Source of the DNA: a virus
Lineage: Duplodnaviria > Heunggongvirae > Uroviricota > Caudoviricetes
Length of the DNA: 64,000 nucleotides
Reading direction: 5' to 3' (one strand)
IMG/VR virus record: IMGVR_UViG_2654587772_000002
The notes beneath the pieces were generated by a model, which saw nothing but the letters and a program-made list of their open reading frames with translations, did not search any database and had not been told where the DNA came from. Positions 1-64,000 of the stretch are shown here, piece after piece (within the stretch, counting starts at the first letter, position 1; every line of letters starts with the position of its first letter). Position numbers and translations under genes: made by a program.

Positions 1-66
1 GATTGTTCTTTGATTACGCGCTTGGAGTCGGCGCTATCACAAGTCATTCGTCGAGCGTTAGATAAA

Positions 67-83
67 ATTGCTCTAATGCATTG
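67..83 (+). promoter_or_regulatory. C1 repressor operator-like site (ATTGCTCTAATGCATTG) upstream of lpa
   Basis: Direct match to the asymmetric P1 C1 operator consensus ATTGCTCTAATAAATTT. Confidence 0.5.
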
Positions 84-153
84 CTATTTCTTTAATCGAT
101 GGTATTATATTCGACGTTGATTAGTTGACATGGGCTAATCAGTAGGTGACAGG

Positions 154-606
154 ATGTTACTTAACTGGCAGGGACGCCACTTCATGGAAATAAATCACTC
201 ACGAATAACATCGTACGAGATTGCGGATTACATGATCCGCACTAAATCTCTTCTATCAGCGAAAGAACTCGCAGCAATTCTTGAAAAGGAATACCCGCAT
301 CTGGATGTCGATAAGCGCGATGTTTATCTGCGCTTAAAGGCTATCGCTGTGTCTAAGTATTCGTCTGTTTTGATTGATGACAGTACACGCCCACGTAGAT
401 TTCAGATCCACTCTCTGAATCCTGAATTCTTTCGCCGCAGCCGCGCTCCGCGCCGGTTTGATGAAAAACTCCAGAACGAACTCTATATGACGCAGGACGA
501 AAAGGAACGCCGGGAGCACCAGCCTTGGGTAATGGCGCGTCAACTTTTCAATAAGGTGGCCCGTCAGCACCGTCATTACGGTAATGCCACATCCGCACGT
601 ATCTGA
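154..606 (+). CDS. lpa: Late promoter activator Lpa-like protein (150 aa)
   Basis: 150-aa ORF immediately upstream of pacA, as in P1; assigned by size and synteny, not by sequence recall. Confidence 0.55.
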   Translation: MLLNWQGRHFMEINHSRITSYEIADYMIRTKSLLSAKELAAILEKEYPHLDVDKRDVYLRLKAIAVSKYSSVLIDDSTRPRRFQIHSLNPEFFRRSRAPRRFDEKLQNELYMTQDEKERREHQPWVMARQLFNKVARQHRHYGNATSARI

Positions 607-691
607 TTGATTGCTTGCCCGTTCCGGGCCTTTTGACATGTGACTTTCGTTACCCTCGCGTCAAAAAGAGTTTTTACGAAAGGAAGCATAA

Positions 692-1885
692 GTGACCTGG
701 GACGATCACAAGAAGAATTTTGCTCGCCTGGCGCGAGATGGTGGTTACACCATCGCACAGTATGCCGCCGAGTTTAATCTTAACCCTAATACCGCACGTC
801 GTTATCTCCGTGCCTTCAAAGAAGACACCAGGACTGCGGACAGCCGCAAGCCAAATAAGCCAGTCAGGAAGCCACTAAAAGGCATGATCATTGATCACTC
901 TAATGATCAACATGCAGGTGATCATATTGCGGCTGAAATAGCGGAAAAACAGAGAGTTAATGCCGTTGTCAGTGCCGCAGTCGAGAATGCGAAGCGCCAA
1001 AATAAGCGCATAAATGATCGTTCAGATGATCATGACGTGATCACCCGCGCCCACCGGACCTTACGTGATCGCCTGGAACGCGACACCCTGGATGATGATG
1101 GTGAACGCTTTGAATTCGAAGCTGGCGATTACCTGATAGATAACGTTGAAGCGCGGAAGGCCGCGCGCGCTATGTTGCGTCGGTCCGGGGCCGATGTTCT
1201 GGAAACCACTCTTCTTGAAAAGTCTCTTTCTCATCTCCTTATGCTGGAGAACGCCAGGGATACGTGTATTCGTCTGGTGCAGGAAATGCGCGATCAGCAA
1301 AAAGACGATGATGAAGGGACTCCGCCTGAATATCGTATCGCGAGCATGCTAAACAGCTGTTCCGCGCAGATAAGCAGCCTGATCAACACCATTTACAGCA
1401 TCCGGAATAACTATCGAAAAGAAAGCCGGGAGGCGGAAAAGCACGCTTTATCTATGGGGCAAGCTGGCATTGTTAAGCTGGCATACGAACGAAAGCGTGA
1501 AAATAACTGGTCAGTGCTGGAAGCAGCTGAATTCATCGAGGCGCATGGCGGAAAAGTGCCGCCCCTGATGCTGGAGCAAATCAAAGCCGATCTGCGTGCT
1601 CCTAAGACCAATACCGATGATGAGGAAAGGCAAACAGCCGTCGGTGGCCCTTCTCTTGAAGATCTGGACAAAGTTGCGCGAGAACGGGCTGCCAACCGCC
1701 GCGCCGATGCCGCATTGTGGATTGAGCAGCGTAGGGAAGAAATCGCCGATATCGTTGATACAGGCGGTTATGGAGATGTTGATACTGAAGGTGTATCAAA
1801 CGACCCATGGCTGGAACAAGACCTGGACGAAGACGAGGAGGAAGACGAAGAAGTTACCCGCAAGCTATACGGGGATGATGATTAA
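692..1885 (+). CDS. pacA: Terminase pac-recognition subunit PacA (397 aa)
   Basis: 397 aa, GTG start with AAGGAAG SD; contains the GATC-hexamer pac site internally; stop overlaps pacB start. Confidence 0.8.
885..1044. other. pac packaging site: four TGATCA hexamers (885-924) and three TGATCR hexamers (1015-1044) flanking the cleavage region
   Basis: Hexamer repeats containing Dam GATC sites read directly in sequence inside pacA, matching the P1 pac architecture. Confidence 0.7.
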
Positions 1886-3369
1886 TGGCCAGAAGTTGCG
1901 TAACGGATCCACGTTGGCGCGAGCTGGTGGCGCTATATCGTTATGACTGGATTGCTGCCGCTGATGTTTTGTTCGGCAAAACACCTACCTGGCAGCAGGA
2001 TCTGATTATTGAGTCTGTGCAGGAACAGGGTAGCAAGACATCTGTTTCGTCTGGTCACGGTACCGGGAAATCAGACATGACTTCTATCATGATCATGTTG
2101 TTCATAATCATGTATCCCGGTGCCCGCGCCATTATCGTTGCGAACAAAATTCAGCAGGTAATGACCGGTATATTCAAGTACATCAAGATAAACTGGGCTA
2201 CTGCCACCAGCCGTTTTCCATGGCTTGCTGATTATTTTGTTCTGACAGAAACCGCTTTCTATGAGGTTACTGGTAAAGGTGTATGGACTGTAGTACCGAA
2301 GGGCTTTCGTCTGGGAAGTGAAGAAGCTCTCGCCGGTGAACACGCAGATCATCTTCTGTATATTATCGATGAAGCCTCCGGTGTCAGTGATAGAGCTTTC
2401 GGTATCATCACTGGTGCTCTTACCGGACAGGATAACCGCATCTTATTACTGTCACAGCCTACACGCCCAAGCGGCTATTTCTACGATACTCACCATAAAC
2501 TGGCCAAGCGTCCTGGTAACCCTGATGGCGTTTATACGGCGATCACGCTTAACAGTGAGGAATCACCGCTGGTAACGCCAGCATTTATCAAAATGAAGCT
2601 GGCGGAGTACGGCGGGCGTGATAACCCTATGTACATGATTAAGGTACGCGGACTATTCCCTAAATCACAGGATGGCTTCCTTCTTGGACGTGATGAGGTT
2701 GAACGTGCGACGCGGCGGAAAGTCAAGATTGCCAAAGGATGGGGCTGGCTTGCATGTGTGGACGTTGCTGGTGGTACAGGACGGGATAAGTCCGTTATCA
2801 ATATCATGATGGTGTCCGGCCAGCGAAATAAACGCCGTGTAATCAACTATCGAATGCTGGAATACACAGACGTTACAGAAACGCAGCTTGCCGCCAAAAT
2901 TTTCGCAGAATGTAATCCTGAGCGATTCCCAAATATCACCATAGCGATAGACGGCGATGGGCTGGGTAAAGCAACGGCGGATCTGATGTACGAGTATTAT
3001 GGTATTACCGTACAGCGCATACGCTGGGGTAAAAAGATGCATAGCCGTGAAGATAAGAGCCTGTACTTTGATAAACGTGCTTATGCCAACGTTCAAGCCG
3101 CAGAGGCCGTAAAATCTGGTCGTATGAGACTGGATAAGGGTAATGAAACTATTGAGGAAGCGTCGAAAATCCCTGTAGGGATTAACTCCGCAGGTCAATG
3201 GAAGGTGATGAGTAAGGAGGATATGAAGAAAAAACTCAACCTGCACTCACCAGACCATTGGGATACATATTGTTTCGCTATGCTGGCGGATTATGTTCCC
3301 CAGGACGAAGTGCTTAGCGTCGAAGACGAAGCGCAGGTTGATGAAGCTCTGGCATGGCTTAATGAATGA
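1885..3369 (+). CDS. pacB: Terminase large subunit PacB (494 aa)
   Basis: 494-aa ORF translationally coupled to pacA (ATGATTAATGG overlap). Confidence 0.8.
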
Positions 3370-3372
3370 ATA

Positions 3373-3389
3373 CTTGCTCTAATAAATTG
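3373..3389 (+). promoter_or_regulatory. C1 operator-like site (CTTGCTCTAATAAATTG) preceding the immI-like module
   Basis: 15/17 match to C1 operator consensus. Confidence 0.5.
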
Positions 3390-3569
3390 TGTTTTTTAAC
3401 TGCCGATGTTACATTGAGCCTGACCTCTTGCGCCTTGAGGCATTTTCGGTTTATGCTTATCAGGCACCTCAGTAAAACGGGTGCCGGGATTGAGACCCCG
3501 GATAATGCAAAAGGCGACACAGACGCCAAAAGCGTCTTTTTTTGTGTCATGCCATCGCACAGCCATACG

Positions 3570-3700
3570 TAGCGTTTAGCTCAGAGATCAATGGTAGTGC
3601 TGGCTGGGCTGCCGAAAGGCAGGCCGGTTCCCTTTTGCGCCGGTAGTCTCAACCCAGTCAGTGCTACCGCCATTGAGATTGAGACCTCACGCGGTAGCTC
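3570..3700 (+). ncRNA. Candidate c4-type antisense RNA (structured, tRNA-like leader) upstream of icd-ant
   Basis: Non-coding stretch with extended internal complementarity (ATCAATGGTAGTGCTGG vs CAGTGCTACCGCCATTGAG) and a segment (CAATGGTAGT) complementary to the icd leader/SD region (GCTGCCATTG); position matches the c4-icd-ant arrangement of P1 immI. Confidence 0.3.
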
Positions 3701-3728
3701 CTTAAATTAGCAAAAGGAGGCTGCCATT

Positions 3729-3950
3729 GTGGCTACTATCCCTACCCCAGCTCATCCTGAATTTATCTGGCGCTTTTACTCCTGCCAAAAACGTCACTAT
3801 CACTTCGTTATTGCACCGACAGAAGATGAGGCACGTTCTCAGCTTCCGGATGCTCCCTGTATTTTCTCTGCCCGCTTTTCTACCGATTCGCGCAATTCTC
3901 TCAGTTACTGGTGCCTCCCTGTTAACGCTTCTGCTCAGGAGGGACTATGA
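3729..3950 (+). CDS. Icd-like small protein (73 aa), translationally coupled to ant
   Basis: GTG start 10 nt after strong SD AAAGGAGG; stop overlaps ant ATG (ATGA); size matches P1 icd. Confidence 0.4.
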   Translation: MATIPTPAHPEFIWRFYSCQKRHYHFVIAPTEDEARSQLPDAPCIFSARFSTDSRNSLSYWCLPVNASAQEGL

Positions 3951-5049
3951 GAACGTCATTAGTCACCCGTGAAGAGATGATCGAGGCAATTGAACAGCAC
4001 ACTGCCTGTATCAGTACCAGGGATATACCGGGCGTTATTGCCAACTACTTCATGATCACCAAACAACTTTACCGGAGAAAGGACAAATACGCGGTTCACC
4101 GCATTCTGCTAACCGATATCCGTGAATACCTGCTCGAACAGGGTCATCTGAATTACGCAACCGTCGCAGCCGAAGCACGCAAGGAGGCACACAGAATGAA
4201 AGCAACTAACGTTAAATCAGAAAAAATTTATGCACCTTCAGTTCAGGAATCGGAACTGGTGGTTGTTCAGAATCAGCCGGATGAAATTCCCGTTCTGGAA
4301 TGGCAGGGAGTACGTGTCGTGACAACCGAAACTCTTGCTAGAGGGTATGGTGTCGATGAAGCCAATATTCGCAACAATTTGTCTCGCAACCTTGACCGCT
4401 TTGAAGAAGGTAAGCATTACTTTCTTCTAACTGGTTTAAAATTAAGAGAATTTAAGAACAGAGTAACCGGAAGTTACTCTGTTGGTAAGAACGCCAGAAG
4501 CCTTACACTCTGGACAGAGCGCGGCGCTGCACGCATGTCTAAGATCGTGGACACAAATGAAGCATGGGCATTCTTTGAAAAACTGGAAGACAGCTACTTC
4601 CGGCAAAAAGAACAGCAACCGGTTGCAATCCCCCAGACGCTTCCAGAAGCTCTGCGCCTGGCTGCCGAACTGGCTGAACAAAAGAACAGAAAGCCCACCA
4701 GCTAAATCAGCAGCTGGTGGCCGCCGCTCCTAAAGTCGATTTTGCCGACCGGGTATCAGTAGCTAAAGGGATCCTGATTGGGAATTTTGCAAAGGTTGTT
4801 GGACTTAAGCAAAACGCGCTGTTTGCCTGGTTACGGGAGAACGGCATCCTGATAGCGTCCGGTGGACGTAAAAATGTGCCGTTCCAGCAGTACATCAATG
4901 CGGGGTATTTCACGGTGAAAGAAGTGGTGCTGGATGATGAAGATGGCTACCAGATACGGTTGACGCCTCAATTAACGGGTAAAGGCCAGCAGTGGTTGAC
5001 GCGTAAACTGCTCGATGCTGGCTTGTTAAAACCGGTGGCGGCTGAATAA
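3947..5049 (+). pseudogene. Antirepressor Ant-like gene (ORF6N-type N-domain + KilAC-type C-domain) split into two ORFs (3947-4705 and 4717-5049) by a frameshift near 4678-4705
   Basis: Domain-like motifs recognised in translation (VRVVTTETLARGYGVDEANI...; PKVDFADRVSVAKGILIGNFAKVVG...); frame 1 is open from 4678 and continues the reading sense of the upstream ORF. Confidence 0.5.
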
Positions 5050-5056
5050 TGGAAGA

Positions 5057-5078
5057 ATGCCCGGTTGATGCCGGGCAT
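5057..5078. terminator. Bidirectional hairpin terminator between ant (+) and c1 (-)
   Basis: 8-bp perfect stem ATGCCCGG/CCGGGCAT with 6-nt loop between convergent genes. Confidence 0.5.
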
Positions 5079-5081
5079 AAT

Positions 5082-5933
5082 TTATTGCGCGCTTTCGGGG
5101 TTGTCGTTTACTGGCTGCCCCTTCTTGGTTTTACGGCTGCGCGTAACTGATGCGGCTGACTTAACCTTTTTCTCTTCGCGAGTGATGGCAATTTGTTTTT
5201 TTACATTTTCAATATCTGCCAGGCGATATATTTTTGCTTGCGGCCAGCGGTCGCAGATGATCGGTTCTATAGAGTCATAAAGGCTAAATTTTGCTTTCTC
5301 GAATTCACCGTTGATGATGATTCCATCACGGAGAGTTTCATCGCAGATAAACACGCCACACAGCGGTACATGGTAACTAACTGATTTACCATCATTGTAG
5401 TTAGGGCTACTGGAGATGTAGTGGACGCGCAGCATTGTTTCGCTAAAGCCGTGTACACGCATACGGAATTTTTCATCCTCCGGGTACTGCCTCATTAGCT
5501 CTTTTGTTGCTTCCAGGTTCTCTATGTATTTCGCACTGTGCTCATTGATCCCCGCGCTTTTTTGGATGCGAATGTCCTTATCAATCAGATGAATAATGCG
5601 GCCAGCGGTCATGTTGACGCTGTTCACAGCTTCTGTCTGATAAGTTGTAACCTTGCGCACACCGCGAAGGATGTTAGGCACTGGATATAAAATAGTCTTT
5701 GGGATATTGAGGTCTGGGTACTGTTCCAGTTCCCGCGCCATTAAAGTCCATTTATCAATTTCAGCCTGAATGCTGTCAGTTTCTTTGAACGGTAGAACGA
5801 CAACCGGGCGTACAGGACGACCGTCGCTGGCTGTATCAACGTGTTGGGCGCGTGCAACAGCTTTTTTTAGAAAGAGATCCCTGAAGCTGACGAACTCCTG
5901 GTACAGTTGTTCGCCGTAGACATAATTTATCAT
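5082..5933 (-). CDS. c1: C1 repressor of lysis (283 aa)
   Basis: 283-aa ORF beginning MINYVYGEQLYQEF, recognised as P1 C1; adjacent coi and operator sites. Confidence 0.9.
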   Translation of the reverse strand: MINYVYGEQLYQEFVSFRDLFLKKAVARAQHVDTASDGRPVRPVVVLPFKETDSIQAEIDKWTLMARELEQYPDLNIPKTILYPVPNILRGVRKVTTYQTEAVNSVNMTAGRIIHLIDKDIRIQKSAGINEHSAKYIENLEATKELMRQYPEDEKFRMRVHGFSETMLRVHYISSSPNYNDGKSVSYHVPLCGVFICDETLRDGIIINGEFEKAKFSLYDSIEPIICDRWPQAKIYRLADIENVKKQIAITREEKKVKSAASVTRSRKTKKGQPVNDNPESAQ

Positions 5934-6043
5934 TGATCCTCCTCCAGAATTGACATGGTCAATAACGCCCGGCTGAGAAAACCGGTCATTACTGACCTAT
6001 ATTATAGAGGGATCAAACAAAAATAATAGATTTATTAGTGCAT

Positions 6044-6253
6044 TTATTGTGAGTCCAACTGGTTAGTTGCCATGAGATATTCGATTGTGTCAGTGAGGTC
6101 ATCCAGGTCGTCTTGGGTGATGCGGTACTCCTGATTGGATATCTTTGAGTAGTGTTCAGCAATGGCGCGGGCAGCGTCGGTTTCGGCAGGGTCTACAGAT
6201 AAAGCGTTAGAGCAATGTCTAACGTCGTCGATGGTTGGTTGAATGAAAGCCAT
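6044..6253 (-). CDS. coi: C1 inactivator Coi (69 aa)
   Basis: 69-aa ORF upstream of c1 in same orientation, operator sites upstream. Confidence 0.8.
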   Translation of the reverse strand: MAFIQPTIDDVRHCSNALSVDPAETDAARAIAEHYSKISNQEYRITQDDLDDLTDTIEYLMATNQLDSQ

Positions 6254-6492
6254 AATTATGCCTCACTGTATTGACAACACAGAGCCTGAAGCTCTGACCT
6301 ACTGTTTCACCCATGATCCATGCTGGGGTAATCTAACAACATTGCGCTGTGTGTAAGATGAGCAATGCATAGCTGTAATGCCGTTGTATAAGGTTTCCCT
6401 GTTTGCTCATTTCCTTCTGAGCCGCTCTACAACGCTGAAGACACATTAAATAGTGAATCCAAAGTCGTATTACGAAACGGCGGCAAAACTAT

Positions 6493-6509
6493 AATTTATT
6501 AGAGCAATT
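6493..6509 (-). promoter_or_regulatory. C1 operator (reverse complement ATTGCTCTAATAAATTA) in coi-c1 promoter region
   Basis: 16/17 consensus match on minus strand. Confidence 0.6.
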
Positions 6510-6574
6510 GTCAAACAACTATGAAAAACAATCCAGTTTTTGGCTGGTGGAGTGGGATTTTTCTCTCAAAATTT

Positions 6575-6590
6575 ATTGCTCTAATAATTC
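6575..6590 (+). promoter_or_regulatory. C1 operator (ATTGCTCTAATAATTC) in coi-c1 promoter region
   Basis: Consensus match read in sequence. Confidence 0.6.
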
Positions 6591-6634
6591 TTGATTTTTA
6601 TGCGCAGCTGGACGTAAACTCCTCTTCAGACCTA

Positions 6635-6668
6635 ATAACTTCGTATAGCATACATTATACGAAGTTAT
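6635..6668. other. loxP: loxP site-specific recombination site (ATAACTTCGTATA-GCATACAT-TATACGAAGTTAT)
   Basis: Exact 34-bp loxP sequence present. Confidence 0.98.
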
Positions 6669-6857
6669 ATTAAGGGTTATTGAATATGATCAATTTACCT
6701 GTAAATCCATACAGTTCAATACCTTGGCAGGTCAAATAGTGATCACTTGATCATTTGATCAAGGTTGCGCTACGTAAAATCTGTGAAAAATTGGCGGTGT
6801 TAGTCCTACAGATTTCGCGTAGCGCACTTAGCACCACCAATCAATCAGAGGTGAAAA

Positions 6858-7079
6858 ATGGGATATTCAACTGCTAAAGTGTCCACTCATCTTGAGCTTG
6901 AGAAAAACCGTGGTTACTGGCGGGCAAAAGGGTTTGATCGTGATAGTTGCCAACTGTCATTATCGCGCGGTGAAGAAAAAATAGAACGCACGCGCGGTCG
7001 CTGGCGTTTCTATGACGAGAACCATAAACAGGTAAAGGCAGAGCCGATCCTGTACACTTTACTTAAAACCATTATCTGA
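6858..7079 (+). CDS. Hypothetical small protein (73 aa) between loxP and cre
   Basis: ORF with SD GAGGTG 7 nt upstream of ATG; no recognisable domain. Confidence 0.3.
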   Translation: MGYSTAKVSTHLELEKNRGYWRAKGFDRDSCQLSLSRGEEKIERTRGRWRFYDENHKQVKAEPILYTLLKTII

Positions 7080-7086
7080 GTGTTAA

Positions 7087-8118
7087 ATGTCCAATTTACT
7101 GACCGTACACCAAAATTTGCCTGCATTACCGGTCGATGCAACGAGTGATGAGGTTCGCAAGAATCTGATGGACATGTTCAGGGATCGCCAGGCGTTTTCT
7201 GAGCATACTTGGAAAATGCTTCTGTCCGTTTGCCGGTCGTGGGCGGCATGGTGCAAGTTGAATAACCGGAAGTGGTTTCCCGCAGAACCTGAAGATGTTC
7301 GCGATTATCTTCTATATCTTCAGGCGCGCGGTCTGGCAGTGAAAACTATCCAGCAACATTTGGGCCAGCTAAATATGCTTCATCGTCGGTCCGGGCTGCC
7401 ACGACCAAGTGACAGCAATGCTGTTTCACTGGTCATGCGACGGATCCGAAAAGAAAACGTTGATGCCGGTGAGCGTGCAAAACAGGCGCTGGCGTTCGAA
7501 CGCACTGATTTCGACCAGGTTCGTTCACTCATGGAAAATAGCGATCGCTGCCAGGATATACGTAATCTGGCATTTCTGGGGATTGCTTATAACACCCTGT
7601 TACGTATAGCCGAAATTTCCAGGATCAGAGTTAAAGATATCTCACGTACTGACGGTGGGAGAATGTTAATCCATATTGGCAGAACGAAAACGCTGGTTAG
7701 CACCGCTGGTGTAGAGAAGGCACTTAGTCTGGGGGTAACTAAACTGGTTGAGCGATGGATTTCTGTCTCTGGTGTGGCTGATGATCCGAATAACTACTTG
7801 TTTTGCCGTGTCAGAAAAAATGGTGTTGCCGCGCCATCTGCCACCAGCCAGCTATCAACTCGCGCCCTGGAAGGGATTTTTGAAGCAACTCACCGATTGA
7901 TTTACGGGGCTAAGGATGACTCTGGCCAGAGGTACCTGGCCTGGTCTGGACACAGTGCCCGTGTCGGAGCCGCGCGAGATATGGCCCGCGCCGGAGTTTC
8001 AATACCGGAGATCATGCAAGCTGGTGGCTGGACCAACGTAAATATTGTCATGAACTATATCCGTAACCTGGATAGTGAAACAGGGGCAATGGTGCGCCTG
8101 CTGGAAGATGGCGATTAG
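7087..8118 (+). CDS. cre: Cre tyrosine recombinase (343 aa)
   Basis: Translation begins MSNLLTVHQNLPALPVDATSDEVRKNLMDMFRDRQAFSEHTWKMLLSVCRSWAAWCKLNNRKWFPAEPEDVRDYLLYLQARGLAVKTIQQHLGQLNMLHRRSGLPRPSDSNAVSLVMRRIRKENVDAGERAKQALAFERTDFDQVRSLMENSDRCQDIRNLAFLGIAYNTLLRIAEISRIRVKDISRTDGGRMLIHIGRTKTLVSTAGVEKALSLGVTKLVERWISVSGVADDPNNYLFCRVRKNGVAAPSATSQLSTRALEGIFEATHRLIYGAKDDSGQRYLAWSGHSARVGAARDMARAGVSIPEIMQAGGWTNVNIVMNYIRNLDSETGAMVRLLEDGD, i.e. Cre; loxP ~420 bp upstream. Confidence 0.98.
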   Translation: MSNLLTVHQNLPALPVDATSDEVRKNLMDMFRDRQAFSEHTWKMLLSVCRSWAAWCKLNNRKWFPAEPEDVRDYLLYLQARGLAVKTIQQHLGQLNMLHRRSGLPRPSDSNAVSLVMRRIRKENVDAGERAKQALAFERTDFDQVRSLMENSDRCQDIRNLAFLGIAYNTLLRIAEISRIRVKDISRTDGGRMLIHIGRTKTLVSTAGVEKALSLGVTKLVERWISVSGVADDPNNYLFCRVRKNGVAAPSATSQLSTRALEGIFEATHRLIYGAKDDSGQRYLAWSGHSARVGAARDMARAGVSIPEIMQAGGWTNVNIVMNYIRNLDSETGAMVRLLEDGD

Positions 8119-8168
8119 CCATTAACGCGTAAATGATTGTTCTAATTCTTTGATATTTATGGTGACAT

Positions 8169-8480
8169 ATGAGAAAGGATTTCAACATCGACGGAAAATA
8201 TGTAGTGCTGTCTGTAAGCACTAATATTCAGTCGCCAGCCGTCATTGTCACTGTAAAGCTGAGCGATAGAATGCCTGATATTGACTCAATATCCGTTGCG
8301 TTCCCTGTCAAAAGTATGCGTGGTGCTGAACATTTCGTGATGAATGCCACCGAGGAAGAAGCACGGCGCGGTTTTGCTAAAGTAGTGTCTGACTTTGGCG
8401 AACTCTTGGATAAGGTTAACAATGTCCTTTCAATCAGTTCAGCAAGGTCCAAAGCGTTAACAGCTTCCATGATGAAATAA
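8169..8480 (+). CDS. Hypothetical protein (103 aa) downstream of cre (position of P1 cra)
   Basis: ORF only; no domain recognised. Confidence 0.35.
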   Translation: MRKDFNIDGKYVVLSVSTNIQSPAVIVTVKLSDRMPDIDSISVAFPVKSMRGAEHFVMNATEEEARRGFAKVVSDFGELLDKVNNVLSISSARSKALTASMMK

Positions 8481-8485
8481 AAAAA

Positions 8486-8504
8486 GCCTGGCAAGGAACC
8501 AGGC
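8486..8504 (-). terminator. Hairpin GCCTGG-loop-CCAGGC preceded by an A-run (U-run on minus strand)
   Basis: Stem-loop plus T-tract when read on minus strand. Confidence 0.35.
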
Positions 8505-8607
8505 TGCACAAAAGAGCGGGTTTGTGTTCCGCATCCAATCAATCAGAAAGGAGTATAGCACATAGATACTAAAGTGAAAAAATGTGACTGAAGATAAACA
8601 ATATAAC

Positions 8608-8624
8608 ATTGCTCTAATTGATTG
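8608..8624 (+). promoter_or_regulatory. C1 operator-like site (ATTGCTCTAATTGATTG), apparently orphaned from ref by the cargo insertion
   Basis: Consensus match; no operator found immediately upstream of the ref-like gene at 11982. Confidence 0.45.
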
Positions 8625-8828
8625 TTATAATTGAGCCGTGGCGTTAGTCAACTACGAAGACGTGGCCATTACCTACTTAACCAGTTCCGCCAGGGCAGCA
8701 GAGTAGGTTTCATCTCGGATGTACCATGCCTGCATGTTTTCCAGAGAAGCCCGCGAGGTTCCCGGACAGGACTCTGCCATTGCGATAGATTAAATGCAAT
8801 AACCTAAAAGCGATAACGTGGTGGAAAA

Positions 8829-9468
8829 ATGTTCATCAGAGCTTATTTAAGGGCATCAACGGAAGATCAGTTTGCCGATCGGGCAAAAGAGATGCTGGGG
8901 CAGTTTGTTCAGGAGCGGGGACATAAAATAGCCAGTTACTACCGGGAGAACATAAGCGGTACAAAACTCGACCGCCGGAACTGGGACGCTTACTGATGGA
9001 CAGCCACCGCAATGATATTTTACTGGTCGAGCAAATTGACCGCCTGACCCGTCTGAGTAACAGTGACTGGATTACGCTGAAAAAGCAGATAGAACAACAC
9101 GAACTGCGGATTGTCGCCTGGATGTATCCACCTCATGGCAGGCGCTGTCAGATAAAGACCCTTCGCAGGCTGACCCAATCACCCGCGCCGTGATAACCGC
9201 CATCAATAACATGCTTATCGACCTGATGGCCGCGATGTCGCATAAGGACTGGCTGAGCCGTCGCCAACGGCAACAACAGGGAATTGAACGGGCTCATACG
9301 CTGGGTAAATACCGGGGATAACAGGCCGATCAGGAACGGCATCAGAAAGTCCTGTACTACTGGCAGGTCAAGAAACTAAGTATCCATGAAACGGCAGATG
9401 CGACAGGGTACAGTCCTTCACAGATATGCCGCATTCAAGCCCTTTATAGAGAGCCTGAATCGGAATAA
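8829..9468 (+). pseudogene. Serine recombinase (resolvase/invertase family) remnant with at least two frame disruptions
   Basis: N-terminal MFIRAYLRASTEDQ motif (catalytic Ser region), then ...DILLVEQIDRLTRL... and a C-terminal HTH-like part in other frames; interrupted by stops. Confidence 0.6.
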
Positions 9469-9574
9469 AAAGTAGCCCAGGCGTTAATGGATTACCTTTC
9501 CAGGCTAAGCTCATTGCTCCTGTCAGATACGCAGCCCTGCCTGTAATAATACAGACTGGGCAATGTGTTGCCAC

Positions 9575-9904
9575 TCAGGCTGACAACTGTCGGAGGATAT
9601 CCGCTGTATTATAATGAGCCCGTTTTTCTATATATTTCCCGTCTTTCAGAGTGATCATAAACATCAGAGAAAAGCGCACTTTCCTGCCGCTGGCAGGATG
9701 CCCAAGGAATTCACGGGTCTGCACGCCTTCAAAGATAAGATAGCAGGCGACTTTATCGTCTCTGGCAAAGATTTCGTGGATACGCATTGTAAATCCCGGA
9801 AAAGCATCCATATGGCCTTTTTCCTGTACGATAAACTGCTCACTGTTCAGCGGTGTATCCACCTGAGAATAGAATTTAAAATCCGGATGGCAGAGGTTTT
9901 TCAC
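9575..9904 (-). CDS. NTF2-like/SnoaL-like small protein; upstream in-frame ATG (9976) is separated from the body by a TAA at 9965-9967
   Basis: Translation ...ENIKTVKKFYRLIEENKYDEVKNLCHPDF... resembles SnoaL-like fold proteins; in-frame stop read directly. Confidence 0.45.
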   Translation of the reverse strand: MKNLCHPDFKFYSQVDTPLNSEQFIVQEKGHMDAFPGFTMRIHEIFARDDKVACYLIFEGVQTREFLGHPASGRKVRFSLMFMITLKDGKYIEKRAHYNTADILRQLSA

Positions 9905-9984
9905 CTCATCATATTTATTTTCTTCAATCAGACGATAAAACTTTTTAACCGTTTTGATATTTTCTTAAACAGACATATTGCACC

Positions 9985-10974
9985 TCATTTTTCAGTTTCT
10001 TTACCTGCCGGAATATTGCCTTCCGGCGTTCCGTTAAATGTTTTTCGCCATTCACTGGGACTGACTCCCATCCGCTGCCGGAATATCTGCCGGAAAGTAA
10101 TGGTGGACTGAAAGCCTGCCAGTTCGGCAACCCGCTCCACTGCAATATCTGTACTTTCCAGCAGTTCCTGACTCCGCCGGAGACGCTCTGTGGTGATCCA
10201 CTCCCAGACCGTCATTCCTGTGGCCGAATGAAAATGGCGTGTAAGCGTTCTTCGGCTCATGGAGGCTAAATGGGCCAGAGTGTCAATATCATGTGGTAAT
10301 CCCAGATTTGCGGACAGGTATTCCAGCAGCTGGTTTATGCGGTTATCGGACGTACTTTTGGGAATAAGCAGTTGCCGGTACTGTGCCTGTCCGCCTTCCC
10401 GGTAAGGAGGAGCAACCATCCGGCGGGCTATTTGATTAGCCGTATATCTGCCCAGGCGTTGCCGGATCACATGGAGACAACAGTCCAGTGCTGCGGCTGT
10501 ACCGGCTGAGGTGATAATCCGCTCGTCCTCAACATAAAGCACGTTCACGTCCAGATGAACCGCCGGGAAAAGCATCTGGAAATCCCGTTCAGCCTCCCAG
10601 TGCGTGGCCGCCCGTTTACCATCCAGCAGACCGGTGTAAGCCAGAACAAAACTCCCCAGGCACAGGCCCACCACCTGAGCTCCATTTTTCCAGGCTGCAA
10701 CCAGGGCACTGAGCAGAGTTTCAGAAGGCCTTTCATGGATGTGTTTCCAGAAAGGAATAATAACGATATCGGCCTCTGCCAGTGCATCAAGCCCGTATTC
10801 TGCCCTCATCGCCGTACCTTCAGCAGACCAGATAAGCCCGGGCTCTTCCGCACATACCCGGCGGCTGAAGAGGGCCTTCCCTTCCAGTATCTCCCCGAAC
10901 AGGATTAATGGAACGGAGACATGAAATGTACTGAACCCTTCGGTGATCACTATAGCGACAGTGATGGTGGACAT
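9985..10974 (-). CDS. GlxA-family transcriptional regulator (DJ-1/PfpI N-domain + AraC-type HTH C-domain), 329 aa
   Basis: Domain architecture recognised in translation (C-terminal ...RRTLTRHFHSATGMTVWEWITTERLRRSQELLESTDIAVERVAELAGFQSTITFRQIFRQRMGVSPSEWRK). Confidence 0.75.
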   Translation of the reverse strand: MSTITVAIVITEGFSTFHVSVPLILFGEILEGKALFSRRVCAEEPGLIWSAEGTAMRAEYGLDALAEADIVIIPFWKHIHERPSETLLSALVAAWKNGAQVVGLCLGSFVLAYTGLLDGKRAATHWEAERDFQMLFPAVHLDVNVLYVEDERIITSAGTAAALDCCLHVIRQRLGRYTANQIARRMVAPPYREGGQAQYRQLLIPKSTSDNRINQLLEYLSANLGLPHDIDTLAHLASMSRRTLTRHFHSATGMTVWEWITTERLRRSQELLESTDIAVERVAELAGFQSTITFRQIFRQRMGVSPSEWRKTFNGTPEGNIPAGKETEK

Positions 10975-10989
10975 GCCATGGCCTCCGGG

Positions 10990-11766
10990 TTAAATCGTAA
11001 CTGATTCACCATCAGCAGGAGCGACAACTGACGCCTGGATCTGGTTATCGCGGGCATATTCCAGCAGTTCCTGACGGGTCAGCAGACAGTGGTTTACGGC
11101 CTCCATGTGCGTTGCCACAATCAGTGCCTCTGGTACGATACGATGGGCTTTCAGGACATCTTCCCTGCCGAAAATAATGGGGCCGAATCCGAGAACATGC
11201 GCCCAGCCCGTATTCATAATAACGACGCCAGGATTGAACCGACGTAAATTATCCTCTACAGCCTTGATCCAGATGGTATCCCCAACCAGATAGAGCGTTT
11301 TTTCGGACGGATGCTGGAAGACCACCCCACAGGCATCCCCAAGAATTGCTGCGAGTTGCGGGTTAGCATAGGCTTCGTCCGAACCATGCTGACAAACGGT
11401 TTTAATAAGTGAAATTTCGCCAAATGTGCTTTTGTCAGACAGAATAACAAGGTTGCTGAAGCCCTGGGAACGCAGGATCTTTTCATCATGTTCATTCTGA
11501 ACATAAATCAGTTTATCTTTCGGGATGTGCGCAACAGCCGCTTCATCCCAGTGGTCAGGGTGTGTGTGGGTGACAATAATGGCATCCACATCCAGCAGTA
11601 CATCAAGGTCAAAAGGCAGCTCAGTCATCGGGATGCGGATATCTGACCGGGCCGTTCCTTCGAATCCCGGATAGGCTTCTTTTTTCGCAAGCATCGGATC
11701 GACAAGAAATTTTTTACCAGCGTAAGAAATGAGTTGTGTGGCGTTACGTACCTGGATGATCTTCAT
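10990..11766 (-). CDS. MBL-fold metallo-hydrolase (258 aa) with HTHPDH metal-binding motif
   Basis: HxHxDH motif and overall MBL-like pattern in translation. Confidence 0.7.
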   Translation of the reverse strand: MKIIQVRNATQLISYAGKKFLVDPMLAKKEAYPGFEGTARSDIRIPMTELPFDLDVLLDVDAIIVTHTHPDHWDEAAVAHIPKDKLIYVQNEHDEKILRSQGFSNLVILSDKSTFGEISLIKTVCQHGSDEAYANPQLAAILGDACGVVFQHPSEKTLYLVGDTIWIKAVEDNLRRFNPGVVIMNTGWAHVLGFGPIIFGREDVLKAHRIVPEALIVATHMEAVNHCLLTRQELLEYARDNQIQASVVAPADGESVTI

Positions 11767-11981
11767 TTTAGCAAGTCCTGTATTGGTTAATAACCATCAG
11801 AGCCATATCATGATGGCCTAATGTGATAATTATGATTAAATCAGGCCTGCCTGCCACTGAAATAATGCCATATTTGGATGATATCAGGCCATTCTTCTGG
11901 CTCTCAGGTTTCAGGAATATGTCTGCTGAAAGCGGGTACAGATCTGACGCATTGAAGGGAAGTATCGTCCTTTAAGGCTTA

Positions 11982-12371
11982 TTGATGTCAGCCAGTACAA
12001 AAAATCATCTTAACGTACAATATCTTCCGTTTCCCAAACGGAGCCCACCAACGACGGAGGAACGGCGCATCGCCAATGCTCTTGGCGCTCTCCCCTGCAT
12101 TGCCTGCTATATGCCTGGAGTAATATCTAATGAGGTGTCTCTGAACCATATCGCCGGTCGTACCGCGCCGGGTTGTCACAAAAAGCAATTGCCACTTTGT
12201 AGATGGCACCACCAGCATGCAGCACCGGCTGAAGTAAGAGAAAAATACCCCTGGCTGGTCCCTGTTCATGCCGATGGTGTGGTTGGAGGCAAGAAAGAAT
12301 TCACCTTGCTGAACAAGTCAGAGATGGAGTTGCTGGCTGACGCCTATGAAATGGCAAACGTCATGCACTAA
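11982..12371 (+). CDS. HNH-type nuclease-like protein, possibly Ref (recombination enhancement) homolog lacking the N-terminal region
   Basis: Cys/His cluster (CIACYMPG...SLNHIAG...CHKK...CRWHHQH); position before mat as P1 ref; shorter than P1 Ref as I recall it. Confidence 0.4.
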   Translation: MMSASTKNHLNVQYLPFPKRSPPTTEERRIANALGALPCIACYMPGVISNEVSLNHIAGRTAPGCHKKQLPLCRWHHQHAAPAEVREKYPWLVPVHADGVVGGKKEFTLLNKSEMELLADAYEMANVMH

Positions 12372-12560
12372 TAAATATATTATTTTTAATCTTAAATGAT
12401 TGACAACTGACAAGTGACTTGAGTCAGAATCATCACACGCCCGGTACGGATGGATCCCTTTTCAAATATTCCATGGACGGCACAGTCTGAGTACCGGGCG
12501 CTACCTTCTGTTGTATTGCTAAGCCGCCGCTGGTGGCTTTTCTTTTTTATAGGGGGCGAT

Positions 12561-13205
12561 ATGGATAAGAAAATATGCGTTGTTTCGATGAGCGTCGGTA
12601 AACCGGCGTCAATGACTGCTGCATGGATCAACAACGAGCTGATAATGGCTGAGCGGACCAGCTACCCTGAACGCCGCCGCGATATGGAACTCCAGCTGCT
12701 GCGCGAATTGCGAGAAAAAGAGGAAAAGGGTTTTATCGTGCTGGTGGAAGAGGAAAACAGCTTTATTACCGGTCGAGTTGGCCAGCGTGTAAGGTTGCGC
12801 GATCCCTTCATGAACGGCAGGCCGGTACTAATTGAAGCAATGCAGATTTACAAGGAGCTGGAACGCCAGAAAGCGATCAAGTTACCGCGCAAGGAATCCG
12901 GCAAATACATCCTCCACCAAAGCATCTTCGATTCCGAACACGATAAAAAAGGCGATGAGTTTTTCAACATCAACTGGAGCGAAATAACGACAGAGCATGT
13001 TCTGACGTTGTTATGCTGCTTCGCAACAGAATACAACAACGTGGTAAGCGCAGACTACATCAGGACAATGACAGACACCGTTACTAAACAAGACAACGAA
13101 TATTCACCATATGAGCCATTTGTAAATATGATAAAAGCATTTTATCGGATGGAGCTCGCTAAAGTTCCTCAAGGTAAATTAACAGGTAAGGATAACATCT
13201 TTTAA
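12561..13205 (+). CDS. Mat-like particle maturation protein (position-based); ORF track extends to 12450 but ATG 12561 has strong SD AGGGGG
   Basis: Synteny with P1 mat; SD-ATG spacing. Confidence 0.45.
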   Translation: MDKKICVVSMSVGKPASMTAAWINNELIMAERTSYPERRRDMELQLLRELREKEEKGFIVLVEEENSFITGRVGQRVRLRDPFMNGRPVLIEAMQIYKELERQKAIKLPRKESGKYILHQSIFDSEHDKKGDEFFNINWSEITTEHVLTLLCCFATEYNNVVSADYIRTMTDTVTKQDNEYSPYEPFVNMIKAFYRMELAKVPQGKLTGKDNIF

Positions 13206-13258
13206 GCACAGTAATGAGGTGCTTAGATGTTAATATCAATATCCTAACTCTCTGCATC

Positions 13259-13948
13259 TCATAAATCTGATAGCCACTTACTATCTATGGACTCAATCTC
13301 CGTCAGCGGAATTGATGGGAAAAAATATCCCTGAGCGCCCCATAGCCCTATTCCTTTTGATAACTTATGACAATCAATGTTTTCGACGCCTTCAGCGATG
13401 ATATTCGGACATAACTTTTTTAAATTGCTAATAATGACATCAAAATGAGGCTTAATCATATGCTCTTGAAAAAATGACTTATCAAGTTTTATTGCATGGT
13501 ATTTATTTTTAATTAATGCTTTCATGGTGGCGTTACCACTTCCAAAATCATCAAGCCAAACATAGTCTGTCAAAGTCAGGAGAAAGGGTATAACGTAATC
13601 CTCATCGCTTAAATCAGGGTAGTTTTCTGATATCTCAAGAACTATAAATTTATTGTTTTTAATTAACTCTTGAGTTTGTTTATTACTGTATATATATATA
13701 CATGTATCATAATCTACATTAATAGAACATAGTATATTATGGCGTTCAAAAAAACACTTGTATTTCATTATTGTGTTAAGTTGTGATTTAAGTAAATTAA
13801 TCTTCATCTTATTGGTAAACATACCCAATACTCTTTGAGTAGGAAGAGCGACACCATCTTTGGAGCGAAATCTGCTTAACACTTCTACTGCAATCAACTT
13901 GTTCGTGCTCGTAGAAATGATTGGTTCTGCAATGTAGATAACTTCCAT
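13259..13948 (-). CDS. Stand-alone EAL-domain protein (229 aa), YdiV/PdeH-like, catalytic motifs apparently conserved
   Basis: Motifs EVL, EISEN, DDFGSG, KLDKSF, EGVEN, QGYFF in EAL order; strong SD GAGGGTGG upstream; very AT-rich. Confidence 0.7.
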   Translation of the reverse strand: MEVIYIAEPIISTSTNKLIAVEVLSRFRSKDGVALPTQRVLGMFTNKMKINLLKSQLNTIMKYKCFFERHNILCSINVDYDTCIYIYSNKQTQELIKNNKFIVLEISENYPDLSDEDYVIPFLLTLTDYVWLDDFGSGNATMKALIKNKYHAIKLDKSFFQEHMIKPHFDVIISNLKKLCPNIIAEGVENIDCHKLSKGIGLWGAQGYFFPSIPLTEIESIDSKWLSDL

Positions 13949-14184
13949 ATCCCCACCCTCAAGTTTTAAATTGCTTGATTTTGCTCAGATAACGAGCCCC
14001 CTATATTTACAAGAGTTACACTCTACTTTTGTAGATTAAATGTCAATTTATTTGTTTGTGATAATATTGAAAAATATCAATTAAAACAATCAAAAAATGT
14101 GACATAAATCAATAATTTTATTTTTACACAACTTCTTGATTTCTGAGCCTAGCTATCTCTATTCTTATTCAAAGCCTCTTTAGA

Positions 14185-14919
14185 ATGGTGGTGGCCATGT
14201 CAGCAGTTTGTTACTTCATACTCATAAAGAAACCTATAAGCTTTCAATTTCTTAAGGATTTCTTAATATTAAATTATGGTGATGTGTTGTTGCTTAAGCA
14301 TTCTGAGCATGAATGCTTAAAAATCTATTCAGACAAATATATAGAATTCGAACTCAATGATAATACCGTAAGAAACTATTTATCATGCAACAACAACCAT
14401 GGAAACCAATCGCTGGATAAGTGTCCGCATTTGCTAAAAAAGTCTTTTGCCTATCCTGATTTATTAATCAGGATGATCGATAATATAAGCGATCAAAATC
14501 ATATCCATTCTGATTTTAGGGAGGCAGTAACTTTTTCATTACTCTCAATTTTTAATGATGTTGATAACTTTAGAGCATTTCTTACGTCTGGTATGCCCAC
14601 TTTCTCAGGGAAAGTGCGCAGCATATTTCTTTCAGATGTATCTAAACACTGGAAACTAAGAGACCTAACCGATTATCTCTACATGAGTGAAAGCTTAATA
14701 AAGAAAAAACTATTATTGGAAAACACCTCCTTCAGTAAGTTATTACTTGATACACGGATGGCTTTTGCTATTAAATTACTAAAGCAAAATCATCCAGTCA
14801 AACAAGTATCAGAAAGCTGTGGCTTTAGTAGTACATCGTACTTTGTGTGCCTGTTCAGGCAATATTATAATTGCACGCCACGTGAATATGCAAAACATCA
14901 ATTATTATCTGGAAAATAA
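14185..14919 (+). CDS. AraC-family transcriptional regulator, AppY/EnvY/GadX-like (244 aa)
   Basis: C-terminal HTH region WKLRDLTDYLYMSESLIKKKLLLENTSFSKLLLDTRMAFAIKLLKQ...GFSSTSYFVCLFRQYYNCTPREY closely resembles E. coli AppY. Confidence 0.75.
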   Translation: MVVAMSAVCYFILIKKPISFQFLKDFLILNYGDVLLLKHSEHECLKIYSDKYIEFELNDNTVRNYLSCNNNHGNQSLDKCPHLLKKSFAYPDLLIRMIDNISDQNHIHSDFREAVTFSLLSIFNDVDNFRAFLTSGMPTFSGKVRSIFLSDVSKHWKLRDLTDYLYMSESLIKKKLLLENTSFSKLLLDTRMAFAIKLLKQNHPVKQVSESCGFSSTSYFVCLFRQYYNCTPREYAKHQLLSGK

Positions 14920-14957
14920 GATGCATTTATCTCCCAGATAATATTGTAATATTAAAC

Positions 14958-15206
14958 TCAGTCAGCATTTAGTAGCAGAGCATTATCTATGATGATCTGC
15001 TCCCATTCTTCGAATGCCCGGTCACGGACGCCCTGGGGAACACTGTTTGTTTTGAAATCAACGACTGTCCGCCATTTCCCGTCCGGACGGTACATGCGCA
15101 GAGCTTTACTTCCCCCTTCCCTACGCACCTCAACGTTATGCTTGTCAGCAAACTCTTGTAATGCTCGTAGCGTCCCATGCTTTACTGTGTAGTATCGCTT
15201 TTTCAA
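14958..15206 (-). CDS. lxc: Lxc/Bof-like C1 co-repressor (82 aa)
   Basis: 82-aa ORF immediately downstream of ulx-darB as in P1; assigned by size and synteny. Confidence 0.55.
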   Translation of the reverse strand: MKKRYYTVKHGTLRALQEFADKHNVEVRREGGSKALRMYRPDGKWRTVVDFKTNSVPQGVRDRAFEEWEQIIIDNALLLNAD

Positions 15207-15643
15207 GTTTTCTCTCCAGCCTGTGCCAAGGCTTCAACTTCCAAATCGTAAGACTCAAACTCATAGTCCTGGTCGTCAACTTCTTCAGGCACTGGCAGTA
15301 AATGCCAGGCTGAGTATATCTGACCATTATCAAAACGCTCCTGGCTGTAGAGCGTCGCAGCTATGAGCGTCAGCGCCGGGCGGTCATAACGGTAAATTTT
15401 GCGAACGTCACGGTCAACGAGACGACCGAAATTACCATAACCGCGCTCCAGTAATAATTTTTTAATTTCCGGCCAGTATGGGCCATAGCTGCGGTACAGG
15501 CGGGGATTTTTCAGTAATCGCCCGCGTAGCCCTGACAGGAAGAAATCAACGTATTCGTCTTCTGTCTTTCCTAACAACGCTGTACGGAGTACCGCCTCAA
15601 GATATGTTTTATTCGGTTTTATTGTATCAGATAGTGTGGCCAT
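15203..15643 (-). CDS. Ulx-like protein (146 aa), darB-associated
   Basis: Coupled (4-nt overlap) to lxc, downstream of darB. Confidence 0.5.
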   Translation of the reverse strand: MATLSDTIKPNKTYLEAVLRTALLGKTEDEYVDFFLSGLRGRLLKNPRLYRSYGPYWPEIKKLLLERGYGNFGRLVDRDVRKIYRYDRPALTLIAATLYSQERFDNGQIYSAWHLLPVPEEVDDQDYEFESYDLEVEALAQAGEKT

Positions 15644-15676
15644 ATTATGCGACGCCCGGCGAACCGGGCGCTCCTG

Positions 15677-18600
15677 TTATGCGTATTGTTGGATGACGGC
15701 CAGAACGTCCGCCACGTTGTGTTTTGTCTCGATAATCCACCAGTTACCCGGGAAATCGCTGTTCTTCGCCTTCGCTGGCAGCCAGCGAGCGCCGAATTTC
15801 GCCTTGATTGCGTCTTTCGCACGGAAAAGAACGCCTTTCATGCCTGAGGCTTCCTGAAGCCCAAATACCTCGCCAGCGGCGAATTTTGGTGCGTACATCA
15901 TCTTCAGGTCGGCGGTGGATACGCGATAATTCAGACCTAGAGACTGAGCTATGCTGGTGGCATCACCCTGTATTGATGATAACTCTTCTTGTTTCTCGTT
16001 TCTGGCGGCAATCTCTTCCTCCGTGATGTTGCCAAGGGCCAGGTTTATCCGATCAGCGTCGGCCTGTTTCTCTTCATCGGTGCGCCCGGCAAGAACCGTG
16101 TTAATTCTCTGCAATATCTCCACATGATTCTTGCGCATGCTGAGCAATTCCGGCGTAACCTCGTTAAGATCCACCAGCCCAAGGATGGCAAGGTCGGAAA
16201 ACATTGATACCAGGTTGTAGGTCATGCGATAGCTGAGTTGACCATAGGCTGATGGCAACTTCACCGCATCCATTTGATAGGCATCCATAAATTTAGAGCC
16301 GTCGTTTACGACATCCGCTATTGCAGGTGTGATTTTCCCTGTGGTGGCGGCCTCCCTGATTGCTGTTACCCACGATTGAGTCAGCGCGGCGACTGCATGA
16401 TTCAGATTGGCTTCCCGTTCTGCTGCGATGCGCGCGCTTGCTGCGTCCATTGCCTGCTTGATCTCGGCTTTATTGCTGTAAATGCCAATGGTGCCAAACT
16501 GTGCTGTGGTGATCTCATAATCTGACGCCCGGAACTCATTGGTACCGAAAATGGCATTGGTGACTTCAAGTTCAGAATCCCCGTTACGAGTAGCCCCCTG
16601 GCTTGTTTTTTCCGGCATTCTGGCGATCGCATCCGCTATTTTCTCCTGAATTGCTTCAGGGGATAGCGTATCTCCGTATGACGCGATTACATCGCCATAA
16701 TTGGAGCCAAACAATTCAACCAGGAATGTTTCTGCCGAACGGATCTGGCGGTTATTCCCTTCCGACATCATACCAAGCACCCATTTTGCAATTGACGACT
16801 TCAGCGCGACGTCACGGCGATCCGGGTAAACCGCATGCTTCAGTGGGTCCGTATAGGTACCAACAAAATCAATGCTATAGCCTGACTCTGTAGTCTGAAC
16901 GCCGTATGAGTCAGTGATTTTGATCATGCCGCGCTGCTGGAAACGGTAGAAATCGTCACAGGAAATGATGTCGTTAATCCCGGCGATGGAGACGCCGCCA
17001 CTGATTTTCTGCATAACAGCATCTTCATCGGGAGTTACATCAACCTGTTTATCCAGCGTCTTCACATCCCAGTTACCCGATTTGGTACCTTTGAAGGTAA
17101 AGATAATCTCCACGTCTGCGCGCAGGCTGTCGAAGTCCAGCGACTTAATGCGAACGATATCACCGGCACAATCGTAGTATTGGCCTACACGCCATGAGCG
17201 ATCGCCGATAATAAGGAACTCACTCGCATGGTTAACCAGGTCAGGATCAACATCCAGAATGCCTTTATTTATTGCATCCTCCACCAGCGGGCGCAGGCGT
17301 TTGATATCCGTCGCGGCCTTCTGAGTACGGTTCAATAATTTCTCATAGCGGGAGATGGCTTGAGAGATATTAGCCTTGCGCTGAATGGCGCTTTTCAACG
17401 ACGCGCGATACTGTGCTAACAACGTACGGTCTGTGTGATGGACGCTACCCCAGCGGGCTTTCCAGTCTGCGTTATCAGCTGCTTTGGCCATTACCGCCTG
17501 TTTGAATTTGGCGACGTCGGCGGTGGTCTTTTCAAGTTCCGCTTTGCTTCGCTCTAATTCAGCGGTAAGCACCTCCACATCCTCACCAGCTGCGTGCTGC
17601 GCCTTGATGTAGTTCTGAAGGTCGATAGTAGCCTGTTCTTTCTGGCGAGCGCGTTGCGCGGCTTTCGCCTTATCCATTTGAACCTGCATCATTGCCAGAC
17701 GTTCGCCATCATCCTTAGCGGTATACATCTGCATTTCGATCATATCGTTGGCGTCGGCGTTCTCCATTTCTGACTTATCTGAACGGAGGATATCGGAGAT
17801 CCAACCTGCTTTACGCTTCAGCGTCTTCAGTCGGTATTCATCGAAAGAACCCTTGCCGCAGTAGTAGTGAACGCGAACGCTTGCACGGTTGGAACCAACT
17901 CGGGCACCGCGACCGTTACGCTGTGCGATACTGGCTGGTGTCCATGGCAACGTCAGATGATGGATGTCAGTCGTTCCTCGATGCAGGTTGATACCCACCT
18001 CTGCCTTTTTGTTGCAGATGATGATCGGAGTCCGGCCCTCCTGGAAGTCGGCTGCAATCTTTTCCAGACCGCCCAACGACATTTCATTTTGCTGCGCGAT
18101 ATAGGCGTCATACAGAGCTATTTGCTCGTTGTATTTCGCTATCTGTGCATCTGTTGGTTCATCCGGTAACTCTTTCGGCGGTTTAACCGCTTTCAGTTTC
18201 TTACCGGTTTTACCTGCCTCGGCAACCGTCTGAGCATTCAGGATCCCCACCTTTGAAGGTTCAAGGTTAAGAGCATTGCAGATAATGCGCTTGAGCTTCT
18301 GGTGTTGCGTTTTTTCATCGGTGAAGATGATTTGCTTACCTTCTGGGAAAAACTCCTTCAGCGTGGCAATCAGCTTCGCGTATTTGGGCGTAACGGGGTG
18401 AGTTACGGTCTGTTCGTCAATGCCAAACTTGGCCAGGCGCTTATTCACTTCCTGCTCAAATGCTTCCGGTACCTGCAACTGAATAAACTCGCCCTTATCT
18501 ATCAGGGAGTATTGCGATTGCTGCGTGATTGAATCATCACTGTCGTCGTCTTCGCTGGTGGCTTGTTTGGGCAAACTGTCCGCCAGCTGCTGCACCGCAT

Positions 18601-21600
18601 CGGCGTACTCCGGCAGGAAACGATAGGTGATCCGGCGATAGTACAGGTCCATGTCAGTACATACGCGGTCCATATCCCTGATTATTGAGAAGATCGGACG
18701 GGCTTTCTCGTGCTCAATCACGCCGTCTTCATTGACCGAGGTCATTACGCCATTGTTGGCTTTGGCCGCCGCTTCCGCCTGCTGACGCAATTCTTCATAC
18801 GCCGCCAGTTGTTCTTCAGTAAGTGGTGCATCCTGCTGGTGTTCGTCCAGCTCCGGGATCTCCACGGTATCCTTAACGTCTTCCGCCGTTTTAAGCGTTA
18901 CCCAGCGATGGAATATACCGCGCAGCGCATCAAGGTTTTCAAAGCCCACCAGCGCCATTTTTTCTTCAACTTCACCGCTGATTTTCTGTACCGTTTCCAG
19001 CCTGGTCTTGCCGAAGAATTTAACGAAGTCATCAGGACCGTAGATCCCCATCTTCTGCCAGTATTCCTTCGGCAGAACATGAGAAAGCATGTTGTATGCA
19101 TCGATCGGGGTGTTAACGACTGGCGTTGCAGTCAGGAGAACCGGCCCGCGCCCGCCATTCTTTTTCATCAGGTACGCGTTTTTAATTGCCATATCTCGCG
19201 CCGATTGCGCCACCGCGCTGGTGGGCAGATAGGCCAGCTGTGACGCTTCGCGACCATTTTTATAGCTATTGCGGTAGTTGTGGCCTTCGTCAGCAATCAC
19301 GCTGTCGAAGCCCATATCCTCAAAGTACGGATACTTCTCTGCTTTTTCGGTACCGGTATCTGAATACTCCGACAATACCCGGCGACGCGCCGCCTCTTTG
19401 CGATGGGAATCGGAGTCCATTGCGCTGGCCACACGCCTGGCAGCAACGAAGTCATAAAGCATGTCTTGTGCATGCTCATCTACGGTGTCATCACGTAGCG
19501 GAATGCGGGCGTATTGTTCTTTGGTAAACACGACTGCACGGTAGTTTGAGTGCGGGATCGCGTTCATCCGCGCCGTGATAGTGGCTTCATCTGCCAGTTT
19601 AAGGGCATCGCGCATAACGGGAGTGCCATCTGCACCAACGACAGGTTTACCGTTCTCATCGAGCACCGGCACCTGGCGAATCTGATCGCCATCCATCAGC
19701 ACATCAAGACCGACGAACAGGTAGTTACTGAATGCCTCTTCACTCAGGAACTCTTTTGCTTCGTAATACCAGTTTTCCAGCACTGCTTTAGGCACTACAT
19801 AAGCAGTACGGGTGGAGCGACCGTTCTCATAGTTGAACGCCTCAAGCGCCAGCGCGGTCGTCGTTTTACCCAGCCCGGTGCCGAAGCCCAGGATGCCGCG
19901 CCCATCTTCGGACAGTCGGCGCACCTCGCTATTCTGGTAATCAAATGGCTGGCGCTTACCGCTTAATCCCTTCAACCCAAGCGGATCGCCAGAGTGTTCA
20001 TACGGGATATTGCTATTGAACACATCGTTGTATTTGGCAACCAACTCATCGTAGCGATCGTGCGTCTTGATCCACTTATTGAACTGGTCCTCAAGCAGTG
20101 CCATCTGCTCGCGGTAGCCGTTCGCCGTCGCGCTATCTTTGCCACCGATACGCGCACCATTGAGATACTTTTCCAGCTGTGCCGGGAACCCGGTCGCGTT
20201 TTCACCTGATTTACGGTCCCACTCGTAGCGGATCTCGCCTGTTTCTTTATCCTTGCGCTGGACGACACCGTATCGGTGCCCTACGAACAGGCCATCACCA
20301 CCGTGATAGGTGTCAGAAACCATTTCGTCGCCTTCCAGCTGCACTGACTGCACATAGCGCAGATCCGGATAGCCGTTTTCCTGCAAAAATTCCAGAATGA
20401 CGGAACGGTCGAACCAACGGCTATTGAGCTTAAACCGGATATTCTCTGCTGGCGTCTTGATGCGCTTCTCTTCGATCGCTGCCAGCTGATTAAGGACGTT
20501 GTTCTTTACTGGACCGTCGGGGAGCGTGGCGAGGAATTCCTGTTTTGGAGCCACTATCTCGTTAATGTCGCCGCTGGTGGCGCGGGCAAACGGAACAATC
20601 CCGCCATACGGTGAAACCGCAATACCAGGGGTGCTGGCCAATAAATTAAGCAACTCGTCATCACTGGCTGGCAGTTCGCCGGTAAACGCAAGGCGGAAAT
20701 CATCGAGCTGGATTGGATCGCGGGTAAGATCGCTATAGAGATAACGCAGGGTGTCCTGATAGCTGTTGGAGTCATAACTGGCGCTGGAGTCATGCGTAAC
20801 CAGCTTTCCTGTCAGCTCGTCTGAAATAGAGCCATCCAGCTTAATCGCACCACGGAAAGCAAACCAGGCGCGCGCACCGCTCCCCGACAATTTCGCTATA
20901 GGACCGCGACCAGGATTACCAAAGCGGTCAATCTCTGCCTGCAAACGGGATACCAGAGAAAGGCGCTGCTGTTCGATTTGTTCAGCACTATGCCCGGCGG
21001 CCTTCATATCCTGATATTCAATTAACATCCGGCCAATCATCGCCCCGCGATACAAGCGTTCACGGTATTTTTCAGGCTGGCTGTTAATCCAGTCCACCAG
21101 CTGCACCATATCGTCGCTGATTGATGTGGTGTACTTATCGCGGACATTTGCCATCTGGGTAAATGTCATGCCGAGACGGCCTTCTGTTGTAGTCAGGTTA
21201 CGCTGAAGAGCCTCCCAGCTATCCGCGCCATAACTGGCAGCATCGATCTTAAGTTCCTTCCCGGCATCAGCTTCAATCCAGCGACCACCAGCATATTTTT
21301 GCCATACGCCATTAATCAGGCGCATTTCCCCTTCACCAACAACGTCTGCGGTCGGTGACGGTTCAGCCATATCGAGCAAAGACCAGTCGATACGGCTTTC
21401 GAAACGATGAATCAGCTTCGCTTTAAGAGCCTGGTTATCAATCTGACCGTCGGCACGAACCTCAATACGCCCCTGGAAGCCCTTTTCCTGGGTGCCATGA
21501 ACAAACCGGCGGCCATCCTTTTCAAACCACTTGCCAGAAATAAACGTTGGCCAAAGCACATTTGCCGATTCAAGAGTGCTTTCATCCACCAGGGGGATTT

Positions 21601-22444
21601 TCTCAGCCATCTCTGCCGGATGTTTGCGCATCAGCACCACATCAACGACTGTACTGGTCCCGTTTGCGTCAAAAGTACCGGTAGGCAAGCGGTGAGCGCC
21701 AAGAAATTCAGCTTTACGGGATAAGCGCAGGCGTAACCGCTTCATGTTTGAACCTGAAACAATGGACGGCGGCACAATCACGCACATGAATCCGCCTGGC
21801 TTTATCTTGTCCAGCATGCGGAGCATGAAGTAAGAACCCATGTCCGTTTCTTCTGCGTAAGGCTTATCGATGTTGCGTGTGTTATCACGACCGCCGAACG
21901 GAACGTTACCCACAACATGGTCGAATGAATCGTTAGGCGTGCTTATAGCCAGCTGTTCGAACGGGGAAATCTGTACGCTGTCTTCCGGGTGTAACAACTG
22001 GTTTATACGACCGGAAACACTGCTGATCTCAGTCGCGGTCATCACCGTACCAACCGGTTTTGTCTCATTAAAAACGCCGGTTCCCGCCGATGGTTCCAGA
22101 GTGTTACCTACGTCCGCGCCGTAGAGCTTCATGATCTCCCAGACACCTTCAGCGATCGGCTTTGGTGTGTAATATTCGGAGACGGACCCGCCAATGCCGC
22201 CTTCACCGGTGTACCCAGCCAGGATCTGGCGCTGTTCATCTGTCAGTGTCGCGCCGTCCACCAGCGAATTAAGCAAATCTATCGCCTTCTGATTCGCCTC
22301 CCGGCGCAGTCGGTCATAGCTTTTGCCTTCCACCTTTTCCACGCCGTATTTAATCGGCGCTCGGTGAGATGTTATTGCCCTAATGTATTTCAATATTTCG
22401 CTGACACTTGAACAGCAAAACACCCCCATAAATAGCTTGTTCAT
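15677..22444 (-). CDS. darB: DarB antirestriction protein (2255 aa; N6-adenine methyltransferase-like + DExH helicase domains)
   Basis: Exactly 2255 aa; NVPFGG methyltransferase-like motif, DEGHNYRN helicase motif II. Confidence 0.85.
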   Translation of the reverse strand: MNKLFMGVFCCSSVSEILKYIRAITSHRAPIKYGVEKVEGKSYDRLRREANQKAIDLLNSLVDGATLTDEQRQILAGYTGEGGIGGSVSEYYTPKPIAEGVWEIMKLYGADVGNTLEPSAGTGVFNETKPVGTVMTATEISSVSGRINQLLHPEDSVQISPFEQLAISTPNDSFDHVVGNVPFGGRDNTRNIDKPYAEETDMGSYFMLRMLDKIKPGGFMCVIVPPSIVSGSNMKRLRLRLSRKAEFLGAHRLPTGTFDANGTSTVVDVVLMRKHPAEMAEKIPLVDESTLESANVLWPTFISGKWFEKDGRRFVHGTQEKGFQGRIEVRADGQIDNQALKAKLIHRFESRIDWSLLDMAEPSPTADVVGEGEMRLINGVWQKYAGGRWIEADAGKELKIDAASYGADSWEALQRNLTTTEGRLGMTFTQMANVRDKYTTSISDDMVQLVDWINSQPEKYRERLYRGAMIGRMLIEYQDMKAAGHSAEQIEQQRLSLVSRLQAEIDRFGNPGRGPIAKLSGSGARAWFAFRGAIKLDGSISDELTGKLVTHDSSASYDSNSYQDTLRYLYSDLTRDPIQLDDFRLAFTGELPASDDELLNLLASTPGIAVSPYGGIVPFARATSGDINEIVAPKQEFLATLPDGPVKNNVLNQLAAIEEKRIKTPAENIRFKLNSRWFDRSVILEFLQENGYPDLRYVQSVQLEGDEMVSDTYHGGDGLFVGHRYGVVQRKDKETGEIRYEWDRKSGENATGFPAQLEKYLNGARIGGKDSATANGYREQMALLEDQFNKWIKTHDRYDELVAKYNDVFNSNIPYEHSGDPLGLKGLSGKRQPFDYQNSEVRRLSEDGRGILGFGTGLGKTTTALALEAFNYENGRSTRTAYVVPKAVLENWYYEAKEFLSEEAFSNYLFVGLDVLMDGDQIRQVPVLDENGKPVVGADGTPVMRDALKLADEATITARMNAIPHSNYRAVVFTKEQYARIPLRDDTVDEHAQDMLYDFVAARRVASAMDSDSHRKEAARRRVLSEYSDTGTEKAEKYPYFEDMGFDSVIADEGHNYRNSYKNGREASQLAYLPTSAVAQSARDMAIKNAYLMKKNGGRGPVLLTATPVVNTPIDAYNMLSHVLPKEYWQKMGIYGPDDFVKFFGKTRLETVQKISGEVEEKMALVGFENLDALRGIFHRWVTLKTAEDVKDTVEIPELDEHQQDAPLTEEQLAAYEELRQQAEAAAKANNGVMTSVNEDGVIEHEKARPIFSIIRDMDRVCTDMDLYYRRITYRFLPEYADAVQQLADSLPKQATSEDDDSDDSITQQSQYSLIDKGEFIQLQVPEAFEQEVNKRLAKFGIDEQTVTHPVTPKYAKLIATLKEFFPEGKQIIFTDEKTQHQKLKRIICNALNLEPSKVGILNAQTVAEAGKTGKKLKAVKPPKELPDEPTDAQIAKYNEQIALYDAYIAQQNEMSLGGLEKIAADFQEGRTPIIICNKKAEVGINLHRGTTDIHHLTLPWTPASIAQRNGRGARVGSNRASVRVHYYCGKGSFDEYRLKTLKRKAGWISDILRSDKSEMENADANDMIEMQMYTAKDDGERLAMMQVQMDKAKAAQRARQKEQATIDLQNYIKAQHAAGEDVEVLTAELERSKAELEKTTADVAKFKQAVMAKAADNADWKARWGSVHHTDRTLLAQYRASLKSAIQRKANISQAISRYEKLLNRTQKAATDIKRLRPLVEDAINKGILDVDPDLVNHASEFLIIGDRSWRVGQYYDCAGDIVRIKSLDFDSLRADVEIIFTFKGTKSGNWDVKTLDKQVDVTPDEDAVMQKISGGVSIAGINDIISCDDFYRFQQRGMIKITDSYGVQTTESGYSIDFVGTYTDPLKHAVYPDRRDVALKSSIAKWVLGMMSEGNNRQIRSAETFLVELFGSNYGDVIASYGDTLSPEAIQEKIADAIARMPEKTSQGATRNGDSELEVTNAIFGTNEFRASDYEITTAQFGTIGIYSNKAEIKQAMDAASARIAAEREANLNHAVAALTQSWVTAIREAATTGKITPAIADVVNDGSKFMDAYQMDAVKLPSAYGQLSYRMTYNLVSMFSDLAILGLVDLNEVTPELLSMRKNHVEILQRINTVLAGRTDEEKQADADRINLALGNITEEEIAARNEKQEELSSIQGDATSIAQSLGLNYRVSTADLKMMYAPKFAAGEVFGLQEASGMKGVLFRAKDAIKAKFGARWLPAKAKNSDFPGNWWIIETKHNVADVLAVIQQYA

Positions 22445-22510
22445 TGGTAATCCTTAACAAGTGACTAGTGTTAAATTCCGTTCAAACACGATGCGAATTA
22501 TTCTAATTAA

Positions 22511-24241
<1,731 letters not shown>

Positions 24242-25516
24242 ACGGCAAACATTCCCAATTCACAGAGTCCGACCTAAACCACATGAAGCGGCTTAGGAAT
24301 TACAGACTCTCCAAGGGCTAACACTGCCAGCCCGGCAGCTTTTATATTACGGGCCGCGTTAATATCACGATCATGCTCTGCGCCACATTCCGGGCAGTGC
24401 CATTTACGAATATTAAGAGGCATTTTTTGCATGGTGAAGCCGCAACTGCTGCAACGTTTGGAAGAAGGGAAATACTGGTCGATAGCGACAATGCTACGTC
24501 CACCCCATTCTCCTTTGTACTGGAGTTGGCGTACAAGTTCGCTCCAGCCTGCGTCAGCTATTGCTTTAGACAGCTTCGGGTTACGGATCATGTTTTTCAC
24601 TTTAAGGGATTCGACGCAAACAACTTGGTTTTCGTTAATCAGTTTGCGGGACAACTTATGCAGGTTATCCATCCGACAATCGACTATTCTCGCGTGGAGG
24701 CGGGCAACCTTTAAACGTGCTTTGGCGCGGTTCTTTGAGCCTTTTTGTTTCTTGCTCAATCTGCGCTGTAACACTGCTAATCGCTTCGCGTATTTAGCGT
24801 TGTGTCGAGGATTGCCAGTTTTAAAACCGGTATCGGTGACGAACAAATCTTTTAAACCAATATCAATGCCGACCGTGGAAACGGTGATCGGCAGTGATAC
24901 AGGCTCAAACTCGCAGAGACAGGATACAAAATATCGTCCGGCAGCATCCCTGGTGATAGTGACAGTGGATGGAGCAGACGGCAACGGACGGCTCCAGCGA
25001 ACATCTAACGGCTCTTTGCTCTTTGCCATGTACAGCTTGCCGTCACGGTATTTAAATGCGCTGGCAGTTAGTTCTGCGGCCTGTTTATGCCGCTTGCTCT
25101 TAAAAACTGGGTATGCAGCACGCCCGGCGAAAAAGTTAGCAAAAGCCGTTTGTTGGTGGCGCAGAGACTGCTGGAGGGGGACGCAGGAAACGTCATTCAG
25201 CCAAGCGAATTCTGGTTCTTTTTTCAGTGCCGTTAATTTGGCGCTGGCTTGTGCATAGCCGACCCTCTCATGGCGTGCGTAGTACGCATCGGTGCGCCAG
25301 CGAAGGAGGCTGTTATAGACAAAACGCACACACCCAAAAGTCCGGGCTAATAGCTCGGTTTGTTCGGGAGTTGGATAGAATCGATATTTATAGGCACGCT
25401 TCATGTTCTATATAATACATTGAAACTAATGAGTATATAAATGAATACACGGACGAAAATGTTATCAAAGCCAATATACCAACAGACATTAGGTAAGGTA
25501 GCTGGAGGGCAATATA
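24242..25516 (-). mobile_element. IS200/IS605-family tnpB-only element (IS1341-type) inserted between portal and protease genes
   Basis: Intact TnpB ORF fills the intergenic space; no tnpA; boundaries approximate. Confidence 0.55.
24274..25404 (-). CDS. tnpB: TnpB (OrfB) RNA-guided endonuclease-like transposase accessory protein (376 aa)
   Basis: N-terminal MKRAYKYRFYPTPEQ, RuvC-like core and C-terminal zinc finger CSSCG...CPECG. Confidence 0.85.
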   Translation of the reverse strand: MKRAYKYRFYPTPEQTELLARTFGCVRFVYNSLLRWRTDAYYARHERVGYAQASAKLTALKKEPEFAWLNDVSCVPLQQSLRHQQTAFANFFAGRAAYPVFKSKRHKQAAELTASAFKYRDGKLYMAKSKEPLDVRWSRPLPSAPSTVTITRDAAGRYFVSCLCEFEPVSLPITVSTVGIDIGLKDLFVTDTGFKTGNPRHNAKYAKRLAVLQRRLSKKQKGSKNRAKARLKVARLHARIVDCRMDNLHKLSRKLINENQVVCVESLKVKNMIRNPKLSKAIADAGWSELVRQLQYKGEWGGRSIVAIDQYFPSSKRCSSCGFTMQKMPLNIRKWHCPECGAEHDRDINAARNIKAAGLAVLALGESVIPKPLHVV

Positions 25517-26536
25517 ATGACTGATGTTTTGAAAACGGTCACTGACCGCTTTTGTCTCTATAGCAATGCTCGAAAAGGTCGCCAGAACGGGCGACAGTAT
25601 GTATTAAGCGCGGTTAAGACCATGCTTGAAAGCAAGGAAACTCAGGAAGGTTTACGCCTTGGAGAGCTTTTCGGCTATTACGGTCACGGTCGCCGACAGC
25701 TGACCGGCAAACTGGAAGTACCAGAAACCAGCGTAATCATGGTGGAAGGTCGCCCGGTCGTAATCGACAATGTTCCAGCGTGCCGCACAGTGGCTATATC
25801 CGTTGACGACAACGGCATCGTTACCCATACACAGGAAATTCTTAACACAGAGCCGGGTAAAATTGTCGCCGCGATGATCGAAAGCCGAGCTGGTGGCTGG
25901 AGCTGGGCCACTGGCGGGCGTGAGTCCGGGAAAATCGCTGTAACCACCAGCTTCCATGGTGTGGATTATGTGACAACGCCGAACTATATCAGTCTGGATC
26001 ATCCTGCCAGCGCCGGAATGTTTGAAAGCGCGGATTCTAAATCTTTACTGGCAGAGTCCCTGGCGGCGCATGGGTACTCCGACGAGTCAGTGCAGGCCGT
26101 TATATCCCATTACGGCAAAATGGCTGAACTGGAAATGATGGTGGAGGCGACAGAGCGTACGGCAGAACTGGAAACTGCACTACTCGAAAGCCAGGGCCGC
26201 CACCTCGAAGCAATGGCCAAGATCGCAGATGCTGAAGCGCGAATCGCTTTGCTGGAGGAAACAGCGGGTATCCGCGACGATGTGCTGGCAGCAATGCAAG
26301 ACGAACTGGATAACCTCCCGATCTTCGTCTCCGCCGCCCAAAAAGACGCATTCCGCCTCAAAGAACCTGGTGATGCAAAAATCGTTGCCACACTTTTCGA
26401 ATCTCTGATCAAAGTTGGCGCACGCAACTTGCCTGTCACCAAGAAAATTAAGGAGGTTCCGCAAGCGGCTAACGTCCAGGCACCGCGTGAGACAAGCATC
26501 ATCACGTTTAATAATTCAATCAATCCGTTTAAATAA
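25517..26536 (+). CDS. Head processing protease Pro-like (339 aa)
   Basis: Synteny with P1 pro. Confidence 0.5.
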   Translation: MTDVLKTVTDRFCLYSNARKGRQNGRQYVLSAVKTMLESKETQEGLRLGELFGYYGHGRRQLTGKLEVPETSVIMVEGRPVVIDNVPACRTVAISVDDNGIVTHTQEILNTEPGKIVAAMIESRAGGWSWATGGRESGKIAVTTSFHGVDYVTTPNYISLDHPASAGMFESADSKSLLAESLAAHGYSDESVQAVISHYGKMAELEMMVEATERTAELETALLESQGRHLEAMAKIADAEARIALLEETAGIRDDVLAAMQDELDNLPIFVSAAQKDAFRLKEPGDAKIVATLFESLIKVGARNLPVTKKIKEVPQAANVQAPRETSIITFNNSINPFK

Positions 26537-26549
26537 CCACCAAAAATAA

Positions 26550-26567
26550 CCCCGGCAGCTGCCGGGG
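26550..26567. terminator. Palindromic hairpin CCCCGGCAG/CTGCCGGGG between convergent pro and a minus-strand small ORF
   Basis: Perfect 9-bp palindrome. Confidence 0.5.
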
Positions 26568-26580
26568 TTCTCGTTAACTA

Positions 26581-26835
26581 TTATCGCCTTCGTGCCATAT
26601 ATTTGCGCACCGCGCGGCGTGGACAATCTGAAGCGGTTTCTTTCTGCTGCATCAATCTCGCAGCCATGCTCAAAAATGTCAGGCACAGCCGAAGCCCGGC
26701 ATACAATAGCGGTTCCAGTGGCCACGTCTCATTGAGCACATATACCGCCATGAAAATCGAGTCAAAAACTATCGCCGCCAGCGATAACTTCATTGTCGAA
26801 AGTCGGCGGAGCTGCCGGAGTTTATTCATTGACAA
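26581..26835 (-). CDS. Small two-TM membrane protein immediately downstream of lyz (possible lysis accessory protein)
   Basis: Two hydrophobic segments and basic C-terminus; overlaps lyz 3' end; could also start at internal Met (26793). Confidence 0.3.
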   Translation of the reverse strand: MSMNKLRQLRRLSTMKLSLAAIVFDSIFMAVYVLNETWPLEPLLYAGLRLCLTFLSMAARLMQQKETASDCPRRAVRKYMARRR

Positions 26836-27379
26836 GCCCCGTCAGGCAAAGCTGGCGTTCTTTTTCACGGCGAATCTTTAAACCTCGCAGGGGCACGCCG
26901 TTACTGTTCACGAAATCAGGGAGATGGTTACACATATTCACCCATTCCCCTTTCTGCGCCCACTTGTGGATGGACGTTTCTACTCGCATGCCTCGCGCTT
27001 TGCTGTAGTAGGTCCGTAAGCTATTGCATCCCATATTGAATGCCGCGCTTGTCATTGCACTGAAGGCATTATCGGGCATGTCTTTGCCCCGGAAGTGCTG
27101 ATTAATACAGCGTTCAGCGATCAGGATATTCTTTTCCCAATCAGCGGCGATTTGCTGGTCGGTTTTTCGCACACCCGGCGTTACCCCGTGTGTATTACCG
27201 ATCCCGTCAGTCCATACCCCCGCCGGGCACATGTATGGATCACGTCGGCAACCTTCAGCGTTACCAATCTGCTCAAGCCCCGCCTGGTTGGTTCGCACAT
27301 TGCCATTACCCATCACGATGGTAATCATCACCGCGATAGCGCAAATTGCACCGCCTCCTGCGGCTGTTTTTCCCTTCAT
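26822..27379 (-). CDS. lyz: SAR-type endolysin Lyz (T4 lysozyme fold), ~185 aa from ATG 27379
   Basis: N-terminal hydrophobic SAR segment MKGKTAAGGGAICAIAVMITIVMGNG; SD GAGG 7 nt upstream; ORF track N-extension rejected. Confidence 0.8.
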   Translation of the reverse strand: MKGKTAAGGGAICAIAVMITIVMGNGNVRTNQAGLEQIGNAEGCRRDPYMCPAGVWTDGIGNTHGVTPGVRKTDQQIAADWEKNILIAERCINQHFRGKDMPDNAFSAMTSAAFNMGCNSLRTYYSKARGMRVETSIHKWAQKGEWVNMCNHLPDFVNSNGVPLRGLKIRREKERQLCLTGLVNE

Positions 27380-27512
27380 AAAGACCTCATAAGCGAATTT
27401 TTTACGCTCCAGGACAAACACCCATTCACAGCCAATACCGACTGACTCGATCCCTTTAGAAGGCACAGGATAATGCAAATCACTTGTTAGCTACGTTTCA
27501 AAGATATACATT

Positions 27513-27529
27513 ATTGCTCTAATTAATTT
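27513..27529 (+). promoter_or_regulatory. C1 operator (ATTGCTCTAATTAATTT) upstream of ssb
   Basis: Consensus match 20 nt upstream of ssb start. Confidence 0.55.
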
Positions 27530-27548
27530 ATTTTATTAGGTAAGATAA

Positions 27549-28037
27549 GTGGCACAACGCGGTGTAAACAAAGTCATCCTGATTGGTACCCTGGGGCAAG
27601 ACCCGGAGATCAGGTATATACCAAATGGCGGAGCGGTCGGAAGACTCAGCATCGCAACGAATGAATCATGGCGCGACAAGCAAACTGGCCAACAGAAAGA
27701 GCAAACAGAATGGCATAAAGTCGTTTTGTTCGGAAAACTTGCTGAAATTGCGAGTGAATATTTACGAAAAGGTTCTCAGGTCTACATCGAAGGGAAACTT
27801 AAAACCCGTAAGTGGACAGATGACGCCGGTGTAGAACGTTACACGACGGAAATTATCGTCAGCCAGGGCGGCACCATGCAAATGATCGGCGCTCGCCGTG
27901 ACGATTCACAGTCCTCAAATGGCTGGAGGCAATCAAACCAACCTCAAAACCACCAGCAATACAGCGGTGGCGGTAAACCTCAGAGCAACGCCAATAACGA
28001 ACCTCCAATGGACTTTGACGACGATATTCCGTTTTGA
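27549..28037 (+). CDS. ssb: Single-stranded DNA-binding protein (162 aa)
   Basis: Near-identity in pattern to E. coli SSB N-terminus ([23 protein letters not shown]...) and acidic DDDIPF tail. Confidence 0.95.
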
Positions 28038-28234
28038 ATGTGTAAAAAACGACTGAAAGAAAAGCGGTGGTCCAAACGCCAACAAAAGCACGAACTCGCT
28101 AAAAAACGCCAAAGTTGGCAATGGCACGCGCTTTTCACGAAAAGAACACCCCGAGATATTGCTTTCGCTGGTGGGAAAACATTCCTGACCCACCTGAAGG
28201 CGCAATACATCAGGTTTTAAGCAGAGGAAAGACT

Positions 28235-28912
28235 ATGAATAACATGACAACGAAAGAGCTTTTGACGGCACTTCCAAAATACAAAAGCCATAAAACAGTT
28301 CGTGCCTCAAAAATCAAAGATATCGAAATTATCGCCCTAATGGATGTGGTCCTTCTTTGCAACATCGAAGTCGTTGAGCCAGAAGGGGTAAAAGTCCATG
28401 TTGATAAAATGTTTTTGCAAAAACACCGACCAGAAATTGGCGGATATCTGGTCGCTTACGAGGACGGATCTCTGTCCTATTCACCAGAAAAAACATTTGA
28501 AGAAGGCTTTAGTCGGACTAACGACTTCTTCGAAAATGGGGTATCGCTCAGCATTGAAGGTCACAACGGGGTGACATTCATTACAGCCAAGGACGTAACT
28601 ATTTCTGCTGGCGGTATCGCTACTCTACAAGAAGAAATCGACCTTGAAGCAGCCGACTTTTCTGACGCGCTGATGTGGCTGAAGGATGGCAAGAAAGTTG
28701 CTCGACGCGGGTGGAACGGCGAAAACCAATTCTGCTGGCTGGTTCCTGAAGGACAGTACCCGGCACGAATGGAAGCCATTAAGGGATATTTCCCCGGCGA
28801 CCTCGTTCCGTATGGTGCTTATTTCGCCTTAAAAAATGCACAAGGTGTAGTTGTTCCGTGGGTTCCTTCTGTAGGCGACTTACTGGCATGTGACTGGTTT
28901 GTAGTGGAGTGA
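28235..28912 (+). CDS. Two-domain protein: unknown N-domain + C-terminal DUF2829-like (Tad2-like) domain
   Basis: C-terminal ~85 aa ALMWLKDGKKVARRGWNG...PWVPSVGDLLACDWFVVE matches my recollection of the DUF2829 signature; start chosen at ATG 28235 with SD. Confidence 0.5.
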   Translation: MNNMTTKELLTALPKYKSHKTVRASKIKDIEIIALMDVVLLCNIEVVEPEGVKVHVDKMFLQKHRPEIGGYLVAYEDGSLSYSPEKTFEEGFSRTNDFFENGVSLSIEGHNGVTFITAKDVTISAGGIATLQEEIDLEAADFSDALMWLKDGKKVARRGWNGENQFCWLVPEGQYPARMEAIKGYFPGDLVPYGAYFALKNAQGVVVPWVPSVGDLLACDWFVVE

Positions 28913-28918
28913 TTTAAC

Positions 28919-29707
28919 GTGGAAAATACTAAAGCAATTCAATACCGCCTGCGTAATGGCCAGAGTGTCGAAGTGACCATCAATAATGATGGTGTACCTG
29001 GCGAAAAGGTTTCTATCTCTGATCTGGCTATCGAAAAAACCATCATGTGCCACCTTGGCTTTACTGAAGAAGTGAGCAAAAAGCATGGTGTAGCTATCTG
29101 GCGAACAATGGATACTGGCATGCGCAGATTCATTACCGCTCGTACCCCAGGTATGACCATGATGGACCTCATGCAGATTGCGCCGCTGTTTGAGTGTGAA
29201 CCTTTGGATGTATTCAGCAATCCAGCTATCTGCCAGCAGTTATATGGTGAGATGAAACTCGCGGTTACCCCCATTGTGCTGCATGAAGGATCGCTTGCTG
29301 GCGTATGGAAAGTAGAGCGAATTTCAAGCTATATGCCCTTCCACATCCATGTCAACGGCGTAATCGCAGGTGAAAATCAACCTGTTTCAGTTACAAAGTC
29401 AGACCTCAAGCGCGCAATTCTTGAAGCAAGTTGTCGAGTTATCGGCCTGGGCAAACAGTCTTATGTTTTCTTCCCGGCTGGCCCTGAAGGCCCGGCAGAA
29501 ATTCTGATTATGGATGCCGATCTGCTCTGGCAAATACAGTTTCTGATTGGCAAAAGCATCATCCGCGCTGAAGAACTCGATCAGTACATTACCTGCACGA
29601 TGACGGATGAAGTCAAAAGTGTGGCTATAGCCAATGCCCGGAACCTATGTCGTGCTGCATTAACAGAACTGCAAGAAAACACCACGGAAGAAGTGGAAAG
29701 CGATTAA
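28919..29707 (+). CDS. Hypothetical protein (262 aa)
   Basis: ORF, GTG start 6 nt after previous stop, followed by hairpin terminator. Confidence 0.45.
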   Translation: MENTKAIQYRLRNGQSVEVTINNDGVPGEKVSISDLAIEKTIMCHLGFTEEVSKKHGVAIWRTMDTGMRRFITARTPGMTMMDLMQIAPLFECEPLDVFSNPAICQQLYGEMKLAVTPIVLHEGSLAGVWKVERISSYMPFHIHVNGVIAGENQPVSVTKSDLKRAILEASCRVIGLGKQSYVFFPAGPEGPAEILIMDADLLWQIQFLIGKSIIRAEELDQYITCTMTDEVKSVAIANARNLCRAALTELQENTTEEVESD

Positions 29708-29710
29708 AAA

Positions 29711-29734
29711 AAATCCCGCCGATTGGCGGGATTT
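29711..29734. terminator. Bidirectional hairpin terminator AAATCCCGCC-GATT-GGCGGGATTT
   Basis: 10-bp perfect stem flanked by A-run and T-run. Confidence 0.7.
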
Positions 29735-29736
29735 CT

Positions 29737-30045
29737 TCAATATACGATCTGGTCTACATGATCACCAAAATCATCGTCGTCGTCCTCATCGCCACCATCT
29801 ACTGCTGGCCAATCAACAAACCAGCCAGCGTAAAGATGCAGCGTTCGGAGAACATCACTTGCGGGAGCATCAAGGGTGTTAACGAATCCCATATAGCTAT
29901 TGGGATTTGCTCCAGCTATGGCTTCAGCGATCATGTCCTCGGTAATGTCACCGGAGATAATGCTTAAACGCCCGGAAACTTCTTCATTATCATCAAATTC
30001 GATAATGGCATCTCCGCCTAATGGCGCTGCGATTTTAATCTGCAT
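29737..30045 (-). CDS. Hypothetical acidic protein (102 aa), last gene of dar operon
   Basis: Start overlaps ddrB stop; poly-Asp C-terminal region. Confidence 0.45.
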   Translation of the reverse strand: MQIKIAAPLGGDAIIEFDDNEEVSGRLSIISGDITEDMIAEAIAGANPNSYMGFVNTLDAPASDVLRTLHLYAGWFVDWPAVDGGDEDDDDDFGDHVDQIVY

Positions 30046-33022
30046 TATTTAGCTCCTTTGCCACACCTAATAACAGTTCCAGCAATCCGTCACCATTCAT
30101 CAGTGATGCGGCAGCGGCCTCTTTGTCATGATACAACTGAAGAGCCATAGAGAACACTTCCGTTGCTGACGTTTTGGAAATTGTCGGAGATTTGTGTCGA
30201 AATTTACCAGAATTACTCACTGAGACAGGCGGGTATACCTTCGCCATATAAATATCACTCAATCGAGATCTGAAGCACCATTCAGGCTTGCCACGCCCAC
30301 CGATATTAACGAAAGATGGCTTATCCCCTTCAACATTGGCCTTCAGGAATGACCTGGCTTTCTCTAACAAACCCGGGTTACTGTACTCAAGATGATGACC
30401 CAGCTCGTGCCACAGTGCATTTGCATTTTCATCGTGCAAATCGACAGCAACAACACCATTAAGATTTGCATACGCCCTACCCTTGTGGTGAATTACCCTT
30501 GATAAGGTTGATATTTTCCCGCCGGTCAGGCGATAAATATCAGCAAGTTCCTTGCGCAGGTCTATTCCACCATTCTGTCCAGCGCGGGCTTCTTCCACTT
30601 CTTCCGTGATAAAAGAGTCGGCCCACTCAAGAGCTTTTTCTTCTGATACGGATGAGTTGGTGATCGCACTGTTCATGGCAGATAACACTTTCTCGTAGAC
30701 CGAATCCATACTTCGCTGATTCATTTGCCAGCGTTTCTGCGGGATATATGAAAATCGATTGAGTAGCTGGTCAAGCTGCTCAAGTTCTTCTTCACTGACA
30801 TGCTTTTTAGCCTCACCAATAATGCTGGGGAGAATAATGCCGTTAGGATTAAACGCTCGCGAAAGGAAGAGTTTCAGCGCCCCCATGCCCTCCGATGCTT
30901 CAATATCACCAATAACACGGTTAACAATGGCCGCATTCTTCGGATTAACGTCCTCCAACGCCCTAGCTACGATTTGCAGGGACGATACGACCTCACGCTG
31001 CATATCCGTCCTGATCTCATCAATTAACTCTGGCGTTATGCCGTGCTCTTTAAGGATATCCCGGCCTTCCGCCGTTACCCCATCGATATCACCGACATGT
31101 TTATTAACACGACTTTGCAATGCCTTAAATGCCTTCAGAATTCCACGGGCATCATCCGCTTTACTAACGGCCTTCCTGAATGCTGGCAAGAAGTCTGAGT
31201 TAACCTCATTTTGTTGATCGGCCCACTGAATGGAGGCTTCCTTCATCTCGTCCAGAGTCAGATCACCCAACGCGGTATGGTCTGTGAATATGAGCGATAA
31301 CCTCTGAACCATTTCTGCCAATGGTGATACTGATTGCGCCGCGCTAAGGAATGCTTTCACCCTGGTTGGGCGAATGGAAAACCAGTCAATAGCTGGTGGC
31401 ATATCTCCGTTTTGTATCGCCTGCGCTATCTCATCAAAGCCGTCGCGCCCAAGGGAGGATGCGTGATTTAACAATCCGCGAAGTAACGAATTGCTGATAC
31501 CGAATAATCGGCACCATTTATTCACGTCGGCAACAGGCATTCGAACAAAATGCGCAAGCACTTGTACAAGCTGTTCATCCTGGGGATCTCTACGGGAAAG
31601 CAGCCTTATCAGATGAATAATGTCTTTGATGCCGGATGACCGATGTAATAGCAAGCTGGTATATGGAGCAACACCGTTGTAACTACCGCCGGAAACGGAC
31701 TCGAAAAGACCGCCTGATATCCCTTGCATGCCTTCGTTTTCCAGTTCCTGAGACACCTGGCGAAGGATATCCTGTAACGACACATCACCACCGCCAAACA
31801 TATCCCCCAGCGCCTGGCCCTGGTGCTGTAACTCATCATTGATACGTTGAGCCATCAATTTAAAGGCGGTGGCCATACGCTTCGCGCTACGGTTATTCGC
31901 GACGATGAACAACGCGAGAGCTTTCACTTCCGGGGCTGTTTCGCTGAACATATCCCCCTGAGCAATGACATCGGTAATATGCTGGCCTGACTCCTTCGAT
32001 TGCCTTACCAGGTCTACCGCATCTTTCAATGCCGCCAGCGCCTTTTTATCGAGGCTATCCGCTGTCTCAATGCCATCAACAATAGTTGTCACAGCCTGCT
32101 TGTGCGCTTCTCCTGATAAAGCCTGCATCTGGACAAAATCATTGGCTGCCGCATTAAGCGCCGTCAGAACATTACGCATATCCGGATCAGGTTCTTCTGC
32201 AACCATCCTTACCAGGCGCGCATCCTTATATGCCTTGGCAAAGATCGCGTTTTGTATACGGTCTACAAGTTGCCGCGTTGGTCGCCCATCTTCCGTTACA
32301 AGGCCAGCAGCCTGTGTGGCACCAACTTGCGTCATGAATCCGCGAATAAACGCGTCATTACTGCGGCTAAGCAGATCTCCACTTTCTGACGGGTTAAACA
32401 ACGCCATCATCGCCGGTGTTATGCTGTCGGCATCAACAAAAGCCTTTTCACTGGCTGCCATTTCCTGGAGATCAGAAATATTTGAGTCCTTGGCAAACTG
32501 AACACGGTCAGCCTTCGTTAACCGGCGGCGCACCAGTACCGGAGCCGTCATTGATTCAACCTTTTCAGGCCGTATGCCGAATTCGGTCGCATGTTCAATC
32601 AGGTACTCCCGATACCGATCCGCATTACCGTCCTGATAGGCTTTAATGATCCCCATGGTCCGCCCATTACCTGACTCAACGGCATTGTCCTCACCAATTA
32701 TTGGCGCGCCATGGCTGGATAAACCGGAATCGGTAAGCTGGGCAGGACGCAAATCCTTGGATATCTGGTTGACCTGAAGAAGGCTGGATGCGCGGGTCCG
32801 GTCGCGCGGCTGAAGTTCCTGGGGATAGTCTGGATTAATTTTCCCATCCAGAGTATTGGATACCAAAAGAACTGAGGCATCGACGATATCAAACGCTGTT
32901 TTTACCTCGTCTCCCTTCGCTGTCACCACATACGAAACCCGCCCGTAATCGGGCAGGTTTTTTAGCAGCTCGATCAGCGTTTCTATGCTGGTGGCCATCA
33001 CCACCTGATCGCTTAAGCTCAT
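30035..33022 (-). CDS. ddrB: DdrB-like antirestriction-associated virion protein (995 aa)
   Basis: Size and position downstream of darA-ddrA. Confidence 0.55.
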   Translation of the reverse strand: MSLSDQVVMATSIETLIELLKNLPDYGRVSYVVTAKGDEVKTAFDIVDASVLLVSNTLDGKINPDYPQELQPRDRTRASSLLQVNQISKDLRPAQLTDSGLSSHGAPIIGEDNAVESGNGRTMGIIKAYQDGNADRYREYLIEHATEFGIRPEKVESMTAPVLVRRRLTKADRVQFAKDSNISDLQEMAASEKAFVDADSITPAMMALFNPSESGDLLSRSNDAFIRGFMTQVGATQAAGLVTEDGRPTRQLVDRIQNAIFAKAYKDARLVRMVAEEPDPDMRNVLTALNAAANDFVQMQALSGEAHKQAVTTIVDGIETADSLDKKALAALKDAVDLVRQSKESGQHITDVIAQGDMFSETAPEVKALALFIVANNRSAKRMATAFKLMAQRINDELQHQGQALGDMFGGGDVSLQDILRQVSQELENEGMQGISGGLFESVSGGSYNGVAPYTSLLLHRSSGIKDIIHLIRLLSRRDPQDEQLVQVLAHFVRMPVADVNKWCRLFGISNSLLRGLLNHASSLGRDGFDEIAQAIQNGDMPPAIDWFSIRPTRVKAFLSAAQSVSPLAEMVQRLSLIFTDHTALGDLTLDEMKEASIQWADQQNEVNSDFLPAFRKAVSKADDARGILKAFKALQSRVNKHVGDIDGVTAEGRDILKEHGITPELIDEIRTDMQREVVSSLQIVARALEDVNPKNAAIVNRVIGDIEASEGMGALKLFLSRAFNPNGIILPSIIGEAKKHVSEEELEQLDQLLNRFSYIPQKRWQMNQRSMDSVYEKVLSAMNSAITNSSVSEEKALEWADSFITEEVEEARAGQNGGIDLRKELADIYRLTGGKISTLSRVIHHKGRAYANLNGVVAVDLHDENANALWHELGHHLEYSNPGLLEKARSFLKANVEGDKPSFVNIGGRGKPEWCFRSRLSDIYMAKVYPPVSVSNSGKFRHKSPTISKTSATEVFSMALQLYHDKEAAAASLMNGDGLLELLLGVAKELNNAD

Positions 33023-33034
33023 CCCTGTTACGCC

Positions 33035-33400
33035 TTATGCTGCCTCTTTAATGTTGGCGGCTATCCATGCCGCCGTGTGCTGTTTAACCTGGTCCAGATC
33101 GATGTATGTGCCAACATATTGACTCAAGTCCTGCAACGTACCGATAAATGCATCGGTGCTCTGATCGACGAATTTATCAGCCAGGAAATCAGCAACCAGT
33201 TTTGGCACACCATCATGTACCGAAGGTTGTTTTTCCTCGCCACTACCGCCGCCGGACGCGCCGTACCCCATCTGTTGCATGATCTGGTCAATTTCATCGC
33301 TGATATCCAGCAACTCCATGCCACTCGCGGTAGCCGCTTTGGACATCAGAGCATCCAACTTATCGCTGAGATCCATTAACTCAATAGCTGATAGTGTCAT
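33035..33400 (-). CDS. ddrA: DdrA-like protein (121 aa)
   Basis: Size/position; overlaps darA stop. Confidence 0.55.
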   Translation of the reverse strand: MTLSAIELMDLSDKLDALMSKAATASGMELLDISDEIDQIMQQMGYGASGGGSGEEKQPSVHDGVPKLVADFLADKFVDQSTDAFIGTLQDLSQYVGTYIDLDQVKQHTAAWIAANIKEAA

Positions 33401-35316
33401 GCCGCTACCCCCGCTTTCTGGATTGCTACCAGCAGATCAGCCAGGTGGCGAGCTGCGCCGTTAACCAGCTCTTCGTTTTCCTCAAAACGTCCGGCAGCCT
33501 GAAGGGCTGCAATCGCTTCCCGGACATTGCCCCGGGCGTTACGGATCTCCGCCATGTCAGTGCTTTGTATATCCATCACGTTATTGAGATATTCAATGGC
33601 TTTATTAGCCTCTGCATCTGCTTCGCTAACCGTTTCATCAGGCTGTGCCGGGGCCGGTTCTGGCTGAGTAATCTCACCGACTTCGGCCTGCAATGCATTG
33701 ATCATGCTCTGCACCATTTTCTCGGTGCCAGCGCCCCCAGGAAACGCAATATTGGGGAAAGTTTTTTGAAACTGAGTTTTCAGCATTACGCGGAACTCGT
33801 CTGGTGAGCTGGTGGCCAGCTCCAGAGCTTTTTGTGCATATTTGCCAAACGGACCATTAGTAAGTGTCTTCGCCAGGAAGTCGAAAGAATCCTCGCGAGG
33901 CAATAACTTCAGGTCGTACTCACTCATTTGCTGATCAGAAAGCGGGGTATCGTAAGTAGCAATGCCGTAGCGTGCATATTCATAATACGGGTCACCTTCA
34001 TCAGGGCGCGGCAGAATTGCTTTGTTACCTTCAGGTATTGCGCCAGGGGCCGCCGGACGCATTTGCAGGGCATATCGATATGCACCTACAGAGACTTCTG
34101 GTTCAGGCGAAGAGCTACCGGTATCCTCCGCTGGTTCAGGCTCGACGTTTTCCGGTTTATGTTCTTCTGGTTGGACCAGGTATTCCGATACATTACCCGC
34201 TTTATAGGCTTTAAACAGCTTGCCGATCGCATCTGCCATGTCCACACCCTGTATGGATTTAGCCTTGATCATGTATACGCTGCCATCCGGATCGGTTAAC
34301 TGGATATACCCTTCGCCGCCCCCAATGAATTGCTTCATTGATGCACCATTACTGAGCGTCACTTCCCCGTCCATATGCATACGATTTTTGATACTGGCAA
34401 GGCGATCCGTCAGCGCGCGAGAGTGCCCACCAGTCATCCCCGCTGGAGCAATGGTATCGCGCCCACCAGTGCGATTGAGCTGATCAATCTCCGTCTGCAA
34501 ACGCTCATTCTCTTCATAAAGAGAATCCGCTTCCGATGCAACAGCGTTAATTTTCTGCTCCAGATCTGCCTTCTGCCCTTCTACCGCTGCCACCTGATCC
34601 GCGAGGTCGCTCATGGCATCCTCTTTCTGGTCACTGTCAGCCTGTAGTTGGGTTATTTCATCAACAAGGGCTTTTTTCTTCTTCTGCGCACGCTGGAATT
34701 TTGCCGAGTTTTTCTCTGCAAGGTTGGCAAGTTTCATGGTGACCTGCGCCAGCGTCATATCACGTCCACTCATCGGAGCAACGGTGTGAGTAACGTCTTT
34801 TTTATTCAGTAAGAACTGGAAAGCAACCAGCGTATCGCTATTGGTGATCCGGTTTTCCGCTGTCGGGCTATGAAACAGAATGCTGATAGTCTGACCATCA
34901 CTGAGCGGAATAATGGCTGGCAGGACTGGCAGCCCGTTAACGTTACGTGCCCGGCCAATTTCAGCGCCGCCGATCGCGCGCGCGCCGCTCTGGGCCACAT
35001 CCCCCGTTTTATCACTCCCCGCAGAGATTCCGGTACCATTCAGCTTCTGGTTCAATGCCCGGACAAATGCCTGCATGGTCCGGTGTAACTGCAAACGAGT
35101 AGAACTAATCGCCTCCAATAAATCCGTAGCACACCAGTGGATCGGCGTGTCATAGAAGAACGTTGCCTCGATTTCCTCCAGGGTGTTGGATTCCGTCATC
35201 AGATAGCGGTCCTGACCAGCCATTAATGCGCGATATTCATCATCAGTCACCGGCGGGGGAAGCACGTCAAGCCCCGGCTTAATCGTCACCCCTTTATTGA
35301 TATTGAACTGTTCCAT
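33397..35316 (-). CDS. darA: DarA-like antirestriction/head protein (639 aa)
   Basis: Size/position in lydA-lydB-hdf-darA-ddrA-ddrB arrangement. Confidence 0.6.
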   Translation of the reverse strand: MEQFNINKGVTIKPGLDVLPPPVTDDEYRALMAGQDRYLMTESNTLEEIEATFFYDTPIHWCATDLLEAISSTRLQLHRTMQAFVRALNQKLNGTGISAGSDKTGDVAQSGARAIGGAEIGRARNVNGLPVLPAIIPLSDGQTISILFHSPTAENRITNSDTLVAFQFLLNKKDVTHTVAPMSGRDMTLAQVTMKLANLAEKNSAKFQRAQKKKKALVDEITQLQADSDQKEDAMSDLADQVAAVEGQKADLEQKINAVASEADSLYEENERLQTEIDQLNRTGGRDTIAPAGMTGGHSRALTDRLASIKNRMHMDGEVTLSNGASMKQFIGGGEGYIQLTDPDGSVYMIKAKSIQGVDMADAIGKLFKAYKAGNVSEYLVQPEEHKPENVEPEPAEDTGSSSPEPEVSVGAYRYALQMRPAAPGAIPEGNKAILPRPDEGDPYYEYARYGIATYDTPLSDQQMSEYDLKLLPREDSFDFLAKTLTNGPFGKYAQKALELATSSPDEFRVMLKTQFQKTFPNIAFPGGAGTEKMVQSMINALQAEVGEITQPEPAPAQPDETVSEADAEANKAIEYLNNVMDIQSTDMAEIRNARGNVREAIAALQAAGRFEENEELVNGAARHLADLLVAIQKAGVAA

Positions 35317-35317
35317 G

Positions 35318-35929
35318 TTAATTTCCTGCTTTCAGTTGCTTAAGACGGCGTTTGAGTTCGCCATTCCGTGCCTTTTCGTTATTGAGTCGGCCCGTCTCCT
35401 TATCCAACTTCGCCCGCAAATCTGTGATCTGCTGTTGATTGAAAGACACCGAATTCTGCGCGGACTTATAAGCGGCAACCACCTGAGCATTCCGCTGTTT
35501 TGCTTCTTGCAGGCGCTGAAAGTTGGATTTAACTGCCGGTTTCTTGTCTACCGGATTGGCAACACGCTTCGCTTTGGCGATCAGTGATTTCTGGAATTTC
35601 GCAGAGTTTTTGCGGGCCGCTTGCCCCATGACGGTACCAAGCGTCTTGATATCTGGCGACTGTGCGTTAGGAATAGATTTTCCATTCAGTTTCACAGCCG
35701 ATATATCACCAGTATCGTTTACCTGTATGGCAAGAATTTGTCCGTCGTTAAGAACCAGTTTTGCGGTTTTAACTTTAACGCCATCTTTCGTTGTTGCGCG
35801 GTTGCTGGAGTCAACCTCAATTACCGTAACACCGGTTTTATTGATCGCCGCGATAAGGGATTTCAGCCCCTTTTCATTAACCTGGTCAAAATCGACCGTT
35901 GCATACTTATTTTTCGTCATCTGACACAT
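35318..35929 (-). CDS. Hdf-like protein (203 aa), basic coiled-coil C-terminus
   Basis: Position between lydB and darA. Confidence 0.45.
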   Translation of the reverse strand: MCQMTKNKYATVDFDQVNEKGLKSLIAAINKTGVTVIEVDSSNRATTKDGVKVKTAKLVLNDGQILAIQVNDTGDISAVKLNGKSIPNAQSPDIKTLGTVMGQAARKNSAKFQKSLIAKAKRVANPVDKKPAVKSNFQRLQEAKQRNAQVVAAYKSAQNSVSFNQQQITDLRAKLDKETGRLNNEKARNGELKRRLKQLKAGN

Positions 35930-36350
35930 CCTGTGCGAGATTTATTACGTAACTTCTGCGGATTTGCTGAGTAACAGGGAAAATCCGATACAACGGGTTA
36001 ATGAACGAGTCGCCATGCGTAACCATGACGTTGAAATGCCACAGTCGCTCTCCTTTACCCATATATTCAGTGGGTATGTACAACCATTCACTGTTTTCGC
36101 CCTGTTCAGCCGACGTCAGACAACGTTGTTCGCCTTCAATCACTGTCGTCGGCTTCTGAACATCGCGGATCCAATATCTGACCGTTGCGCCGCGCAAAAA
36201 CGGGAATTTAGACCGGTATTTGAACGGCACCCGAATGAAACCCGGTTTAATTTCCACATCACCAAGTTCTAAATGCGTGATGTCCTTGCGTTTTAGCAAA
36301 TAGCGATCGGCTAAGGCTAACGCAAGAACGCATACACCCCAGCCAATCAT
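35907..36350 (-). CDS. lydB: LydB-like antiholin (147 aa)
   Basis: Coupled downstream of holin gene. Confidence 0.55.
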   Translation of the reverse strand: MIGWGVCVLALALADRYLLKRKDITHLELGDVEIKPGFIRVPFKYRSKFPFLRGATVRYWIRDVQKPTTVIEGEQRCLTSAEQGENSEWLYIPTEYMGKGERLWHFNVMVTHGDSFINPLYRIFPVTQQIRRSYVINLAQDVSDDEK

Positions 36351-36676
36351 TTCCCACCTCCCTTTTTCACCAAACTTGTAAGAACATTCAGAATGCTATC
36401 GATATTCACTCGTTTCATCCCTGAAATCACCTCATGACCGTTATTGCTGGCTATCGTTACCATTAAGTACGTAATTGATAACTCCCAGCCTTCGTGTTGC
36501 CCCAATAGGTACGCCACCGCGCCAGCTGTCACTGCAACAAAGATCTCCGTAACCAATCCCAACAAGTTGCCAGACTGGCGACCATCTCGGACATCCATCA
36601 GGAACGTGCCTATCCCACCAATTACTGAAAGCAGGAGCGCAATAGCAACTGGAGCTAATTCCTGTGTGTCAAGCAC
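36347..36676 (-). CDS. lydA: LydA-like holin (109 aa)
   Basis: Multiple TM segments in 109-aa protein, SD GAGGGA upstream. Confidence 0.65.
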   Translation of the reverse strand: MLDTQELAPVAIALLLSVIGGIGTFLMDVRDGRQSGNLLGLVTEIFVAVTAGAVAYLLGQHEGWELSITYLMVTIASNNGHEVISGMKRVNIDSILNVLTSLVKKGGGK

Positions 36677-36778
36677 AAGTTCCCTCCTACGTTGTCAGGA
36701 GGTAATGGTATGCAAAGTAACTTCTCAACCGGTCATGTTACTTGACATCCTCCACGTCCTTTAGAGCGTGGAGGATGT

Positions 36779-37600
36779 GTGCGCCCAGCATGGGCGCGAT
36801 CTTGGAGGTGAAAGCCCTCCCGCGAGCTGACCACAGCGAGCGAAAGGAAGTGCAACTGCGTGAGGGCGGCTAGGCGTGGGGAGGAAGCACGGAATGAACC
36901 CGTGAGCCGATGAACAAGAATCGGATATGAGGCGCGATGGAGCAAGGCGAGCAGGCACATCACTGCGAAGCTTTCGTGACAAAGTCGCGTAGATCCGACG
37001 GTTGTGCGGGGAAGGATCGCGTTCTTACCTGGGGAGTTCTCGCCTCATGCCTGAAAGGGCAACGTCGTAAGACGGAGCGAGAAGTCAGCAGAGGCCGTAG
37101 TAGTCAGGACTCCGACGAAGGGCCGAACGAGAAGGAAAGCCAAAAGATATGACTCTTGACAGGACATTGCGTCAGAAGCCGGGGAAGCCCGGTACGGACC
37201 CGCATGCCGGGTGGTGTGGCAGGGGCGCAGCCTTGTGCTCCCCCCTATGCCGATCAAGCAGAACATTGTGCTGGGCCTCTGACGCATCTCCTTGATGGTC
37301 TTGGCATCGTGCTTAAGTGGATTGGTGTCGTCTCTGATAGGCTCATGGAGGCAGAATGAAACTCAAAAATCCGGGACAGCACGCAAAACAGGCTGCACAA
37401 AAAGCGCAGGTTGCGTAGGAGTGGAATCCCGCTCCCAAAAAATGGTGCAGAAGTTGCGGCAGTGGTCATCCGACGCACTGGAAAATAACAAACCCGCCGT
37501 GACCAGAATCGGAGGCCTGAGGGAGTGACCGTAAAACCGGATAACCCAGGCAGCAAATACCCGCTGGATGAGGCATGGTTCCGGCAGATAATACCGAAAA
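36779..37600 (+). ncRNA. GC-rich non-coding block with group II intron-like 5' end (GTGCGCCCAG), preceded by a perfect hairpin (36746-36777); possibly ORF-less or degenerate intron or other large structured RNA
   Basis: No credible ORF on either strand across ~0.9 kb; 5' end resembles the Ll.LtrB intron start as I recall it; many GNRA-type tetraloop motifs; 3' boundary and domain V not identified. Confidence 0.3.
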
Positions 37601-37674
37601 CCGCCAGACACACTGGATAATCAGTAGAAATAACCCATTAAAATCATTATAATAATTGGGCACATTATTATATT

Positions 37675-38238
37675 ATGCTGAATAATAGAGACATGAATAT
37701 TAATGAACTTAAAGACTGTATTCACTATGAAGTAATCGGTAGCGAGCGTCCTTTCTCCTGGCGAAAGGCAATTGTTCGCGCAATAAAACATAGAAGAGTT
37801 CGTTATTTATTTTGGTGGCGCATAGCCAAATACCTTTTTGATAAAGGCGGATACTGTCGGAAGATTGCGGGGAAAATGGAACGTTTCATTCTTGATAAAT
37901 ATAGTGTAACAGTCCCTTTAACTGTAAATATAGGGAAAGGCTTTGATATTTCTTATCTCAACGGTGTTGTTATCGGTCACAAAGTAACCATTGGTGAAAA
38001 TTGTTCAATAAAACCAGGGGTAACTATTGGGCTACGTGGTGATTTTAATGATATGGATATTGTTATAGGACATAATGTGACCATTGGTTGTAATGCCACC
38101 ATTCTTGGTGGCAAAGTGCGTATAGGAAACAATGTCACAATAGGTGCTCATGCATTGGTATTGCATGATATTCCTGATGATTCAACATTCATCACTAAAT
38201 TTCAGTCTGAAGTTATCTGCTCGTCCTCTTGCACATAA
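37675..38238 (+). CDS. Hexapeptide-repeat (left-handed beta-helix) O-acetyltransferase, CysE/WbbJ-like (187 aa)
   Basis: Tandem hexapeptide repeats ([21 protein letters not shown]...[32 protein letters not shown]); AT-rich. Confidence 0.7.
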
Positions 38239-38819
38239 CCCTGATTCATCAGCTCTGGCCATACGATATCCGGAGCTGTACTGGTGTCAATTCGACTCAC
38301 TAATACTCTGTATTTTCTCCAGGAATCCAGTTGTGAATTTTCCTCGGTTGTTGCTATTTCAAGATTAACTGCATCCTGCAGAATTGCGATGTTATCTGTT
38401 GCCTCCTGAATCAACCTTGCCTTTTTCTCTTCCGCTTCCCGTATCCGAAACAGTTTTTCTGCTTCCTCATCCTTCACCCAGGATACGCCGTCCCACTTCT
38501 GATACTCCCCTGCTGGCGACAACCAGGTGACATTCTCTGGTAACGGTCCGAGTTCAGAAATAAACAACGCGTCCCCCGATGCCACGTCATAGACCGTTTT
38601 ACCACGATGGTCTTCAACAATAATCCATGATTCATTTTCACTGTTAAAAACTGCCACAAAGCCAGCAGGAATTTCCGGTGGGGCGATATCTGTAGAATTA
38701 GCTGGTAGCCCTGTATGAGGTGGAATATATGCGTCACCTTCACCAATAAACTCATTAGTTCCGGCGAGCAGGTTATAAATTTTTACAGTACGTGATTGTT
38801 CACTCATTCTGAATGCCAT
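38202..38819 (-). CDS. Tail fibre assembly chaperone (Tfa/U-like), 205 aa
   Basis: N-terminus MAFRMSEQ...[42 protein letters not shown] matches the lambda/E. coli Tfa family. Confidence 0.85.
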
Positions 38820-39709
38820 TATGCAAGCCTCACAATATAATTAAATGCGATGTTTTTAACGGTGTTTTCCGAGTTACCAGCAGCGTTAACGGTGATGGTG
38901 TGTCCATGTGAACCAATCGCAACAGAGTGCGTATGAGCGCCAATATCAACTGTATGTGCATGCGCCCCTGCACTTGCAGCGGTGCCTGATACTGAGTGGG
39001 TGTGTGCACCAGAAGAAGGCACAGTTCCATTCCCCACCACAGTGCCGCTTGATGAGCCATCAAGCCAGTCGAAATTCATACCGCCACCATCTGGTCTCCT
39101 TAATGGAACGGTATGAGTATGTGCGCCAGCACTATTTGCAGTACCAGATACATTGTGGGTATGTGCACCTGTGTTATTCGTTGATTTAGTACCGTAATCA
39201 AACGAAGATGTGGTTTTCGTACCCAAATCCGTATTGGATGCGCTGGCGCTGTGGGTGTGCGATTTAATGCCATCCTGTTCCAGAGACAATACGTCCCGAC
39301 CACTGGCGGGTTTGCCCTTGATTGTCCAGCCACGCATATCCGGGATCACGCCTGACGGATAAGCGGCTGCAAGTTTCGGGTATGCAGATTTGTCAAAAGT
39401 CTGTCCCTGCATCAGGGCGTAACCAGACGGCACAGTATCTGATGGCCACGGATGCGGAACACCAACAGGAAGGACCTCAATATCCCCGGAACCATCAAAC
39501 GAAACGTTATTAATTTTACGGGCTGTTTTCAGCTTTGTAGCCGTTGAGGCATTGCCGGACAGCTCACCAGAAATGCCACCAACAACTGTTAGATCACCAG
39601 TTATTGTGCCGCCTGAACTTTCCAGTTTTTTAGCAACATCACTCTTAATAGAGTCGATTTCTTTTTTCAGATTAGTTATATCTGCTGGTATCGTTGTCAC
39701 TGTTGCCAT
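38819..39709 (-). CDS. Distal tail fibre / receptor-binding protein with HxH repeats (296 aa)
   Basis: Repeated GAHTHxV and SGAHTH motifs typical of fibre tips; coupled to tfa. Confidence 0.7.
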
Positions 39710-39718
39710 ATTAATTCC

Positions 39719-39997
39719 TTACGCCCATTCCCGCAGCGGTTGTTCTAATTGAACTTCAAAACCATCAAACATTTGTTGTTTCAAACTGTTGTTTAAAATA
39801 CGAACATTAACGAAGAAGCCATCATTTTTAATCACTGTTGGTTCTTCGTTCTCGCCGTTTGGTATTTCGGTATATGTAACACCTACAACATCAAGAAGAA
39901 TGTTGTTTTGCAGCTCTTCATTATCGTGCCAGGATATACTCTCTAAAAAAGAGTCGTATTCTGCCCTGTCTCTGAATTTCAACGTGATATCTTTCAT
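39719..39997 (-). CDS. Small protein (92 aa) coupled to S, possible fibre chaperone
   Basis: ATG overlaps S stop (TAATG). Confidence 0.35.
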   Translation of the reverse strand: MKDITLKFRDRAEYDSFLESISWHDNEELQNNILLDVVGVTYTEIPNGENEEPTVIKNDGFFVNVRILNNSLKQQMFDGFEVQLEQPLREWA

Positions 39998-42897
39998 TAA
40001 ATAACCTCAGCCATTTGTTGGTCTGTTAATGCTTTATGCCATATTCTGAAATTTCTGATATGACCAAATAAATGACGTAACCCTGCTGTAGTCTGGCCTC
40101 CAATACGGATGGTTGCAGAGTTCTGAATATAGGACCATGTCGTCTTTGTTTCGCTGGATATGCGCCCGTTACTTACTGAGCACGTAGACTGATCTGATTT
40201 TACACGCATCCCCATAACCATTTTTTCAAGCAATGCGTTTTCGTTTACCCGTCTGTTAGCTCCTCCAATATCGCAATAAGGAAATCCGTCGTAATCTGCT
40301 GAAGAACCGAAGCCAAGAATAATAGCCGCTCCGGTTTGATGACCGCCGGTATCAAAAACACGTGGCGCTGCATTTGGCGTTTTATACCAGTTCTTATGTA
40401 CCTCACAAAGAACCGTAAAAGGAAGATTATAAAGATTATTATTAATTGGAACTGTAACTATATCGCTTGCGCGGGTAGCCGCCGTCGTTCCCGAGATAAT
40501 AAAAGATGATGCACACGAACCATCCTCAACCTGAGGGGTGGACAGATAAATATAGTCTCCAGATATGGTTGCTCCGCCCTGCTTAGGAGAATACTGTATC
40601 TGAGATCCTATTTTTAACTCATCATCAATTGCCTGGATTGTTGCCTCTGCAAAAATCCATCCGGTAGCTTCGTCCTTTCTGACTCTCGCTGTAATCCTTG
40701 AGGCCGCGCCACCTGTCATATTAATTTCAAGCGTTTGTGTATCAATATATGCATCACCAAGAAAAGTTGTTGCACTACCGTCATATTTATCAAAGCGGAT
40801 ACGTAACCTTACCTGTCGTTCTGTTTTAAAACGACATGAGGTTGTCACGTACTTGTTATCGCCTGAAACATCAACTGACTTTGTAGCAGCAATTGATGCC
40901 ATATTAATGGCTGACGTTTGCCCAATCAGAGAATCGTTACAGACAAACTTTCCATAGGTAAAACCAAAACTATCCGTCCCGGTTTCGGGAACATCCATAT
41001 TTGACGAGCGCCCCCAACTGGCAGGGTTTTCCGAATTGAGCATGTAGTTTGTTCGTTGTCCCTCAATAAGCAGACCATCACGTTCAAATCGTGGCTCGTC
41101 AATGGCAGCCTCTGTCAGCACACCAGATTTATTTATATAGGTTGCTTTCGATGCGCGTTTAAACTTAACAACCTTGTCGCCAGGCATTGTTATTTCGTCG
41201 TCGCCAATAACAATCTTTTTATATGATGGAGAAAAGCCCGCAATCATATCCAGCGAATCGTTAAACGGTATCCACACATCTGGCAGCGGTTGAATAATCT
41301 TCCTGGCATCCTCCAGTGACAATGCTTCGACATCCGAAGCTGTTAAAGAAATATCTGCCGAACCGTCAAATGAAACGTTGTTAATCATCCGTGCTGTTTT
41401 TAATTTCGTTGCGGTGTCGGCGTTCCCCATCAGTGCGCCGGTGATCCCGCCGTTGAAAGTCTGGCGTGCACTCCATGTGTTAGCCGTGCTCAACAGGGGG
41501 ATCTTTTCACCGCTTGTGCCGAGTTCTCTTAAACCAAGGTATTGGATAACAGCAAGGACGCTTGTTTTGGACAGAATATCGCGACCGACTGACGTTAAGT
41601 CAGTCTGAGAAACAGTGTCTGTACCGGTAAAGTACGGCAGTTTATTTGCGCCTGTAGCAAGACCAGCAAGCGCGGTTAAAGTTGCATCCAGAGGCTGTTT
41701 GCCTGCCAGCGCATTTGTCATTGTTGTCGCAAAGTTCGGGTCATTACCAAGTGCTGCGGCAAGCTCATTCAGGGTATCAAGAGCTTCTGGTGATGAACCA
41801 ACCAATGCGGATATGGCAGCTCTTACATAAGCAGTCGTAGCAATCTGCGTATTATTTGTGCCCTGCGCAGCCGTAGGCGCAGTAGGGACTCCCGTTAATG
41901 CAGGGCTTGCCAAAGGCGCTTTGAGGGCTAGGGCATTGTTGATAGTTGTGCTGAAATTCGGGTCGTTATTGATCGCAGCAGCTATTTCTTTAAGCGTATC
42001 CAGTGTGCCAGGTGCACCGTTGATAAGTGCCGTTATAGCTGACTTAACAAAGGCTGTATTTGCGATCTGCGTGCTATTTGTACCTTGCGCTGCCGTCGGC
42101 GCGGTTGGCGTTCCTGTCAGACTCGGGCTTTCTATTGGCGCTTTGGTATCAGCAAGACCTTTTACAGACTTAACGGCTTTAGGGGTAGCCGCCATTGTTT
42201 CGCTGTCGCTGTTAGTTTCGCTACTGAGCTGAACTAATCCCTTTTGCGTTGTGCTTGCATCCTGTGCCGTATACTTGCTTTTCGCCAGATCGTAGGCTTT
42301 TTTAGCTGCCAGCGAACTTGCAGCAACATCACTTCTGCTACTGGTTACAGAGTCTGAAATATCAATGCCGATCGTGCGGTTAATACGCTCGGATGTATCA
42401 ATCATCTCCTGGGTAATGGCTGATACGCCAGCAGGGATATTCACCGTACAAACAAGCAGCTCTCCATCTCCTAACTGATATGAATCGGTATAGGTTCTGG
42501 CAACAAATTCAGCCGCATGAATATGTGACGCGGTATTAACCTGATAGGTATCCTCTCCAAGGAGGTATCTTCCCTTCAGCACAATTGCATATTTCTTGCC
42601 TTCACTAAGTGCAAGAGAAATATCCTTACGGTGCCGAATAGTTACCTGGTAGAATTCACCAATATCCACTGACGCAGCGCCAGCAGTTTTATCACCATCC
42701 ACTGAGGTGATTAACAGGTTCATACCACCGCCAGGCTTCGGCAGGAAACCGGCATAAAACCCAGGATCAACAATTCCCCTGAATTTTCGGTTTAGCGCGG
42801 CTGACAGATATGGTTCGTGGTATTGCACATCAGCCACCAGAGCCAGTGACTCGGGCGATGGGTAAGTAACTGATGTAACAACTGTAACGTCATTCAT
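39997..42897 (-). CDS. Tail fibre protein S-like (start taken at MNDVTVVTSVTYP; ORF track extends to 42984)
   Basis: Tandem ~50-aa repeats (…APTAAQGTN.TQIA.TA.V…LDTL.E.AAA..NDPNF.TT…) typical of P1/Mu/lambda side tail fibres. Confidence 0.75.
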   Translation of the reverse strand: MNDVTVVTSVTYPSPESLALVADVQYHEPYLSAALNRKFRGIVDPGFYAGFLPKPGGGMNLLITSVDGDKTAGAASVDIGEFYQVTIRHRKDISLALSEGKKYAIVLKGRYLLGEDTYQVNTASHIHAAEFVARTYTDSYQLGDGELLVCTVNIPAGVSAITQEMIDTSERINRTIGIDISDSVTSSRSDVAASSLAAKKAYDLAKSKYTAQDASTTQKGLVQLSSETNSDSETMAATPKAVKSVKGLADTKAPIESPSLTGTPTAPTAAQGTNSTQIANTAFVKSAITALINGAPGTLDTLKEIAAAINNDPNFSTTINNALALKAPLASPALTGVPTAPTAAQGTNNTQIATTAYVRAAISALVGSSPEALDTLNELAAALGNDPNFATTMTNALAGKQPLDATLTALAGLATGANKLPYFTGTDTVSQTDLTSVGRDILSKTSVLAVIQYLGLRELGTSGEKIPLLSTANTWSARQTFNGGITGALMGNADTATKLKTARMINNVSFDGSADISLTASDVEALSLEDARKIIQPLPDVWIPFNDSLDMIAGFSPSYKKIVIGDDEITMPGDKVVKFKRASKATYINKSGVLTEAAIDEPRFERDGLLIEGQRTNYMLNSENPASWGRSSNMDVPETGTDSFGFTYGKFVCNDSLIGQTSAINMASIAATKSVDVSGDNKYVTTSCRFKTERQVRLRIRFDKYDGSATTFLGDAYIDTQTLEINMTGGAASRITARVRKDEATGWIFAEATIQAIDDELKIGSQIQYSPKQGGATISGDYIYLSTPQVEDGSCASSFIISGTTAATRASDIVTVPINNNLYNLPFTVLCEVHKNWYKTPNAAPRVFDTGGHQTGAAIILGFGSSADYDGFPYCDIGGANRRVNENALLEKMVMGMRVKSDQSTCSVSNGRISSETKTTWSYIQNSATIRIGGQTTAGLRHLFGHIRNFRIWHKALTDQQMAEVI

Positions 42898-42908
42898 CAA
42901 GCATATCC

Positions 42909-43343
42909 TTATGCTATAGTCGTGTTGATGGCCATAACTGCGGTATATGTTTTTCCCACATACAGCGAGTCTTCCTGAACACAAATAATTGCGATGGGCT
43001 TATTCTCGTTATCCAGAACAACCAGAGTGTTGAATGGATAGTTTTTCCCTTCCTGCAACTGGCTTTGATCAAGGTCCATTCGGACAGTAATTATCCCGCC
43101 AGAGTAGGTTGGGACGAGGTTGATGGTGCAAAATTGACTGGTCAGTTCTGCCAACTCGAAAGTCTTTGGCAGTTCTCCAATGTCATAAGTACCATCTTCA
43201 TTTTTGGTAACCAGCGAACTGGTGCCGAAAACGGCCTTGCTGATTAAAAATCGAGAGCCTTTGTTAATGGACGATTCAGCGCGTCGCTGATAGTAATAAT
43301 CCAACAACTGACTCTTATAGAGATTTGTTGAGACGTCAGACAT
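42909..43343 (-). CDS. Tail fibre-associated structural protein R-like (144 aa)
   Basis: Position upstream of S. Confidence 0.45.
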   Translation of the reverse strand: MSDVSTNLYKSQLLDYYYQRRAESSINKGSRFLISKAVFGTSSLVTKNEDGTYDIGELPKTFELAELTSQFCTINLVPTYSGGIITVRMDLDQSQLQEGKNYPFNTLVVLDNENKPIAIICVQEDSLYVGKTYTAVMAINTTIA

Positions 43344-43421
43344 GATTTTCCCTAATCAATGTTGTGAAGCCTCATTGTAAGAGAAGTAACTTGTCACCCC
43401 GCCCTGCGGACGGGGTAATTG

Positions 43422-44261
43422 TCAGGCATCGCTATCCAGCAGCAAATCATCTGCGCGGGAGCGATCAAACGTAGGCGTTGCTTTCACAATAGTGCCGCCC
43501 GGCGTTGCAGTGATCGGGGCACTAATCGACGTAACTCCGGCAAGCGAAGTTGTATCCGAAGTTTCAAACCAGCAGTACGCTTTTTCGGTATCAGAAATCT
43601 CGTTCAAAGTGATCATGTCGGCCTGTTCATTTACAACAACCGACAAATAGAGCGTAAGCCCATCAAACACTATATGCAGTGGCAGTAGAGGCTTTACGAA
43701 CTGATTAAACTTTCTGAGAATTTCTTCTGTAATTGCGGACTGATCTATCGTGCCAGTAATACCCATTGTCCTGGCCAGGTCGTTTATGGGAATACTGATC
43801 ATCCCTCTGGAAGTCAGAAACATCTCGCCGAATGTGCCGCCAGTAGTCTCCAGTGTGCTTTCTGGTATTAGAACTGTGCCATAGGGATGACGCTCAAGGT
43901 CCACCGGTGCATATATCGGATCCCATAAAACAGAAATACCGTTAAATTCGCGGTAAATTGTCTGGTTTATAGGACGTTCAGTTCCCTTAAAGTGGATCTC
44001 ATCAAGCCGCTGTTGTAACAACATCGGAACGGAAGATGAGTTCGAGGTTCTGATAGTAAAGAACTGGCCAAGTTCATTTGTCCTGGTCTCCAGATCCTCC
44101 TTGCTCATGGAGAAAATAGACTTCCGGTTGGTAATTCGCTCCAACCATGGGTCAACAAAGGTGTCCATCATTGACTGAACCAAATCAGCCAATGATTTAT
44201 AGAGCAATGACTTTTGCTTAGCTGATGTAAGCCGGTTATTAAACCAGGAACGCTGCATCAC
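43422..44261 (-). CDS. Baseplate protein (P1 gp16-like), 279 aa
   Basis: Synteny; coupled to following baseplate gene. Confidence 0.45.
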   Translation of the reverse strand: MMQRSWFNNRLTSAKQKSLLYKSLADLVQSMMDTFVDPWLERITNRKSIFSMSKEDLETRTNELGQFFTIRTSNSSSVPMLLQQRLDEIHFKGTERPINQTIYREFNGISVLWDPIYAPVDLERHPYGTVLIPESTLETTGGTFGEMFLTSRGMISIPINDLARTMGITGTIDQSAITEEILRKFNQFVKPLLPLHIVFDGLTLYLSVVVNEQADMITLNEISDTEKAYCWFETSDTTSLAGVTSISAPITATPGGTIVKATPTFDRSRADDLLLDSDA

Positions 44262-45691
44262 TCCTCCTCATACGAAATATTAAAGGTGGAGCTTTCTGTA
44301 TCCAGATAAACGAAATCGTAAAAGCCGTTGGACTCATTCCACTCGACAAATTCCAGATAAAAGTCGCGGAAATAACCCAGCGTTTCGATAAACGCCCAAA
44401 CGTCTTTTTTCTTAATCAGGATGTACTTTCCGACGCGGTTCGGATCAAAGAAAGTTGAGTCGCGCCCAAATTTTGTTTCCAGTGCCGACTTCAGCTCATC
44501 GGTCACATTCTCAATGGTCAGGCTTGCCGATATCCGTCCGGTGATGGTTATCTTAAATGGTAGTTTTCTGACCTCTTTATAAGAGAATTTCTTGTTCAGT
44601 TCATTCGGTACCTTCTTAAAGGCAGTCAGGATCATTTCTTCAAGCTCTGACTGGCTTTTATTTGGATGCCATCCTGAAATAAATATCTTATTGATATTCT
44701 GAACATTATAAGCACCATCTAATTTCTCTTGCTGGCCTTCGCCCCATGCCTTTACCCAGGACAGCCCCGGGATGTTACGAACCAGAAAATACGTATAGTC
44801 CCCGCCCCATACGACCTGATCATCATAGGCAAGGTAATATTGTGCACGGTTACGTGTGATCTCCGTTGTTTCAGCATCGGTACCTGCGGTTATAGGTGTC
44901 GTTGTCTTAACTGAAATCAAATTAGCTAAATCAGCCGCAGAATCGACAGGCGTCAGGTTTTGGCCAGCAACCAGGGTTATATCGCCGTTGGTGCACCATA
45001 CCTTAAGCGTAATTGTCGAACCTTCTGGCGGTATTTGCCCAATTAGCCCATCGCCGAATCGAACCCCCAACTGCTCGGATGGTTTATAAAACTCAACGTA
45101 GACCTGGCTTTTACTACCGGCTAACCGGAACATAGTGCTGGAAGACCACTGCGTGGTCTTCCCATCGGTTGTCACGAATACTTCCAGCTTATAGCAGACA
45201 GCAGTAAGAGCCTTTGATAACACGACTTCCAGAAATTCTTTGGCTGCCGTAACGGTATATGTCACCTCCTGGATTTCCAACTGTGCCACTTCTACCGTAC
45301 CGGTGCCGTCAACCAACCTGCATACATCCATAGTCATGTAAGGGTACTGGTCGTCAGATATTAAAGGCATGTTTTTGGGGATTACCGCTGGGGCATCTTC
45401 ACTTGTGGCGGTGATCTCAATCATCCCCGATGACGGTGTTGGCTTGGTACCAACATAACTGTTCGTTTCTGCCGCAGCCAGGATAGAGGAACGCCGCGTC
45501 GCGGTCGATATAAAGCCTTCAGCCAGCGCCGCATCGGCATACTGAAAGCACCTGTAGACAATCTGGGTAATAAACAATGTCAGCATCGAGACAAATTGAG
45601 AGCCGACAAACTTCGACCAGAATGAATCTTTCTCGACAAGCTCTTCAAACTCTGCACGAATACTGTCTTTAGTCGGTGTTGTTTTACTCAT
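44258..45691 (-). CDS. Baseplate J-like protein BplA-like (477 aa)
   Basis: Size/synteny. Confidence 0.5.
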   Translation of the reverse strand: MSKTTPTKDSIRAEFEELVEKDSFWSKFVGSQFVSMLTLFITQIVYRCFQYADAALAEGFISTATRRSSILAAAETNSYVGTKPTPSSGMIEITATSEDAPAVIPKNMPLISDDQYPYMTMDVCRLVDGTGTVEVAQLEIQEVTYTVTAAKEFLEVVLSKALTAVCYKLEVFVTTDGKTTQWSSSTMFRLAGSKSQVYVEFYKPSEQLGVRFGDGLIGQIPPEGSTITLKVWCTNGDITLVAGQNLTPVDSAADLANLISVKTTTPITAGTDAETTEITRNRAQYYLAYDDQVVWGGDYTYFLVRNIPGLSWVKAWGEGQQEKLDGAYNVQNINKIFISGWHPNKSQSELEEMILTAFKKVPNELNKKFSYKEVRKLPFKITITGRISASLTIENVTDELKSALETKFGRDSTFFDPNRVGKYILIKKKDVWAFIETLGYFRDFYLEFVEWNESNGFYDFVYLDTESSTFNISYEEE

Positions 45692-46047
45692 AGCACCACG
45701 TCCTGTGTGATAGTTATATCCCTGATACGAATGGATATTTTCAACTTATCAAAAGCATCTCCCTCGGCTACTGACAAGCCAGAAATCGGTATGTCAGGTA
45801 AATCTACCGTCAGTTTTTGCAACAGCATTGCCTCAACCGCAATTTGAACATGCGACAAGTTGGTCGGTTCGTGTTTAAACTGCGGTAAAACATTGCCCCA
45901 TGACGGATCTCCGTATACCTCACCCTGATAAGTGTTTAGCCACTCATATAAACGAGCGCCCCAGGCCTCCTCCTGGGACTCATACGTTTTTACGCCGGAT
46001 AACTCCAGCGTCAGCAAAGGATCAATTTCGTTATTGTTGGCCATCAA
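45688..46047 (-). CDS. Baseplate/morphogenesis protein (PmgA-like), 119 aa
   Basis: Synteny. Confidence 0.4.
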   Translation of the reverse strand: MMANNNEIDPLLTLELSGVKTYESQEEAWGARLYEWLNTYQGEVYGDPSWGNVLPQFKHEPTNLSHVQIAVEAMLLQKLTVDLPDIPISGLSVAEGDAFDKLKISIRIRDITITQDVVL

Positions 46048-49000
46048 TCAACTCTCGCGTAGTCATTCATCAACGGATCATCAATTGACAGTGGCACCGT
46101 GCGCATAACGCCCGGTTGAGGCGTGCTGACCTTTACGACAGTTCCCTGGCCTTTCGCCGAGTCTTTAGTGTGCTCTTCAATCCTGGCAAGCAATGAGGTC
46201 ATCTGCGCAAACAGCCGCTTCGTTTCACCATCAAGTGAAACGGTATTATCAGCCAACTGCATTGTCGGCTTGGCACCAGAGCCGCCAAGGTCACTAATAA
46301 CCTGTCCGTCTATCTGCATACGACCGGTTGGTTGCTGCAAATCGTTGGCGGCAGTCGTCACCTGGGACGTGGAGGCTGGTTGAGGAGAGTTATTTGAGCG
46401 CATTCCCCGGGCATTAATGAGTTTGTCATACAGCCCATCAATCCCCATTTGTGCACCGAGTTGGTCAAAGTAACTTGAGTTGTTTGCTACCGGACGTGCC
46501 TCTTCAACTGGCATAGGTGTATCAACATACACATTGCCAGCAGCCGTTGCGGTTCCCCTTCCTCGTGCACGTTCTTCGAGGGTTCCCTGAACGACTTCCC
46601 GACGCATCCCCCGACCATTCATGAATTTGTTGACCAGATCGTTAACGCCAACAGCATTACCGATTTTGTCTACCAAACCGCCTTTCTCAAACGGGCTATC
46701 ACCAGGGGTAAACGCCAGACCAGTAGACTGATCGATAACGGCGTTATCAGGCAGTGGTCCCCTCACTCCATATTGCGCCCCACCCTGTGCTCCTGCTCCA
46801 GGTGTATAGATTTCACCACCTAAATAGCGAGCACGATGAGTATTGACCTTGATCGCGTACTCACGGTTTTCTTTCGATAAGTCACCTGTGCCTTTTTTCC
46901 ACTTATTGATAGTGCCAAACCCAGCATTATATGCAGTGATGGCCTCGTTTAAGTCTCCATTGGCTTGCTTCAGATACTTGCTCATGAGAAGAGCCGCAGC
47001 TTCTGCCGATTTCACAGGATCAAATGCATCCTGTTCCGATATCCCTGTCTCTTTACGAGCAATACTCGTGAACTGGAACATCCCGAGTGCGCCACCACTT
47101 AACTTTCCATCTGGTGATCTTGTAAGCGGAGACTTTGCGTTAGGATCCCCTCCTGATTCAGTTGCCGCAATCGAGTAAAGAGTGCCTTCAGGAAGGCCAT
47201 ATTTATTCTCTAGTTCAGCAAAATACGGAGCCAGCTTATCCAGATTTGCCTTACCTTCAGCGCCAAGGCTTCCGACTTTTACATCTAAGTTGCCATTGTT
47301 GTAGGTATCCGCAGCTTTCTGAATGTCATTCCTAGTGCCAGTAGTATTAAGCGACGATGATGATGAGCTATTTTGACCAATAGCATTATCAATTTTCTGC
47401 AACGCTCGATTGCCCGTTTCTACGGCATTTGCATTGATAATCTGATTGGCAGTTTCTTTAACTGTTTTATTGCTATCTTTCGCCGTCTCTAGGGATGCAT
47501 TTACAACACGAGTGACAATATTAGCCTTTTTAGGGGTATATTCAGTCTTAGGAGCATTGTCCTCCTGACTTTCTTTAGCTGGTGTTTTTAATTCAGGTGT
47601 AACCTCTTTCGCATCCGCTTTGTTGACTAGCTTTGATGCAACCCAGGCCACAGGGGTGCTCTGAACAGCGGCATCGGCAACCTTACCAGGAAGCTCTTTT
47701 GCGGCATTCCATAGATTACTACCAGCCTCTTTAATGTATTTTCCCGGGTTCTTAATGAAATCAATTGCACTATCAATTGCATCACTGAAAACCTTTTTCA
47801 GGTTATCGACAGTAAAGAAGTCTTTGATGGCGTCTAATTTTTCGTTCAGACTCTTGGTTGTGTCACTGAACCAGGCTGAAATAGCATCGCCAATCTTGGC
47901 TGTGTAATCGTTGAATGTTGTGGATATGGTGTCACCAAGGTTAGAAATATATGTTTCTAAATTGGTAATCCCACTATCAATGGCCTGGGCAATACTTTCC
48001 GTCGAAAATGATTGCAACATATTGCCGATATCCTCAAATCCAAGTGATTTGAGAACGCCACCAATGGCATTGCTAATACCAGATACCAGTCCTCCCATAT
48101 CGAGAACGTTAGCCAGTGTATAAGCCGCTTTTTGCTGAAAAGATGGATCTTCCCCATCCTTAAGCCCAAAGGTCCGACGTTGTGCTTCTGTATCATTCCA
48201 ACCGGTTACCGCATCATAGATACCTCCAGCCACCGTGCCGACTAGCGGAATTGCGCGTAAAGCCCCCTTTGCAAAAGCCTTAACACCTAGTTTCTCCAAT
48301 CCCTTAGTTGCAAGTTTTCCGGCACCGCGAGTAGCCAATTCGCCAGCTTCTTTGGCAGCAGCTTTTTTCCCACCAAAGCCCAATAAGCTTGCAACTTTTT
48401 TTATACCTAAAGCGCCTAGTGCCATCGAGCCAACTTTCTTTAGTGCCCCACGGCAAAAAATAAGGGAAGCAATACCACCGGCCCCCTTCCCTAACAGGCT
48501 AAATAATTTGGACAGCAAGCCGCCCTTCTTTTTCCCGGTGTTTTTGGCTATCTGATCAAGGGCGCTGAGAATCTTGTCATTGCCCTCTTTAATTTCGCTG
48601 GTCTGATCCTGAAGTTCCTGAACCGTCCGTTTTTGGGTGTTAACCTGAACGACATCGGCACTACTTTGCGATTTACGCCTAAAAAAACCTTTTCTACGGC
48701 TGTTATCGTCATTGCCACGAATCACATCGGCAATTGACTTTCTGGCACCATTAAGCGAACCGCCAACTTCTTTTGATATTCCGCCAAGCTCCTTTCCTGC
48801 TGCCCACAATGGACCAGCAACGGCATAACCTAAAGCATCGACGGCACGAGTCTCTGAAGGGTTACCTATGCCTTCAGCTACTTTTGACAGTTTTTTTAAT
48901 AAACCCGATTCAGCATTTAGACGCTCATCATCCTCTTTGCGCCTAGCTTTTTCAGCACGTTCAGCACGGGCATCTTCCGCTGCGGCCTTACTCCCTGACT

Positions 49001-49472
49001 TCCCAATAAAACGACCACGCGCATCGCGTTGGTTTTGGCTTTTTTGCGCACCGCCTTTTTGACCGAACATTTCGCGAGCGTGTTCGGCTGCTTCGGTCCG
49101 TTGTGCCTTTACATCCTCTGGTATAGCCTTCCTGCGTCGTTTTTTACCCTTTGGTGTGGTTGATTTGGCCCGCTGTTCCTGTTGAGCAACATCTTCCTGA
49201 ACTACACGAGAAACGTCCCCTAAGTTAAGCCGTTTCATTGCCTCAACAATAGGGTCCACTGATGGCGCATTGGCCACAAAGTCTGGCCGTGAATTTTCGA
49301 TTGTGCGATTTAATGCCGACACACTGCGAGAGACAGGATCAACAGTTGCAACGCGCCCCCCTTTCAAATCTTCAACAGCTTCCCGGATACCTGCAAGCTC
49401 TTCCAGCTCTTTTGCGCTGGCGGTTTCAACTGTCCTTATAACATCGTCAATGTTGGCGTTTTTTCGTTCCAT
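46044..49472 (-). CDS. sit: Sit: tape-measure-like structural protein with lytic transglycosylase domain (1142 aa)
   Basis: SLT-like motif region (…GGALGMFQF…AYNAG…) within very large ORF, size as P1 Sit. Confidence 0.75.
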   Translation of the reverse strand: MERKNANIDDVIRTVETASAKELEELAGIREAVEDLKGGRVATVDPVSRSVSALNRTIENSRPDFVANAPSVDPIVEAMKRLNLGDVSRVVQEDVAQQEQRAKSTTPKGKKRRRKAIPEDVKAQRTEAAEHAREMFGQKGGAQKSQNQRDARGRFIGKSGSKAAAEDARAERAEKARRKEDDERLNAESGLLKKLSKVAEGIGNPSETRAVDALGYAVAGPLWAAGKELGGISKEVGGSLNGARKSIADVIRGNDDNSRRKGFFRRKSQSSADVVQVNTQKRTVQELQDQTSEIKEGNDKILSALDQIAKNTGKKKGGLLSKLFSLLGKGAGGIASLIFCRGALKKVGSMALGALGIKKVASLLGFGGKKAAAKEAGELATRGAGKLATKGLEKLGVKAFAKGALRAIPLVGTVAGGIYDAVTGWNDTEAQRRTFGLKDGEDPSFQQKAAYTLANVLDMGGLVSGISNAIGGVLKSLGFEDIGNMLQSFSTESIAQAIDSGITNLETYISNLGDTISTTFNDYTAKIGDAISAWFSDTTKSLNEKLDAIKDFFTVDNLKKVFSDAIDSAIDFIKNPGKYIKEAGSNLWNAAKELPGKVADAAVQSTPVAWVASKLVNKADAKEVTPELKTPAKESQEDNAPKTEYTPKKANIVTRVVNASLETAKDSNKTVKETANQIINANAVETGNRALQKIDNAIGQNSSSSSSLNTTGTRNDIQKAADTYNNGNLDVKVGSLGAEGKANLDKLAPYFAELENKYGLPEGTLYSIAATESGGDPNAKSPLTRSPDGKLSGGALGMFQFTSIARKETGISEQDAFDPVKSAEAAALLMSKYLKQANGDLNEAITAYNAGFGTINKWKKGTGDLSKENREYAIKVNTHRARYLGGEIYTPGAGAQGGAQYGVRGPLPDNAVIDQSTGLAFTPGDSPFEKGGLVDKIGNAVGVNDLVNKFMNGRGMRREVVQGTLEERARGRGTATAAGNVYVDTPMPVEEARPVANNSSYFDQLGAQMGIDGLYDKLINARGMRSNNSPQPASTSQVTTAANDLQQPTGRMQIDGQVISDLGGSGAKPTMQLADNTVSLDGETKRLFAQMTSLLARIEEHTKDSAKGQGTVVKVSTPQPGVMRTVPLSIDDPLMNDYARVD

Positions 49473-49553
49473 GATCTTATCGCCTACCGTTTCGGTTTAA
49501 GTTTTTCTTCCAGTTTCTCCAACAGGAAAAACGCATAGGATTCAGTAAGCCTT

Positions 49554-50435
49554 TCAGCGTCCTGAATCGGTATACCCCCATACAAAACCAGGTTGGACAC
49601 TAAGGTCTGATAGCTTTTCAATCCCCACCTGTGGAATGAAGTCGGTAGCCCGAAAGGGCACCCACAGACGGGTATATGCACCCTCTGTGGACTCCTTTTT
49701 ATCCTGATTTGGGCATTTATGCGGCGGGAGACGAAGACGCATTTCACCTTTATCGATGTAGCACGGCAAACCATGTTCGAGCTTTTCATGAGCCAGTCGG
49801 ATGTGTGCCGCCAGCTTCATAAATTCAGTATCAATGGCCATCCGTTTAATCGTTTCATAACGACGCTCAGCCTGATCTTCACGAGTACCGCTAACATCGT
49901 TATAAAGCTCACACTGATAAGCGAATTCCCAAAAACGCAAATCAACGATCGCTTCTTTGAATTCCGCGTCGTCTTCAGGTGGCAATGCTGCACGGCGCAT
50001 CTCCAGCATTTCCATTGCCCAACCATCAAGCGGCACGATACGCCATTGATAAGGCACTCCCTCTACAGACACCTCAATATCGTCAATGAACGGTTCCGCT
50101 TCCAGGACCTGGATATCTTCAGCCAGGGCATTCATATCGCAATCGTAATAATGCTCTTTACCGCAATGTTTACAGGTGTAGGTGAATGTCTCGACCGGTG
50201 TTTCACGGGAGCCGGTAAATATCCACCATAACGCGGTAATCCGGTCCTGCGCCGTCCATGTCAGGGGATCATGTTTCGCGGGTTCAGCCAGCAAGGCTTT
50301 TAAATACGCCGTTGTCTGTTGTTCTTGTTCCTCCGGTGTTATCGAGTTGAAACGCATCGCATCAGCAATATTTGGCTGACGGAACTGGATCAATTCAGTT
50401 GGCCGCGATGGTAGCGGGAAAAGAGGTAAAAGCAT
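49554..50435 (-). CDS. Tail morphogenesis protein (PmgB-like), 293 aa
   Basis: Synteny. Confidence 0.4.
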   Translation of the reverse strand: MLLPLFPLPSRPTELIQFRQPNIADAMRFNSITPEEQEQQTTAYLKALLAEPAKHDPLTWTAQDRITALWWIFTGSRETPVETFTYTCKHCGKEHYYDCDMNALAEDIQVLEAEPFIDDIEVSVEGVPYQWRIVPLDGWAMEMLEMRRAALPPEDDAEFKEAIVDLRFWEFAYQCELYNDVSGTREDQAERRYETIKRMAIDTEFMKLAAHIRLAHEKLEHGLPCYIDKGEMRLRLPPHKCPNQDKKESTEGAYTRLWVPFRATDFIPQVGIEKLSDLSVQPGFVWGYTDSGR

Positions 50436-50449
50436 CCTTGCTCCTTAAT

Positions 50450-51061
50450 TCAAAGAGAAAAGCTAAAGCCCAGAAGGGAAGCCAAAGAACTTGAGGATTG
50501 GTTAAACGTGCTGTGCAATGCGAAGGTCATTGGGAATGACTTAAATTCCGTAACCTGATCCCGCGCATAGGTGACATCTCCGGTAGTGACCGGGAATACC
50601 GTCATCTCATTTTCCAGTTTGGTTAAACCGGAGGACAGCAACCGATAAATACGCACATTGAGCAAATATTTAGATGGTATGTTCCCGGTGCCGTCAGGAT
50701 TGATCACCCGACTTTTTGCCGTCTTAAACCAGTCCAAAACGAGGCCATCAACGGTATCCCTGACCATCATTGTTATCTGCCCTGGCGAACGCTCCGTTGG
50801 CTGAAGGATATTCCCTCCGCCGATTTTAATCGTTTCATATTCGATGCTGTAATCGTGGTAGGTAATGTCTTTAGCAAAGAAGTCTGCCCCCTCCAGACCA
50901 TCAACTTCGACAGAGAACTGCCATCCTTGCGCGAACAGCATTTTGTTCATGATGATTGACGTCAGCTTACCAACTTCCCGTTCACCAACGCCGGAGCCAA
51001 ATAATGTCGTCGTTAATGCCGAAGATACATAAGACTTTACTGAAGCAACATTAAGCCCCAT
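50450..51061 (-). CDS. Tail tube-like protein (Tub-like), 203 aa
   Basis: Synteny/size. Confidence 0.4.
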   Translation of the reverse strand: MGLNVASVKSYVSSALTTTLFGSGVGEREVGKLTSIIMNKMLFAQGWQFSVEVDGLEGADFFAKDITYHDYSIEYETIKIGGGNILQPTERSPGQITMMVRDTVDGLVLDWFKTAKSRVINPDGTGNIPSKYLLNVRIYRLLSSGLTKLENEMTVFPVTTGDVTYARDQVTEFKSFPMTFALHSTFNQSSSSLASLLGFSFSL

Positions 51062-51071
51062 ATCAGCCCCC

Positions 51072-51662
<591 letters not shown>

Positions 51663-51996
51663 TTAACCGATTCTACGAGTAGTCATTTGTTCATCGTGTA
51701 ACAATATTGCCATTGGATAAAATAACTACAGCGCCCACAAACGGGCGCATTCTGTACATGACTTGAGATATATTATGTTGCATTAAAGCTTTTCAAATGA
51801 TAATCAGCCAAGCCTTTCGCAATTATCGGCATAGTATTTTGTTGCATTTACTATTATTGACTCATAATACGATTTGCATTCTTTCTTCCATGGAGTGCAC
51901 GAATTTATTTTTTCCATATCGTTTTTATTTTTAGAAATACCAACAAGCATAATGTACCCGATAAATCTTGTTGTCAACGCGCCAATCGGTAGCGTT

Positions 51997-52284
51997 CTAT
52001 TCTCGGCTACTGTCTTTTATTAAATTATCTTTATATTGAGGAATGAAATAGTTACCAACATATTCCAGATTTGCTTCAATAGGATTAAGATAGAATGAGC
52101 AATACTGAAAAGTGGGAATTTGTCTAAATTTAACACCAGAACATAATGAATAAATTTCTTGTTCTTTTGTTAGTTCTTTTACTATGTGACTGTTGTCAGT
52201 CGTATCTTCTAATCTTATATAGTTCAAAGACGATTTTGCTTGTCCTGGGCTTACAAGCTCAATAACAGGATGCCCATTAGACAA
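51997..52284 (-). CDS. Hypothetical protein (95 aa) in AT-rich island
   Basis: ORF only. Confidence 0.3.
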   Translation of the reverse strand: MSNGHPVIELVSPGQAKSSLNYIRLEDTTDNSHIVKELTKEQEIYSLCSGVKFRQIPTFQYCSFYLNPIEANLEYVGNYFIPQYKDNLIKDSSRE

Positions 52285-52334
52285 TGTTATTCTTTCGATC
52301 TTACCCCGAATTCTAGAAGTTTGACTCCATTCAT

Positions 52335-52568
52335 CTAGGCTGCTATTTCATTTTTCTTGAATGAATCAACAATATCTGATGGCAAGCTAAAAACAGTAGC
52401 TTTCGTATTCATAGTATATGCAAGCGAAGCAGATACCATATAGTTTCTGACTAAATTATAGTCCTTCTCGGAAACAGAATACTCATTAGGAATAGCTATT
52501 GAATTTGCAAATGAATAGCTGCTAACAAAAGCAAACGGCAACAATAGTTTAAACATTAATTTTTTCAC
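52335..52568 (-). CDS. Hypothetical small secreted protein (77 aa) with N-terminal signal peptide
   Basis: MKKLMFKLLLPFAFVSSYSFA signal-like N-terminus. Confidence 0.4.
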   Translation of the reverse strand: MKKLMFKLLLPFAFVSSYSFANSIAIPNEYSVSEKDYNLVRNYMVSASLAYTMNTKATVFSLPSDIVDSFKKNEIAA

Positions 52569-52597
52569 TTATCACTATCCTTCGAATATCTTTACAT

Positions 52598-52783
52598 TTA
52601 AAGCCCGTCTTTGCAGAGACTAGTTGCTGTAGCGGTAAGTTGTGAAACAGGAATGTTAGGGCTGTCCCGTTTCTGAAGATACCCGGCGCTTAGTGTGGAC
52701 TGATGCTCTGCTGCGCTCGCTGGCGTACCAGCGGCAACCAGCCAGACTACTGCGGACAGAATAACAGCACATAATTTACGCAT
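52598..52783 (-). pseudogene. lom: lom fragment: first ~37 codons of a Lom/Ail-family outer membrane protein fused to unrelated AT-rich sequence
   Basis: MRKLCAVILSAV...AAEHQSTLSAGYL matches lambda Lom N-terminus, then diverges and terminates at 61 aa. Confidence 0.7.
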
Positions 52784-52850
52784 AATTACCTCTCGCTTTT
52801 CTGCAATAAAAAAGGCGTCATTTCTGACGCCCGTATTGGGGTTATAAAAT

Positions 52851-55800
52851 TCAGCTGATACTGATGCCTGCGGTGGCTTTCTTCATCACCACAACCAGCA
52901 AATCGCTGATACTTGCTGTGGGATACCAGCCATTTACCCACCATGCTGATACCGAAAACTCCAGTGTCATTACGCCACTGCCTGCAGGCATATCAATAAC
53001 ACCCGTGTAAATCAGAGTATTATCCAGAGCCGTTCGGTTATAAATTTCAGCCCCGTTTTTCTTCACTATCAGGCGGCATGACGAATAAGTATCGCTATTC
53101 TCCCGTTCATGTCTGGCACCGCTGAAAGCCACCGCCGGGATAACAATTTGCCGGTCAAACGGCTGATCGTCATAAACCCTGACGGTAATGGTCCCTGATG
53201 GCCACCGTTCCGGTGCACGGGAGTCACGGGGGAAAGCTTTGCCCACTGTTTTAACGAGATCGCCTTCAATCTGGTTCGCGGACAGTTTTCCCAGAACCCG
53301 GCAGTTCTCGTTAATCGTGACGTTGTTGAGCGTCCCGGAGTTCGCATTCACGTTACCGCTGATATCGGCATTTTTTGCCGTCAGCCGCCCGTCCGGTGTC
53401 AGGGAAAATGCCGGAGGATTACCGCCGCTGGTAATGGTGGGAGCCGTCAGATATTTCAGGAACACTTCATTCATAAATATCTGATCGCCCTGACCAACAA
53501 ACATCGGCTTTGTGTTGCCATTCGCAGGATTAATCATCGCAATCCTGTCCGCCGCCAGCAGCACCTGACTCTGCATACCGTCAGGGGTATTCTCAATACC
53601 GGCACCAATACCCGCGATATAAAGGCGTCCGTCCTGCATCTGCTGCAGCTTCACAGCCCACATGCTGTTCAGGTTATTATTTGTATCAACCTGAACCTTC
53701 TGTATCTGCTGAATTGCCGCACTCTGGTCTTCCAGTTTCTTATTGACGGTCTGCGTGATTTCATTGCTGACATCCGTAATGGACGTCCTGATTTCAGCCA
53801 GGTCAGGCGCAAGCTGACCGTTATCAATCTGCGTCCACAGCTCCTGAGCCAGATGGCTTTTCCCTATCTCTCCTTTGAAAAAATCCAGATAGCCGGATGC
53901 ATCATCACTCGGCTGGCCAACAGCCTCCACAAATGCCGATTTGCCAACGGTGTTCACACTGCGGATGTAAAAATAATAATCATGGCCCGGTTTGATATTG
54001 ATACTGGCGGCTATCCAGTACAGCGCCGTGCCAAGATAGCGGGCTGTGGTTTCAACCTGCCTGATATCGGTAATCCGCTTTTCCGAGAACCAGAACTCAA
54101 ACTGTACCGTCGGGTCATAAATGGCAAGATGCGGCGTGGCGGTTATCTGAAAATAGCCCGGCGTCAGCTCAATCCTCGACGGTGCTGCCGGTGCGGCAAT
54201 CCGGAACGATACCGACGCCGCATCGCCCTGCTGCCCCACGCATTTACCGCCCGGACTGTCAGCCTGTAGTTCCCCAGCGCCAGTTGCGTGAAGCGGTATG
54301 TGGTTTCCGTCGTCCGGGCCGTGCTGACCAGCCGCTCACTGCCGTCGTCCGCTGTTACGGTCAGACGGAGCAGGAAGCTCACGCCCTTCACCACCTTCGG
54401 TGTGTCCCATCGCGCCAGCACCTGATATTCCCCGCTGTCTGCAGTGACTTCTGCGGTCAGGTGCTGCACCGCTGGCGGCGTGACACCATTCACCGTGCCA
54501 CTCTGTTCGCCGTCAAAGTGCGCCCCGTTATCCACGATGGCCTCTTTTTCCGGCACATGCTGCACGGCGGTGATGGCATACGTGCCGTCGTCGTTCTCAC
54601 GGATACTCACGCAGCGGAACAGGCGCTGGCGCAGCGTCGGCAGCTTCAGCCCCCATACGCTGTATTCAGCAACACCCTCAGGAACACGGCTCACTTTTAC
54701 CTTCACGCCGTCGTTGACGGACTGAACCTCCACGCTGACCGGATTGCCACTTCCGTCAACCAGGCTTATCAGCGTGGTACCGGAGGATGGCAGCGTGATT
54801 TCACGGTCGAGCGTCAGCGTCCGGGTCTGGCTGTTCACCGCCAGCACACGACCACCGGTGCTGATACCGGCATAGTCATCATCGCAGATTTCAATAACAT
54901 CGCCCGGTACATGGCGAAGCCCTTCTGCGCCGACGCTGAAATCCACGGTCTGCGTCTCCAGCAGCTCCGTTTTAATCAGCCACAGCCCGGCGCGGTGTGC
55001 CTGCCCCCGGCTGGTACAGCCAAAGGCATCCATCTTCGTAACATTACGACCGTAACGGGCAATGGCCTGCGTATCTTCAACAAGCTCTGTCGCCGTCTCC
55101 CAGCCGTTGTCCGGGTCAATCCAGTTCACCTCAACGGCATTATGGCGGTCTTTCAGGGCGCTGAAGCTGTAGCGGAACGGCGCGCCATCATCCGGCATCA
55201 CCACATTACTGCGGTTATAGGTCCACGCCTTATCCGACGGTCGGTCCTGCACGAACGTCAGCGTCTGCCCGTTCCATACCGGCATACAGCGCATCGCCGA
55301 GCAGAAATCACTGAGAACGTCCCACGCCTTGCGCTGTGTGGTCAGGTACGCATTACAGGTGATGCGCGGCTCCGTGCCGCCAAAGCCGTCCGGCACTGAC
55401 TGGTCGCAGTACTGGCCGATGACATACAGCGCCCATTTGTCCACATCCGCCGCACCAAGACGTTTCCCCATGCCGTAGCGCGGATGGGTCAGCATATCCC
55501 ACAGACACCAGGCCATGTTGTTGCTGTATGCTGGCTTAAACGTTCCGTCCCAGATACCGCTGTATTGTCGCGTCTGCGGGTTATAGTTCGACGGCACCTG
55601 CAGAATGCGCCCGCGAAGATGATAATTACGACTCACCTGCTGGCTGCCGAACTGCTCCGAGTCCACCTGTACGCCGACCAGTGCCGTGTTCGGGTAGCAC
55701 TGTTTCACATCGATGATTTCGGTGTATGACGACCAGAGCGTTTTGTTCTGCAGCTGGTCTGTGGTGCTGTCCGGCGTCATCCTGCGCATCCGGATATTAA

Positions 55801-56329
55801 ACGGGCGCGGCGGCAGGTTATCCACCACCACCGAGGCCAGATACTGCGAGGTGGTTTTGCCTTTAATGGTGATGTCTTTTTCCGTCACCCAGCCACCGTT
55901 ACGCTGTATCTGAACCAGCAGGCGGACTTCCGACGGATTCCGGTCCCCCTTTGAGGTGGTTTCCACCAGTGCCTGCACACCGAAGGTAAAGCGCAGACGG
56001 TCGATGTTTGCAGACGTGATGGTCCGGGTAATCGGCGTGTCGTACTTCACTTCCGTACCCAGCACCGTCTCGGAGCCGGAGGATTCAAACCCCTCCGGCG
56101 GTGTCTGCTCCTGCTCACCGGCACGGAACACCACCGTGACACCGGAGATGTTGGTATTCCCCTCAGTGTCCAGCACCGGCGTACTGTTCAGCAGCACGCT
56201 TTTTAATCCATCCACCGGACCTTCAACCGGCCCTTCGCTGATGGCATCGATCACACTCAGCAACTGCGTGGACTTCAGGTTGTCCTTCGCTTCGCGCGGG
56301 GTATGCCCCTTACTGCTTCCTTTACTCAT
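52851..56329 (-). pseudogene. J: Lambda-type central tail fibre / host specificity protein J, split by a frameshift near 54164-54239
   Basis: Two consecutive ORFs (721 + 462 aa) both near-identical in pattern to lambda gpJ; break at ...AVNAWG / QQGD... Confidence 0.9.
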
Positions 56330-56389
56330 TCCTCACGCTCCATAAATGACAAAACCGCCCGCAGGCGGTTTCACATAAAACATTTTGCA

Positions 56390-57061
56390 TCAGCGACCAA
56401 TCACCACAACCTGACCACCGTCCCCTTCGTCTGCCGTGCTGATCTCCTGAGAAACCACGCGTGACCCCACGCGCATTTCCCCGTACAGAACAGGCAGAAC
56501 ATTGCCCTGGGCAACCATGTTATCCAGTGAGGAGAAATAGGTGTTCTGCTTACCGTTATCCGTTGTCTGTGTACGGGGAGTTCTGGCTTTCGGTGCCAGC
56601 ATCTGCGCCACACCACCGAGGACCATACTGGCACCGAGAGAAAACAGGATGCCGGTCATACCACCGGCCCCAATGGCTGCCCCCCATGCTGCAAGGGTGG
56701 CTCCGGCGGTAAAGAATGATCCGGCAATGGCGGCAGCCCCCAGGACAATCTGGAATACGCCACCTGACTTGGCCCCGGCGACTCTGGGAACAATATGAAT
56801 CACAGCGCCATCAGGCAGAGTCTCATGTAACTGCGCCGTTAACCCGGACGTGCTGACGTCCCGCCCGGCAATCCGTACCTGATACCAGCCGTCGCTCAGT
56901 TTCTGACGAAACGCCGGGAGCTGTGTGGCCAGTGCCCGGATGGCTTCAGCCCCCGTTTTCACACGAAGGTCGATGCGGCGACCAAATCGTTGTAAATCCC
57001 CGTAAAGGCAGATGCGCGCCATGCCCGGTGACGCCAGAGGGAGTGTGTGCGTCGCTGCCAT
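56390..57061 (-). CDS. I: Lambda-type tail assembly protein I (223 aa)
   Basis: Recognised lambda gpI-like sequence and size. Confidence 0.9.
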   Translation of the reverse strand: MAATHTLPLASPGMARICLYGDLQRFGRRIDLRVKTGAEAIRALATQLPAFRQKLSDGWYQVRIAGRDVSTSGLTAQLHETLPDGAVIHIVPRVAGAKSGGVFQIVLGAAAIAGSFFTAGATLAAWGAAIGAGGMTGILFSLGASMVLGGVAQMLAPKARTPRTQTTDNGKQNTYFSSLDNMVAQGNVLPVLYGEMRVGSRVVSQEISTADEGDGGQVVVIGR

Positions 57062-57702
57062 TTGTCGGTGTACCTCTCTCGTTTGCTCAGTTGTTCAGGA
57101 ATATGGTGCAGCAGCTCACCGTCACCACAGTAAATGGCGGCATGATTCGGCACCGATGAACCAAAACAGCACAGCAGCACATCGCCCGGCTGCGCCGCTG
57201 ACAACGGCACCTGATACAGCCCTGTGGCCTCCAGATTATCCAGATAGAGATTCTGACCGTGACGCCACCAGTCATCCCCGCGATGAAAATCCGGCATCTC
57301 AATCCCCGCCAGATGATAAGCATCCCGGAACAGCGTGTAACAGTCCGTCACCCCGTGCTCAAAGCGCCGCCCGGTGAGATGCGGCACACAGCGGAACTTA
57401 TGAATCGCCCCCCGGCAGACCAGCCACCACGGCAAATCACTCTGCACCTGCAGCCGCCGGTCAGCCTCACTCAGCCAGGGCAGACCACCGGGGTGGCTGT
57501 GGACCAGCGCCACAATCTCACCCTGCATTTCTGCCTGCAGCCAGTCCTCCGGAGCCATCCGGAAATAATCCTCCGGCTCACCGGAAATATTCACGCCGGG
57601 AAAATATCTTTCCCCCTCCGGCGTGCTTACCACGAAGCCGCACGACTCCGCTGGCGCACATCGCCGGGCGTGCGCCAGAATCGCTGATTCTGTCTGTGTC
57701 AT
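56959..57702 (-). CDS. K: Lambda-type tail assembly protein K (NlpC/P60-JAB-like)
   Basis: MTQTESAILAHARRCAPAESCGFVVSTPEGERYF... as in lambda gpK. Confidence 0.9.
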   Translation of the reverse strand: MTQTESAILAHARRCAPAESCGFVVSTPEGERYFPGVNISGEPEDYFRMAPEDWLQAEMQGEIVALVHSHPGGLPWLSEADRRLQVQSDLPWWLVCRGAIHKFRCVPHLTGRRFEHGVTDCYTLFRDAYHLAGIEMPDFHRGDDWWRHGQNLYLDNLEATGLYQVPLSAAQPGDVLLCCFGSSVPNHAAIYCGDGELLHHIPEQLSKRERYTDKWQRRTHSLWRHRAWRASAFTGIYNDLVAASTFV

Positions 57703-57707
57703 GGGAT

Positions 57708-58406
57708 TTACTGCGAAAGTTTGTTAATGGAAAGGAAGCCGCCAAAGTTGCCGACGTTATTGCGAAACTTACAGCCACTCAGGCATTTGCTGCATTTATC
57801 CTTCGTGATATCGGACGTCGGCTGGTCATATTCATCCGCGACCGCCGGACCGCTATAACCGCACTCATCGCCGCGATAGGTCCAGGTGCAGGTGTTGGCC
57901 AGCATGATACGTCCCGGAAAAACAGCGCCATCCGTTTCAGTCGGCGTGGACAGTACAAAAGAGGCACTGACCGCGCTCAGTTCGCTGCACTGCTCGATGC
58001 GCCAGCGGCTGATCACCTCCTGCTCCGGATCGGCTTCGCTGTTTCCGTTGACGAAGTTCACCGCATCCAGAAAGCGGGCGTAAACCTTACGCCGGACCAC
58101 CGTTCCGCCGACCAGACTCTGCAGATCTTCCGCCATCCCGGTGATCATGCCGTGCAGGTTAGAGACCGTCAGTGTCGGACGGGCAGCACTGCCCTTGCCG
58201 TTCATCTCAAATCCACTCCCCTGAATGGGATAGGCCTGATACTGCCGACTCTGCCAGGTGACAGACTCACCTTTTTCGTTCTGCTCATTACAGAAAAAGT
58301 AGCGATCCCCGTCTACCTCTGTCAGGTCGATTTCCCAGAGCACCACGCTGGCAGACTGCTCCGCACGAATGCATTCATTCAGCGTTTCCTGTTGTATGTC
58401 CTGCAT
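57708..58406 (-). CDS. L: Lambda-type minor tail protein L (232 aa)
   Basis: Recognised gpL sequence incl. C-terminal Cys cluster. Confidence 0.9.
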   Translation of the reverse strand: MQDIQQETLNECIRAEQSASVVLWEIDLTEVDGDRYFFCNEQNEKGESVTWQSRQYQAYPIQGSGFEMNGKGSAARPTLTVSNLHGMITGMAEDLQSLVGGTVVRRKVYARFLDAVNFVNGNSEADPEQEVISRWRIEQCSELSAVSASFVLSTPTETDGAVFPGRIMLANTCTWTYRGDECGYSGPAVADEYDQPTSDITKDKCSKCLSGCKFRNNVGNFGGFLSINKLSQ

Positions 58407-58744
58407 CAGATCACCACTTCGTCAAACTGACACGAAAAATCGGTATAGGTGATATGTTCTGTCGCTGACCACGTTCGACACACCACTCTGATTTTTCTGT
58501 TAATACCCGGCGGGCGCCAAAAAAAAGATTTATAGCCTTCATGCCGGGCTAAAAATTTTTCAAATGAATCACGTTCATTCGCCTCAACTTTGAAATCACA
58601 GGTGAAAACGCGCAGAGAATGATTAAGTCCATTTGGACTTCGTTGCTCATAACCATCGCCAAATCTTACAGTTTTTATCGATGGTTTATTTTCTGTTTTC
58701 ATTCCATCCTCTGGTAACCAGTGAAATTCTTCCGTATTAGCCAC
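58406..58744 (-). CDS. M: Lambda-type minor tail protein M (112 aa)
   Basis: [10 protein letters not shown]... motif as gpM. Confidence 0.85.
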
Positions 58745-61700
58745 TTAACATTCCCCCATCACGTCGCATATTTAACAGATTGCCCTGCACCCGCTGATCA
58801 ACCATCCCCATAAGTGCTTTTATTGCCTGAGGGCCAATCTCTCCATTCTGGCCGTCATTTTGAATAGTGATTTGGTATACAGGGGCATAGGTAATATCTC
58901 CGCCTCCATTACCACTTTTACTATTAATAGCTCTGACACCAAGAGAACCATCGGAAGTTCGTGTTAATGGCATAATGGCTTCCGGACCAGCCTCACCAAA
59001 AACACCAGCCCCTCTTGCAAAAGCAAAAAATTGCGGGGAATCATAAATACCGTTCGAATACGTGTTCAATGACGGAGACTCATAAACACCGCCCTTTGCA
59101 TTCGGAATAAATTTACTAATAGCACTCCCGATAGTTCCTAAAATCCCCCCAGAAGAACTGTTACTAATGCTGTCGAAAATCCCAGTAATTGAAGCCTTTA
59201 ATGCTATTCGACTAAGATCCGAAATCACGGAAGTAGCGAAAGAACGAAAATTTGCCTTGCCTGTCGTGACAAAATCACCCAGCGCATCGGTCATTCCATC
59301 AAACATCTGAGTCGTGGTTGATTTTATCTGCTCACTGATATCCTTAGTGTCATCCAGCCAGTTATTGAATCCCTGGGAGGCACCACTAACCCAGTCTCCT
59401 GCCTGAATATCGAGCTGCTCGTTTTTCTGTCTGACAATTTCTTTTTCTCGTTCCAGAGCATCATTCAGAGCCTGCATTTTCTCCTGAAAAACATGATTTG
59501 ACATCCCACGGGATTTATCTGCATAGTCACGTTCAAGTTGCAGACGCTGATTGTTATATTCACGTTCAATCCGCAGTAATTCCTGCTGGCGTTGCTGATT
59601 TTTATCGCCAACCCCATAACCAGCAATCTGAATATCATACCCCTGTTGACGATTATCAATCGAAGCCTGCAATGAATCACGCCATGCAGCTATTTCGGCG
59701 GATTCCTTGATTAGCCTGTTATTTTTTTCAATCGCAACATTTTTCTCCATCAACGCGGTTATTTCTTCCAGGTGTAAGAGAAGCGATTTCTGATCCTGGG
59801 TTAATTTCGATGACGGTCGTGACTCCAGGTCGGCAATCTGCTGACGCCACTTAACCAGTTCCTGTTCAGAGGAACTTAATTTAACGGTTAATTCAGTTTG
59901 TGAACTTAGTAACGCATTCTGTTGATTCAGATGATCAATCATTCGTTGGGCAGCATCATCCGAATAACCTTTCGCCTTTGGTTGCTTTGGATCTTTATAA
60001 CGCTCATTTATTTGAGCGATAAAATTATTATATTCTTCCTTTGAATACTGACTCTTTAGCTTTTCCAGTTTTGCAAGTTCACTAGCTCTCTGCTGCTCCC
60101 GGGTCTGATATTGTTTTGAAAAGGCATCTGCTCTCTGTCTGAGTTCAATTCCTTCCTGTTGTCGCTTGTTGTAATCGTTTATTGATGAATTTAGGACGTC
60201 CTGAGCAATTTTTTCTGCTTGAAGTACGCCCAATTGCTGCTTTAATCGTGCCAGCCTTTTATTTTGAGCTCCGCCATCTCCAATGCCACCTAACCCGAAA
60301 ACTCCGGGTCGGGTATTTTTTTCTATTTCATCAATTTGACGGAGAACATCTGAGATTTTTTGATCAAGGGAGGCCTCACGGCCAATGTCCAGCATGGAAT
60401 CCCATGCCCATTTTGCGGAGTCTGCGACAGCTTTCCATGCAGTCTCAAGATAACCAAGATTTTCTTTAATCTGGTTGGTGCGCTGGATCATTGAGGATGA
60501 GTATTCTTCTGTCGCAATGCGGGCGGCCTCCTGCTGGTTCCCTTCATCCTGTAGCGCCTTAATCTGGTTATAAGTCGCAAGTGTCAGAAAATGGTACTGA
60601 TCATTAAGTTTTGATATGGCACTGACAGGATCCTTTGCAATTTCATTGAAGTCATTAACCAGTTGTTCGGTTGATATTCCTGTTACTTCGCTCGTTTTTA
60701 CTATCGCTGTCGTCACTTGCTCCAGCGAACTGCTCGCTACCTTTCCCGAACGCACAAGCTGATTTAATACTGCCGCCGCAGCACCAGTTGTCGAATCAGC
60801 CGCATTCCCGGCACGTTGAGCTATATCGCCCAATTGCCCGCTGGTTGTCCCCAACTGATTTCCGGTAAGAATAAGAGATTTATTAAATTCGTCCTGCTCC
60901 TGAGAGCCTTTATAGTAAGCCAGTCCTAAGACCCCAACGGCTGCTGCGGCCAGGGTAAAAGGATTAATTAATCCCAGCACATAAGAACCTACACCTTTGA
61001 TCGCCGGGCCAATCCCACCGAACATATCTTTTAGCTGGCCGCCCTGCTGCATTAACACCATAAATGGCGACTGACCAGTGGACAACCCAACAACAATATC
61101 CGTCATTTGTGCAGGCAACATGCGCATAGCAAAAGCCGTTTGTTTTGCCGACATTCCGGTTTTGCTTAATTGTGATTGAGTAACCTCAAGCTCACTCCGC
61201 ATAGCACGAAGTTTTCCAGAAAGCTCCTCATACATTTCAGGAGAAAGCATCCCCTTAGCTTTTGCTTCATTGAGCTGTTTCTGTTGTTCTACCAGACGAT
61301 TAAAAGCAGTTCCGACAGGATCAAGTTGAGCAATCAGACGTTGCAAAGCAACAACCTGTTCATCATGCGCTTTTGCTGCTTCTCGCTCTGCCTGAGCCTC
61401 TCCGGTAAGCTCTCGCCGTGTTTCCTGTATTTTTCGGCTATAATTCTCAAACTGAGAACCATTTATTTTCCCGGATGCAAACGCAGCATTAAGTTCATCA
61501 TGCTGTTGTTCAAGATTTCTTAGCGCCGCAGCCAGAGGGTCGATCTTGTCCAGCATTCTTTGAAAGGCCTGAGCCTGCGCTTCCTGCTGGGCGGCAGCAA
61601 GTTTTCCGGCCTTCTCGGCTTCTCTCTGCGCTTGCGCAACCCCGCTCAATTCCTCTGTGGTTTCATTAAGTTTACGGACAAGAAATTCATATTCTTCTTT

Positions 61701-61970
61701 ATCAATAAGCCCTTTATCGAAAAATTTCTTTAATTCAGAATAGCGTCGACCGACAGTATCAATTGCGGCACCAACTGGATCAATAGCTGCTTTTAATTTT
61801 GCGAGCGCGTTCTTCTCATCTTCTGTTGCCTTAGTCACTTTCCCTGCGCTATTTGCAGCAGTTTCCCCAGCCTGCGTCATTTTGACTAATGAGGAGGTCA
61901 GATTGTCAGCATTATTTTTCGCTCCAGTGCTATCAATAATTATTGCGAGACGCGAGGTTTGCTCTGCCAT
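58737..61970 (-). CDS. H: Tail tape measure protein (gpH-like), 1077 aa
   Basis: Long coiled-coil-rich ORF between G/T and M. Confidence 0.85.
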
Positions 61971-62135
61971 TTATTAAAACTCCTGACAACAAAAAACCCA
62001 CCGCGAAGTGGGTTTCAGGCGACATAATAGTAGATATAGCGATTACGAGGCCACGCAATGCTTTTCTCCAGGAGCATCATCGATTTAATTAAAGACACCA
62101 TCACATCTCTGTAACAGAGTGTACGTAATTAACAA

Positions 62136-62369
62136 CTACACACACTGCTCCTGAAAATACTGGTCATCCAGTGCAAAGATCACTGCTTCAAATTCATCGC
62201 GCTCAATCAATACCGGATGAGTGGCTAAATATTCATTTATCTCTGTCAGAGATAAAGGCAAAGGCACCCCAGCCATTCCAGCATAACGTCGGGCACGGGA
62301 TATTACCGAATAGGCGTACAACAACTCCTTAAGCACCGGGTCTATTTCTGGTTCCGGTATCGGTGGCAA
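62136..62369 (-). CDS. T: T segment of tail assembly chaperone, expressed as G-T fusion via -1 frameshift
   Basis: ORF in -1 frame relative to G, contiguous with slippery site A AAA AAG at the end of G. Confidence 0.7.
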   Translation of the reverse strand: MPPIPEPEIDPVLKELLYAYSVISRARRYAGMAGVPLPLSLTEINEYLATHPVLIERDEFEAVIFALDDQYFQEQCV

Positions 62370-62443
62370 CCTGAGTTTTTCTCGCTTCCATCTTGCCTTT
62401 TCCCCCCTTTCTCCCCCGAACTCCGATAACCACCGCTGGGCAG

Positions 62444-62905
62444 CTATGGCTTTTTTATCGTATCCTGCTTCTGCTGCTCTTTACCCTGGGCGATGCTGGC
62501 TGCTTCTGCAAGGATCTGCCAGTACAACTCTGGATTCTGCTTAAGCAGCGCGATCCCTCGTTCTGCCGTATATTCCAGTGCAACCTCAACACCATTAACC
62601 AGTTCACCAACCCCTTTCCAGTCTTTCAGCAGATAACGAGCGGCATTATCAATGAGTAAATCATCAACAGAATCCACCTCGGAAACCTTTGAAATATCAA
62701 ACTCCTTCGTTCCGACGTGCAAACTGGCATCCATTTTCTCAATGTGGCGACGGATTAATGCATTACGGGAGCGATACTGATCGTTATCGCTGCTTGCCAC
62801 CAACAGTTTTAACCCGTCTACAGGTTTTAAGTCCTTCATTGGCGTAAACCAGCGTTCTCCACCAATGATAATTTTCTGATTAAGAATAAACATCCATAAC
62901 CTCAT
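62444..62905 (-). CDS. G: Tail assembly chaperone G-like (153 aa)
   Basis: Position between major tail and tape measure genes; slippery heptamer at 3' end. Confidence 0.75.
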   Translation of the reverse strand: MRLWMFILNQKIIIGGERWFTPMKDLKPVDGLKLLVASSDNDQYRSRNALIRRHIEKMDASLHVGTKEFDISKVSEVDSVDDLLIDNAARYLLKDWKGVGELVNGVEVALEYTAERGIALLKQNPELYWQILAEAASIAQGKEQQKQDTIKKP

Positions 62906-62953
62906 TCAATGCGTCCCCCTGTAGGGCAGTACCACAGGAGGAATAACGGAAAA

Positions 62954-63916
62954 TCAACTAATCGCCTCAGCACTGGCTTTTGCGATCACGGCAGCCGGGG
63001 AATTTTTTTTTCTGGTTATCGTAGGTGCTTCATCTGCTGCGGTAATGCTCAATTGAACCTGGATAATGTCGCTATTACCCCCATCAGGCCATTCACCTGA
63101 CACCTGAACCTTCGGGAAACTGAAAGTGTATGCCCCCTCTCCATTCGAAAGCGTGAAGCTGAACGGAACTGTTTCTCCAGTCAGTGTTTTACTCCAGATT
63201 TCCCACGCGGCTTTAGACCATGAAAGCGTCACCGTACCGGACGGTGTAAAAGTAGTCGGAATATTTGCTCCTGCATAAGGCGAGCCAGTCCCGATACAAC
63301 GCTGTGTCTGGAGTTTGTTATCGAACTGAATATCAAAACTGTCGATACAAAAACCGTTACCTCCGGCAACACCATTCAGGCTTACTGCTGAAACCTCCTT
63401 AAACGAATAACGTAGCTTTCCTGCACTATCCACAGGTTCGCCTTTGATAAAATTCGTATCATCGGCCTTTGATTCCCAGTCCAGTCCGGCAAAGGTTACG
63501 GTCGCTGTAATATCGCCGTCGTTAGGGATCTGCATTTTCCATGAGCCAACCTGCGCTCCTCTGACGACAGAGGCAATTCCGACATCGGACGCATAGGTCG
63601 CCAGAGAAAATGTTATTCGCTCATTCCCCATTGTCAGAGAATCGCCTGACCATTCCGCGCCGAAACAGGATGCAAGAAAATCATCATGTTGACCCCAGCG
63701 AAATTTGGTACCAACATCACCGCCGACATCCACAGTGCCAGGCGTCGCCCCCTGAGCCATCCGGGAGCCACCAATCTCATTATTTTCGCCTTTATTATGG
63801 GTGGGTTTTACTCCCCAGCTTGTGCGTTTTAATAAACTCCAGTCACCACTTGCTGGCGTAGTGCCTGCAACCGTCTCCCGGATAAATGCCGAGATAACCT
63901 TTGCACCTGAACTCAC
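62954..63916 (-). CDS. Major tail (tube) protein, 320 aa, with Ig-like C-terminal region
   Basis: Position upstream of G-T-H; not the lambda gpV sequence. Confidence 0.6.
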   Translation of the reverse strand: MSSGAKVISAFIRETVAGTTPASGDWSLLKRTSWGVKPTHNKGENNEIGGSRMAQGATPGTVDVGGDVGTKFRWGQHDDFLASCFGAEWSGDSLTMGNERITFSLATYASDVGIASVVRGAQVGSWKMQIPNDGDITATVTFAGLDWESKADDTNFIKGEPVDSAGKLRYSFKEVSAVSLNGVAGGNGFCIDSFDIQFDNKLQTQRCIGTGSPYAGANIPTTFTPSGTVTLSWSKAAWEIWSKTLTGETVPFSFTLSNGEGAYTFSFPKVQVSGEWPDGGNSDIIQVQLSITAADEAPTITRKKNSPAAVIAKASAEAIS

Positions 63917-64000
63917 AGGAGCCTCCTATGTCATTAATTGCGCTAGAGCGCGCGATATGGAATTTGAAGATTAAGCTGGAACCAGCCATTCTTTTCGCCA

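Follow-up and report, generated by a model that had tools for sequence, protein, structure and literature searches.

The gene at positions 28235-28912 (+ strand) of the window, by which we mean the whole 64,000-nucleotide stretch of DNA analysed here, from a P1-like phage-plasmid (Caudoviricetes), probably encodes an anti-defence protein of two modules, a Tad2 sponge that would be made early and, joined to it, an OB-fold unit. The 225-aa product carries at its C-terminus a domain of the Tad2-like family (PF11195, formerly DUF2829). New here is the recognition that its N-terminal OB-fold is, on the evidence of profile comparisons, homologous to the phage decoration protein Dec and belongs to a large family for which there is no Pfam model; and that the recognisable partners of this OB family are mostly known sponges.

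On the map the gene falls between ssb on one side and the Dar/Ddr antirestriction operon on the other, as a preliminary description of the region had proposed. The upstream flank, ssb (27549-28037, + strand), matches PF00436 (E=6.6e-40) and is identified as P1 ssb by synteny and identity; the other flank, ddrB (30035-33022, - strand, 995 aa), was assigned through the ddrB-ParB family PF18763 (E=6.5e-39) and the P1 annotation (Lobocka et al. 2004; NC_005856). The three open reading frames between them were found exactly where they had been placed: the Tad2-like fusion gene, isaA (28919-29707, + strand, 262 aa, with a GTG start) and hxr (29737-30045, - strand, 102 aa; Hxr in P1, OdaA in P7). The true start of the Tad2-like gene is likely to be the ATG at 28235, because it is preceded by a good Shine-Dalgarno sequence, AGAGGAAAG, and because the longer upstream extension is broken by a TAA at 28100. 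This stop codon falls in a 197-bp leader (28038-28234, + strand) between ssb and the Tad2-like gene, which is conserved in an alignment of the window, P1 and Salmonella phage SJ46, and which is annotated as coding in the latter two, as the N-terminus of IsaA in P1 and of gp048 in SJ46.

A scan of this spacer revealed no sigma-70-like promoter and no + strand terminator, and an Rfam search of 27-30 kb, leader included, gave no match. Upstream of ssb, the C1 repressor operator Ossb (Op21; 27513-27529, + strand) is identical base for base to that of P1 and overlaps the ssb promoters, and in alignment the operator and the ssb promoter region are the same as in P1. Ossb is a monovalent C1-controlled operator in the P1 annotation, and here it is the probable control point for ssb and for the genes downstream, which would be co-transcribed. 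The Tad2-like gene, directly 3' of ssb, would then stand under a C1-repressed promoter, and from this promoter and the position after ssb early production would be expected, as soon as repression of the element is lifted or it has entered a cell.

The gene next in line, isaA, is the conserved partner of the Tad2-like gene. Its product had been described as of no recognisable family; this holds for Pfam and NCBIfam, neither of which gave a match, but the protein is the P1 IsaA homologue, 96% identical over 261 aa to residues 60-320 of P1 IsaA (gp017). It matches phrog_2326 (E=7e-151), and its gene sits between ssb and hxr. In P1 itself, IS1 and isaB lie between isaA and hxr, whereas both are absent from the window. 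The IsaA family is narrow, with 21 clusters confined to P1/D6-like elements, and no match was found among PDB sequences. The AF2 model, built on a 6-sequence alignment, is poor (mean pLDDT 55.8, confident at residues 35-115 only), and a Foldseek search with it returned no match below E=0.29.

The 102-aa protein is 98% identical to P1 Hxr and belongs to phrog_2292, and the possibility that the two proteins were simply the ordinary P1 isaA and isaB homologues thus proved half right, one being IsaA and the other Hxr. Hxr is very acidic (pI 4.05; 23 D/E against 3 K/R), and its gene had been said to be coupled to ddrB. The two reading frames do overlap, by 11 nt; hxr is translationally coupled to ddrB and is part of the ddr/dar operon, outside the Tad2 cassette. 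A database label that makes Hxr an Xre homologue or repressor found no support: neither a helix-turn-helix nor a match to any other family was detected in searches of Pfam (E<=1), NCBIfam (E<=0.01) or PDB sequences, and the protein is strongly acidic. Apart from the conserved pairing of the Tad2-like gene with isaA, nothing was found that ties IsaA or Hxr to anti-defence.

The assignment of the C-terminal segment to DUF2829 and Tad2 was borne out by HMM, by sequence and by fold, and the anti-defence reading of the fusion gene is a reasonable one. The domain comprises residues 136-225 (28640-28912 with the stop codon, + strand), of which residues 141-224 match PF11195 with a score of 80.3 bits (gathering cut-off, 25 bits) and E=1.6e-22, over positions 2-73 of the 73-position profile. 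It has an N-terminal helix, an antiparallel beta-sheet and short helices in the beta2-beta3 and beta4-beta5 loops, as the Tad2 fold demands. The best match among PDB sequences is ModTad2, from a Myroides odoratus prophage (PDB 8V3E, apo, and 9EIB, with His-ADPR; E=6e-21, 44% identity), with HgmTad2/AcrIIA7 and SPO1 Tad2 ranking lower; the alignment to ModTad2 is collinear save for one single-residue gap, in the beta2-beta3 insertion. ModTad2, which sequesters His-ADPR and cUMP/cCMP, is a stand-alone protein of 88 aa, whereas the 225-aa window protein has an extra N-terminal OB-fold and linker. SPO1 Tad2 (Gp34.65; PDB 8SME, 8SMF and 8SMG), the founder of PF11195, shares its fold with the window domain (Foldseek E ~1e-6) at 36% identity; it too is stand-alone, and its ligand is 1''-3' gcADPR. 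It has F44 where the window protein and ModTad2 have a longer beta2-beta3 insertion, and two stacked F44 residues block the second pocket of SPO1 Tad2.

In SPO1 Tad2 the riboses and phosphates of the ligand are held by W25, N26, W73, S76 and D79, which align with W160, N161, W209, S212 and D215 of the window protein. W160, W209, S212 and D215 are invariant in an alignment of 42 family members; N161 is not among the conserved positions, and is replaced by K in short-loop alleles. The adenine-side contacts I63, T65, D67, H71 and T78 correspond here to L199, N201, Q203, V207 and G214, which are also unlike the residues of ModTad2 (pocket-lining positions, window/ModTad2: N201/T, Q203/D, V207/A, G214/S). 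Because the adenine side differs from both proteins, the ligand cannot be read from the sequence. The domain may fall in the ModTad2-type subgroup (type II Thoeris, His-ADPR), in which an extended beta2-beta3 insertion opens the second pocket: ModTad2 is its best match and the insertion is collinear, but TmoTad2 and CcaTad2, the other type II inhibitors, are only 36-39% identical to it. Judged by its sequence, the domain is a divergent member of the family, with unusual pocket-side residues and an allelic loop.

Known Tad2 specificities extend over type I, II and IV Thoeris, Pycsar and CBASS, and, as a point against the sponge reading, roughly one in four of the sponge homologues in the largest survey inhibited none of the seven systems tried. 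A protein with the Tad2 fold might have a target other than an immune signal, whether as an AcrIIA7-type anti-CRISPR or by binding a housekeeping nucleotide, or it might bind the signal of some undescribed defence system. We regard this group of explanations as unlikely here, given that the ribose and phosphate residues of the pocket are conserved and that homologues are found next to signal sponges or fused with them. As for the anti-CRISPR version in particular, AcrIIA7 was never demonstrated to bind Cas9, and its family is now interpreted as one of sponges. E. coli and Salmonella are moreover not known to carry type II-A CRISPR.

The N-terminal region of about 140 aa was correctly described at the outset as unrelated to the Tad2 domain. 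It consists of an OB-fold (residues 1-96; 28235-28522, + strand) with the motif PxYKxHKxVxAxKI ... KHxPEIGGY[YL]VxYxDGYxS[YF]SPxxAFExGY, and a linker or 'stalk' (residues 97-135; 28523-28639, + strand) that is strand-prone and has pLDDT <50 in the monomer model. When a profile of this region was compared with the PDB, the sole match was the phage L decoration protein Dec (PDB 6E3C; PMC6449081), with E=1.1e-7 over profile positions 13-122 and Dec residues 14-121. The hhalign probability for the OB domain against Dec is 95.4%, and among structural OB-fold matches Dec alone also shares sequence identity, at 27-28%; the motif PE-GGYL ... FE--Y is common to both. The profile alignment enters the start of the Dec spike region (to residue 121), where the hhalign alignment, which ends with the OB-fold, does not follow. 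After the OB-fold, both proteins continue with a strand-prone segment that lacks order in the monomer, and in Dec residues 90-134 remain disordered until the protein has trimerised (PMC6449081).

It might be supposed from this likeness that the protein is virion-associated, the OB-fold binding the capsid lattice, residues 97-135 forming a trimeric spike and the Tad2-like head being displayed upon it; it might then have an extracellular nucleotide or sugar as its ligand, or be carried along with the virion. The exclusive profile match to Dec would be in keeping with such a role, as would a segment 97-135 left unmodelled in the monomer, and the gene also adjoins dar/ddr genes, whose products are head-internal proteins. 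We nevertheless consider a virion role highly improbable. Dec is a late structural protein with a C-terminal trimeric spike, whereas the window protein ends in a Tad2 domain and its gene apparently belongs to the early, C1-controlled ssb unit rather than to a late morphogenetic operon. Homology detected by hhalign covers only the OB part. The linker is itself allelic, with two main sequence types in the family; in distant relatives it is replaced by helices or extra domains, or omitted, and phage D6 has dropped most of the OB domain but kept the stalk and Tad2. Many cytoplasmic anti-defence domains have the OB domain as a fusion partner, and it is often found alone, as a protein of 80-100 aa without a stalk; and a sponge on the capsid exterior would not get into the cell. 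Trimer symmetry is, finally, at odds with a Tad2 tetramer. The same clash, between a Dec-like trimeric stalk and the tetramer, would count against the sponge reading too.

The OB family comprises 5191 cluster representatives. A Pfam partner domain is present in 16 of the 114 multi-domain members that were scanned, and in 12 of these 16 the partner is a sponge (Sequestin in five, Acb4 in three, Tad2 in three and Acb2/Tad1 in one); one further member bears the T7 Gp5.9 RecBCD inhibitor. A protein of 4188 aa (P0181), in which an exhaustive search found 28 short matching stretches, was set aside as a repeat artefact.

Fused sponges have precedents. Acb4-Tad2 of Pasteurella phage Pm86 works, and Sequestin, a new sponge family, was predicted from its fusion to Tad2 (both bioRxiv 10.1101/2025.07.12.664507). 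In Acb4-Tad2 and Tad2-Sequestin, as in the window protein, Tad2 is combined in one polypeptide with a second small phage module; the second module of the window protein differs in being an OB-fold without a Pfam model and, unlike Acb4 or Sequestin, is not a known sponge. True Tad2-Sequestin fusions occur among the relatives of the window protein (P0061 and P0105), and in one temperate phage, within the early region, a gene for an Acb2/Tad1-hairpin sponge is directly followed by that of a 55%-identical homologue. An apparent dUTPase-Tad2 fusion (P0056) was discarded as a separate architecture, being accounted for by the adjoining dUTPase and DUF2829 genes of D6-like elements. The same preprint screened only Pfam-annotated partners (bioRxiv 10.1101/2025.07.12.664507), which places the OB-Tad2 architecture outside its screen. 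None of the supplementary sequences of a preprint on sponge diversity matches the window protein. Literature searches turned up no experimental study of the protein or of its close relatives.

By the logic that led to Sequestin, a domain fused to Tad2 or Acb4 is probably a sponge. The OB domain fits the same pattern, being short, phage-specific, common as a stand-alone protein and joined in fusions to Gp5.9 and to members of four sponge families, and on this pattern it is a candidate additional anti-defence module. A bolder proposal, which we put forward only tentatively and hold to be rather less probable than its negation, is that the OB-fold itself represents a new and very large family of phage anti-defence modules, missed so far for want of a Pfam model and acting either as a further sponge or as a general partner by which sponges are assembled or targeted. 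Both halves of the window protein would in that case serve anti-defence, and Dec would be a structural offshoot of the same domain. The OB domain seems not to be Lockin, a second new sponge from the 2025 preprint, which is described as a curved, elongated and mostly beta hexamer: fold searches of the PDB with the OB domain gave no such entry.

The architecture had initially been called novel, which in sequence space it is not: it is already present in SJ46, in which the whole region, including the Tad2-like gene (gp048), is 97.8% identical in DNA to the window; on 229 plasmids in PLSDB, 193 of them with an intact full-length copy; in phrog_872, which matches the fusion protein over its entire length; and in more than 100 protein clusters. 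Screening with DefenseFinder had already reported Tad2 in 56% of P1-like phage-plasmids and in 93% of the D6-like ones (bioRxiv 10.1101/2025.09.12.675607). A further new observation is that the Tad2-like gene and isaA form a two-gene cassette in both kinds of element, and D6 has the pairing at a different genome position. P1 has no Tad2-like open reading frame, the same ribosome-binding site and ATG leading there straight into isaA, and in P7 the porin gene nmpC occupies its place. That P1 manages without the gene is an observation that weighs against the sponge reading, as is the ability of P1 to form plaques without isaA and hxr.

Such variability could also mean that the gene is a decaying or neutral passenger, accessory cargo that linkage alone maintains within a variable region prone to recombination. 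The absence from P1 and the substitution in P7 agree with this, as do the internal deletion in the D6 copy, the many truncated or frameshifted copies in databases, and the fact that P1 can dispense with both isaA and hxr. What makes it, in our estimate, the least probable of the explanations is the nature of what has been retained: the intact copies on those 193 plasmids, four of the five pocket residues invariant across 42 diverse members, and a Tad2 domain that stays ~80-98% identical to that of the window while its N-terminal partners are swapped. A conserved pocket combined with swapped partners argues for purifying selection on the Tad2 domain and its repeated re-use, not for decay. Domains and loop segments are mosaic and allelic across the family, and between the window and D6 the Tad2-domain DNA is 97% identical, against only 49% protein identity for the adjoining IsaA; together, mosaic alleles and this contrast are, at the level of sequence, the signature of an arms race.

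The reading that we favour, and hold to be reasonably probable, is accordingly of an early-expressed sponge for TIR-derived, ADP-ribose-based signals, with no one ligand predicted. From homology to SPO1 Tad2, HgmTad2 and ModTad2, the C-terminal 90 residues would be expected to form a homotetramer of two V-shaped dimers with pockets at the subunit interfaces, and these pockets to bind and sequester the signals made by TIR enzymes of Thoeris (such as His-ADPR or gcADPR). Cyclic nucleotides may also be bound, in the second pocket present in some Tad2 proteins. With its signal sequestered, the host effector would stay off. The Dec-like OB-fold of 96 residues is most likely either a second, independent anti-defence or ligand-binding unit, or an assembly unit, as suggested by the occurrence of the module alone and in fusion to other sponges.

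Pathogenic E. coli, Shigella and Salmonella widely harbour P1-like phage-plasmids, which bear resistance and virulence genes; to know which host defences these elements disarm helps to account for the range of their hosts and for their persistence. Time and again, sponges have been the tool by which new immune nucleotides were found, and with its unusual pocket and allelic loop the Tad2 domain described here could prove to bind a signal to which no sponge has so far been matched. Of the two modules, its OB-fold partner is the more valuable lead.

The window derives from a P1-like phage-plasmid (Punavirus), a nature confirmed by adjacent Rfam matches to isrK (58 bits) and the C4 antisense RNA (75 bits) at 3464-3674 (+), the P1 immI (c4-icd-ant) immunity region. 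Between 27500 and 30100 it shares 97.8% identity with Salmonella phage SJ46 and, where P1 has counterpart sequence, about 97% with P1. The three open reading frames of the preliminary description were found at 28235-28912 (+), 28919-29707 (+) and 29737-30045 (-), and Pfam matches confirmed the flanking genes as ssb (27549-28037, +; PF00436) and ddrB (30035-33022, -; PF18763). The first frame encodes a Tad2-like fusion protein of 225 amino acids. A longer frame, beginning upstream, is annotated in SJ46 and P1; because a TAA at 28100 interrupts it in the window, and the ATG at 28235 is preceded by a good ribosome-binding site, the short form is taken to be the real gene. The 197-bp spacer between ssb and this gene (28038-28234, +) is annotated as coding in P1 and SJ46, where it extends isaA or gp048 at the N-terminus. 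Searches of it for a promoter, a + strand terminator or an Rfam family found none, and this apparently non-coding leader is strongly conserved (some 97-99% among the window, P1 and SJ46).

[quoted passage not shown] ModTad2, encoded by a Myroides odoratus prophage, is the closest relative of solved structure (E=6e-21, 44% identity), the alignment being collinear across the beta2-beta3 insertion save for one single-residue gap; HgmTad2/AcrIIA7 and then SPO1 Tad2 are next best. In an AlphaFold2 model based on 42 homologues the domain has a pLDDT of about 85-92, and Foldseek matches the predicted fold to ModTad2 with bound His-ADPR (9EIB; E=6.5e-9, target TM 0.75-0.88). The residues W25, N26, W73, S76 and D79 that hold the ligand in SPO1 Tad2 (bioRxiv 10.1101/2023.05.01.538930) align with W160, N161, W209, S212 and D215. 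Four of these, W160, W209, S212 and D215, are invariant across the family alignment; N161 is not among the listed conserved positions, and short-loop alleles carry K there. Given the HMM match, the structural-model match and the conserved pocket residues, family membership is secure, and sequestration of a signal is the most likely mechanism to predict for the domain.

On the adenine side the pocket differs from those of SPO1 Tad2 and ModTad2: I63, T65, D67, H71 and T78 of SPO1 Tad2 correspond to L199, N201, Q203, V207 and G214 in the window protein, and these are also unlike the residues of ModTad2. Ligands vary within the family, from gcADPR for SPO1 Tad2, His-ADPR and (in a second pocket) cUMP/cCMP for ModTad2, to cyclic dinucleotides for HgmTad2 and N7-cADPR for Tad2_71. 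Among all tested sponge homologues (Acb2, Tad1 and Tad2 pooled), about a quarter inhibit none of seven systems.

The N-terminal region, described earlier as unrelated to the Tad2 domain, is indeed distinct. Residues 5-95 are modelled confidently (pLDDT 82-92) as an OB-fold homologous to Dec, the decoration protein of phage L; residues 97-135 are not confidently modelled. When a profile of 21 N-terminal regions was compared with the PDB, Dec was found at E=1.1e-7 and the next match at E=0.39. Comparison with Dec by hhalign gave 95.4% probability for the OB part only, the first ten Dec residues falling beyond the alignment or at its margin. The segment that follows the OB-fold of Dec has no ordered structure as a monomer and trimerises into a spike on the capsid (PMC6449081). 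The unmodelled, strand-prone segment 97-135 is reminiscent of this, although the hhalign support is confined to the OB part. The fusion partner of the Tad2 domain is a Dec-related OB-fold. Where the Tad2 domain starts (28628-28690, residues ~132-152), the junction EIDL(E/D)AADFSDALMWLKEGK is nearly invariant among the homologues P0054-P0120, and is kept even in those with other N-terminal modules and only 31-45% overall identity; stand-alone Tad2 proteins have F-G-x-A-L-E in its place. It may mark a joint left by recombination, or else something that fused forms require structurally.

An exhaustive HMMER search with a profile of the window OB domain and 14 stand-alone relatives yielded 5191 representatives of 50%-identity clusters at E<=1e-3 (3604 at E<=1e-10), many of them 80-105 residues long and made up of nothing but the domain, which falls in no Pfam, NCBIfam or annotated PHROG family. 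The best 150 matches included 114 longer members, and a Pfam search of these found a partner domain in only 16, namely Sequestin (PF21825) in five, Acb4 (PF13876) in three, Tad2 in three, the Acb2/Tad1 hairpin in one, DUF551 in two, and PP-binding and DUF2158 in one each, so that known sponge families make up 12 of the 16. One further member is fused to the T7 Gp5.9 RecBCD inhibitor. The family is very large, unannotated, phage-borne and preferentially joined to sponges of immune signals. Sequestin was itself discovered through its frequent fusion to Tad2 and Acb4, in work that searched Pfam families only and that showed Acb4-Tad2 fusions to be bifunctional (bioRxiv 10.1101/2025.07.12.664507). 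The same logic makes the OB domain a candidate for an anti-defence module, with a role in assembly or stabilisation just as possible.

The ssb promoters and the C1 operator Ossb match their P1 counterparts at every base and, since no separate promoter or + strand terminator was detected in the spacer, the Tad2-like gene is likely to be expressed with ssb on derepression. Elsewhere, in the early region of one temperate phage, an Acb2/Tad1-hairpin gene is directly followed by a 55%-identical homologue, and the homologue of Klebsiella phage SopranoGao comes after the helix-turn-helix genes of the immunity region. Stand-alone OB genes occur among small early genes, one beside a NinB gene and another among genes of nucleotide metabolism. 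Phage D6 has the same ribosome-binding site and first codons, then the stalk, the Tad2 domain and an isaA homologue, most of the OB domain being deleted. Its DNA is 97% identical to 28591-28961 of the window (the Tad2 domain and the first 43 nt of isaA); the remainder of its IsaA is only 49% identical at the protein level. The cassette stands in a different genome region of D6, where genes for a cre-like recombinase and a dUTPase precede it. The D6 dUTPase gene lies directly 5' of the DUF2829 gene (NC_050154, 2085-3817), and in some E. coli elements a homologue, P0056, is a single 241-residue dUTPase-Tad2 fusion, with a Tad2 part 98% identical to that of the window, which apparently arose by joining of the two neighbouring genes. 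Across the family there are swappable alleles of the OB part, of the stalk and of the beta2-beta3 loop, which has at least four forms, while identity to the window in the core of the Tad2 domain remains at about 80-98%. This mosaic pattern fits recombination-driven diversification of an arms-race gene, and it also shows that isaA and the Tad2-like gene travel as a pair.

The two neighbouring genes had been called unknown, and both proved to be known P1 genes. The 262-residue protein is IsaA (96% identity to P1 IsaA as annotated, over its residues 60-320), and the acidic 102-residue protein is Hxr (98% identity to P1 Hxr; named OdaA in P7). The condition that the preliminary description set for its own refutation, namely that these frames be the ordinary P1 isaA/isaB homologues with no binding of signalling molecules, thus holds by half. 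Knock-down by CRISPRi classed both genes as non-essential for P1 plaque formation (PMC10695390). P1 lacks the Tad2-like frame, the same ribosome-binding site and ATG leading directly into isaA, and has IS1 and isaB, absent from the window, between isaA and hxr. In P7 the outer-membrane porin gene nmpC (NC_050152, 1532-2647) stands where the window has the Tad2-like/isaA cassette and P1 has isaA-IS1-isaB. Since P1, P7 and the window differ in content here, the ssb-hxr interval is a variable locus, a cargo hotspot in P1-like elements.

The coupling of the 102-residue protein to ddrB was confirmed: the start of hxr overlaps the end of ddrB by 11 nt, which makes hxr a member of the ddr/dar operon rather than of the Tad2 cassette. 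Databases label Hxr "possible repressor, homologue of Xre"; Pfam, NCBIfam and PDB sequence searches found no helix-turn-helix or other family match. It is extremely acidic (pI 4.05) and has a run of Asp residues close to its C-terminus. A repressor seems a less plausible reading than a role within Dar/Ddr antirestriction, such as that of a DNA mimic or a chaperone.

Other features of the surrounding sequence were also seen. A 376-residue IS200/IS605-type TnpB RNA-guided endonuclease gene (24274-25404, -; NCBIfam guided_TnpB, E=8e-107) lies immediately upstream of 25517-26536, the counterpart of the P1 head-processing gene pro; the P1 and SJ46 stretches examined have no TnpB gene directly beside pro. 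The lysozyme frame (26822-27478, -) was called mechanically from a putative TTG start, giving 218 residues, whereas P1 Lyz is annotated with 185 (558 nt) and the SJ46 form has 645 nt. Just past the darA/hdf/lyd region, two Rfam group II intron D1-D4 matches (36860-37123, +; RF02001, 95.5 bits; RF01998, 46.8 bits) could be what is left of an intron, or else a split element; no full-length maturase is evident nearby, the nearest long + strand frame (37675-38238) encoding only 187 residues.

The fusion architecture, presented at first as novel, is not rare. The protein matches phrog_872 end to end, and more than 100 related protein clusters are every one named only "DUF2829 domain-containing protein". 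The gene is carried by 229 PLSDB plasmids, of which 193 cover at least 80% of it and one has a copy that is 100% identical; nearly all are 90-100 kb non-mobilisable plasmids of E. coli, Salmonella or Shigella. In a 2025 preprint, DefenseFinder called "Tad2 AcrIIA7 (anti-Thoeris)" in 56% of the P1-like phage-plasmids and in 93% of the D6-like ones (bioRxiv 10.1101/2025.09.12.675607). As an annotation, the Tad2 gene is therefore already known. Literature searches found no experimental work on the fusion protein and no description of its N-terminal part.

Of the anti-defence cluster proposed for this locus, the Tad2-family member stands, while IsaA and Hxr are ordinary P1 genes for which no evidence of such a role was found beyond the conserved pairing of IsaA with the Tad2-like gene. 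The locus is best read as a Tad2-family cassette of P1/D6-type phage-plasmids, common and already flagged by automated tools. We consider it rather probable that the fusion protein is an early-expressed sponge for ADP-ribose-type signals; that the OB domain itself constitutes a new anti-defence family is a tentative and somewhat unlikely proposal. What is added here is the recognition of the fusion partner as a Dec-related OB-fold belonging to a very large unannotated family.

Follow-up and report, generated by a model that had tools for sequence, protein, structure and literature searches.

Group II introns of class IIC have an AGGAA motif as their hallmark, and their domain V has a distal stem that is 2 bp shorter and a CGC triad that replaces AGC (PMC1702495). 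The AGGAA motif is a conserved bulge of the epsilon-prime region. Further traits of class C are an IBS1-EBS1 pairing of 3-5 bp that immediately follows a stem-loop of the 5' exon, an EBS3-IBS3 pairing that serves the 3' exon, the lack of an EBS2/IBS2 pairing, and an RT/maturase that has no endonuclease domain. One sub-lineage, IIC-attC, has moved from terminators to the attC stem-loop, and ORF-less group II introns, which are rare in bacteria, usually occur alongside relatives that encode an IEP (PMC4424553). For Enterobacteriales, the accessible part of the survey by Leclercq and Cordaux (2012) records 111 group II intron fragments in 55 distinct copies, and gives only Di.ze.I1 and So.gl.I1 as class C introns (PMC3522654). 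We found nothing relevant in the literature on IIC introns at IS200/IS605/IS609 ends or in P1-like plasmids; the nearest paper describes an IS200/IS605 element adjoining an integron array with IIB introns (PMC7923331).

The window analysed here is a stretch of 64,000 nucleotides from a Caudoviricetes record in IMG/VR, and the host of the element that we describe is a P1-like phage-plasmid. An earlier note, made from the sequence letters alone, had flagged ~0.9 kb between lydA and an acetyltransferase gene as a group II intron-like RNA. We conclude that positions 36779-37254 within this block are very probably a mobile group IIC intron in a dead, internally deleted form, passively inherited in P1-like plasmids.

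Results

Composition of the GC-rich block

The GC content of the window is 0.565-0.595 over ~36700-37400, as against 0.35-0.40 downstream and ~0.44-0.53 upstream. The description of this block as GC-rich and lacking a credible ORF holds: the longest ORF within it is 119 aa, and a Pfam search with a 78-aa ORF at 37292-37525 gave no match. The block is a composite of an intron (36779-37254, plus strand, 476 nt), a pseudogene fragment (37259-37612) and a promoter/leader region (~37625-37674). The proposal that the whole ~0.9 kb is an intron was correct for about half of it, and the remainder is a decayed tail-gene fragment.

To the left of the block lies P1 backbone. The P1 late promoter LPdar, which drives lydA-lydB-darA leftwards, is located at 36705-36723 on the minus strand (31212-31230 in the P1 annotation), and window positions 36700-36736 are 100% identical to P1 31207-31243. 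P1 homology ends at ~36736-36740, and LPdar is the final P1-homologous piece before the block. No copy of the block was present in the phage collection searched, where matches were limited to its first 37-40 nt, which are P1 backbone.

To the right of the intron, 37259-37612 (plus strand) is a fragment of a P2-like phage tail tape-measure gene, decayed by stops and frameshifts. An internal stretch of the L005 tape-measure gene is 74% identical to it in nucleotide sequence, and the translations have QNIVLG...KMVQK...WSSDA..ENN..KPA...PGSK.PLDEAWFRQ in common, yet interrupted. This fragment would suit an explanation of the whole 0.9-kb block as a decayed protein-coding gene. Such an origin is extremely improbable for the block as a whole, since 36779-37254 matches RNA covariance models and the ends of a known intron, and only 45 nt of it are of coding origin; the decayed-gene reading is refuted for 36779-37254 and valid for 37259-37612 alone.

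The intron and its empty site

Two Rfam group II intron models matched over their full lengths and above their gathering scores. The domain I core at 36860-37024 (plus strand), which contains the AGGAA motif and the EBS1 loop, matched group-II-D1D4-3 (RF02001; model positions 1-170) with 95.5 bits and E = 1.3e-19 (gathering score 32). Part of domains II-III at 37042-37123 (plus strand) matched group-II-D1D4-1 (RF01998; model positions 1-84) with 46.8 bits and E = 8.5e-07 (gathering score 35).

The boundaries were defined by an empty site. A P1-like plasmid without the intron (L004) joins 36778 straight to 37255, with no target duplication. The intron thus delimited runs from GTGCG at 36779 to GCCGAT at 37254, which fits the conserved 5' GUGYG ... 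AY 3' ends; the GTGCGCCCAGCATGGGCGCG start is located at 36779, and GTGCGCCCAGCA is kept at the 5' end across the whole intron family. Its 5' 414 nt and its 3' 68 nt show 94-96% identity to the corresponding ends of a 1.83-kb full-length E. coli intron (L002/L003). A full-length E. coli intron lies at 2049098-2050929 of NZ_CP169399.1. The covariance-model matches and the exact empty site together bear out the suspicion of a group II intron.

Alternatively, the block could be some other structured RNA, or a leader that regulates the acetyltransferase gene, for example an intron remnant with an outward promoter. The acetyltransferase gene follows the block directly and is encoded on the same strand, and IIC-attC introns are reported to have outward promoters (PMC3001079). 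The 476-nt RNA also folds better than its shuffles (MFE -193.3 kcal/mol versus -175.8 +/- 6.3, z = -2.76), although such surplus structure is expected of an intron remnant anyway, and no other Rfam family matched at E<=1 within 36300-38300. The sigma-70-like promoter candidate of the hexapeptide acetyltransferase (37625-37653, plus strand; TAGAAA-17-TATAAT, 10/12 matches) is downstream of the intron, and ~37625-37674 is the promoter/leader of this gene, whose CDS reaches 38238 with a Hexapep Pfam match at 37675-38235. In a scan of 36600-37750, promoter-like sites were confined to 37625-37686, which begins 370 nt after the end of the intron, on the far side of the pseudogene fragment, and no plus-strand site was found upstream of the intron. 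Moreover, the acetyltransferase module is unchanged in intron-less alleles. We therefore consider a regulatory leader or other structured RNA very improbable. Given that alleles without the intron occur and that the acetyltransferase is served by a promoter of its own downstream of it, the intron remnant probably has no role in expressing neighbouring genes.

Assignment to class IIC

The motif AGGAA at 36882-36886 aligned to the conserved AAGGAA of RF02001. EBS1 was placed by the Rfam alignment in a terminal loop, GGC-ACATC-ACTGC, as ACATC at 36957-36961 (plus strand). It is complementary over 5 bp to IBS1, GATGT at 36774-36778 (plus strand), which forms the last 5 nt of the 5' exon, and the EBS1 loop co-varies with the end of the 5' exon among ~55 relatives (for example TTTTCA|/TGAAAA, GAGTTCG|/CGAACTC and TTCATG|/CATGAA). 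The first base of the 3' exon, C37255, is a candidate IBS3; in a scan for EBS3, the leading candidate, G36992, pairs with the +1 exon base in 46/60 sequences with wobble allowed, and a second column scored nearly equally.

The full-length relative in L002 encodes a 456-aa IEP, WP_000186915.1, which is a group II RT/maturase (TIGR04416, 419.8 bits). It scored 433 bits to the GsI-IIC RT, versus 149 to a IIB and 134 to a IIA protein (LtrA, to which this lineage is only distantly related), and aligned with the GsI-IIC RT through to its end, with no extra domain. All full-length relatives compared (47/47) have a domain V with a CGC triad with G.U and a 3-bp distal stem. Nearly all relatives have a stem-loop upstream, and most are located directly after intrinsic terminators. 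Membership of class IIC, which the earlier note had guessed from insertion next to a hairpin, is thus supported by comparison with relatives: their IEP is closest to solved IIC RTs, their domain V is of the IIC type, and they lie mostly after terminators.

Loss of the IEP and damage to the ribozyme

The earlier note had found no reverse transcriptase ORF, and what remains of one is a stub at 37149-37193 (plus strand) comprising the ATG and first 15 codons (MTLDRTLRQKPGKPG). A tblastn search with the L002 IEP gave 93% identity over residues 1-15 and detected no further IEP or RT sequence in the window. The stub ends at a deletion junction with GCCCGG microhomology (37187-37192, plus strand), where the two BLAST segments to the full-length intron overlap and IEP codon 15/16 is joined to the base of domain V. 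The missing 1350 nt comprise everything in the IEP beyond codon 15, the 3' side of the domain IV stem, and the domain V base. This junction is identical in six compared copies, namely the window and five of six plasmid loci (L009 left out).

The 5' strand of the domain IV closing helix, CGAGAAG, is still present at 37128-37134 (plus strand), and its 3' partner CTTCTCG is deleted and absent from the window. Most relatives have this pairing, and compensatory changes are seen among them (CAAGAAG/CTTCTTG, CGAAAAG/CTTTTCG and CGAGAG/CTCTCG).

Domain V had been reported as not clearly found. It is indeed damaged and missed by Rfam RF00029 (Intron_gpII, D5/D6), yet a homologue is present at 37185-37214 (plus strand), of the form AAGCCCGGU-ACG-GACC-CGC-AU-GCCGGGUGG. 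RF00029 gave no match in the window or in an intact relative, even at E<=10, which reflects the short IIC-type domain V and not a missing one; shortness and damage together explain why the domain was overlooked. In the family model of domain V, 99.6% of cells are paired, with compensatory CG/UA/GC changes. In the window, the two basal pairs have gone, and with them the first triad position; the 3-bp distal stem has a mismatch at its first pair. These three of twelve pairs (8-37, 9-36 and 17-26), one of which adjoins the bulge, are intact in 47 relatives and broken in the window alone among the 48 sequences. The same lesions are common to the compared mini copies, as we call the internally deleted introns. 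The deletion junction turns the CGC triad of the window into AGC; AGC is the canonical triad of IIA/IIB introns, an observation which counts against reading the element as a dead relic.

Domain VI was identified at 37218-37251 (plus strand), with a bulged A37247 located 7 nt before the 3' splice site, within the 7-8 nt usual for a branch point. Its outer helix is GGCA/UGCC or, by compensatory change, GGGA/UCCC (26:22), and the domain is also supported by folds of full-length relatives. Domain VI of mini copies has a single internal C:C mismatch relative to full-length copies.

The conserved parts could be those of a functional ORF-less mini-intron, spliced and perhaps mobilised in trans by the IIC maturase/RT of a full-length copy elsewhere. 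Intact parts include the boundaries, the EBS1/IBS1 pairing, the domains I-III that Rfam recognises and domain VI, which keeps its bulged A, and the habit of bacterial ORF-less introns of co-residing with related IEP-encoding introns (PMC4424553) would provide for this. The stub also retains the IEP start region. In other introns, this region is the binding place for the IEP. Against such activity, the three broken domain V pairs are invariant or compensated in the 47 relatives, the domain IV closing helix is lost and the window has no RT. Full-length relatives occur in just 3/5426 E. coli genomes, and the mini copies show one site and one junction, which lends no support to mobility after the deletion. 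We therefore regard a functional mini-intron served by a maturase in trans as quite unlikely. Without a maturase or a domain IV helix, and with a damaged catalytic hairpin, neither splicing nor movement is likely, and the intron in the window is most likely splicing-dead, as judged from its predicted structure. As an internal-deletion derivative with a damaged catalytic domain, it fits the description "ORF-less or degenerate" that had been offered for it.

The insertion site is an IS200/IS605 right end

The 5' exon is a palindrome at 36742-36778 (plus strand), with a left arm at 36742-36756, a loop at 36757-36766 and a right arm at 36767-36778. A perfect hairpin had been noted here with an 11-bp stem and two bases between it and the intron. 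The hairpin is real (fold -23.5 kcal/mol, z = -5.55, equalled by 0/200 shuffles), but its perfect stem is 12 bp (36745-36756/36767-36778) and abuts the intron directly. The uninterrupted site is a palindrome with 15-bp arms, the right of which is split by the intron and resumed by CAA at 37255-37257 (plus strand), the first bases of the 3' exon. CGTGGAGGATGTCAA has an exact inverted match at 36742-36756 on the minus strand.

The sequence from 36751 onward, together with the CAA, corresponds by homology to the final ~31 nt of an insQ/IS609-type right end (...TCCACG-N10-CGTGGAGGATGT^CAA), so that T|CAA is the end of both the IS and the palindrome. The right end finishing in GGATGTCAA is intron-free in 4880/5426 E. 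coli genomes; in these genomes the insQ element ends in the same tip and hairpin, and flanks diverge just after TCAA. The flank of the window intron matches that of the full-length intron in L002/L003 at 26/28 bases. tnpB lies directly upstream in L002, L003, L011, L015, L019 and L025, whereas all that the window retains of the right end is its final ~31 nt, with no tnpB. The hairpin is therefore a remnant of an insQ/IS609-type (IS200/IS605) right end. There is no second copy of the right-end motif in the window.

Two other origins of the hairpin were rejected. It is not an intrinsic terminator, as it is not followed by a T-run and was not reported by a terminator scan, and it is not the end of an IS within the window, as the window's own tnpB (24274-25404, minus strand) encodes a protein only 32-41% identical to the relevant TnpB.

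The intron-less plasmid L004 also carries the right-end remnant. The plasmid ancestor had this ~31-nt insQ/IS609-type remnant (hairpin plus GGATGT^CAA) just beyond LPdar, fused to the tape-measure fragment and the acetyltransferase/tail-fibre module, and the IIC intron sits exactly between GGATGT and CAA, with EBS1 ACATC pairing with the preceding GATGT. No E. coli genome has an intact junction of IS right end and tape-measure sequence that covers both halves of a chimeric query.

Since the flanks resemble chromosomal IS sites (26/28 nt upstream, 3 nt downstream), flanks and intron could have moved together. On this account the intron never homed into the plasmid: the IS remnant came in together with the intron, which had already undergone its deletion, through recombination with an intron-bearing IS609 copy, and the "empty" plasmids lost the intron or descend from an intron-free IS. 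The high mosaicism of P1-like plasmids in this region speaks for this account. Nevertheless, the left palindrome arm and the P1-backbone and tape-measure junctions are common to plasmids with and without the intron, which is most simply explained by one ancestral site polymorphic for the intron, and the EBS1/IBS1 match fits retrohoming. We consider arrival by recombination unlikely; it would alter the history alone, leaving the identity and inactivity of the element unchanged.

Distribution of full-length and deleted copies

The ~35 plasmid and ~30 genome copies of the mini-intron are all at one site; one plasmid of this kind is pSCEC128 (NZ_MH844525.1). Full-length copies were found in the same 3/5426 E. 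coli genomes and in 1 plasmid, none at the site occupied in the window. Those mini copies that were compared have copy-specific indels and substitutions, consistent with drift, and show no sign of mobility after the deletion. Because the plasmid copies share junction and site, the deletion most likely occurred once.

Discussion

We propose that insertion into the ancestral right-end remnant preceded deletion, an order that we infer. A full-length intron, from an E. coli lineage specialised on this hairpin, would have inserted by reverse splicing and reverse transcription. One 1350-nt deletion between two GCCCGG repeats would then have removed the RT/maturase from codon 16, along with one side (3') of the domain IV stem and two basal domain V pairs, and a further G-to-A change at 37194 may have disrupted the short distal stem in domain V. 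Since then the remnant would have been inherited passively and exchanged among P1-like plasmids, gathering neutral changes. The intron-less allele could in principle be the product of precise intron loss.

Together, the intron relic and the tape-measure pseudogene make the block a molecular fossil and not a working RNA. This odd GC-rich "non-coding" stretch of P1-like phage-plasmids is accordingly explained as junk, which speaks against annotating it as a new RNA gene or following it up as one. The block also provides a clean natural case, with empty site and donor known, of a bacterial group II intron killed by one microhomology-mediated deletion.

The closest relatives of the intron form a clade located not after terminators but at IS200/IS605 right ends, in E. 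coli as well as in genomes with such labels as Nitrospirota, Verrucomicrobia, Methylotenera and Burkholderiales, with IEPs 73-86% identical to the E. coli IEP. Their insertion point, 3 nt short of the transposon tip (GAGGATGT^CAA), would separate the omega-RNA scaffold of the adjacent TnpB from its guide. The case is evenly balanced that a IIC clade has switched from intrinsic terminators to the IS200/IS605 subterminal hairpin, an undescribed target class. If true, this would be a third kind of DNA hairpin used by IIC introns, after terminators and attC sites, would place a self-splicing retroelement inside a TnpB guide-RNA locus, and would make the fossil in the window a marker of this target class. 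Intron splicing and TnpB guide-RNA maturation might then depend on, or interfere with, each other.

Compared with described systems, the element resembles B.h.I1 of Bacillus halodurans, O.i.I1 and GsI-IIC in its small ribozyme, 5' GUGCG, short EBS1-IBS1 and AGGAA motif. Its intact relatives share with known IIC introns the short-stem domain V with a CGC triad and an En-less IEP near the GsI-IIC RT, and insertion is immediately 3' of a DNA stem-loop. Unlike known IIC introns, the copy in the window has no IEP, no domain IV helix and a damaged domain V, and its stem-loop is an IS200/IS605 subterminal hairpin without a T-run in place of the usual terminator. Loss of the IEP with retention of the ribozyme ends is a feature of other bacterial ORF-less introns (C.te.I1 and the cyanobacterial trans-spliced copies). 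In contrast to those described as catalytically competent, the window copy has lesions at family-invariant domain V and domain IV positions, and in contrast to those with co-resident IEP-encoding relatives, its cognate IEP is absent from the window.

As an inactivated, mobile-element-borne and passively inherited remnant, the element is similar to the Enterobacteriales fragments of Leclercq and Cordaux (2012), although neither a class C intron from E. coli nor an IS200/IS605 target appears in the accessible part of that survey (PMC3522654). IStrons also place a self-splicing intron at the end of a TnpB-encoding IS200/IS605-family transposon, near the omega-RNA region (PMC4227781, PMC10690162). 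This resemblance is positional only, as IStrons have a group I intron built into an IS605/IS607 transposon, whereas in our case the invader of the right end is a group II retroelement. The group IIC-attC introns of integrons have likewise exchanged terminators for the conserved stem-loop of a mobile-element recombination site; the target here differs in being the IS200/IS605 right-end hairpin, 3 nt from the transposon tip.

The flagged block carries a class IIC group II intron

The GC-rich block at 36733-37660 lies between lydA and a hexapeptide acetyltransferase gene (37675-38238), and had been read in the earlier note as ~0.9 kb of group II intron-like RNA beginning directly after a hairpin. 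The GC excess was borne out (0.565-0.595 across ~36700-37400 vs 0.35-0.40 downstream), as was the lack of credible ORFs (the longest in the block is 119 aa, and the single ORF tested had no family match). Searches with Rfam covariance models, a check proposed at that time, gave matches above gathering scores to two group II intron domain I-IV models: RF02001 at 36860-37024 (+; 95.5 bits, E = 1.3e-19) and RF01998 at 37042-37123 (+; 46.8 bits, E = 8.5e-07). BLAST for the donor element in complete E. coli genomes recovered full-length relatives. In two chromosomal loci (L002 and L003) a 1832-nt intron has a 5' part 94-96% identical to window 36751-37192 and last ~70 nt 96% identical to window 37187-37257, and its ORF is a 456-aa group II reverse transcriptase (RT)/maturase (TIGR04416, 419.8 bits).

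A related P1-like plasmid (L004) has matching flanks without the insert: L004 3823-4001 aligns with window 36600-36778, and L004 4001-4503 with window 37254-37750. At the empty site the sequence is ...CGTGGAGGATGT^CAAGCAGAACATTG, with GTGCG...GCCGAT occupying the caret position in the window. Compared base by base, this site therefore defines the intron as 36779-37254 (+), without target-site duplication. The group II reading thus stood, with its intron-like 5' start GTGCGCCCAGC beginning at 36779, but the intron occupies only 476 nt, not 0.9 kb.

The intron belongs to class IIC. The intron-encoded protein (IEP) of a relative scored 433 bits against the GsI-IIC RT and 265-313 bits against a further two IIC RTs; its scores against a IIB RT and the IIA protein LtrA were only 149 and 134 bits, respectively. 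We fetched 80 relatives (IEP identity 60-86%), mostly from Betaproteobacteria and metagenome-assembled genomes, and directly 5' of most of them is an intrinsic terminator (a GC-rich stem-loop, then a T-run). Alignment of 48 intron 3' ends gave a domain V (D5) model with a 9-bp basal stem, a C-G-C triad whose G sits in a G.U pair, a bulge of two nucleotides (A-Y) and a 3-bp distal stem. In this model 99.6% of cells were paired, vs 43-56% with partners slid, and compensatory changes were present (CG/UA/GC and GC/CG). Toor et al. (2006; PMC1702495) describe these same D5 traits, CGC replacing AGC and a distal stem shortened by 2 bp, as hallmarks of class IIC; their list further includes an AGGAA motif, an IBS1-EBS1 pairing of 3-4 bp, a stem-loop upstream and the absence of EBS2. 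The window has AGGAA at 36882-36886, and EBS1 (36957-36961, in the loop GGC-ACATC-ACTGC) is complementary to IBS1 GATGT, the last five exon bases (36774-36778). Loop and exon end show covariation in a set of ~55 relatives (exon/loop TTTTCA/TGAAAA, GAGTTCG/CGAACTC and TTCATG/CATGAA, for example). A covariation scan for EBS3 singled out no one position. The Rfam D5/D6 model failed to match even intact relatives, because their D5 is short.

The window copy is a deleted and damaged remnant

Compared with the full-length intron, the window copy lacks 1350 nt. The two matching segments share six bases, GCCCGG (37187-37192), a motif present twice, once following IEP codon 15 and once at the D5 base. 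The IEP is lost from codon 16 on, leaving MTLDRTLRQKPGKPG, and no other RT was found elsewhere in the window. The closing helix of domain IV (D4), which is backed by compensatory variants in relatives, keeps its 5' strand CGAGAAG (37128-37134) and has lost its 3' strand CTTCTCG to the deletion. The earlier note saw no clear domain V; the 48-sequence alignment corrected this, revealing a damaged D5 homologue. Its first bases were lost to the deletion (CCG to AAG). At 37194, a G-to-A change additionally disrupts the pair that opens the 3-bp distal stem, beside the catalytic bulge. Among the 48 sequences, pairs 8-37, 9-36 and 17-26 are broken in the window alone. Domain VI (37218-37251, bulged A37247) is largely intact. 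"ORF-less or degenerate" was therefore an apt description of an element with its IEP truncated and D5 damaged. Since maturase and D4 helix are missing and D5 is damaged, the remnant has most likely lost the ability to splice or move, although it may retain residual activity assisted in trans. The window element is a IIC intron remnant and most probably inert, and therefore of modest interest by itself.

The block was found in ~35 plasmids and in 30 of 5426 E. coli genomes. We compared six deleted copies: the window's own and those from five plasmid loci out of six fetched (the 5' junction of L009 was not located). The deletion junction and the G-to-A change are common to all six, which vary by small indels and substitutions (476-483 nt), and all deleted copies occupy a single plasmid site. 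Full-length copies occur in 3 of the 5426 genomes and in 1 plasmid, none at that site. One insertion and one in-situ deletion, followed by passive inheritance, would account for this pattern. Two changes were seen in the window copy alone, a domain I GCGA tetraloop converted to GCGG at 36868 and a 6-nt deletion near 37000 relative to the other deleted copies and the full-length intron; these are further decay particular to this copy.

Window 36740-37670 is also 100% identical to NZ_CP007393.1 2150123-2151053 (the E. coli ST2747 "chromosome") and present at 97-99.6% identity in chromosome records NZ_CM169485.1 and NZ_CP080139.1; apparently, in a small number of strains, P1-like elements have integrated or were placed within chromosomes during assembly. 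Separately, a 225-nt 3' fragment of the intron lineage (93% identity) is present in ~1400 E. coli records, nearly all of them chromosomes, for example between ygiV and parC in NZ_CP032237.1 (L093, 2501-2725). It comprises the C-terminal end of the IEP, the 3' strand of D4, and both D5 and D6, terminates in ...GCCGAT^CAAG, and is therefore an older chromosomal fossil of this lineage.

The hairpin is a transposon end within a mosaic block

The hairpin preceding the intron was confirmed (-23.5 kcal/mol, z = -5.55), and so was the proposal of a hairpin-adjacent class C intron. The nature of the hairpin required correction: an intrinsic terminator was rejected, as no T-run follows, and the hairpin is a transposon end. 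In L002/L003 a tnpB gene (NF040570, 224 bits) lies ~40 nt upstream of the intron, and the 28 nt 5' of the intron and the CAA 3' of it are nearly alike in these loci and the window. Searching with this region of L002/L003 assigned the right end, ...TCCACG-N10-CGTGGAGGATGTCAA, to the insQ element, known as IS609 of E. coli K-12; the records themselves say only insQ/TnpB. Of 5426 genomes, 4880 have this right end free of the intron, with flanks that diverge directly past TCAA, and the intron is therefore separated from the transposon tip by 3 nt. Of the insQ right end, the window retains just the final ~31 nt. Inverted duplication of its last 15 nt gives a perfect palindrome with 15-bp arms (36742-36778 + 37255-37257), vs only a 6-bp stem in the native IS hairpin. 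In P1-like plasmids this inverted duplication falls exactly at the end of P1 homology.

The window is a P1-like phage-plasmid, and that homology ends at ~36736-36740. P1 31207-31243, which carries the LPdar late promoter of the leftward lydA-lydB-darA operon (P1 annotation), is 100% identical to window 36700-36736; here the acetyltransferase and tail-fibre genes take the place of P1 lydC, cin and the beginning of the C-segment. Downstream of the intron, 37259-37612 is a decayed fragment of a P2-like prophage tape-measure gene, with 74% identity to an internal part of that gene over 37259-37607 and a translation in which recognisable stretches are interrupted by stops and frameshifts. The homology starts 1-2 nt past the TCAA tip, which would fit an IS once inserted in the tape-measure gene; a search of E. 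coli genomes found no intact junction of IS right end and tape-measure gene. A promoter-like site for the acetyltransferase is at 37625-37653. The block is a mosaic of parts, not a single element.

The window has an IS200/IS605-type tnpB of its own (24274-25404, -; 376-aa ORF), 32-41% identical to the TnpB beside the full-length intron, and the intron's target motif is absent from the end of this element. Rfam also matched isrK (58.2 bits) and C4 antisense RNA (75 bits) at 3464-3674 (+); both are RNAs of the P1/P7 immunity (immI) region and so would be expected in a P1-like element.

A clade of IIC introns appears to target IS200/IS605 ends

All 13 closest relatives lie 3' of hairpins without T-runs, and several, in assemblies labelled as different phyla, are flanked by GAGGATGT^CAA. 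Full-length IIC introns of this clade are inserted 3 nt before the tip of IS200/IS605 right ends, in the loci L002 3170-5863, L003 2998-5862, L011 ~2594-4812, and L012, L014, L015, L018, L019, L024 and L025 (intron starts ~795-825). A tnpB is directly upstream in at least six loci; TnpB ORFs directly precede the introns of L015, L019 and L025, and upstream of the L021 intron there is an IS200-type TnpA. The IEPs of IS-end copies are 79-86% identical to the E. coli IEP, vs only 40-65% for the adjoining TnpBs, a disparity in sequence identity that argues for repeated invasion rather than simple hitch-hiking. The insertion point is inside the presumed omega-RNA locus. A weak RAGATH-18 match was seen at L002 3915-3958. 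Head-to-tail tandem introns were also observed, with a GAT 3' end directly followed by another GTGCGCCC (or TTGCGCCC) 5' end (L018 2656/2657, L088 ~784/785, L065 2597/2598).

We found no description of IIC introns linked to IS200/IS605 ends in the searchable literature, and in a 2012 survey of Enterobacteriales (PMC3522654) Dickeya and Sodalis are the only genera for which class C introns are named. The IS-end-targeting clade is a more interesting lead than the window remnant that points to it. In a neighbour-joining IEP tree, built without bootstrap, the IS-end copies group as a single clade, separate from the majority that targets terminators.

Follow-up and report, generated by a model that had tools for sequence, protein, structure and literature searches.

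A putative acetyltransferase with a remodelled active site, carried in a mobile tail-fibre cassette of a P1-like phage-plasmid

Introduction

Serine acetyltransferases (SATs) of the CysE type are the closest solved relatives of the protein described here. The active site of the N. gonorrhoeae SAT comprises D96, D161, H162, D147, E170, R196 and H197, equivalent in E. coli numbering to D92, D157, H158, D143, E166, R192 and H193, and His162 and Asp147 (E. coli His158 and Asp143) form the catalytic dyad (PMC8786284). The catalytic histidine has been described as common to the crystallised members among acyltransferases with a left-handed beta-helix (LbH) (PMC3046976, PMC8786284), and a truncated four-helix isoform of CysE has also been described (PMC13040420). 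LbH acyltransferases can be phage-borne, as is NeuO, the polysialic-acid (capsule) O-acetyltransferase of prophage CUS-3 (PMC3046976), and prophage acetyltransferases have been associated with Klebsiella K-loci and capsule types (PMC13123978).

A gene annotated "serine acetyltransferase" is present in the tail-fibre region of the P1-like phage JL22, and the authors of that study stated that the reason for its presence was unknown (PMC9603915). This remark was all that our literature search for a characterised fibre-adjacent SAT-like acetyltransferase returned. Here we analyse a gene of the same family in a viral sequence of 64,000 nucleotides, the whole of which we call the window, and examine its genomic setting, its relatives and the residues that occupy the SAT active-site positions.

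Results

The window originates from a P1-like phage-plasmid. Homology to P1 at 97% extends over ddrB-ddrA-darA-hdf-lydB-lydA and LPdar and ends at 36736; the lydA holin gene with the LPdar promoter region (36347-36736, minus strand, 97.4% nucleotide identity to P1) is the last piece of P1 backbone. Since this homology stops at 36736 and restarts only at 41393, within the tail fibre gene S, from where it continues through R, gene 16 and further, the P1 block lydC-cin-cixL-Sv'-U'-U-Sv has been replaced by the sequence at 36737-41392. Searches of the 64 kb by tblastn with P1 Cin gave no Cin homologue (best E 0.7), and those with P1 LydC matched only its paralogue LydA. An orphan crossover site identical to P1 cixR lies inside S (41524-41547, plus strand), and no second cix site was found in the 64 kb at up to three mismatches, where none was expected by chance. 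Over 36500-43500, inverted and direct repeats were limited to short chance pairs. A Cin-type invertible segment, namely a serine invertase and two inverted cix sites flanking Sv/U sets, is thus not what is found here. The fibre locus is fixed and unable to invert, because a Cin homologue is lacking and the single cixR has no partner, and in this respect the original prediction was borne out. The same arrangement was seen in the mcr-1 P1-like plasmid pSCEC128, the closest complete plasmid among those checked: the 100 of 101 kb examined held no Cin homologue, and the 50-kb half with the fibre locus held one cix.

The replaced region carries a set of fibre genes on the minus strand. S itself (39997-42984) consists of a P1-type constant part, the P1 homology of which starts at 41393, followed by a lambdoid lateral-fibre tip that is 93.7% identical in nucleotides to phages HannyBb, Tritos and 2G7b (phrog_1419, E 8e-235). 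Downstream of S is an ORF of 92 aa (39719-39997; phrog_1361, E 1.6e-35) that matched no Pfam or PADLOC model and is possibly a chaperone of the S tip. It is followed by a stand-alone fibre tip of 296 aa resembling lambda Stf and T4 gp37 (38819-39709; Pfam Collar and Phage_fiber; phrog_295, E 1e-129), with a Collar domain, His-x-His repeats and an AAGGA ribosome-binding site of its own. In pSCEC128 this tip is fused to Sc in one protein of 1181 aa, and phage phiNP has a stand-alone homologue of 282 aa. The last gene of the set is tfa (38202-38819), which encodes a tail-fibre assembly chaperone of 205 aa (Pfam Caudo_TAP, E 2.3e-39) and is 85-87% identical in nucleotides to tfa of lambda and lambdoid phages. 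A candidate IS009 sRNA at 38278-38476 on the minus strand was rejected, as its Rfam score was below threshold (79 bits, cut-off 117) and it overlies the tfa coding sequence.

The gene under study converges on tfa from the other side. The maximal ORF, at 37675-38238 on the plus strand, has 187 codons, and its numbering is used for all residues below. The second in-frame ATG, at 37693, is probably the true start, giving a gene at 37693-38238 with a product of 181 aa, because PGAP and RefSeq use this start and the corresponding Met is the first residue of diverged homologues. As had been predicted, the 3' ends of the two genes overlap; the overlap measures 37 nt (38202-38238), so that the last 12 codons of tfa are antisense to the last 12 of the acetyltransferase-like gene, which is orientated against the late fibre operon. 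The predicted AT-richness was also evident: GC is 37.5% in the ORF (29% at third codon positions) and 48.5% in the window as a whole, placing the ORF in about the lowest 4% of equal-sized windows of the 64 kb. A consensus scan found a sigma-70 promoter-like site, TAGAAA-17-TATAAT, at 37625-37653 on the plus strand, with 10/12 matches and 22 nt 5' of the first ATG. On the strength of this consensus match, the site is a candidate promoter from which the gene might be transcribed in lysogens. A search of 37550-38350 revealed neither a tandem repeat nor any phase-variation tract, whether within the gene or ahead of it.

Between lydA and this gene there are relics and no gene. The first is a 5' fragment of a group II intron of about 360 nt (36778-37136, plus strand), recognised by Rfam models RF02001 (95.5 bits, 36860-37024) and RF01998 (46.8 bits, 37042-37123). 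This fragment holds pieces of domains I to IV only, with no D5/D6, intron-encoded protein or long ORF, and its 76-80% nucleotide identity to introns of Sinorhizobium, Ralstonia and Leclercia is confined to 36778-37136. The second (37273-37635, plus strand) derives from a tail tape-measure gene of P2-like type and has decayed to a frameshifted fragment, colinear by tblastx with positions 4016-4396 of L030, which fall within an annotated tape-measure gene. This relic abuts a mobile cassette of about 2 kb (37605-39580) that contains the promoter-like site, the acetyltransferase-like gene, tfa and the C-terminal fibre tip, and that is shared with unrelated temperate myophages. The cassette is 93-96% identical in nucleotides to phage vB_EcoM-613R2, P2-like prophages and the 47-kb phage-plasmid pSCU-204-5. 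Homology starts exactly at 37605 and stops at 39471-39580, thereby including the last 220-255 or so codons of the fibre. The promoter-like site is kept in the P2-like and 47-kb plasmid copies, where the -10 element reads TACAAT.

A survey of 5426 complete E. coli genomes found the acetyltransferase-like gene in 183, at 157 chromosomal and 58 plasmid places. It was adjoined by tfa at 38 of the 40 places listed, the other two being deleted copies. Judged by strain names, the hosts are of varied serotypes (O121, O103). Interruption by IS1 or truncation affects some copies, and the gene is therefore dispensable. P2-like prophages carry it between the tail operon (gpT-gpU) and tfa. This suggests a P2-like phage as the source from which the P1-like lineage acquired the cassette, because a gene that follows gpT-gpU fits the tape-measure relic found here. 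Most likely, we are dealing with an accessory gene of prophages (a "moron"), which does not belong to the inversion machinery of P1 and sits at the outer end of a cassette that is exchanged by recombination between P1-like phage-plasmids, P2-like prophages and phage-plasmids of 47 kb; low GC, the conserved promoter-like site in the cassette and a strand opposite to that of the late operon are all features of a moron. We have high confidence in this identification of the gene and in the anatomy of its cassette.

More distant relatives recur in similar positions in other phages. JL22 encodes a relative, SacF, which is 37% identical, occupies the same place and is convergent with tfa. JL22 retains lydC, cin, Sv', U' and two inverted cix sites, and the SacF gene is central in this intact invertible C segment. 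The original prediction had placed the gene where P1 would carry cin; the slot is correct, but the gene has not taken the place of cin, an explanation that is ruled out by the presence of a relative inside the cin-bearing C segment of JL22 and by the membership of the gene in a tip-Tfa-acetyltransferase cassette. The simplest history would be that the left arm of a JL22-like invertible segment was lost in the lineage of the window, with relics now in its place and the acetyltransferase-like gene left beside lydA. Hafnia phage yong2 also has a relative convergent with tfa (54% identity), as does Citrobacter phage phiNP (Sat, 39% identity). The 37-nt overlap with tfa is not conserved, as gaps of 15-43 nt separate the two genes in JL22, yong2 and phiNP. 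Elsewhere, S. thermophilus phages of the 987 group carry a 31% identical relative after the last, distal structural gene, P2-like phages of the ESSI2 type carry relatives at prophage ends next to int, and one sampled relative lies beside a HicAB toxin-antitoxin pair. Since JL22 and phiNP share with the window the tip (66-69% identity) and Tfa (53-78%) while their acetyltransferases are only 37-39% identical, the association of this family with Stf/Tfa-type modules appears to be either old or repeatedly re-formed. Three distant homologues were sampled (31-35% identity, each with the His), and every one of them is located in a polysaccharide-synthesis locus, in the company of Wzx, glycosyltransferases and NeuB. 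From this context, the wider family would be one of sugar O-acetyltransferases of glycan assembly.

The assignment of the ORF to the hexapeptide-repeat (LbH) acyltransferases, as originally predicted, was well supported. Pfam Hexapep (PF00132) matched at 48.2 bits (cut-off 27, E 6.6e-13), and the profile of phrog_2154, a PHROG family of phage proteins to which PHROG assigns no function, matched at E 3e-79, with ORF residues 5-184 aligned to profile positions 2-182 of 185. An AF2 model (pLDDT 91.8) showed a left-handed beta-helix preceded by four N-terminal helices (residues 9-76). A Foldseek search of the PDB with this model gave LbH serine acetyltransferases as all of the best 50 fold matches, at a TM of about 0.7, and the best PDB sequence matches were likewise SATs (E 1e-12). 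No XAT structure was among these top 50 fold matches, and nothing useful was matched in the BFVD library of viral folds, where the best TM was 0.39. The product is presumably a soluble trimer.

Curated models gave a different picture at the level of function, as none of the NCBIfam equivalog cut-offs (EpsC, CysE, WcaB, WbbJ and others) was passed. The best match was to EpsC, at 85.5 bits against a cut-off of 150, followed by CysE (TIGR01172, 74.2 against 210.65; NF008349, 46.1 against 397) and WcaB (TIGR04016, 59.4 against 194.65). The WbbJ model NF007240 reached 39 bits against 243 and matched residues 127-171 alone, so of the "CysE/WbbJ-type" label only the CysE-like fold stands. Classification as either a xenobiotic or a sugar acetyltransferase had been proposed as a check. 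The Vat and CatB models scored 24-27 bits against cut-offs of 300-475, which argues against the xenobiotic class; what emerged instead was a SAT-like fold for which every curated family failed. With Maa and LacA included, such weak NCBIfam matches scored 24-31 bits over one or two hexapeptide coils. There was also a weak match to Pfam LbH_EIF2B, and the PADLOC-DB 2.0 defence models gave 0 families at E<=0.01. On the basis of the structural model, we consider it settled that the predicted fold is of the short four-helix CysE/SAT-like type, and not of the WbbJ or xenobiotic (Vat/CatB) type.

We mapped the SAT active-site residues onto the protein using HMMER alignments to three SAT structures. 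All six of the mapped positions differ: CysE D143 corresponds to T79, D157 to S93, the catalytic H158 to Y94, E166 to H102, R192 to M127 and H193 to D128. The protein ends in ...SSSCT, which is not a SAT C-terminal tail. In an alignment of 83 family sequences, the catalytic column was His in 76 and Tyr in seven, all seven within the clade of the window protein (53-99% identity), whereas the adjoining outer clade (46-50% identity) combines His with Asp at the partner position. When 1.84 billion representatives were searched exhaustively with HMMER, only four reached E<=1e-30, and among 132 aligned representatives the column was His in 125, with Tyr confined to the same clade. We found no compensating His in the alignment that is conserved through the entire Tyr clade. 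H102, at the active-site position of CysE E166, is present in most members, but is replaced by L or R in yong2, P0014 and P0013.

The rest of the protein is conserved. Sixteen of the 18 near-invariant residues of the family are identical in the window protein and one is conservatively changed, leaving the His94 column as the sole radical change, and the near-invariant residues are kept in the C-terminal, groove-lining LbH coils that bind acetyl-CoA in this family. Within the Tyr clade, dN/dS was 0.02-0.12 overall and 0.02-0.09 where dS was about 0.13; dN was only 0.2-0.45 where synonymous sites were saturated. The protein appears to be functional and under strong purifying selection, because the ORF in the window is intact and dN/dS is 0.02-0.12. 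Taken from the sequence, the scaffold and donor groove appear to be conserved and the acceptor and catalytic pocket rebuilt, in a protein that is predicted not to be a serine acetyltransferase. With the His-Asp dyad and the serine-binding residues replaced, ordinary acetyltransferase chemistry is therefore not to be assumed. The original prediction had named a contrary case, in which the closest homologues would be housekeeping SATs with no phage association and the gene would bear inactivating lesions; we found an intact gene whose nearest relatives are phage-borne.

Discussion

The gene class described here has already been annotated and remarked on in the literature, and is not a new kind of element. 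What goes beyond the annotation is the structure of the cassette, its relation to the C segment of P1-like phages, and a variant in which His is replaced by Tyr and Asp by Thr under purifying selection. The name "serine acetyltransferase", which is attached to the gene in hundreds of prophages of E. coli and also in P1-like plasmids, among them carriers of mcr-1 such as pSCEC128, would appear to be nominal or wrong, and the protein is not predicted to be an enzyme of the cysteine pathway.

We suggest, with a probability of roughly 0.35-0.4, that the gene encodes an envelope-glycan acetyltransferase with a remodelled active site that is expressed in the lysogen and alters the surface for phages that bear the linked tip. 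The gene would be transcribed in the lysogen from its own promoter and in the opposite sense to the late fibre operon, and the protein would acetylate a precursor sugar of an envelope glycan (LPS, O-unit, ECA, colanic acid or capsule) on the cytoplasmic side. Catalysis would proceed via a non-canonical base, which might be H102 with D128 or Tyr94, or without a base. The surface would thereby be changed for phages with the linked fibre tip, with lysogenic conversion, exclusion of superinfecting phages or shielding of progeny against readsorption as the result. Modification of surface polysaccharide to exclude superinfection, one of the roles first proposed for this gene, thus remains the best-supported guess.

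This proposal is based on the promoter-like site, the opposite strand, the low GC and the persistent linkage to a receptor-binding tip. It is also consistent with the location of the wider-family homologues in polysaccharide loci, with EpsC, CysE and WcaB as the best NCBIfam matches, and with the precedents of NeuO (PMC3046976) and of the prophage acetyltransferases linked to Klebsiella K-loci (PMC13123978). However, several observations count against it. The SAT catalytic dyad is replaced by Tyr94 and Thr79, and no His is kept through the whole Tyr clade. The varied host serotypes speak against an acceptor specific to one O-antigen, and the IS1-interrupted or truncated copies show that the gene can be dispensed with. 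Linkage to the tip could be hitch-hiking at a recombination hot spot, and in the window the linked tip is split from S as an ORF of 296 aa and may be unused.

The unusual residues allow a broader and more speculative interpretation, which we consider rather doubtful. The Tyr-Thr clade may represent either a new form of LbH acyl-transfer catalysis or a non-enzymatic factor that masks a receptor or blocks a host enzyme. If catalytic, the base could be provided by His102 and Asp128 of a neighbouring subunit, or the reaction could be a base-independent N-acetylation of an amino sugar.

That the Tyr clade has given up acetyl transfer altogether is unlikely in our judgement. Such a pseudoenzyme would act by binding; it might tie up acetyl-CoA, a nucleotide-sugar or some host protein, or else poison an LbH trimer of the host. 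Both members of the dyad and all mapped acceptor-binding residues have been replaced, the Tyr is limited to a narrow clade (of 1.84 billion representatives, the four that reached E<=1e-30), and purifying selection indicates a protein still in use; non-catalytic LbH domains exist elsewhere, as in eIF2B epsilon, and the LbH_EIF2B model was weakly matched. Against this, the other near-invariant residues have been retained, including those of the C-terminal coils along the acetyl-CoA groove, most clade members have His102 at an active-site position, and the gene context points to no binding partner.

We regard as improbable a role in anti-phage defence or counter-defence, in which a factor encoded at a fibre-proximal variable spot would act on a target other than a glycan (a protein, nucleotide or small molecule). 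The position of the gene between gpT-gpU and tfa in P2-like prophages is a variable slot by the fibre genes of P2, and in P2-like phages there are hot spots where defence systems abound (PMC9122126). Relatives next to int at prophage ends and beside the HicAB pair would also be in keeping with such a role. However, no PADLOC family was matched, the gene stands alone without a partner, and the context of the wider family is polysaccharide synthesis; moreover, the word "acetyltransferase" does not occur in the three papers on P2 hot spots and on E. coli defence selection among those listed by our search.

A genuine serine O-acetyltransferase, encoded by an auxiliary metabolic gene through which cysteine synthesis would be raised, is what the GenBank and RefSeq name implies. 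SATs are the nearest solved structures in both sequence and fold, and short four-helix CysE isoforms exist (PMC13040420), but the scores of 74.2 against 210.65 bits (TIGR01172) and 46.1 against 397 (NF008349), together with the changes at the positions of D143, D157, H158, E166, R192 and H193 and the ...SSSCT terminus, make this highly improbable, and we rejected it on model cut-offs and active-site residues. A xenobiotic or antibiotic acetyltransferase (Vat/CatB/XAT) or a small-sugar acetyltransferase of the Maa/LacA type, which the weak matches to those models and the frequent carriage of resistance genes by P1-like plasmids (PMC9600943) might bring to mind, is hardly credible given 24-31 bits against cut-offs of 300-475, fold matches that are SATs in all of the best 50, and a SAT-specific N-terminal four-helix domain.

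The hypothesis that follows from the envelope-glycan proposal is that prophages modify or mask the receptor used by the linked fibre type. If this is true, it would matter for predicting host range, for the variation of serotype and antigens among lysogens of E. coli, and for the catalytic repertoire of the beta-helix acyltransferases; if false, the gene would be an ordinary moron.

Comparison with known systems

CysE, especially its truncated four-helix isoform (PMC13040420; 6WYE, 4N69, 1T3D), shares with the window protein an N-terminal helical domain followed by the LbH. However, the window protein is far below the CysE cut-offs, has Y94 and T79 for the dyad H158/D143 and H102 for E166, and has S93, M127 and D128 in place of the serine-binding D157, R192 and H193. 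The window gene is also phage-borne and AT-rich, and its product is without the SAT C-terminal tail. The short SAT-like acetyltransferases of the WcaB (colanic acid) and EpsC type, of about 160-190 aa, have the same size and architecture as the window protein, but they retain the catalytic His, in most cases with an acidic partner, where the window clade has Tyr and Thr, and the window gene is next to phage fibre genes and not in a glycan locus.

NeuO and the window protein are both soluble LbH proteins encoded by prophages, and NeuO modifies the surface polysaccharide of the lysogen (PMC3046976). NeuO has a catalytic His and a phase-variable heptanucleotide repeat at its 5' end, whereas the window gene has no tandem repeat and its product no His at the canonical position, and NeuO is absent from the best 60 of the 73 PDB sequence matches of the window protein.

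The locus occupies the same slot as the C segment of P1, between lydA and R, and the constant part of S has been retained with a perfect cixR. It differs from the P1 segment in that cin, lydC, cixL and the inverted Sv'/U' set are missing, and two different tips stand in tandem on one strand. Further counterparts are the fibre-adjacent "serine acetyltransferases" of JL22 (SacF), phiNP (Sat), yong2 and the P2-like phages of the ESSI2 type, which belong to the same family and are convergent with tfa beyond the fibre genes. SacF and phiNP Sat are 37-39% identical to the window protein and differ from it in having kept the His, and JL22 also has cin and both cix sites. Among these counterparts, it is yong2 that shares the Tyr variant with the window protein.

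Possible origin of the cassette and dispensability of the acetyltransferase gene

P1 homology stops at position 36736, and directly after this point lies a 5' fragment of a group II intron of approximately 360 nt on the + strand (36778-37136), which is matched by Rfam at 36860-37024 and 37042-37123. D5/D6 and a reverse-transcriptase ORF are absent from this fragment, which has 76-80% identity to plasmid-borne introns of Sinorhizobium, Ralstonia and Leclercia. Approximately 30 complete E. coli genomes also carry this intron relic. A frameshifted remnant of a P2-like tail tape-measure gene (37273-37635), colinear with the interior of that gene, borders the cassette of acetyltransferase, tfa and fibre tip without a gap, and in P2-like prophages gpT-gpU precede the acetyltransferase gene. 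This arrangement of sequences hints that the cassette came in from a P2-like prophage.

Among the E. coli genomes H73, H74 and H99, some chromosomal copies of the acetyltransferase gene are interrupted by IS1, and another (L013) is cut short by a deletion in which tfa is lost as well. Since copies are interrupted or truncated in this way, the acetyltransferase is dispensable for the prophage. A match to the IS009 small RNA at 38278-38476 (- strand) scored 79 bits in Rfam, below the gathering score of 117, and was not accepted as a real small RNA because it sits within the tfa coding sequence. Outside phages, a chromosomal island of Enterobacteriaceae bacterium BIT-l23 (6001-7697 of the compared chromosome sequence, L006) encodes three tandem hexapeptide-repeat paralogues, the first of which is a His-bearing relative with 52% identity.

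Tandem receptor-binding tips and the orphan cixR

Two receptor-binding tips are encoded in tandem on a single strand (38819-42984, - strand). The first belongs to the tail fibre S (995 aa), whose C-terminal end is a lambdoid lateral-fibre tip with 93.7% nucleotide identity to phages HannyBb, Tritos and 2G7b. After S come a 92-aa ORF belonging to phrog_1361 and then the second tip, a stand-alone, lambda-Stf-like protein with its own ribosome-binding site, which is followed by Tfa. Plasmid pSCEC128 encodes a single protein of 1181 aa in which this second tip directly continues the constant part of S, whereas in the window the tip is a separate predicted protein of 296 aa.

The copy in E. coli ST2747 (NZ_CP007393.1) is 99.97-100% identical over the span compared (36500-43500), apart from one 1587-bp deletion corresponding to 39929-41515. 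This deletion destroys S; its junction, at a GTGCC microhomology, lies 8 bp from cixR and brings the 92-aa ORF up to that position. The P1-like element of ST2747 stands within the chromosome record, through either integration or assembly.

Despite the loss of cin and cixL, the window keeps a perfect cixR inside S (41524-41547); even an invertase acting in trans would lack a second site to pair with it. In contrast to this lone cixR without cin, the P1-like phage JL22 retains cin and two inverted cix sites (2327-2350 and 7767-7790 of its compared sequence, L021). Its His-type acetyltransferase gene, sacF, is central in the invertible segment, between two convergent chaperone genes, and therefore inverts along with the segment.

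Follow-up and report, generated by a model that had tools for sequence, protein, structure and literature searches.

The window, meaning the whole 64 kb stretch of DNA that was analysed, is made up of P1-like DNA and DNA of a lambdoid prophage, which meet at 52673/52674. Its tail-fibre locus consists of four minus-strand genes located behind the late promoter LPs and gene R: the main fibre gene S, a gene for a 92-residue protein, a gene for a 296-residue protein (termed F2 here) and tfa. An earlier sequence-only reading had described two pairs, each of a fibre gene and a small gene, on one strand, and the four minus-strand ORFs bear out that description. The features of the locus are as follows.

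43374–43392, minus strand: LPs, P1 late promoter (coordinates transferred without gaps from annotated P1)
42909–43343, minus strand: gene R, 144 residues, P1 tail-fibre structure or assembly protein (P1 annotation)
39997–42897, minus strand: gene S, 966 residues, chimeric main tail fibre (blastp and Pfam Phage_fiber_2)
41698–42141, minus strand: two tandem 74-residue repeats in S, residues 253–400 (50 of 74 residues identical)
41524–41549, minus strand: orphan cixR inside S codons 450–458 (26 of 26 bases identical to P1 cixR)
41344–41496, minus strand: conserved fibre joint motif in S, residues 468–518 (blastp of S against F2)
40000–41292, minus strand: C-terminal module of S, residues 536–966 (NF048003, 6TB9, phrog_1419)
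39719–39997, minus strand: gene for the 92-residue protein, a small alpha/beta protein of phrog_1361, coupled to S
38819–39709, minus strand: second fibre F2, 296 residues (PDB entry 2XGF; Pfam Collar and Phage_fiber)
38202–38819, minus strand: Tfa, lambda-type tail fibre assembly protein, 205 residues (Pfam Caudo_TAP)
37693–38238, plus strand: acetyltransferase, left-handed beta-helix of the hexapeptide type (Pfam Hexapep)

LPs differs by one mismatch from P1 LPs over the 19 nt annotated promoter and, with its function carried over from P1, is the presumed promoter of an operon comprising R, S, the 92-residue gene, F2 and tfa. Gene R lies inside a block with 95.9% identity to P1. The program-made ORF of S extends from 39997 to 42984; translation, however, almost certainly starts from an ATG at 42897 (MNDVTVV...), since the product from there aligns with residues 1–518 of P1 S at 95.6% identity. 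As the sequence-only reading had noted, S is coupled to the 92-residue ORF: the stop codon of S and the ATG of the small gene have one base in common (TAATG), and GAGG lies upstream of that ATG. AGGA is found 6 nt ahead of the F2 ATG, and the F2 stop and tfa start again overlap as TAATG, which indicates translational coupling. An Rfam match to IS009 within tfa was dropped (79 bits, below the gathering score of 117). The acetyltransferase gene, the only plus-strand gene at the locus, is convergent with tfa, the two sharing 37 nt; every match of its product in NCBIfam falls below the cut-off. It accompanies the cassette of gp37-like tip and Tfa in many P1-like plasmids (by synteny in pSCEC128, Ro157c2YLVW and pPSS-10_3) and is possibly a lysogenic-conversion gene, although this function is a guess.

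Comparison by blastp with the S proteins of P1, pSCEC128 and U2501, with pMB9880_3 and with Tritos Stf divides S into a P1 part and a foreign part. Residues 1–518 correspond to Sc plus the first 65 residues of Sv, and residues 536–966 form the foreign C-terminal module. The tandem repeats in the P1 part had been read as units of about 50 residues; they are in fact the two 74-residue units listed above, which correspond to the b1/b2 elements of the P1 annotation and are visible in the protein only, being missed at the DNA level by Tandem Repeats Finder. Pfam also finds two Phage_fiber_2 repeats of about 40 residues in S. Residues 468–518 share 63% identity with residues 29–79 of F2, and this motif is the recombination joint, homology to P1 and to pSCEC128 breaking there. 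The foreign module contains a GTA head-spike-fibre domain at residues 610–810 (NCBIfam NF048003; 53.6 bits versus a cut-off of 36) and matches the RcGTA head spike fibre (PDB entry 6TB9; E = 3.3e-6) and phrog_1419 (E = 4e-235). Over 31 distinct homologues it displays a conserved base (residues 536–615), a hypervariable patch (residues 856–935) and a conserved end. From its sequence it is the probable first receptor-binding domain of the locus; AlphaFold2 run on the C-terminal 450 residues as a single sequence reached a pLDDT of 31 and yielded no usable model.

The 92-residue protein matches phrog_1361 with an E value of 1.6e-35. In 57/57 IMG/VR viral loci its gene lies directly downstream of a fibre gene with an S-type C-terminal module, and S and the small gene therefore constitute the first pair. 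The same pair is present in the T5-like phage L6jm, the T1-like phages tunus and PeterMerian, the lambdoid phage Tritos and the P2-like pMB9880_3. Because it occurs without any F2 gene in 46 of the 54 evaluable viral loci, F2 is optional and the 92-residue protein is not solely an adaptor for F2. The fold of the protein gave no hint of function; it probably serves the C-terminal module of S as an assembly chaperone or joint protein.

F2 is built from an N-terminal peptide (residues 1–40), the joint motif (residues 29–79) and a gp37-type tip (residues 78–296). The tip, with collar, needle and head and seven HxH motifs, aligns over the entire solved tip of T4 gp37 (PDB entry 2XGF; E = 1.8e-82). 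The Caudo_TAP protein is encoded right after this gp37-like tip (Tfa; Pfam E = 2.3e-39, phrog_105 E = 8.5e-94), so that F2 and Tfa form the second pair; the coupling of an HxH fibre tip to a lambda-type Tfa, recognized earlier from the sequence, is thus upheld by the motifs, the Caudo_TAP match and the TAATG overlap. By blastp, F2 resembles S in the joint motif only, and it is not homologous to Sc or any baseplate protein of P1. Its N-terminal motif, M-x-T-x-T-x-IP-x-DI-x-x-LK, which includes IPADITNLK in F2, recurs among second fibres: U2501, pMB9880_3, Tritos, L6jm and T1-like phages have it. It is carried by second-fibre proteins that are otherwise unrelated, in myoviruses and siphoviruses with unrelated baseplates, and in the loci examined the gene with this motif always lies immediately 3′ of the 92-residue gene. 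Compared with its counterpart in pPSS-10_3, F2 has a dN/dS of 0.13 (67 synonymous and 33 non-synonymous changes) and of 0.17 over residues 1–80; together with the intact ORF and its ribosome-binding site, this value marks F2 as functional and under purifying selection. As F2 lacks a virion-attachment domain, it should be unable to serve the P1 baseplate as a second fibre in its own right and most likely rides on S.

Nor is the arrangement confined to this element: the module of S tip, 92-residue protein and second fibre is shared by U2501, pPSS-10_3 and other P1-like and P2-like phage-plasmids, at 96–99% identity in P1-like and P2-like examples. The closest relative is U2501 (NZ_KU980950), which together with similar plasmids has the same gene order, an S protein 99% identical over the full length, a 92-residue protein 96–98% identical and an F2 that is 94% identical over the first 81 residues. 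Its F2, unlike that of the window, ends in another tip (365 residues) followed by another Tfa. U2501 also differs in keeping a cin-like recombinase gene, cixL and inverted repeats: the module there is bounded by the cin-like gene and cixL on one side and by an exact cixR on the other, and the entire two-fibre arm is invertible. The closed plasmid pPSS-10_3 has the order S, 92-residue gene, 296-residue F2 and Tfa beside a truncated recombinase pseudogene (a decayed cin). In pSCEC128, window positions 36300–39578 are matched at 98.7% identity (group II intron fragment, acetyltransferase, Tfa and gp37-like tip), but the tip is the C-terminus of a single S protein of 1181 residues; relative to this plasmid, the window has 1.77 kb (39579–41350) in place of 1.24 kb, and the one gene is split into S, the 92-residue gene and the 296-residue F2. 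Plasmids of the pSCEC128, JL22 and Ro157c2YLVW type also have an orphan cixR and are without cin, and the JL22 type has been described in general terms (PMC9603915). Neither the phage and plasmid collections nor the collection of complete Escherichia coli genomes contains a record that spans 80% or more of the locus, and our literature search found no paper on this two-fibre module in P1-like elements. The chromosome assembly CP007393 of E. coli ST2747 contains an identical copy that lacks 39929–41515 (1587 bp) and has a 7-T frameshift in F2; either the element may be decaying or the ST2747 assembly may be wrong. Cin-mediated deletion was rejected as the origin of this gap, the junction lying 8 nt outside cixR at a GTGCC microhomology.

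These relatives allow F2 and tfa to be viewed as a displaced relic. A cassette of S tip, 92-residue gene and second-fibre start would have cut the gp37-like tip off a long fibre of the pSCEC128 type, leaving an open frame whose product is not in virions. The F2 tip and Tfa are indeed 95–99% identical to the end of the 1181-residue fibre, the F2 junction falls at a known fibre recombination motif, PGAP marks F2 homologues as partial and the ST2747 copy carries the frameshift. We nevertheless consider this rather unlikely. The F2 ORF is intact, has its own Shine–Dalgarno sequence and ATG, and retains all seven HxH motifs; its N-terminal 81 residues share 90–94% identity with second-fibre proteins that are complete in U2501 and pMB9880_3; and pPSS-10_3 contains an intact 296-residue F2 in the same architecture at about 88% nucleotide identity, with the low dN/dS given above for the whole protein and for its N-terminal 80 residues. 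It is quite unlikely, too, that both fibres function with F2 placed on the virion independently of S, for example through another baseplate protein, to give two fibre sets. The contact between S and F2 is one that we only infer, and two independent fibre sets are known in some phages (PMC11990801), a precedent for such an arrangement. However, F2 is without homology to Sc and to the P1 baseplate proteins, its only conserved part outside the tip is a peptide of about 17–40 residues common to phages with unrelated baseplates or tail tips, and the only co-inherited partner candidates in those loci are the C-terminal module of the first fibre and the 92-residue protein.

A further concern is that reads of a P1-like plasmid were mis-joined with those of a lambdoid prophage of the same strain. 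The resident prophage, at the Rac site, has a 1.3 kb stretch of the Stf C-terminus that is 92% identical and the gene order Stf, 93-residue gene, F2, 97-residue gene and pinR; P1-like DNA meets a lambdoid tail cluster at the 52673/52674 junction; and two ST2747 assemblies differ around the locus. An assembly chimera is nonetheless very unlikely. The S tip, the 92-residue protein and the F2 N-terminus are 96–99% identical to the complete circular U2501, compared with 92% for the Stf tip of the resident prophage, and DNA homology to that prophage ends at 39960, 38 nt into the 92-residue gene. By alignment, the 92-residue protein is clearly diverged from the 93-residue protein of Tritos, and the versions that IMG/VR has from lambdoid prophages share about 49% identity with it. 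Moreover, every joint is in frame, and pPSS-10_3, a closed plasmid, independently has the same four-gene order.

P1 alternates two fibre tips through inversion. The window shares with the C segment of P1 and P7 a site between lydA and R, the late promoter, gene R, Sc and an exact cixR at the Sc/Sv boundary; it differs in being without cin, cixL, lydC, Sv′, U′ and U and in having the S tip swapped beyond residue 518, and where P1 and P7 carry two alternative tips on opposite strands, the window carries two fibre genes on one strand. Alignment with the P1 segment, proposed in the sequence-only reading, showed Sc retained and the invertible arm missing: P1 homology ends at 36736, just beyond lydA and LPdar, and restarts at 41393. 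The interruption removes lydC, cin, cixL, Sv′, U′, U and the greater part of Sv. In P1 and U2501 lydC, cin and cixL stand between lydA and the fibre genes; in the window this position holds the group II intron fragment and the acetyltransferase gene. The supposed lack of an invertase was confirmed by a tblastn search with P1 Cin, which returned noise only (E > 1) over the whole 64 kb window. No inverted self-matches exist between positions 30 and 50 kb. The lone exact cixR inside S had escaped the first reading; no second cix-like site is present in the window, even at 7 mismatches per 26. The opposite-strand Sv′/U′ cassette is likewise absent, every fibre and chaperone ORF being on the minus strand. 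Since cin, a partner cix and such a cassette are all missing, the locus is fixed, as had been surmised. Among the features of invertible segments (P1 C and Mu G), the window thus has an Sc that ends at a cix site and lacks an adjacent serine invertase, paired inverted cixL/cixR and opposite-strand Sv′/U′. The relatives pSCEC128, Ro157c2YLVW and pMB9880_3, which are without cin, have the same orphan cixR, and that of the window is a relic of the Cin inversion system. Loss of cin is common, P1-like plasmids without it being numerous, and the region lydC–cin–Sv′–U′–U–S has already been described as variable (PMC9603915). That the locus is an ordinary Cin-type invertible segment seen in one orientation, with invertase and second cix beyond the examined region, would suit the exact cixR in S, the precisely such segment round the same module in U2501 and the window's being only part of a P1-like genome, but is barely credible and for the window largely refuted by the lack of a Cin homologue in 64 kb, of a second cix (up to 7/26 mismatches) and of inverted repeats, by the replacement of lydC–cin–cixL, by the orphan cixR of cin-less relatives and by the ST2747 copy, which has no annotated recombinase over the additional 29 kb inspected.

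The reading that we favour, and consider reasonably probable, is that the locus derives from the invertible C segment of P1, is now frozen and without cin, and encodes a two-protein tail fibre; the window is regarded as frozen because in its closest relative, U2501, the module is still part of a working cin/cix segment. S keeps the baseplate-proximal Sc and has recombined, just past the joint motif, onto a portable module with a GTA head-spike-fibre domain. F2 similarly joins the conserved N-terminal peptide, at the same joint motif as S, to a gp37-type iron-needle tip. The genes from R to tfa would be expressed late from LPs as a single operon, with the 92-residue protein assisting the folding of the S tip or making its joint and Tfa folding the gp37-like tip. 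The N-terminal peptide of F2 may dock on the S tip, on the 92-residue protein or on both, a proposal suggested by the occurrence of its motif across unrelated phages and always after the 92-residue gene. Six fibres would then each display two receptor-binding tips together, probably a glycan-binding lectin-like domain and the gp37-like tip, and dual receptor binding is plausible. A broader proposal is more tentative, possible rather than probable: that the S module, the 92-residue protein and the F2 peptide form a portable plug and socket across myoviruses (P1-like and P2-like) and siphoviruses (lambdoid, T1-like and T5-like), by which any tip could be hung on any primary fibre, and that in this P1 lineage simultaneous display has replaced alternation by Cin.

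A second fibre borne by the first has a genetic precedent in the T5-like phage DT57C (PMC4728585; PMC10713586). The LtfA/LtfB loci of DT57C, DT571/2 and L6jm have consecutive fibre genes with a virion-attachment N-terminus on the first only, and the window likewise has two same-strand fibre genes with the attachment domain (P1 Sc) on S alone. The L6jm variant is also alike in sequence, with a C-terminal module at 42% amino-acid identity, a 92-residue protein at 62% and the second-fibre N-terminal motif. For DT57C, blastp matched neither S to LtfA nor F2 to LtfB, and the N-termini cannot be aligned either. A tie of the F2 N-terminus to the experimentally studied LtfB was therefore abandoned, and the likeness to DT57C is one of architecture only, the N-terminus of LtfB not being homologous to that of F2. 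The T5-like fibres differ further in using C-terminal S74 intramolecular chaperones instead of Tfa and in attaching to the tail tip of a siphovirus rather than to the baseplate of a myovirus. The second pair resembles T4 gp37 with gp38 and lambda Stf with Tfa in its gp37 tip with HxH iron sites and in the Caudo_TAP gene that comes next. T4 gp37, however, has a fibre shaft of about 1000 residues, whereas the F2 tip is on a stand-alone protein of 296 residues with a foreign N-terminus of 40 residues.

Fibres that branch, the swapping of modules at the 'TATKLKTAR' joint and P1 relatives without cin are already known and the current understanding stands; the locus is a modest variant with a modular layout known from other phages, not a new kind of system. 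P1 is the classic transducing phage, P1-like phage-plasmids are vehicles for the spread of resistance genes, among them mcr-1 and blaCTX-M, and the fibre locus sets their host range. If docking is true, the socket of S tip and 92-residue protein and the plug of a 17–40-residue peptide would offer an engineering handle for adding extra tips to P1 or lambda. For the P1-like phage-plasmids themselves, the locus points to a route of host-range change in which a fixed fibre, probably with two different tips displayed together, takes the place of the inversion switch.

Two fibre genes, each followed by a small accessory gene, occupy one strand of the window within its P1-like part (1-52673), whose features are as follows.

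Before darA in the gene listing: pac/c1/cre-region genes, darB and ddrB
13259-13948: EAL-domain protein, in a low-GC island
14185-14919: AraC-type regulator, in the same low-GC island
33397-35316: darA
Between darA and lydA in the gene listing: hdf and lydB
36347-36676: lydA
36860-37123, plus strand: group II intron fragment (Rfam group-II-D1D4-3, 95.5 bits; D1D4-1, 46.8 bits)
37693-38238, plus strand: hexapeptide-repeat (LbH) acetyltransferase gene, convergent with tfa (37-nt overlap)
38202-38819, minus strand: tfa, for the lambda-type tail fibre assembly protein Tfa
38819-39709, minus strand: F2, the second fibre (296 aa)
39719-39997, minus strand: gene for a 92-aa protein
39997-42897, minus strand: S, the main tail fibre gene
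41524-41549: orphan cixR in S codons 450-458, an exact 26-nt copy of P1 cixR
Later P1-like genes: R, 16, bplA, pmgA, sit, pmgB, tub and pmgC

The sequence-only reading had described two fibre/accessory pairs on one strand in a fixed arrangement with no invertase, and this observation holds once some details are corrected. The ORFs are genuine, as are their couplings: a one-base overlap (TAATG) links S to the 92-aa gene and F2 to tfa, and a Shine-Dalgarno sequence precedes both the 92-aa gene and F2. A tblastn search with P1 Cin found no homologue in all 64 kb of the window, inverted self-matches are absent from 30-50 kb, and a fuzzy search allowing up to 7 of 26 mismatches returned a single cix-like site; cin and inverted repeats near the locus, named beforehand as evidence against a fixed locus, were looked for and not found. 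The site, cixR in S, is an orphan relic that the earlier reading overlooked, and it is also retained in pSCEC128, phage Ro157c2YLVW and pMB9880_3. Beyond the window, no invertase is annotated in the ~29 kb inspected of the copy in Escherichia coli ST2747.

The window matches P1 at 98% as far as 36736, slightly beyond lydA and the late promoter LPdar, and homology restarts at 41393, continuing without gaps across R, 16 and bplA. P1 annotation assigns the missing interval to lydC, cin, cixL, Sv', U', U and most of Sv; in its place the window carries the intron fragment, the acetyltransferase gene, tfa, F2, the 92-aa gene and distal S. The intron fragment, in an ORF-poor stretch (36737-37650) at the position of P1 lydC and cin, has neither a reverse-transcriptase ORF nor a domain V/VI match, and is kept at 98.7% in pSCEC128-type plasmids. 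The acetyltransferase scores under the cut-off for CysE, EpsC and WcaB; it may acetylate a surface glycan as a lysogenic-conversion function, and in many P1-like plasmids it travels with the gp37-like tip and Tfa cassette. Genes similar to those for the EAL-domain and AraC-type proteins of the low-GC island (13000-15000; GC 0.32-0.35) are annotated in other P1-like plasmids.

S is chimeric. The ORF as first listed has a TTG start at 42984, overlapping R; taking the P1-type start at 42897 (MNDVTVV) yields a protein of 966 aa, as long as the annotated S of plasmid U2501. Residues 1-518 match P1 S at 95.6%, comprising the constant part Sc and the initial 65 residues of Sv, and this span stops right behind a conserved joint motif. 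The tandem repeats previously put at ~50 aa are two units of 74 aa (50/74 identical), corresponding to the P1 b1/b2 elements. Residues 536-966 form a foreign module with an above-cut-off NCBIfam 'GTA_spike_fiber' domain, a phrog_1419 match and similarity to 6TB9, a structure of the RcGTA head spike fibre (E 3.3e-6). Among 31 distinct homologues the base (residues 536-615) and the final ~30 residues are conserved and residues 856-935 form a hypervariable patch, a pattern that would be expected of a receptor-binding domain.

A scan of IMG/VR for the 92-aa family gave 57 loci, in every one of which the gene lies directly 3' of a fibre gene whose C-terminal ~430 residues share homology with the S module, at 38-98% identity. 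The 92-aa protein appears to be primarily a partner of the first-fibre tip, since 46 of the 54 loci evaluable for a second fibre, mainly lambdoid prophages, have none downstream; in these the 92-aa gene takes the position of tfa in lambda. Its most likely role is that of an assembly factor for that tip. The predicted fold is a small alpha/beta sandwich (pLDDT 83), for which no informative structural neighbour was found. In 46 lambdoid-prophage loci a conserved 97-aa hydrophobic protein (MDISPLLHALCAVAAQ...) directly follows the 92-aa gene; in phage Tritos and the ST2747 prophage it sits after the second fibre instead. Many of the IMG/VR contigs stop ~309 nt past the 92-aa gene.

The second pair is a classic gp37/Stf-type tip with a Tfa-class chaperone, as the mention of an HxH-repeat tip and a lambda-type Tfa had anticipated. 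Pfam recognises Collar and Phage_fiber domains in F2, which has seven HxH motifs; its residues 78-296 match the T4 gp37 receptor-binding tip crystal structure along the whole length (2XGF, E 1.8e-82), taking in all seven metal-binding motifs. Tfa is a clear Caudo_TAP protein. A Rfam IS009 sRNA match inside tfa (38278-38476, minus strand; 79 bits against a gathering score of 117, hence sub-threshold) is probably due to tfa-like sequence in the seed of the model and not an RNA gene. F2 does not appear to be a dead remnant, because its dN/dS against plasmid pPSS-10_3 is 0.13, from 67 synonymous and 33 non-synonymous differences, with 0.17 for the first 80 codons and 0.11 for the tip.

F2 has no Sc-like part. 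A second copy of the joint motif occupies its residues 29-79 and shares 63% identity with S residues 468-518, and the peptide at residues 1-40 is 90-94% identical to the N-termini of the complete second-fibre proteins of U2501 and pMB9880_3. The N-terminal motif M-x-T-x-T-x-IP-x-DI-x-x-LK is common to otherwise unrelated second fibres of five phage groups: P1-like and P2-like phage-plasmids, lambdoid Tritos (Stf, 93-aa protein, 346-aa fibre, 97-aa protein, PinR), T5-like L6jm (LtfC, 786-aa LtfA, 92-aa protein, 576-aa LtfB with an S74 chaperone domain) and T1-like tunus and PeterMerian. In every locus examined the motif-bearing protein directly follows the 92-aa gene, and the tail tips or baseplates of these phages are unrelated to one another. 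Of what is co-inherited with it, only the first-fibre C-terminal module and the 92-aa protein are candidates for its binding partner. F2 would then dock on S through its N-terminal peptide, with the S module and/or the 92-aa protein as partner, a model to which we give an even chance. Branched LtfA/LtfB fibres have been demonstrated genetically in phage DT57C (PMC4728585; PMC10713586), whose arrangement the locus mirrors; because the DT57C joint is not homologous, the relation would be one of analogy, not membership.

The common cin-less P1-like plasmids of pSCEC128 type are 97-99% identical to 36300-39578 and 41351-43400; their gp37-like tip ends a single 1181-aa S, whereas in the window it lies on the separate F2. 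Between these blocks, 39579-41350 (1.77 kb) stands in for 1.24 kb of the pSCEC128-type fibre gene, introducing a stop and a new start along with the 92-aa gene. Roughly a dozen plasmids share this module at 96-98% identity, some of them P1-like, such as U2501, and the rest P2-like phage-plasmids of 48 kb. U2501 has a full-length S 99% identical to that of the window and the same 92-aa gene and F2 N-terminus, but keeps a lydC-like holin, a cin-like recombinase with cixL at the end of its gene, an exact cixR and 155-nt inverted repeats; its entire two-fibre arm is thus enclosed in a C segment of the ordinary invertible kind. The closed 90.5-kb plasmid pPSS-10_3, ~88% identical at the locus, has the gene order of the window (S, 92-aa gene, 296-aa F2 with gp37-like tip, Tfa, acetyltransferase), its fibre genes adjoining a truncated recombinase pseudogene. 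The 48-kb P2-like phage-plasmid pMB9880_3 (NZ_CP103765.1, 3649-7884) carries the 92-aa gene, the F2 N-terminus, S residues 400-966 at 96% amino-acid identity and a cixR that differs by 1 mismatch; no invertase is annotated near its fibre locus. In the simplest history, an invertible C segment would have gained the two-fibre arm, and its cin/cixL/Sv' side would later have been lost or swapped for a pSCEC128-type block (tip, Tfa, acetyltransferase, intron fragment) joined at the conserved fibre motif. The region lydC-cin-Sv'-U'-U-S is a documented variable region of P1-like phage-plasmids, replaced in JL22 by Tfa and a serine acetyltransferase (PMC9603915), and another P1/P7-like plasmid contains a multiple-inversion region of the min type (PMC5786510).

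The window is a composite in which P1-like DNA meets a lambdoid tail cluster at 52673/52674.

52674-64000, minus strand: lambdoid tail cluster (H, L, K, I, J, truncated lom)
From 52674, minus strand: initial 111 nt only of lom, joined to P1-like DNA
52851-56329, minus strand: J, as two ORFs
58737-61970, minus strand: tape measure

These genes match the Rac-site prophage of ST2747 at 99.97-100% identity, and the junction suggests integration, rearrangement or chimeric assembly. That prophage (NZ_CP007394.1, 2188057-2192917) has its own two-fibre locus (Stf of 791 aa, 93 aa, 346-aa fibre, 97 aa, tfa remnant, pinR), and its Stf tip is 92% identical to 39960-41292 over 1333 nt, a ready recombination substrate between plasmid-prophage and chromosome. 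In a second ST2747 assembly (NZ_CP007393.1, 2138779-2159193) P1-like DNA is identical to 28599-50309 apart from the following: 39929-41515 (1587 bp) is missing, with GTGCC microhomology at a junction 8 nt before cixR, either a real deletion or an assembly collapse; F2 codons 15-16 have 7 T versus 6 T in the window, a frameshift; and pmgB breaks off at 50309 beside a lambdoid stf fragment. Given the lambdoid junction, the resident Stf likeness and these differences, the P1-like element may have integrated into the chromosome or been rearranged, or its assembly may be partly wrong. That the fibre locus itself is an artefact seems unlikely, because the module is 96-99% identical to other P1-like plasmids versus 92% to the resident Stf tip, DNA homology to the resident prophage stops 38 nt into the 92-aa gene, and pPSS-10_3 independently shows the same gene order.

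There are precedents for the components, for modular exchange and for cin loss, and the same two-fibre module is already present in other deposited plasmids. We consider it fairly probable that this two-fibre locus is frozen and cin-less and that both of its pairs function. The earlier interpretation is supported in part: the fixed arrangement and the two fibre/chaperone pairs stand; the second fibre, taken then as part of a dual receptor-binding arrangement, is best interpreted as an appendage of S and not as a fibre in its own right, and dual receptor binding would be a hypothesis. What pMB9880_3 shares with the P1-like element suggests that the fibre arm was recently exchanged between two phage-plasmid families, the P1-like and the P2-like.
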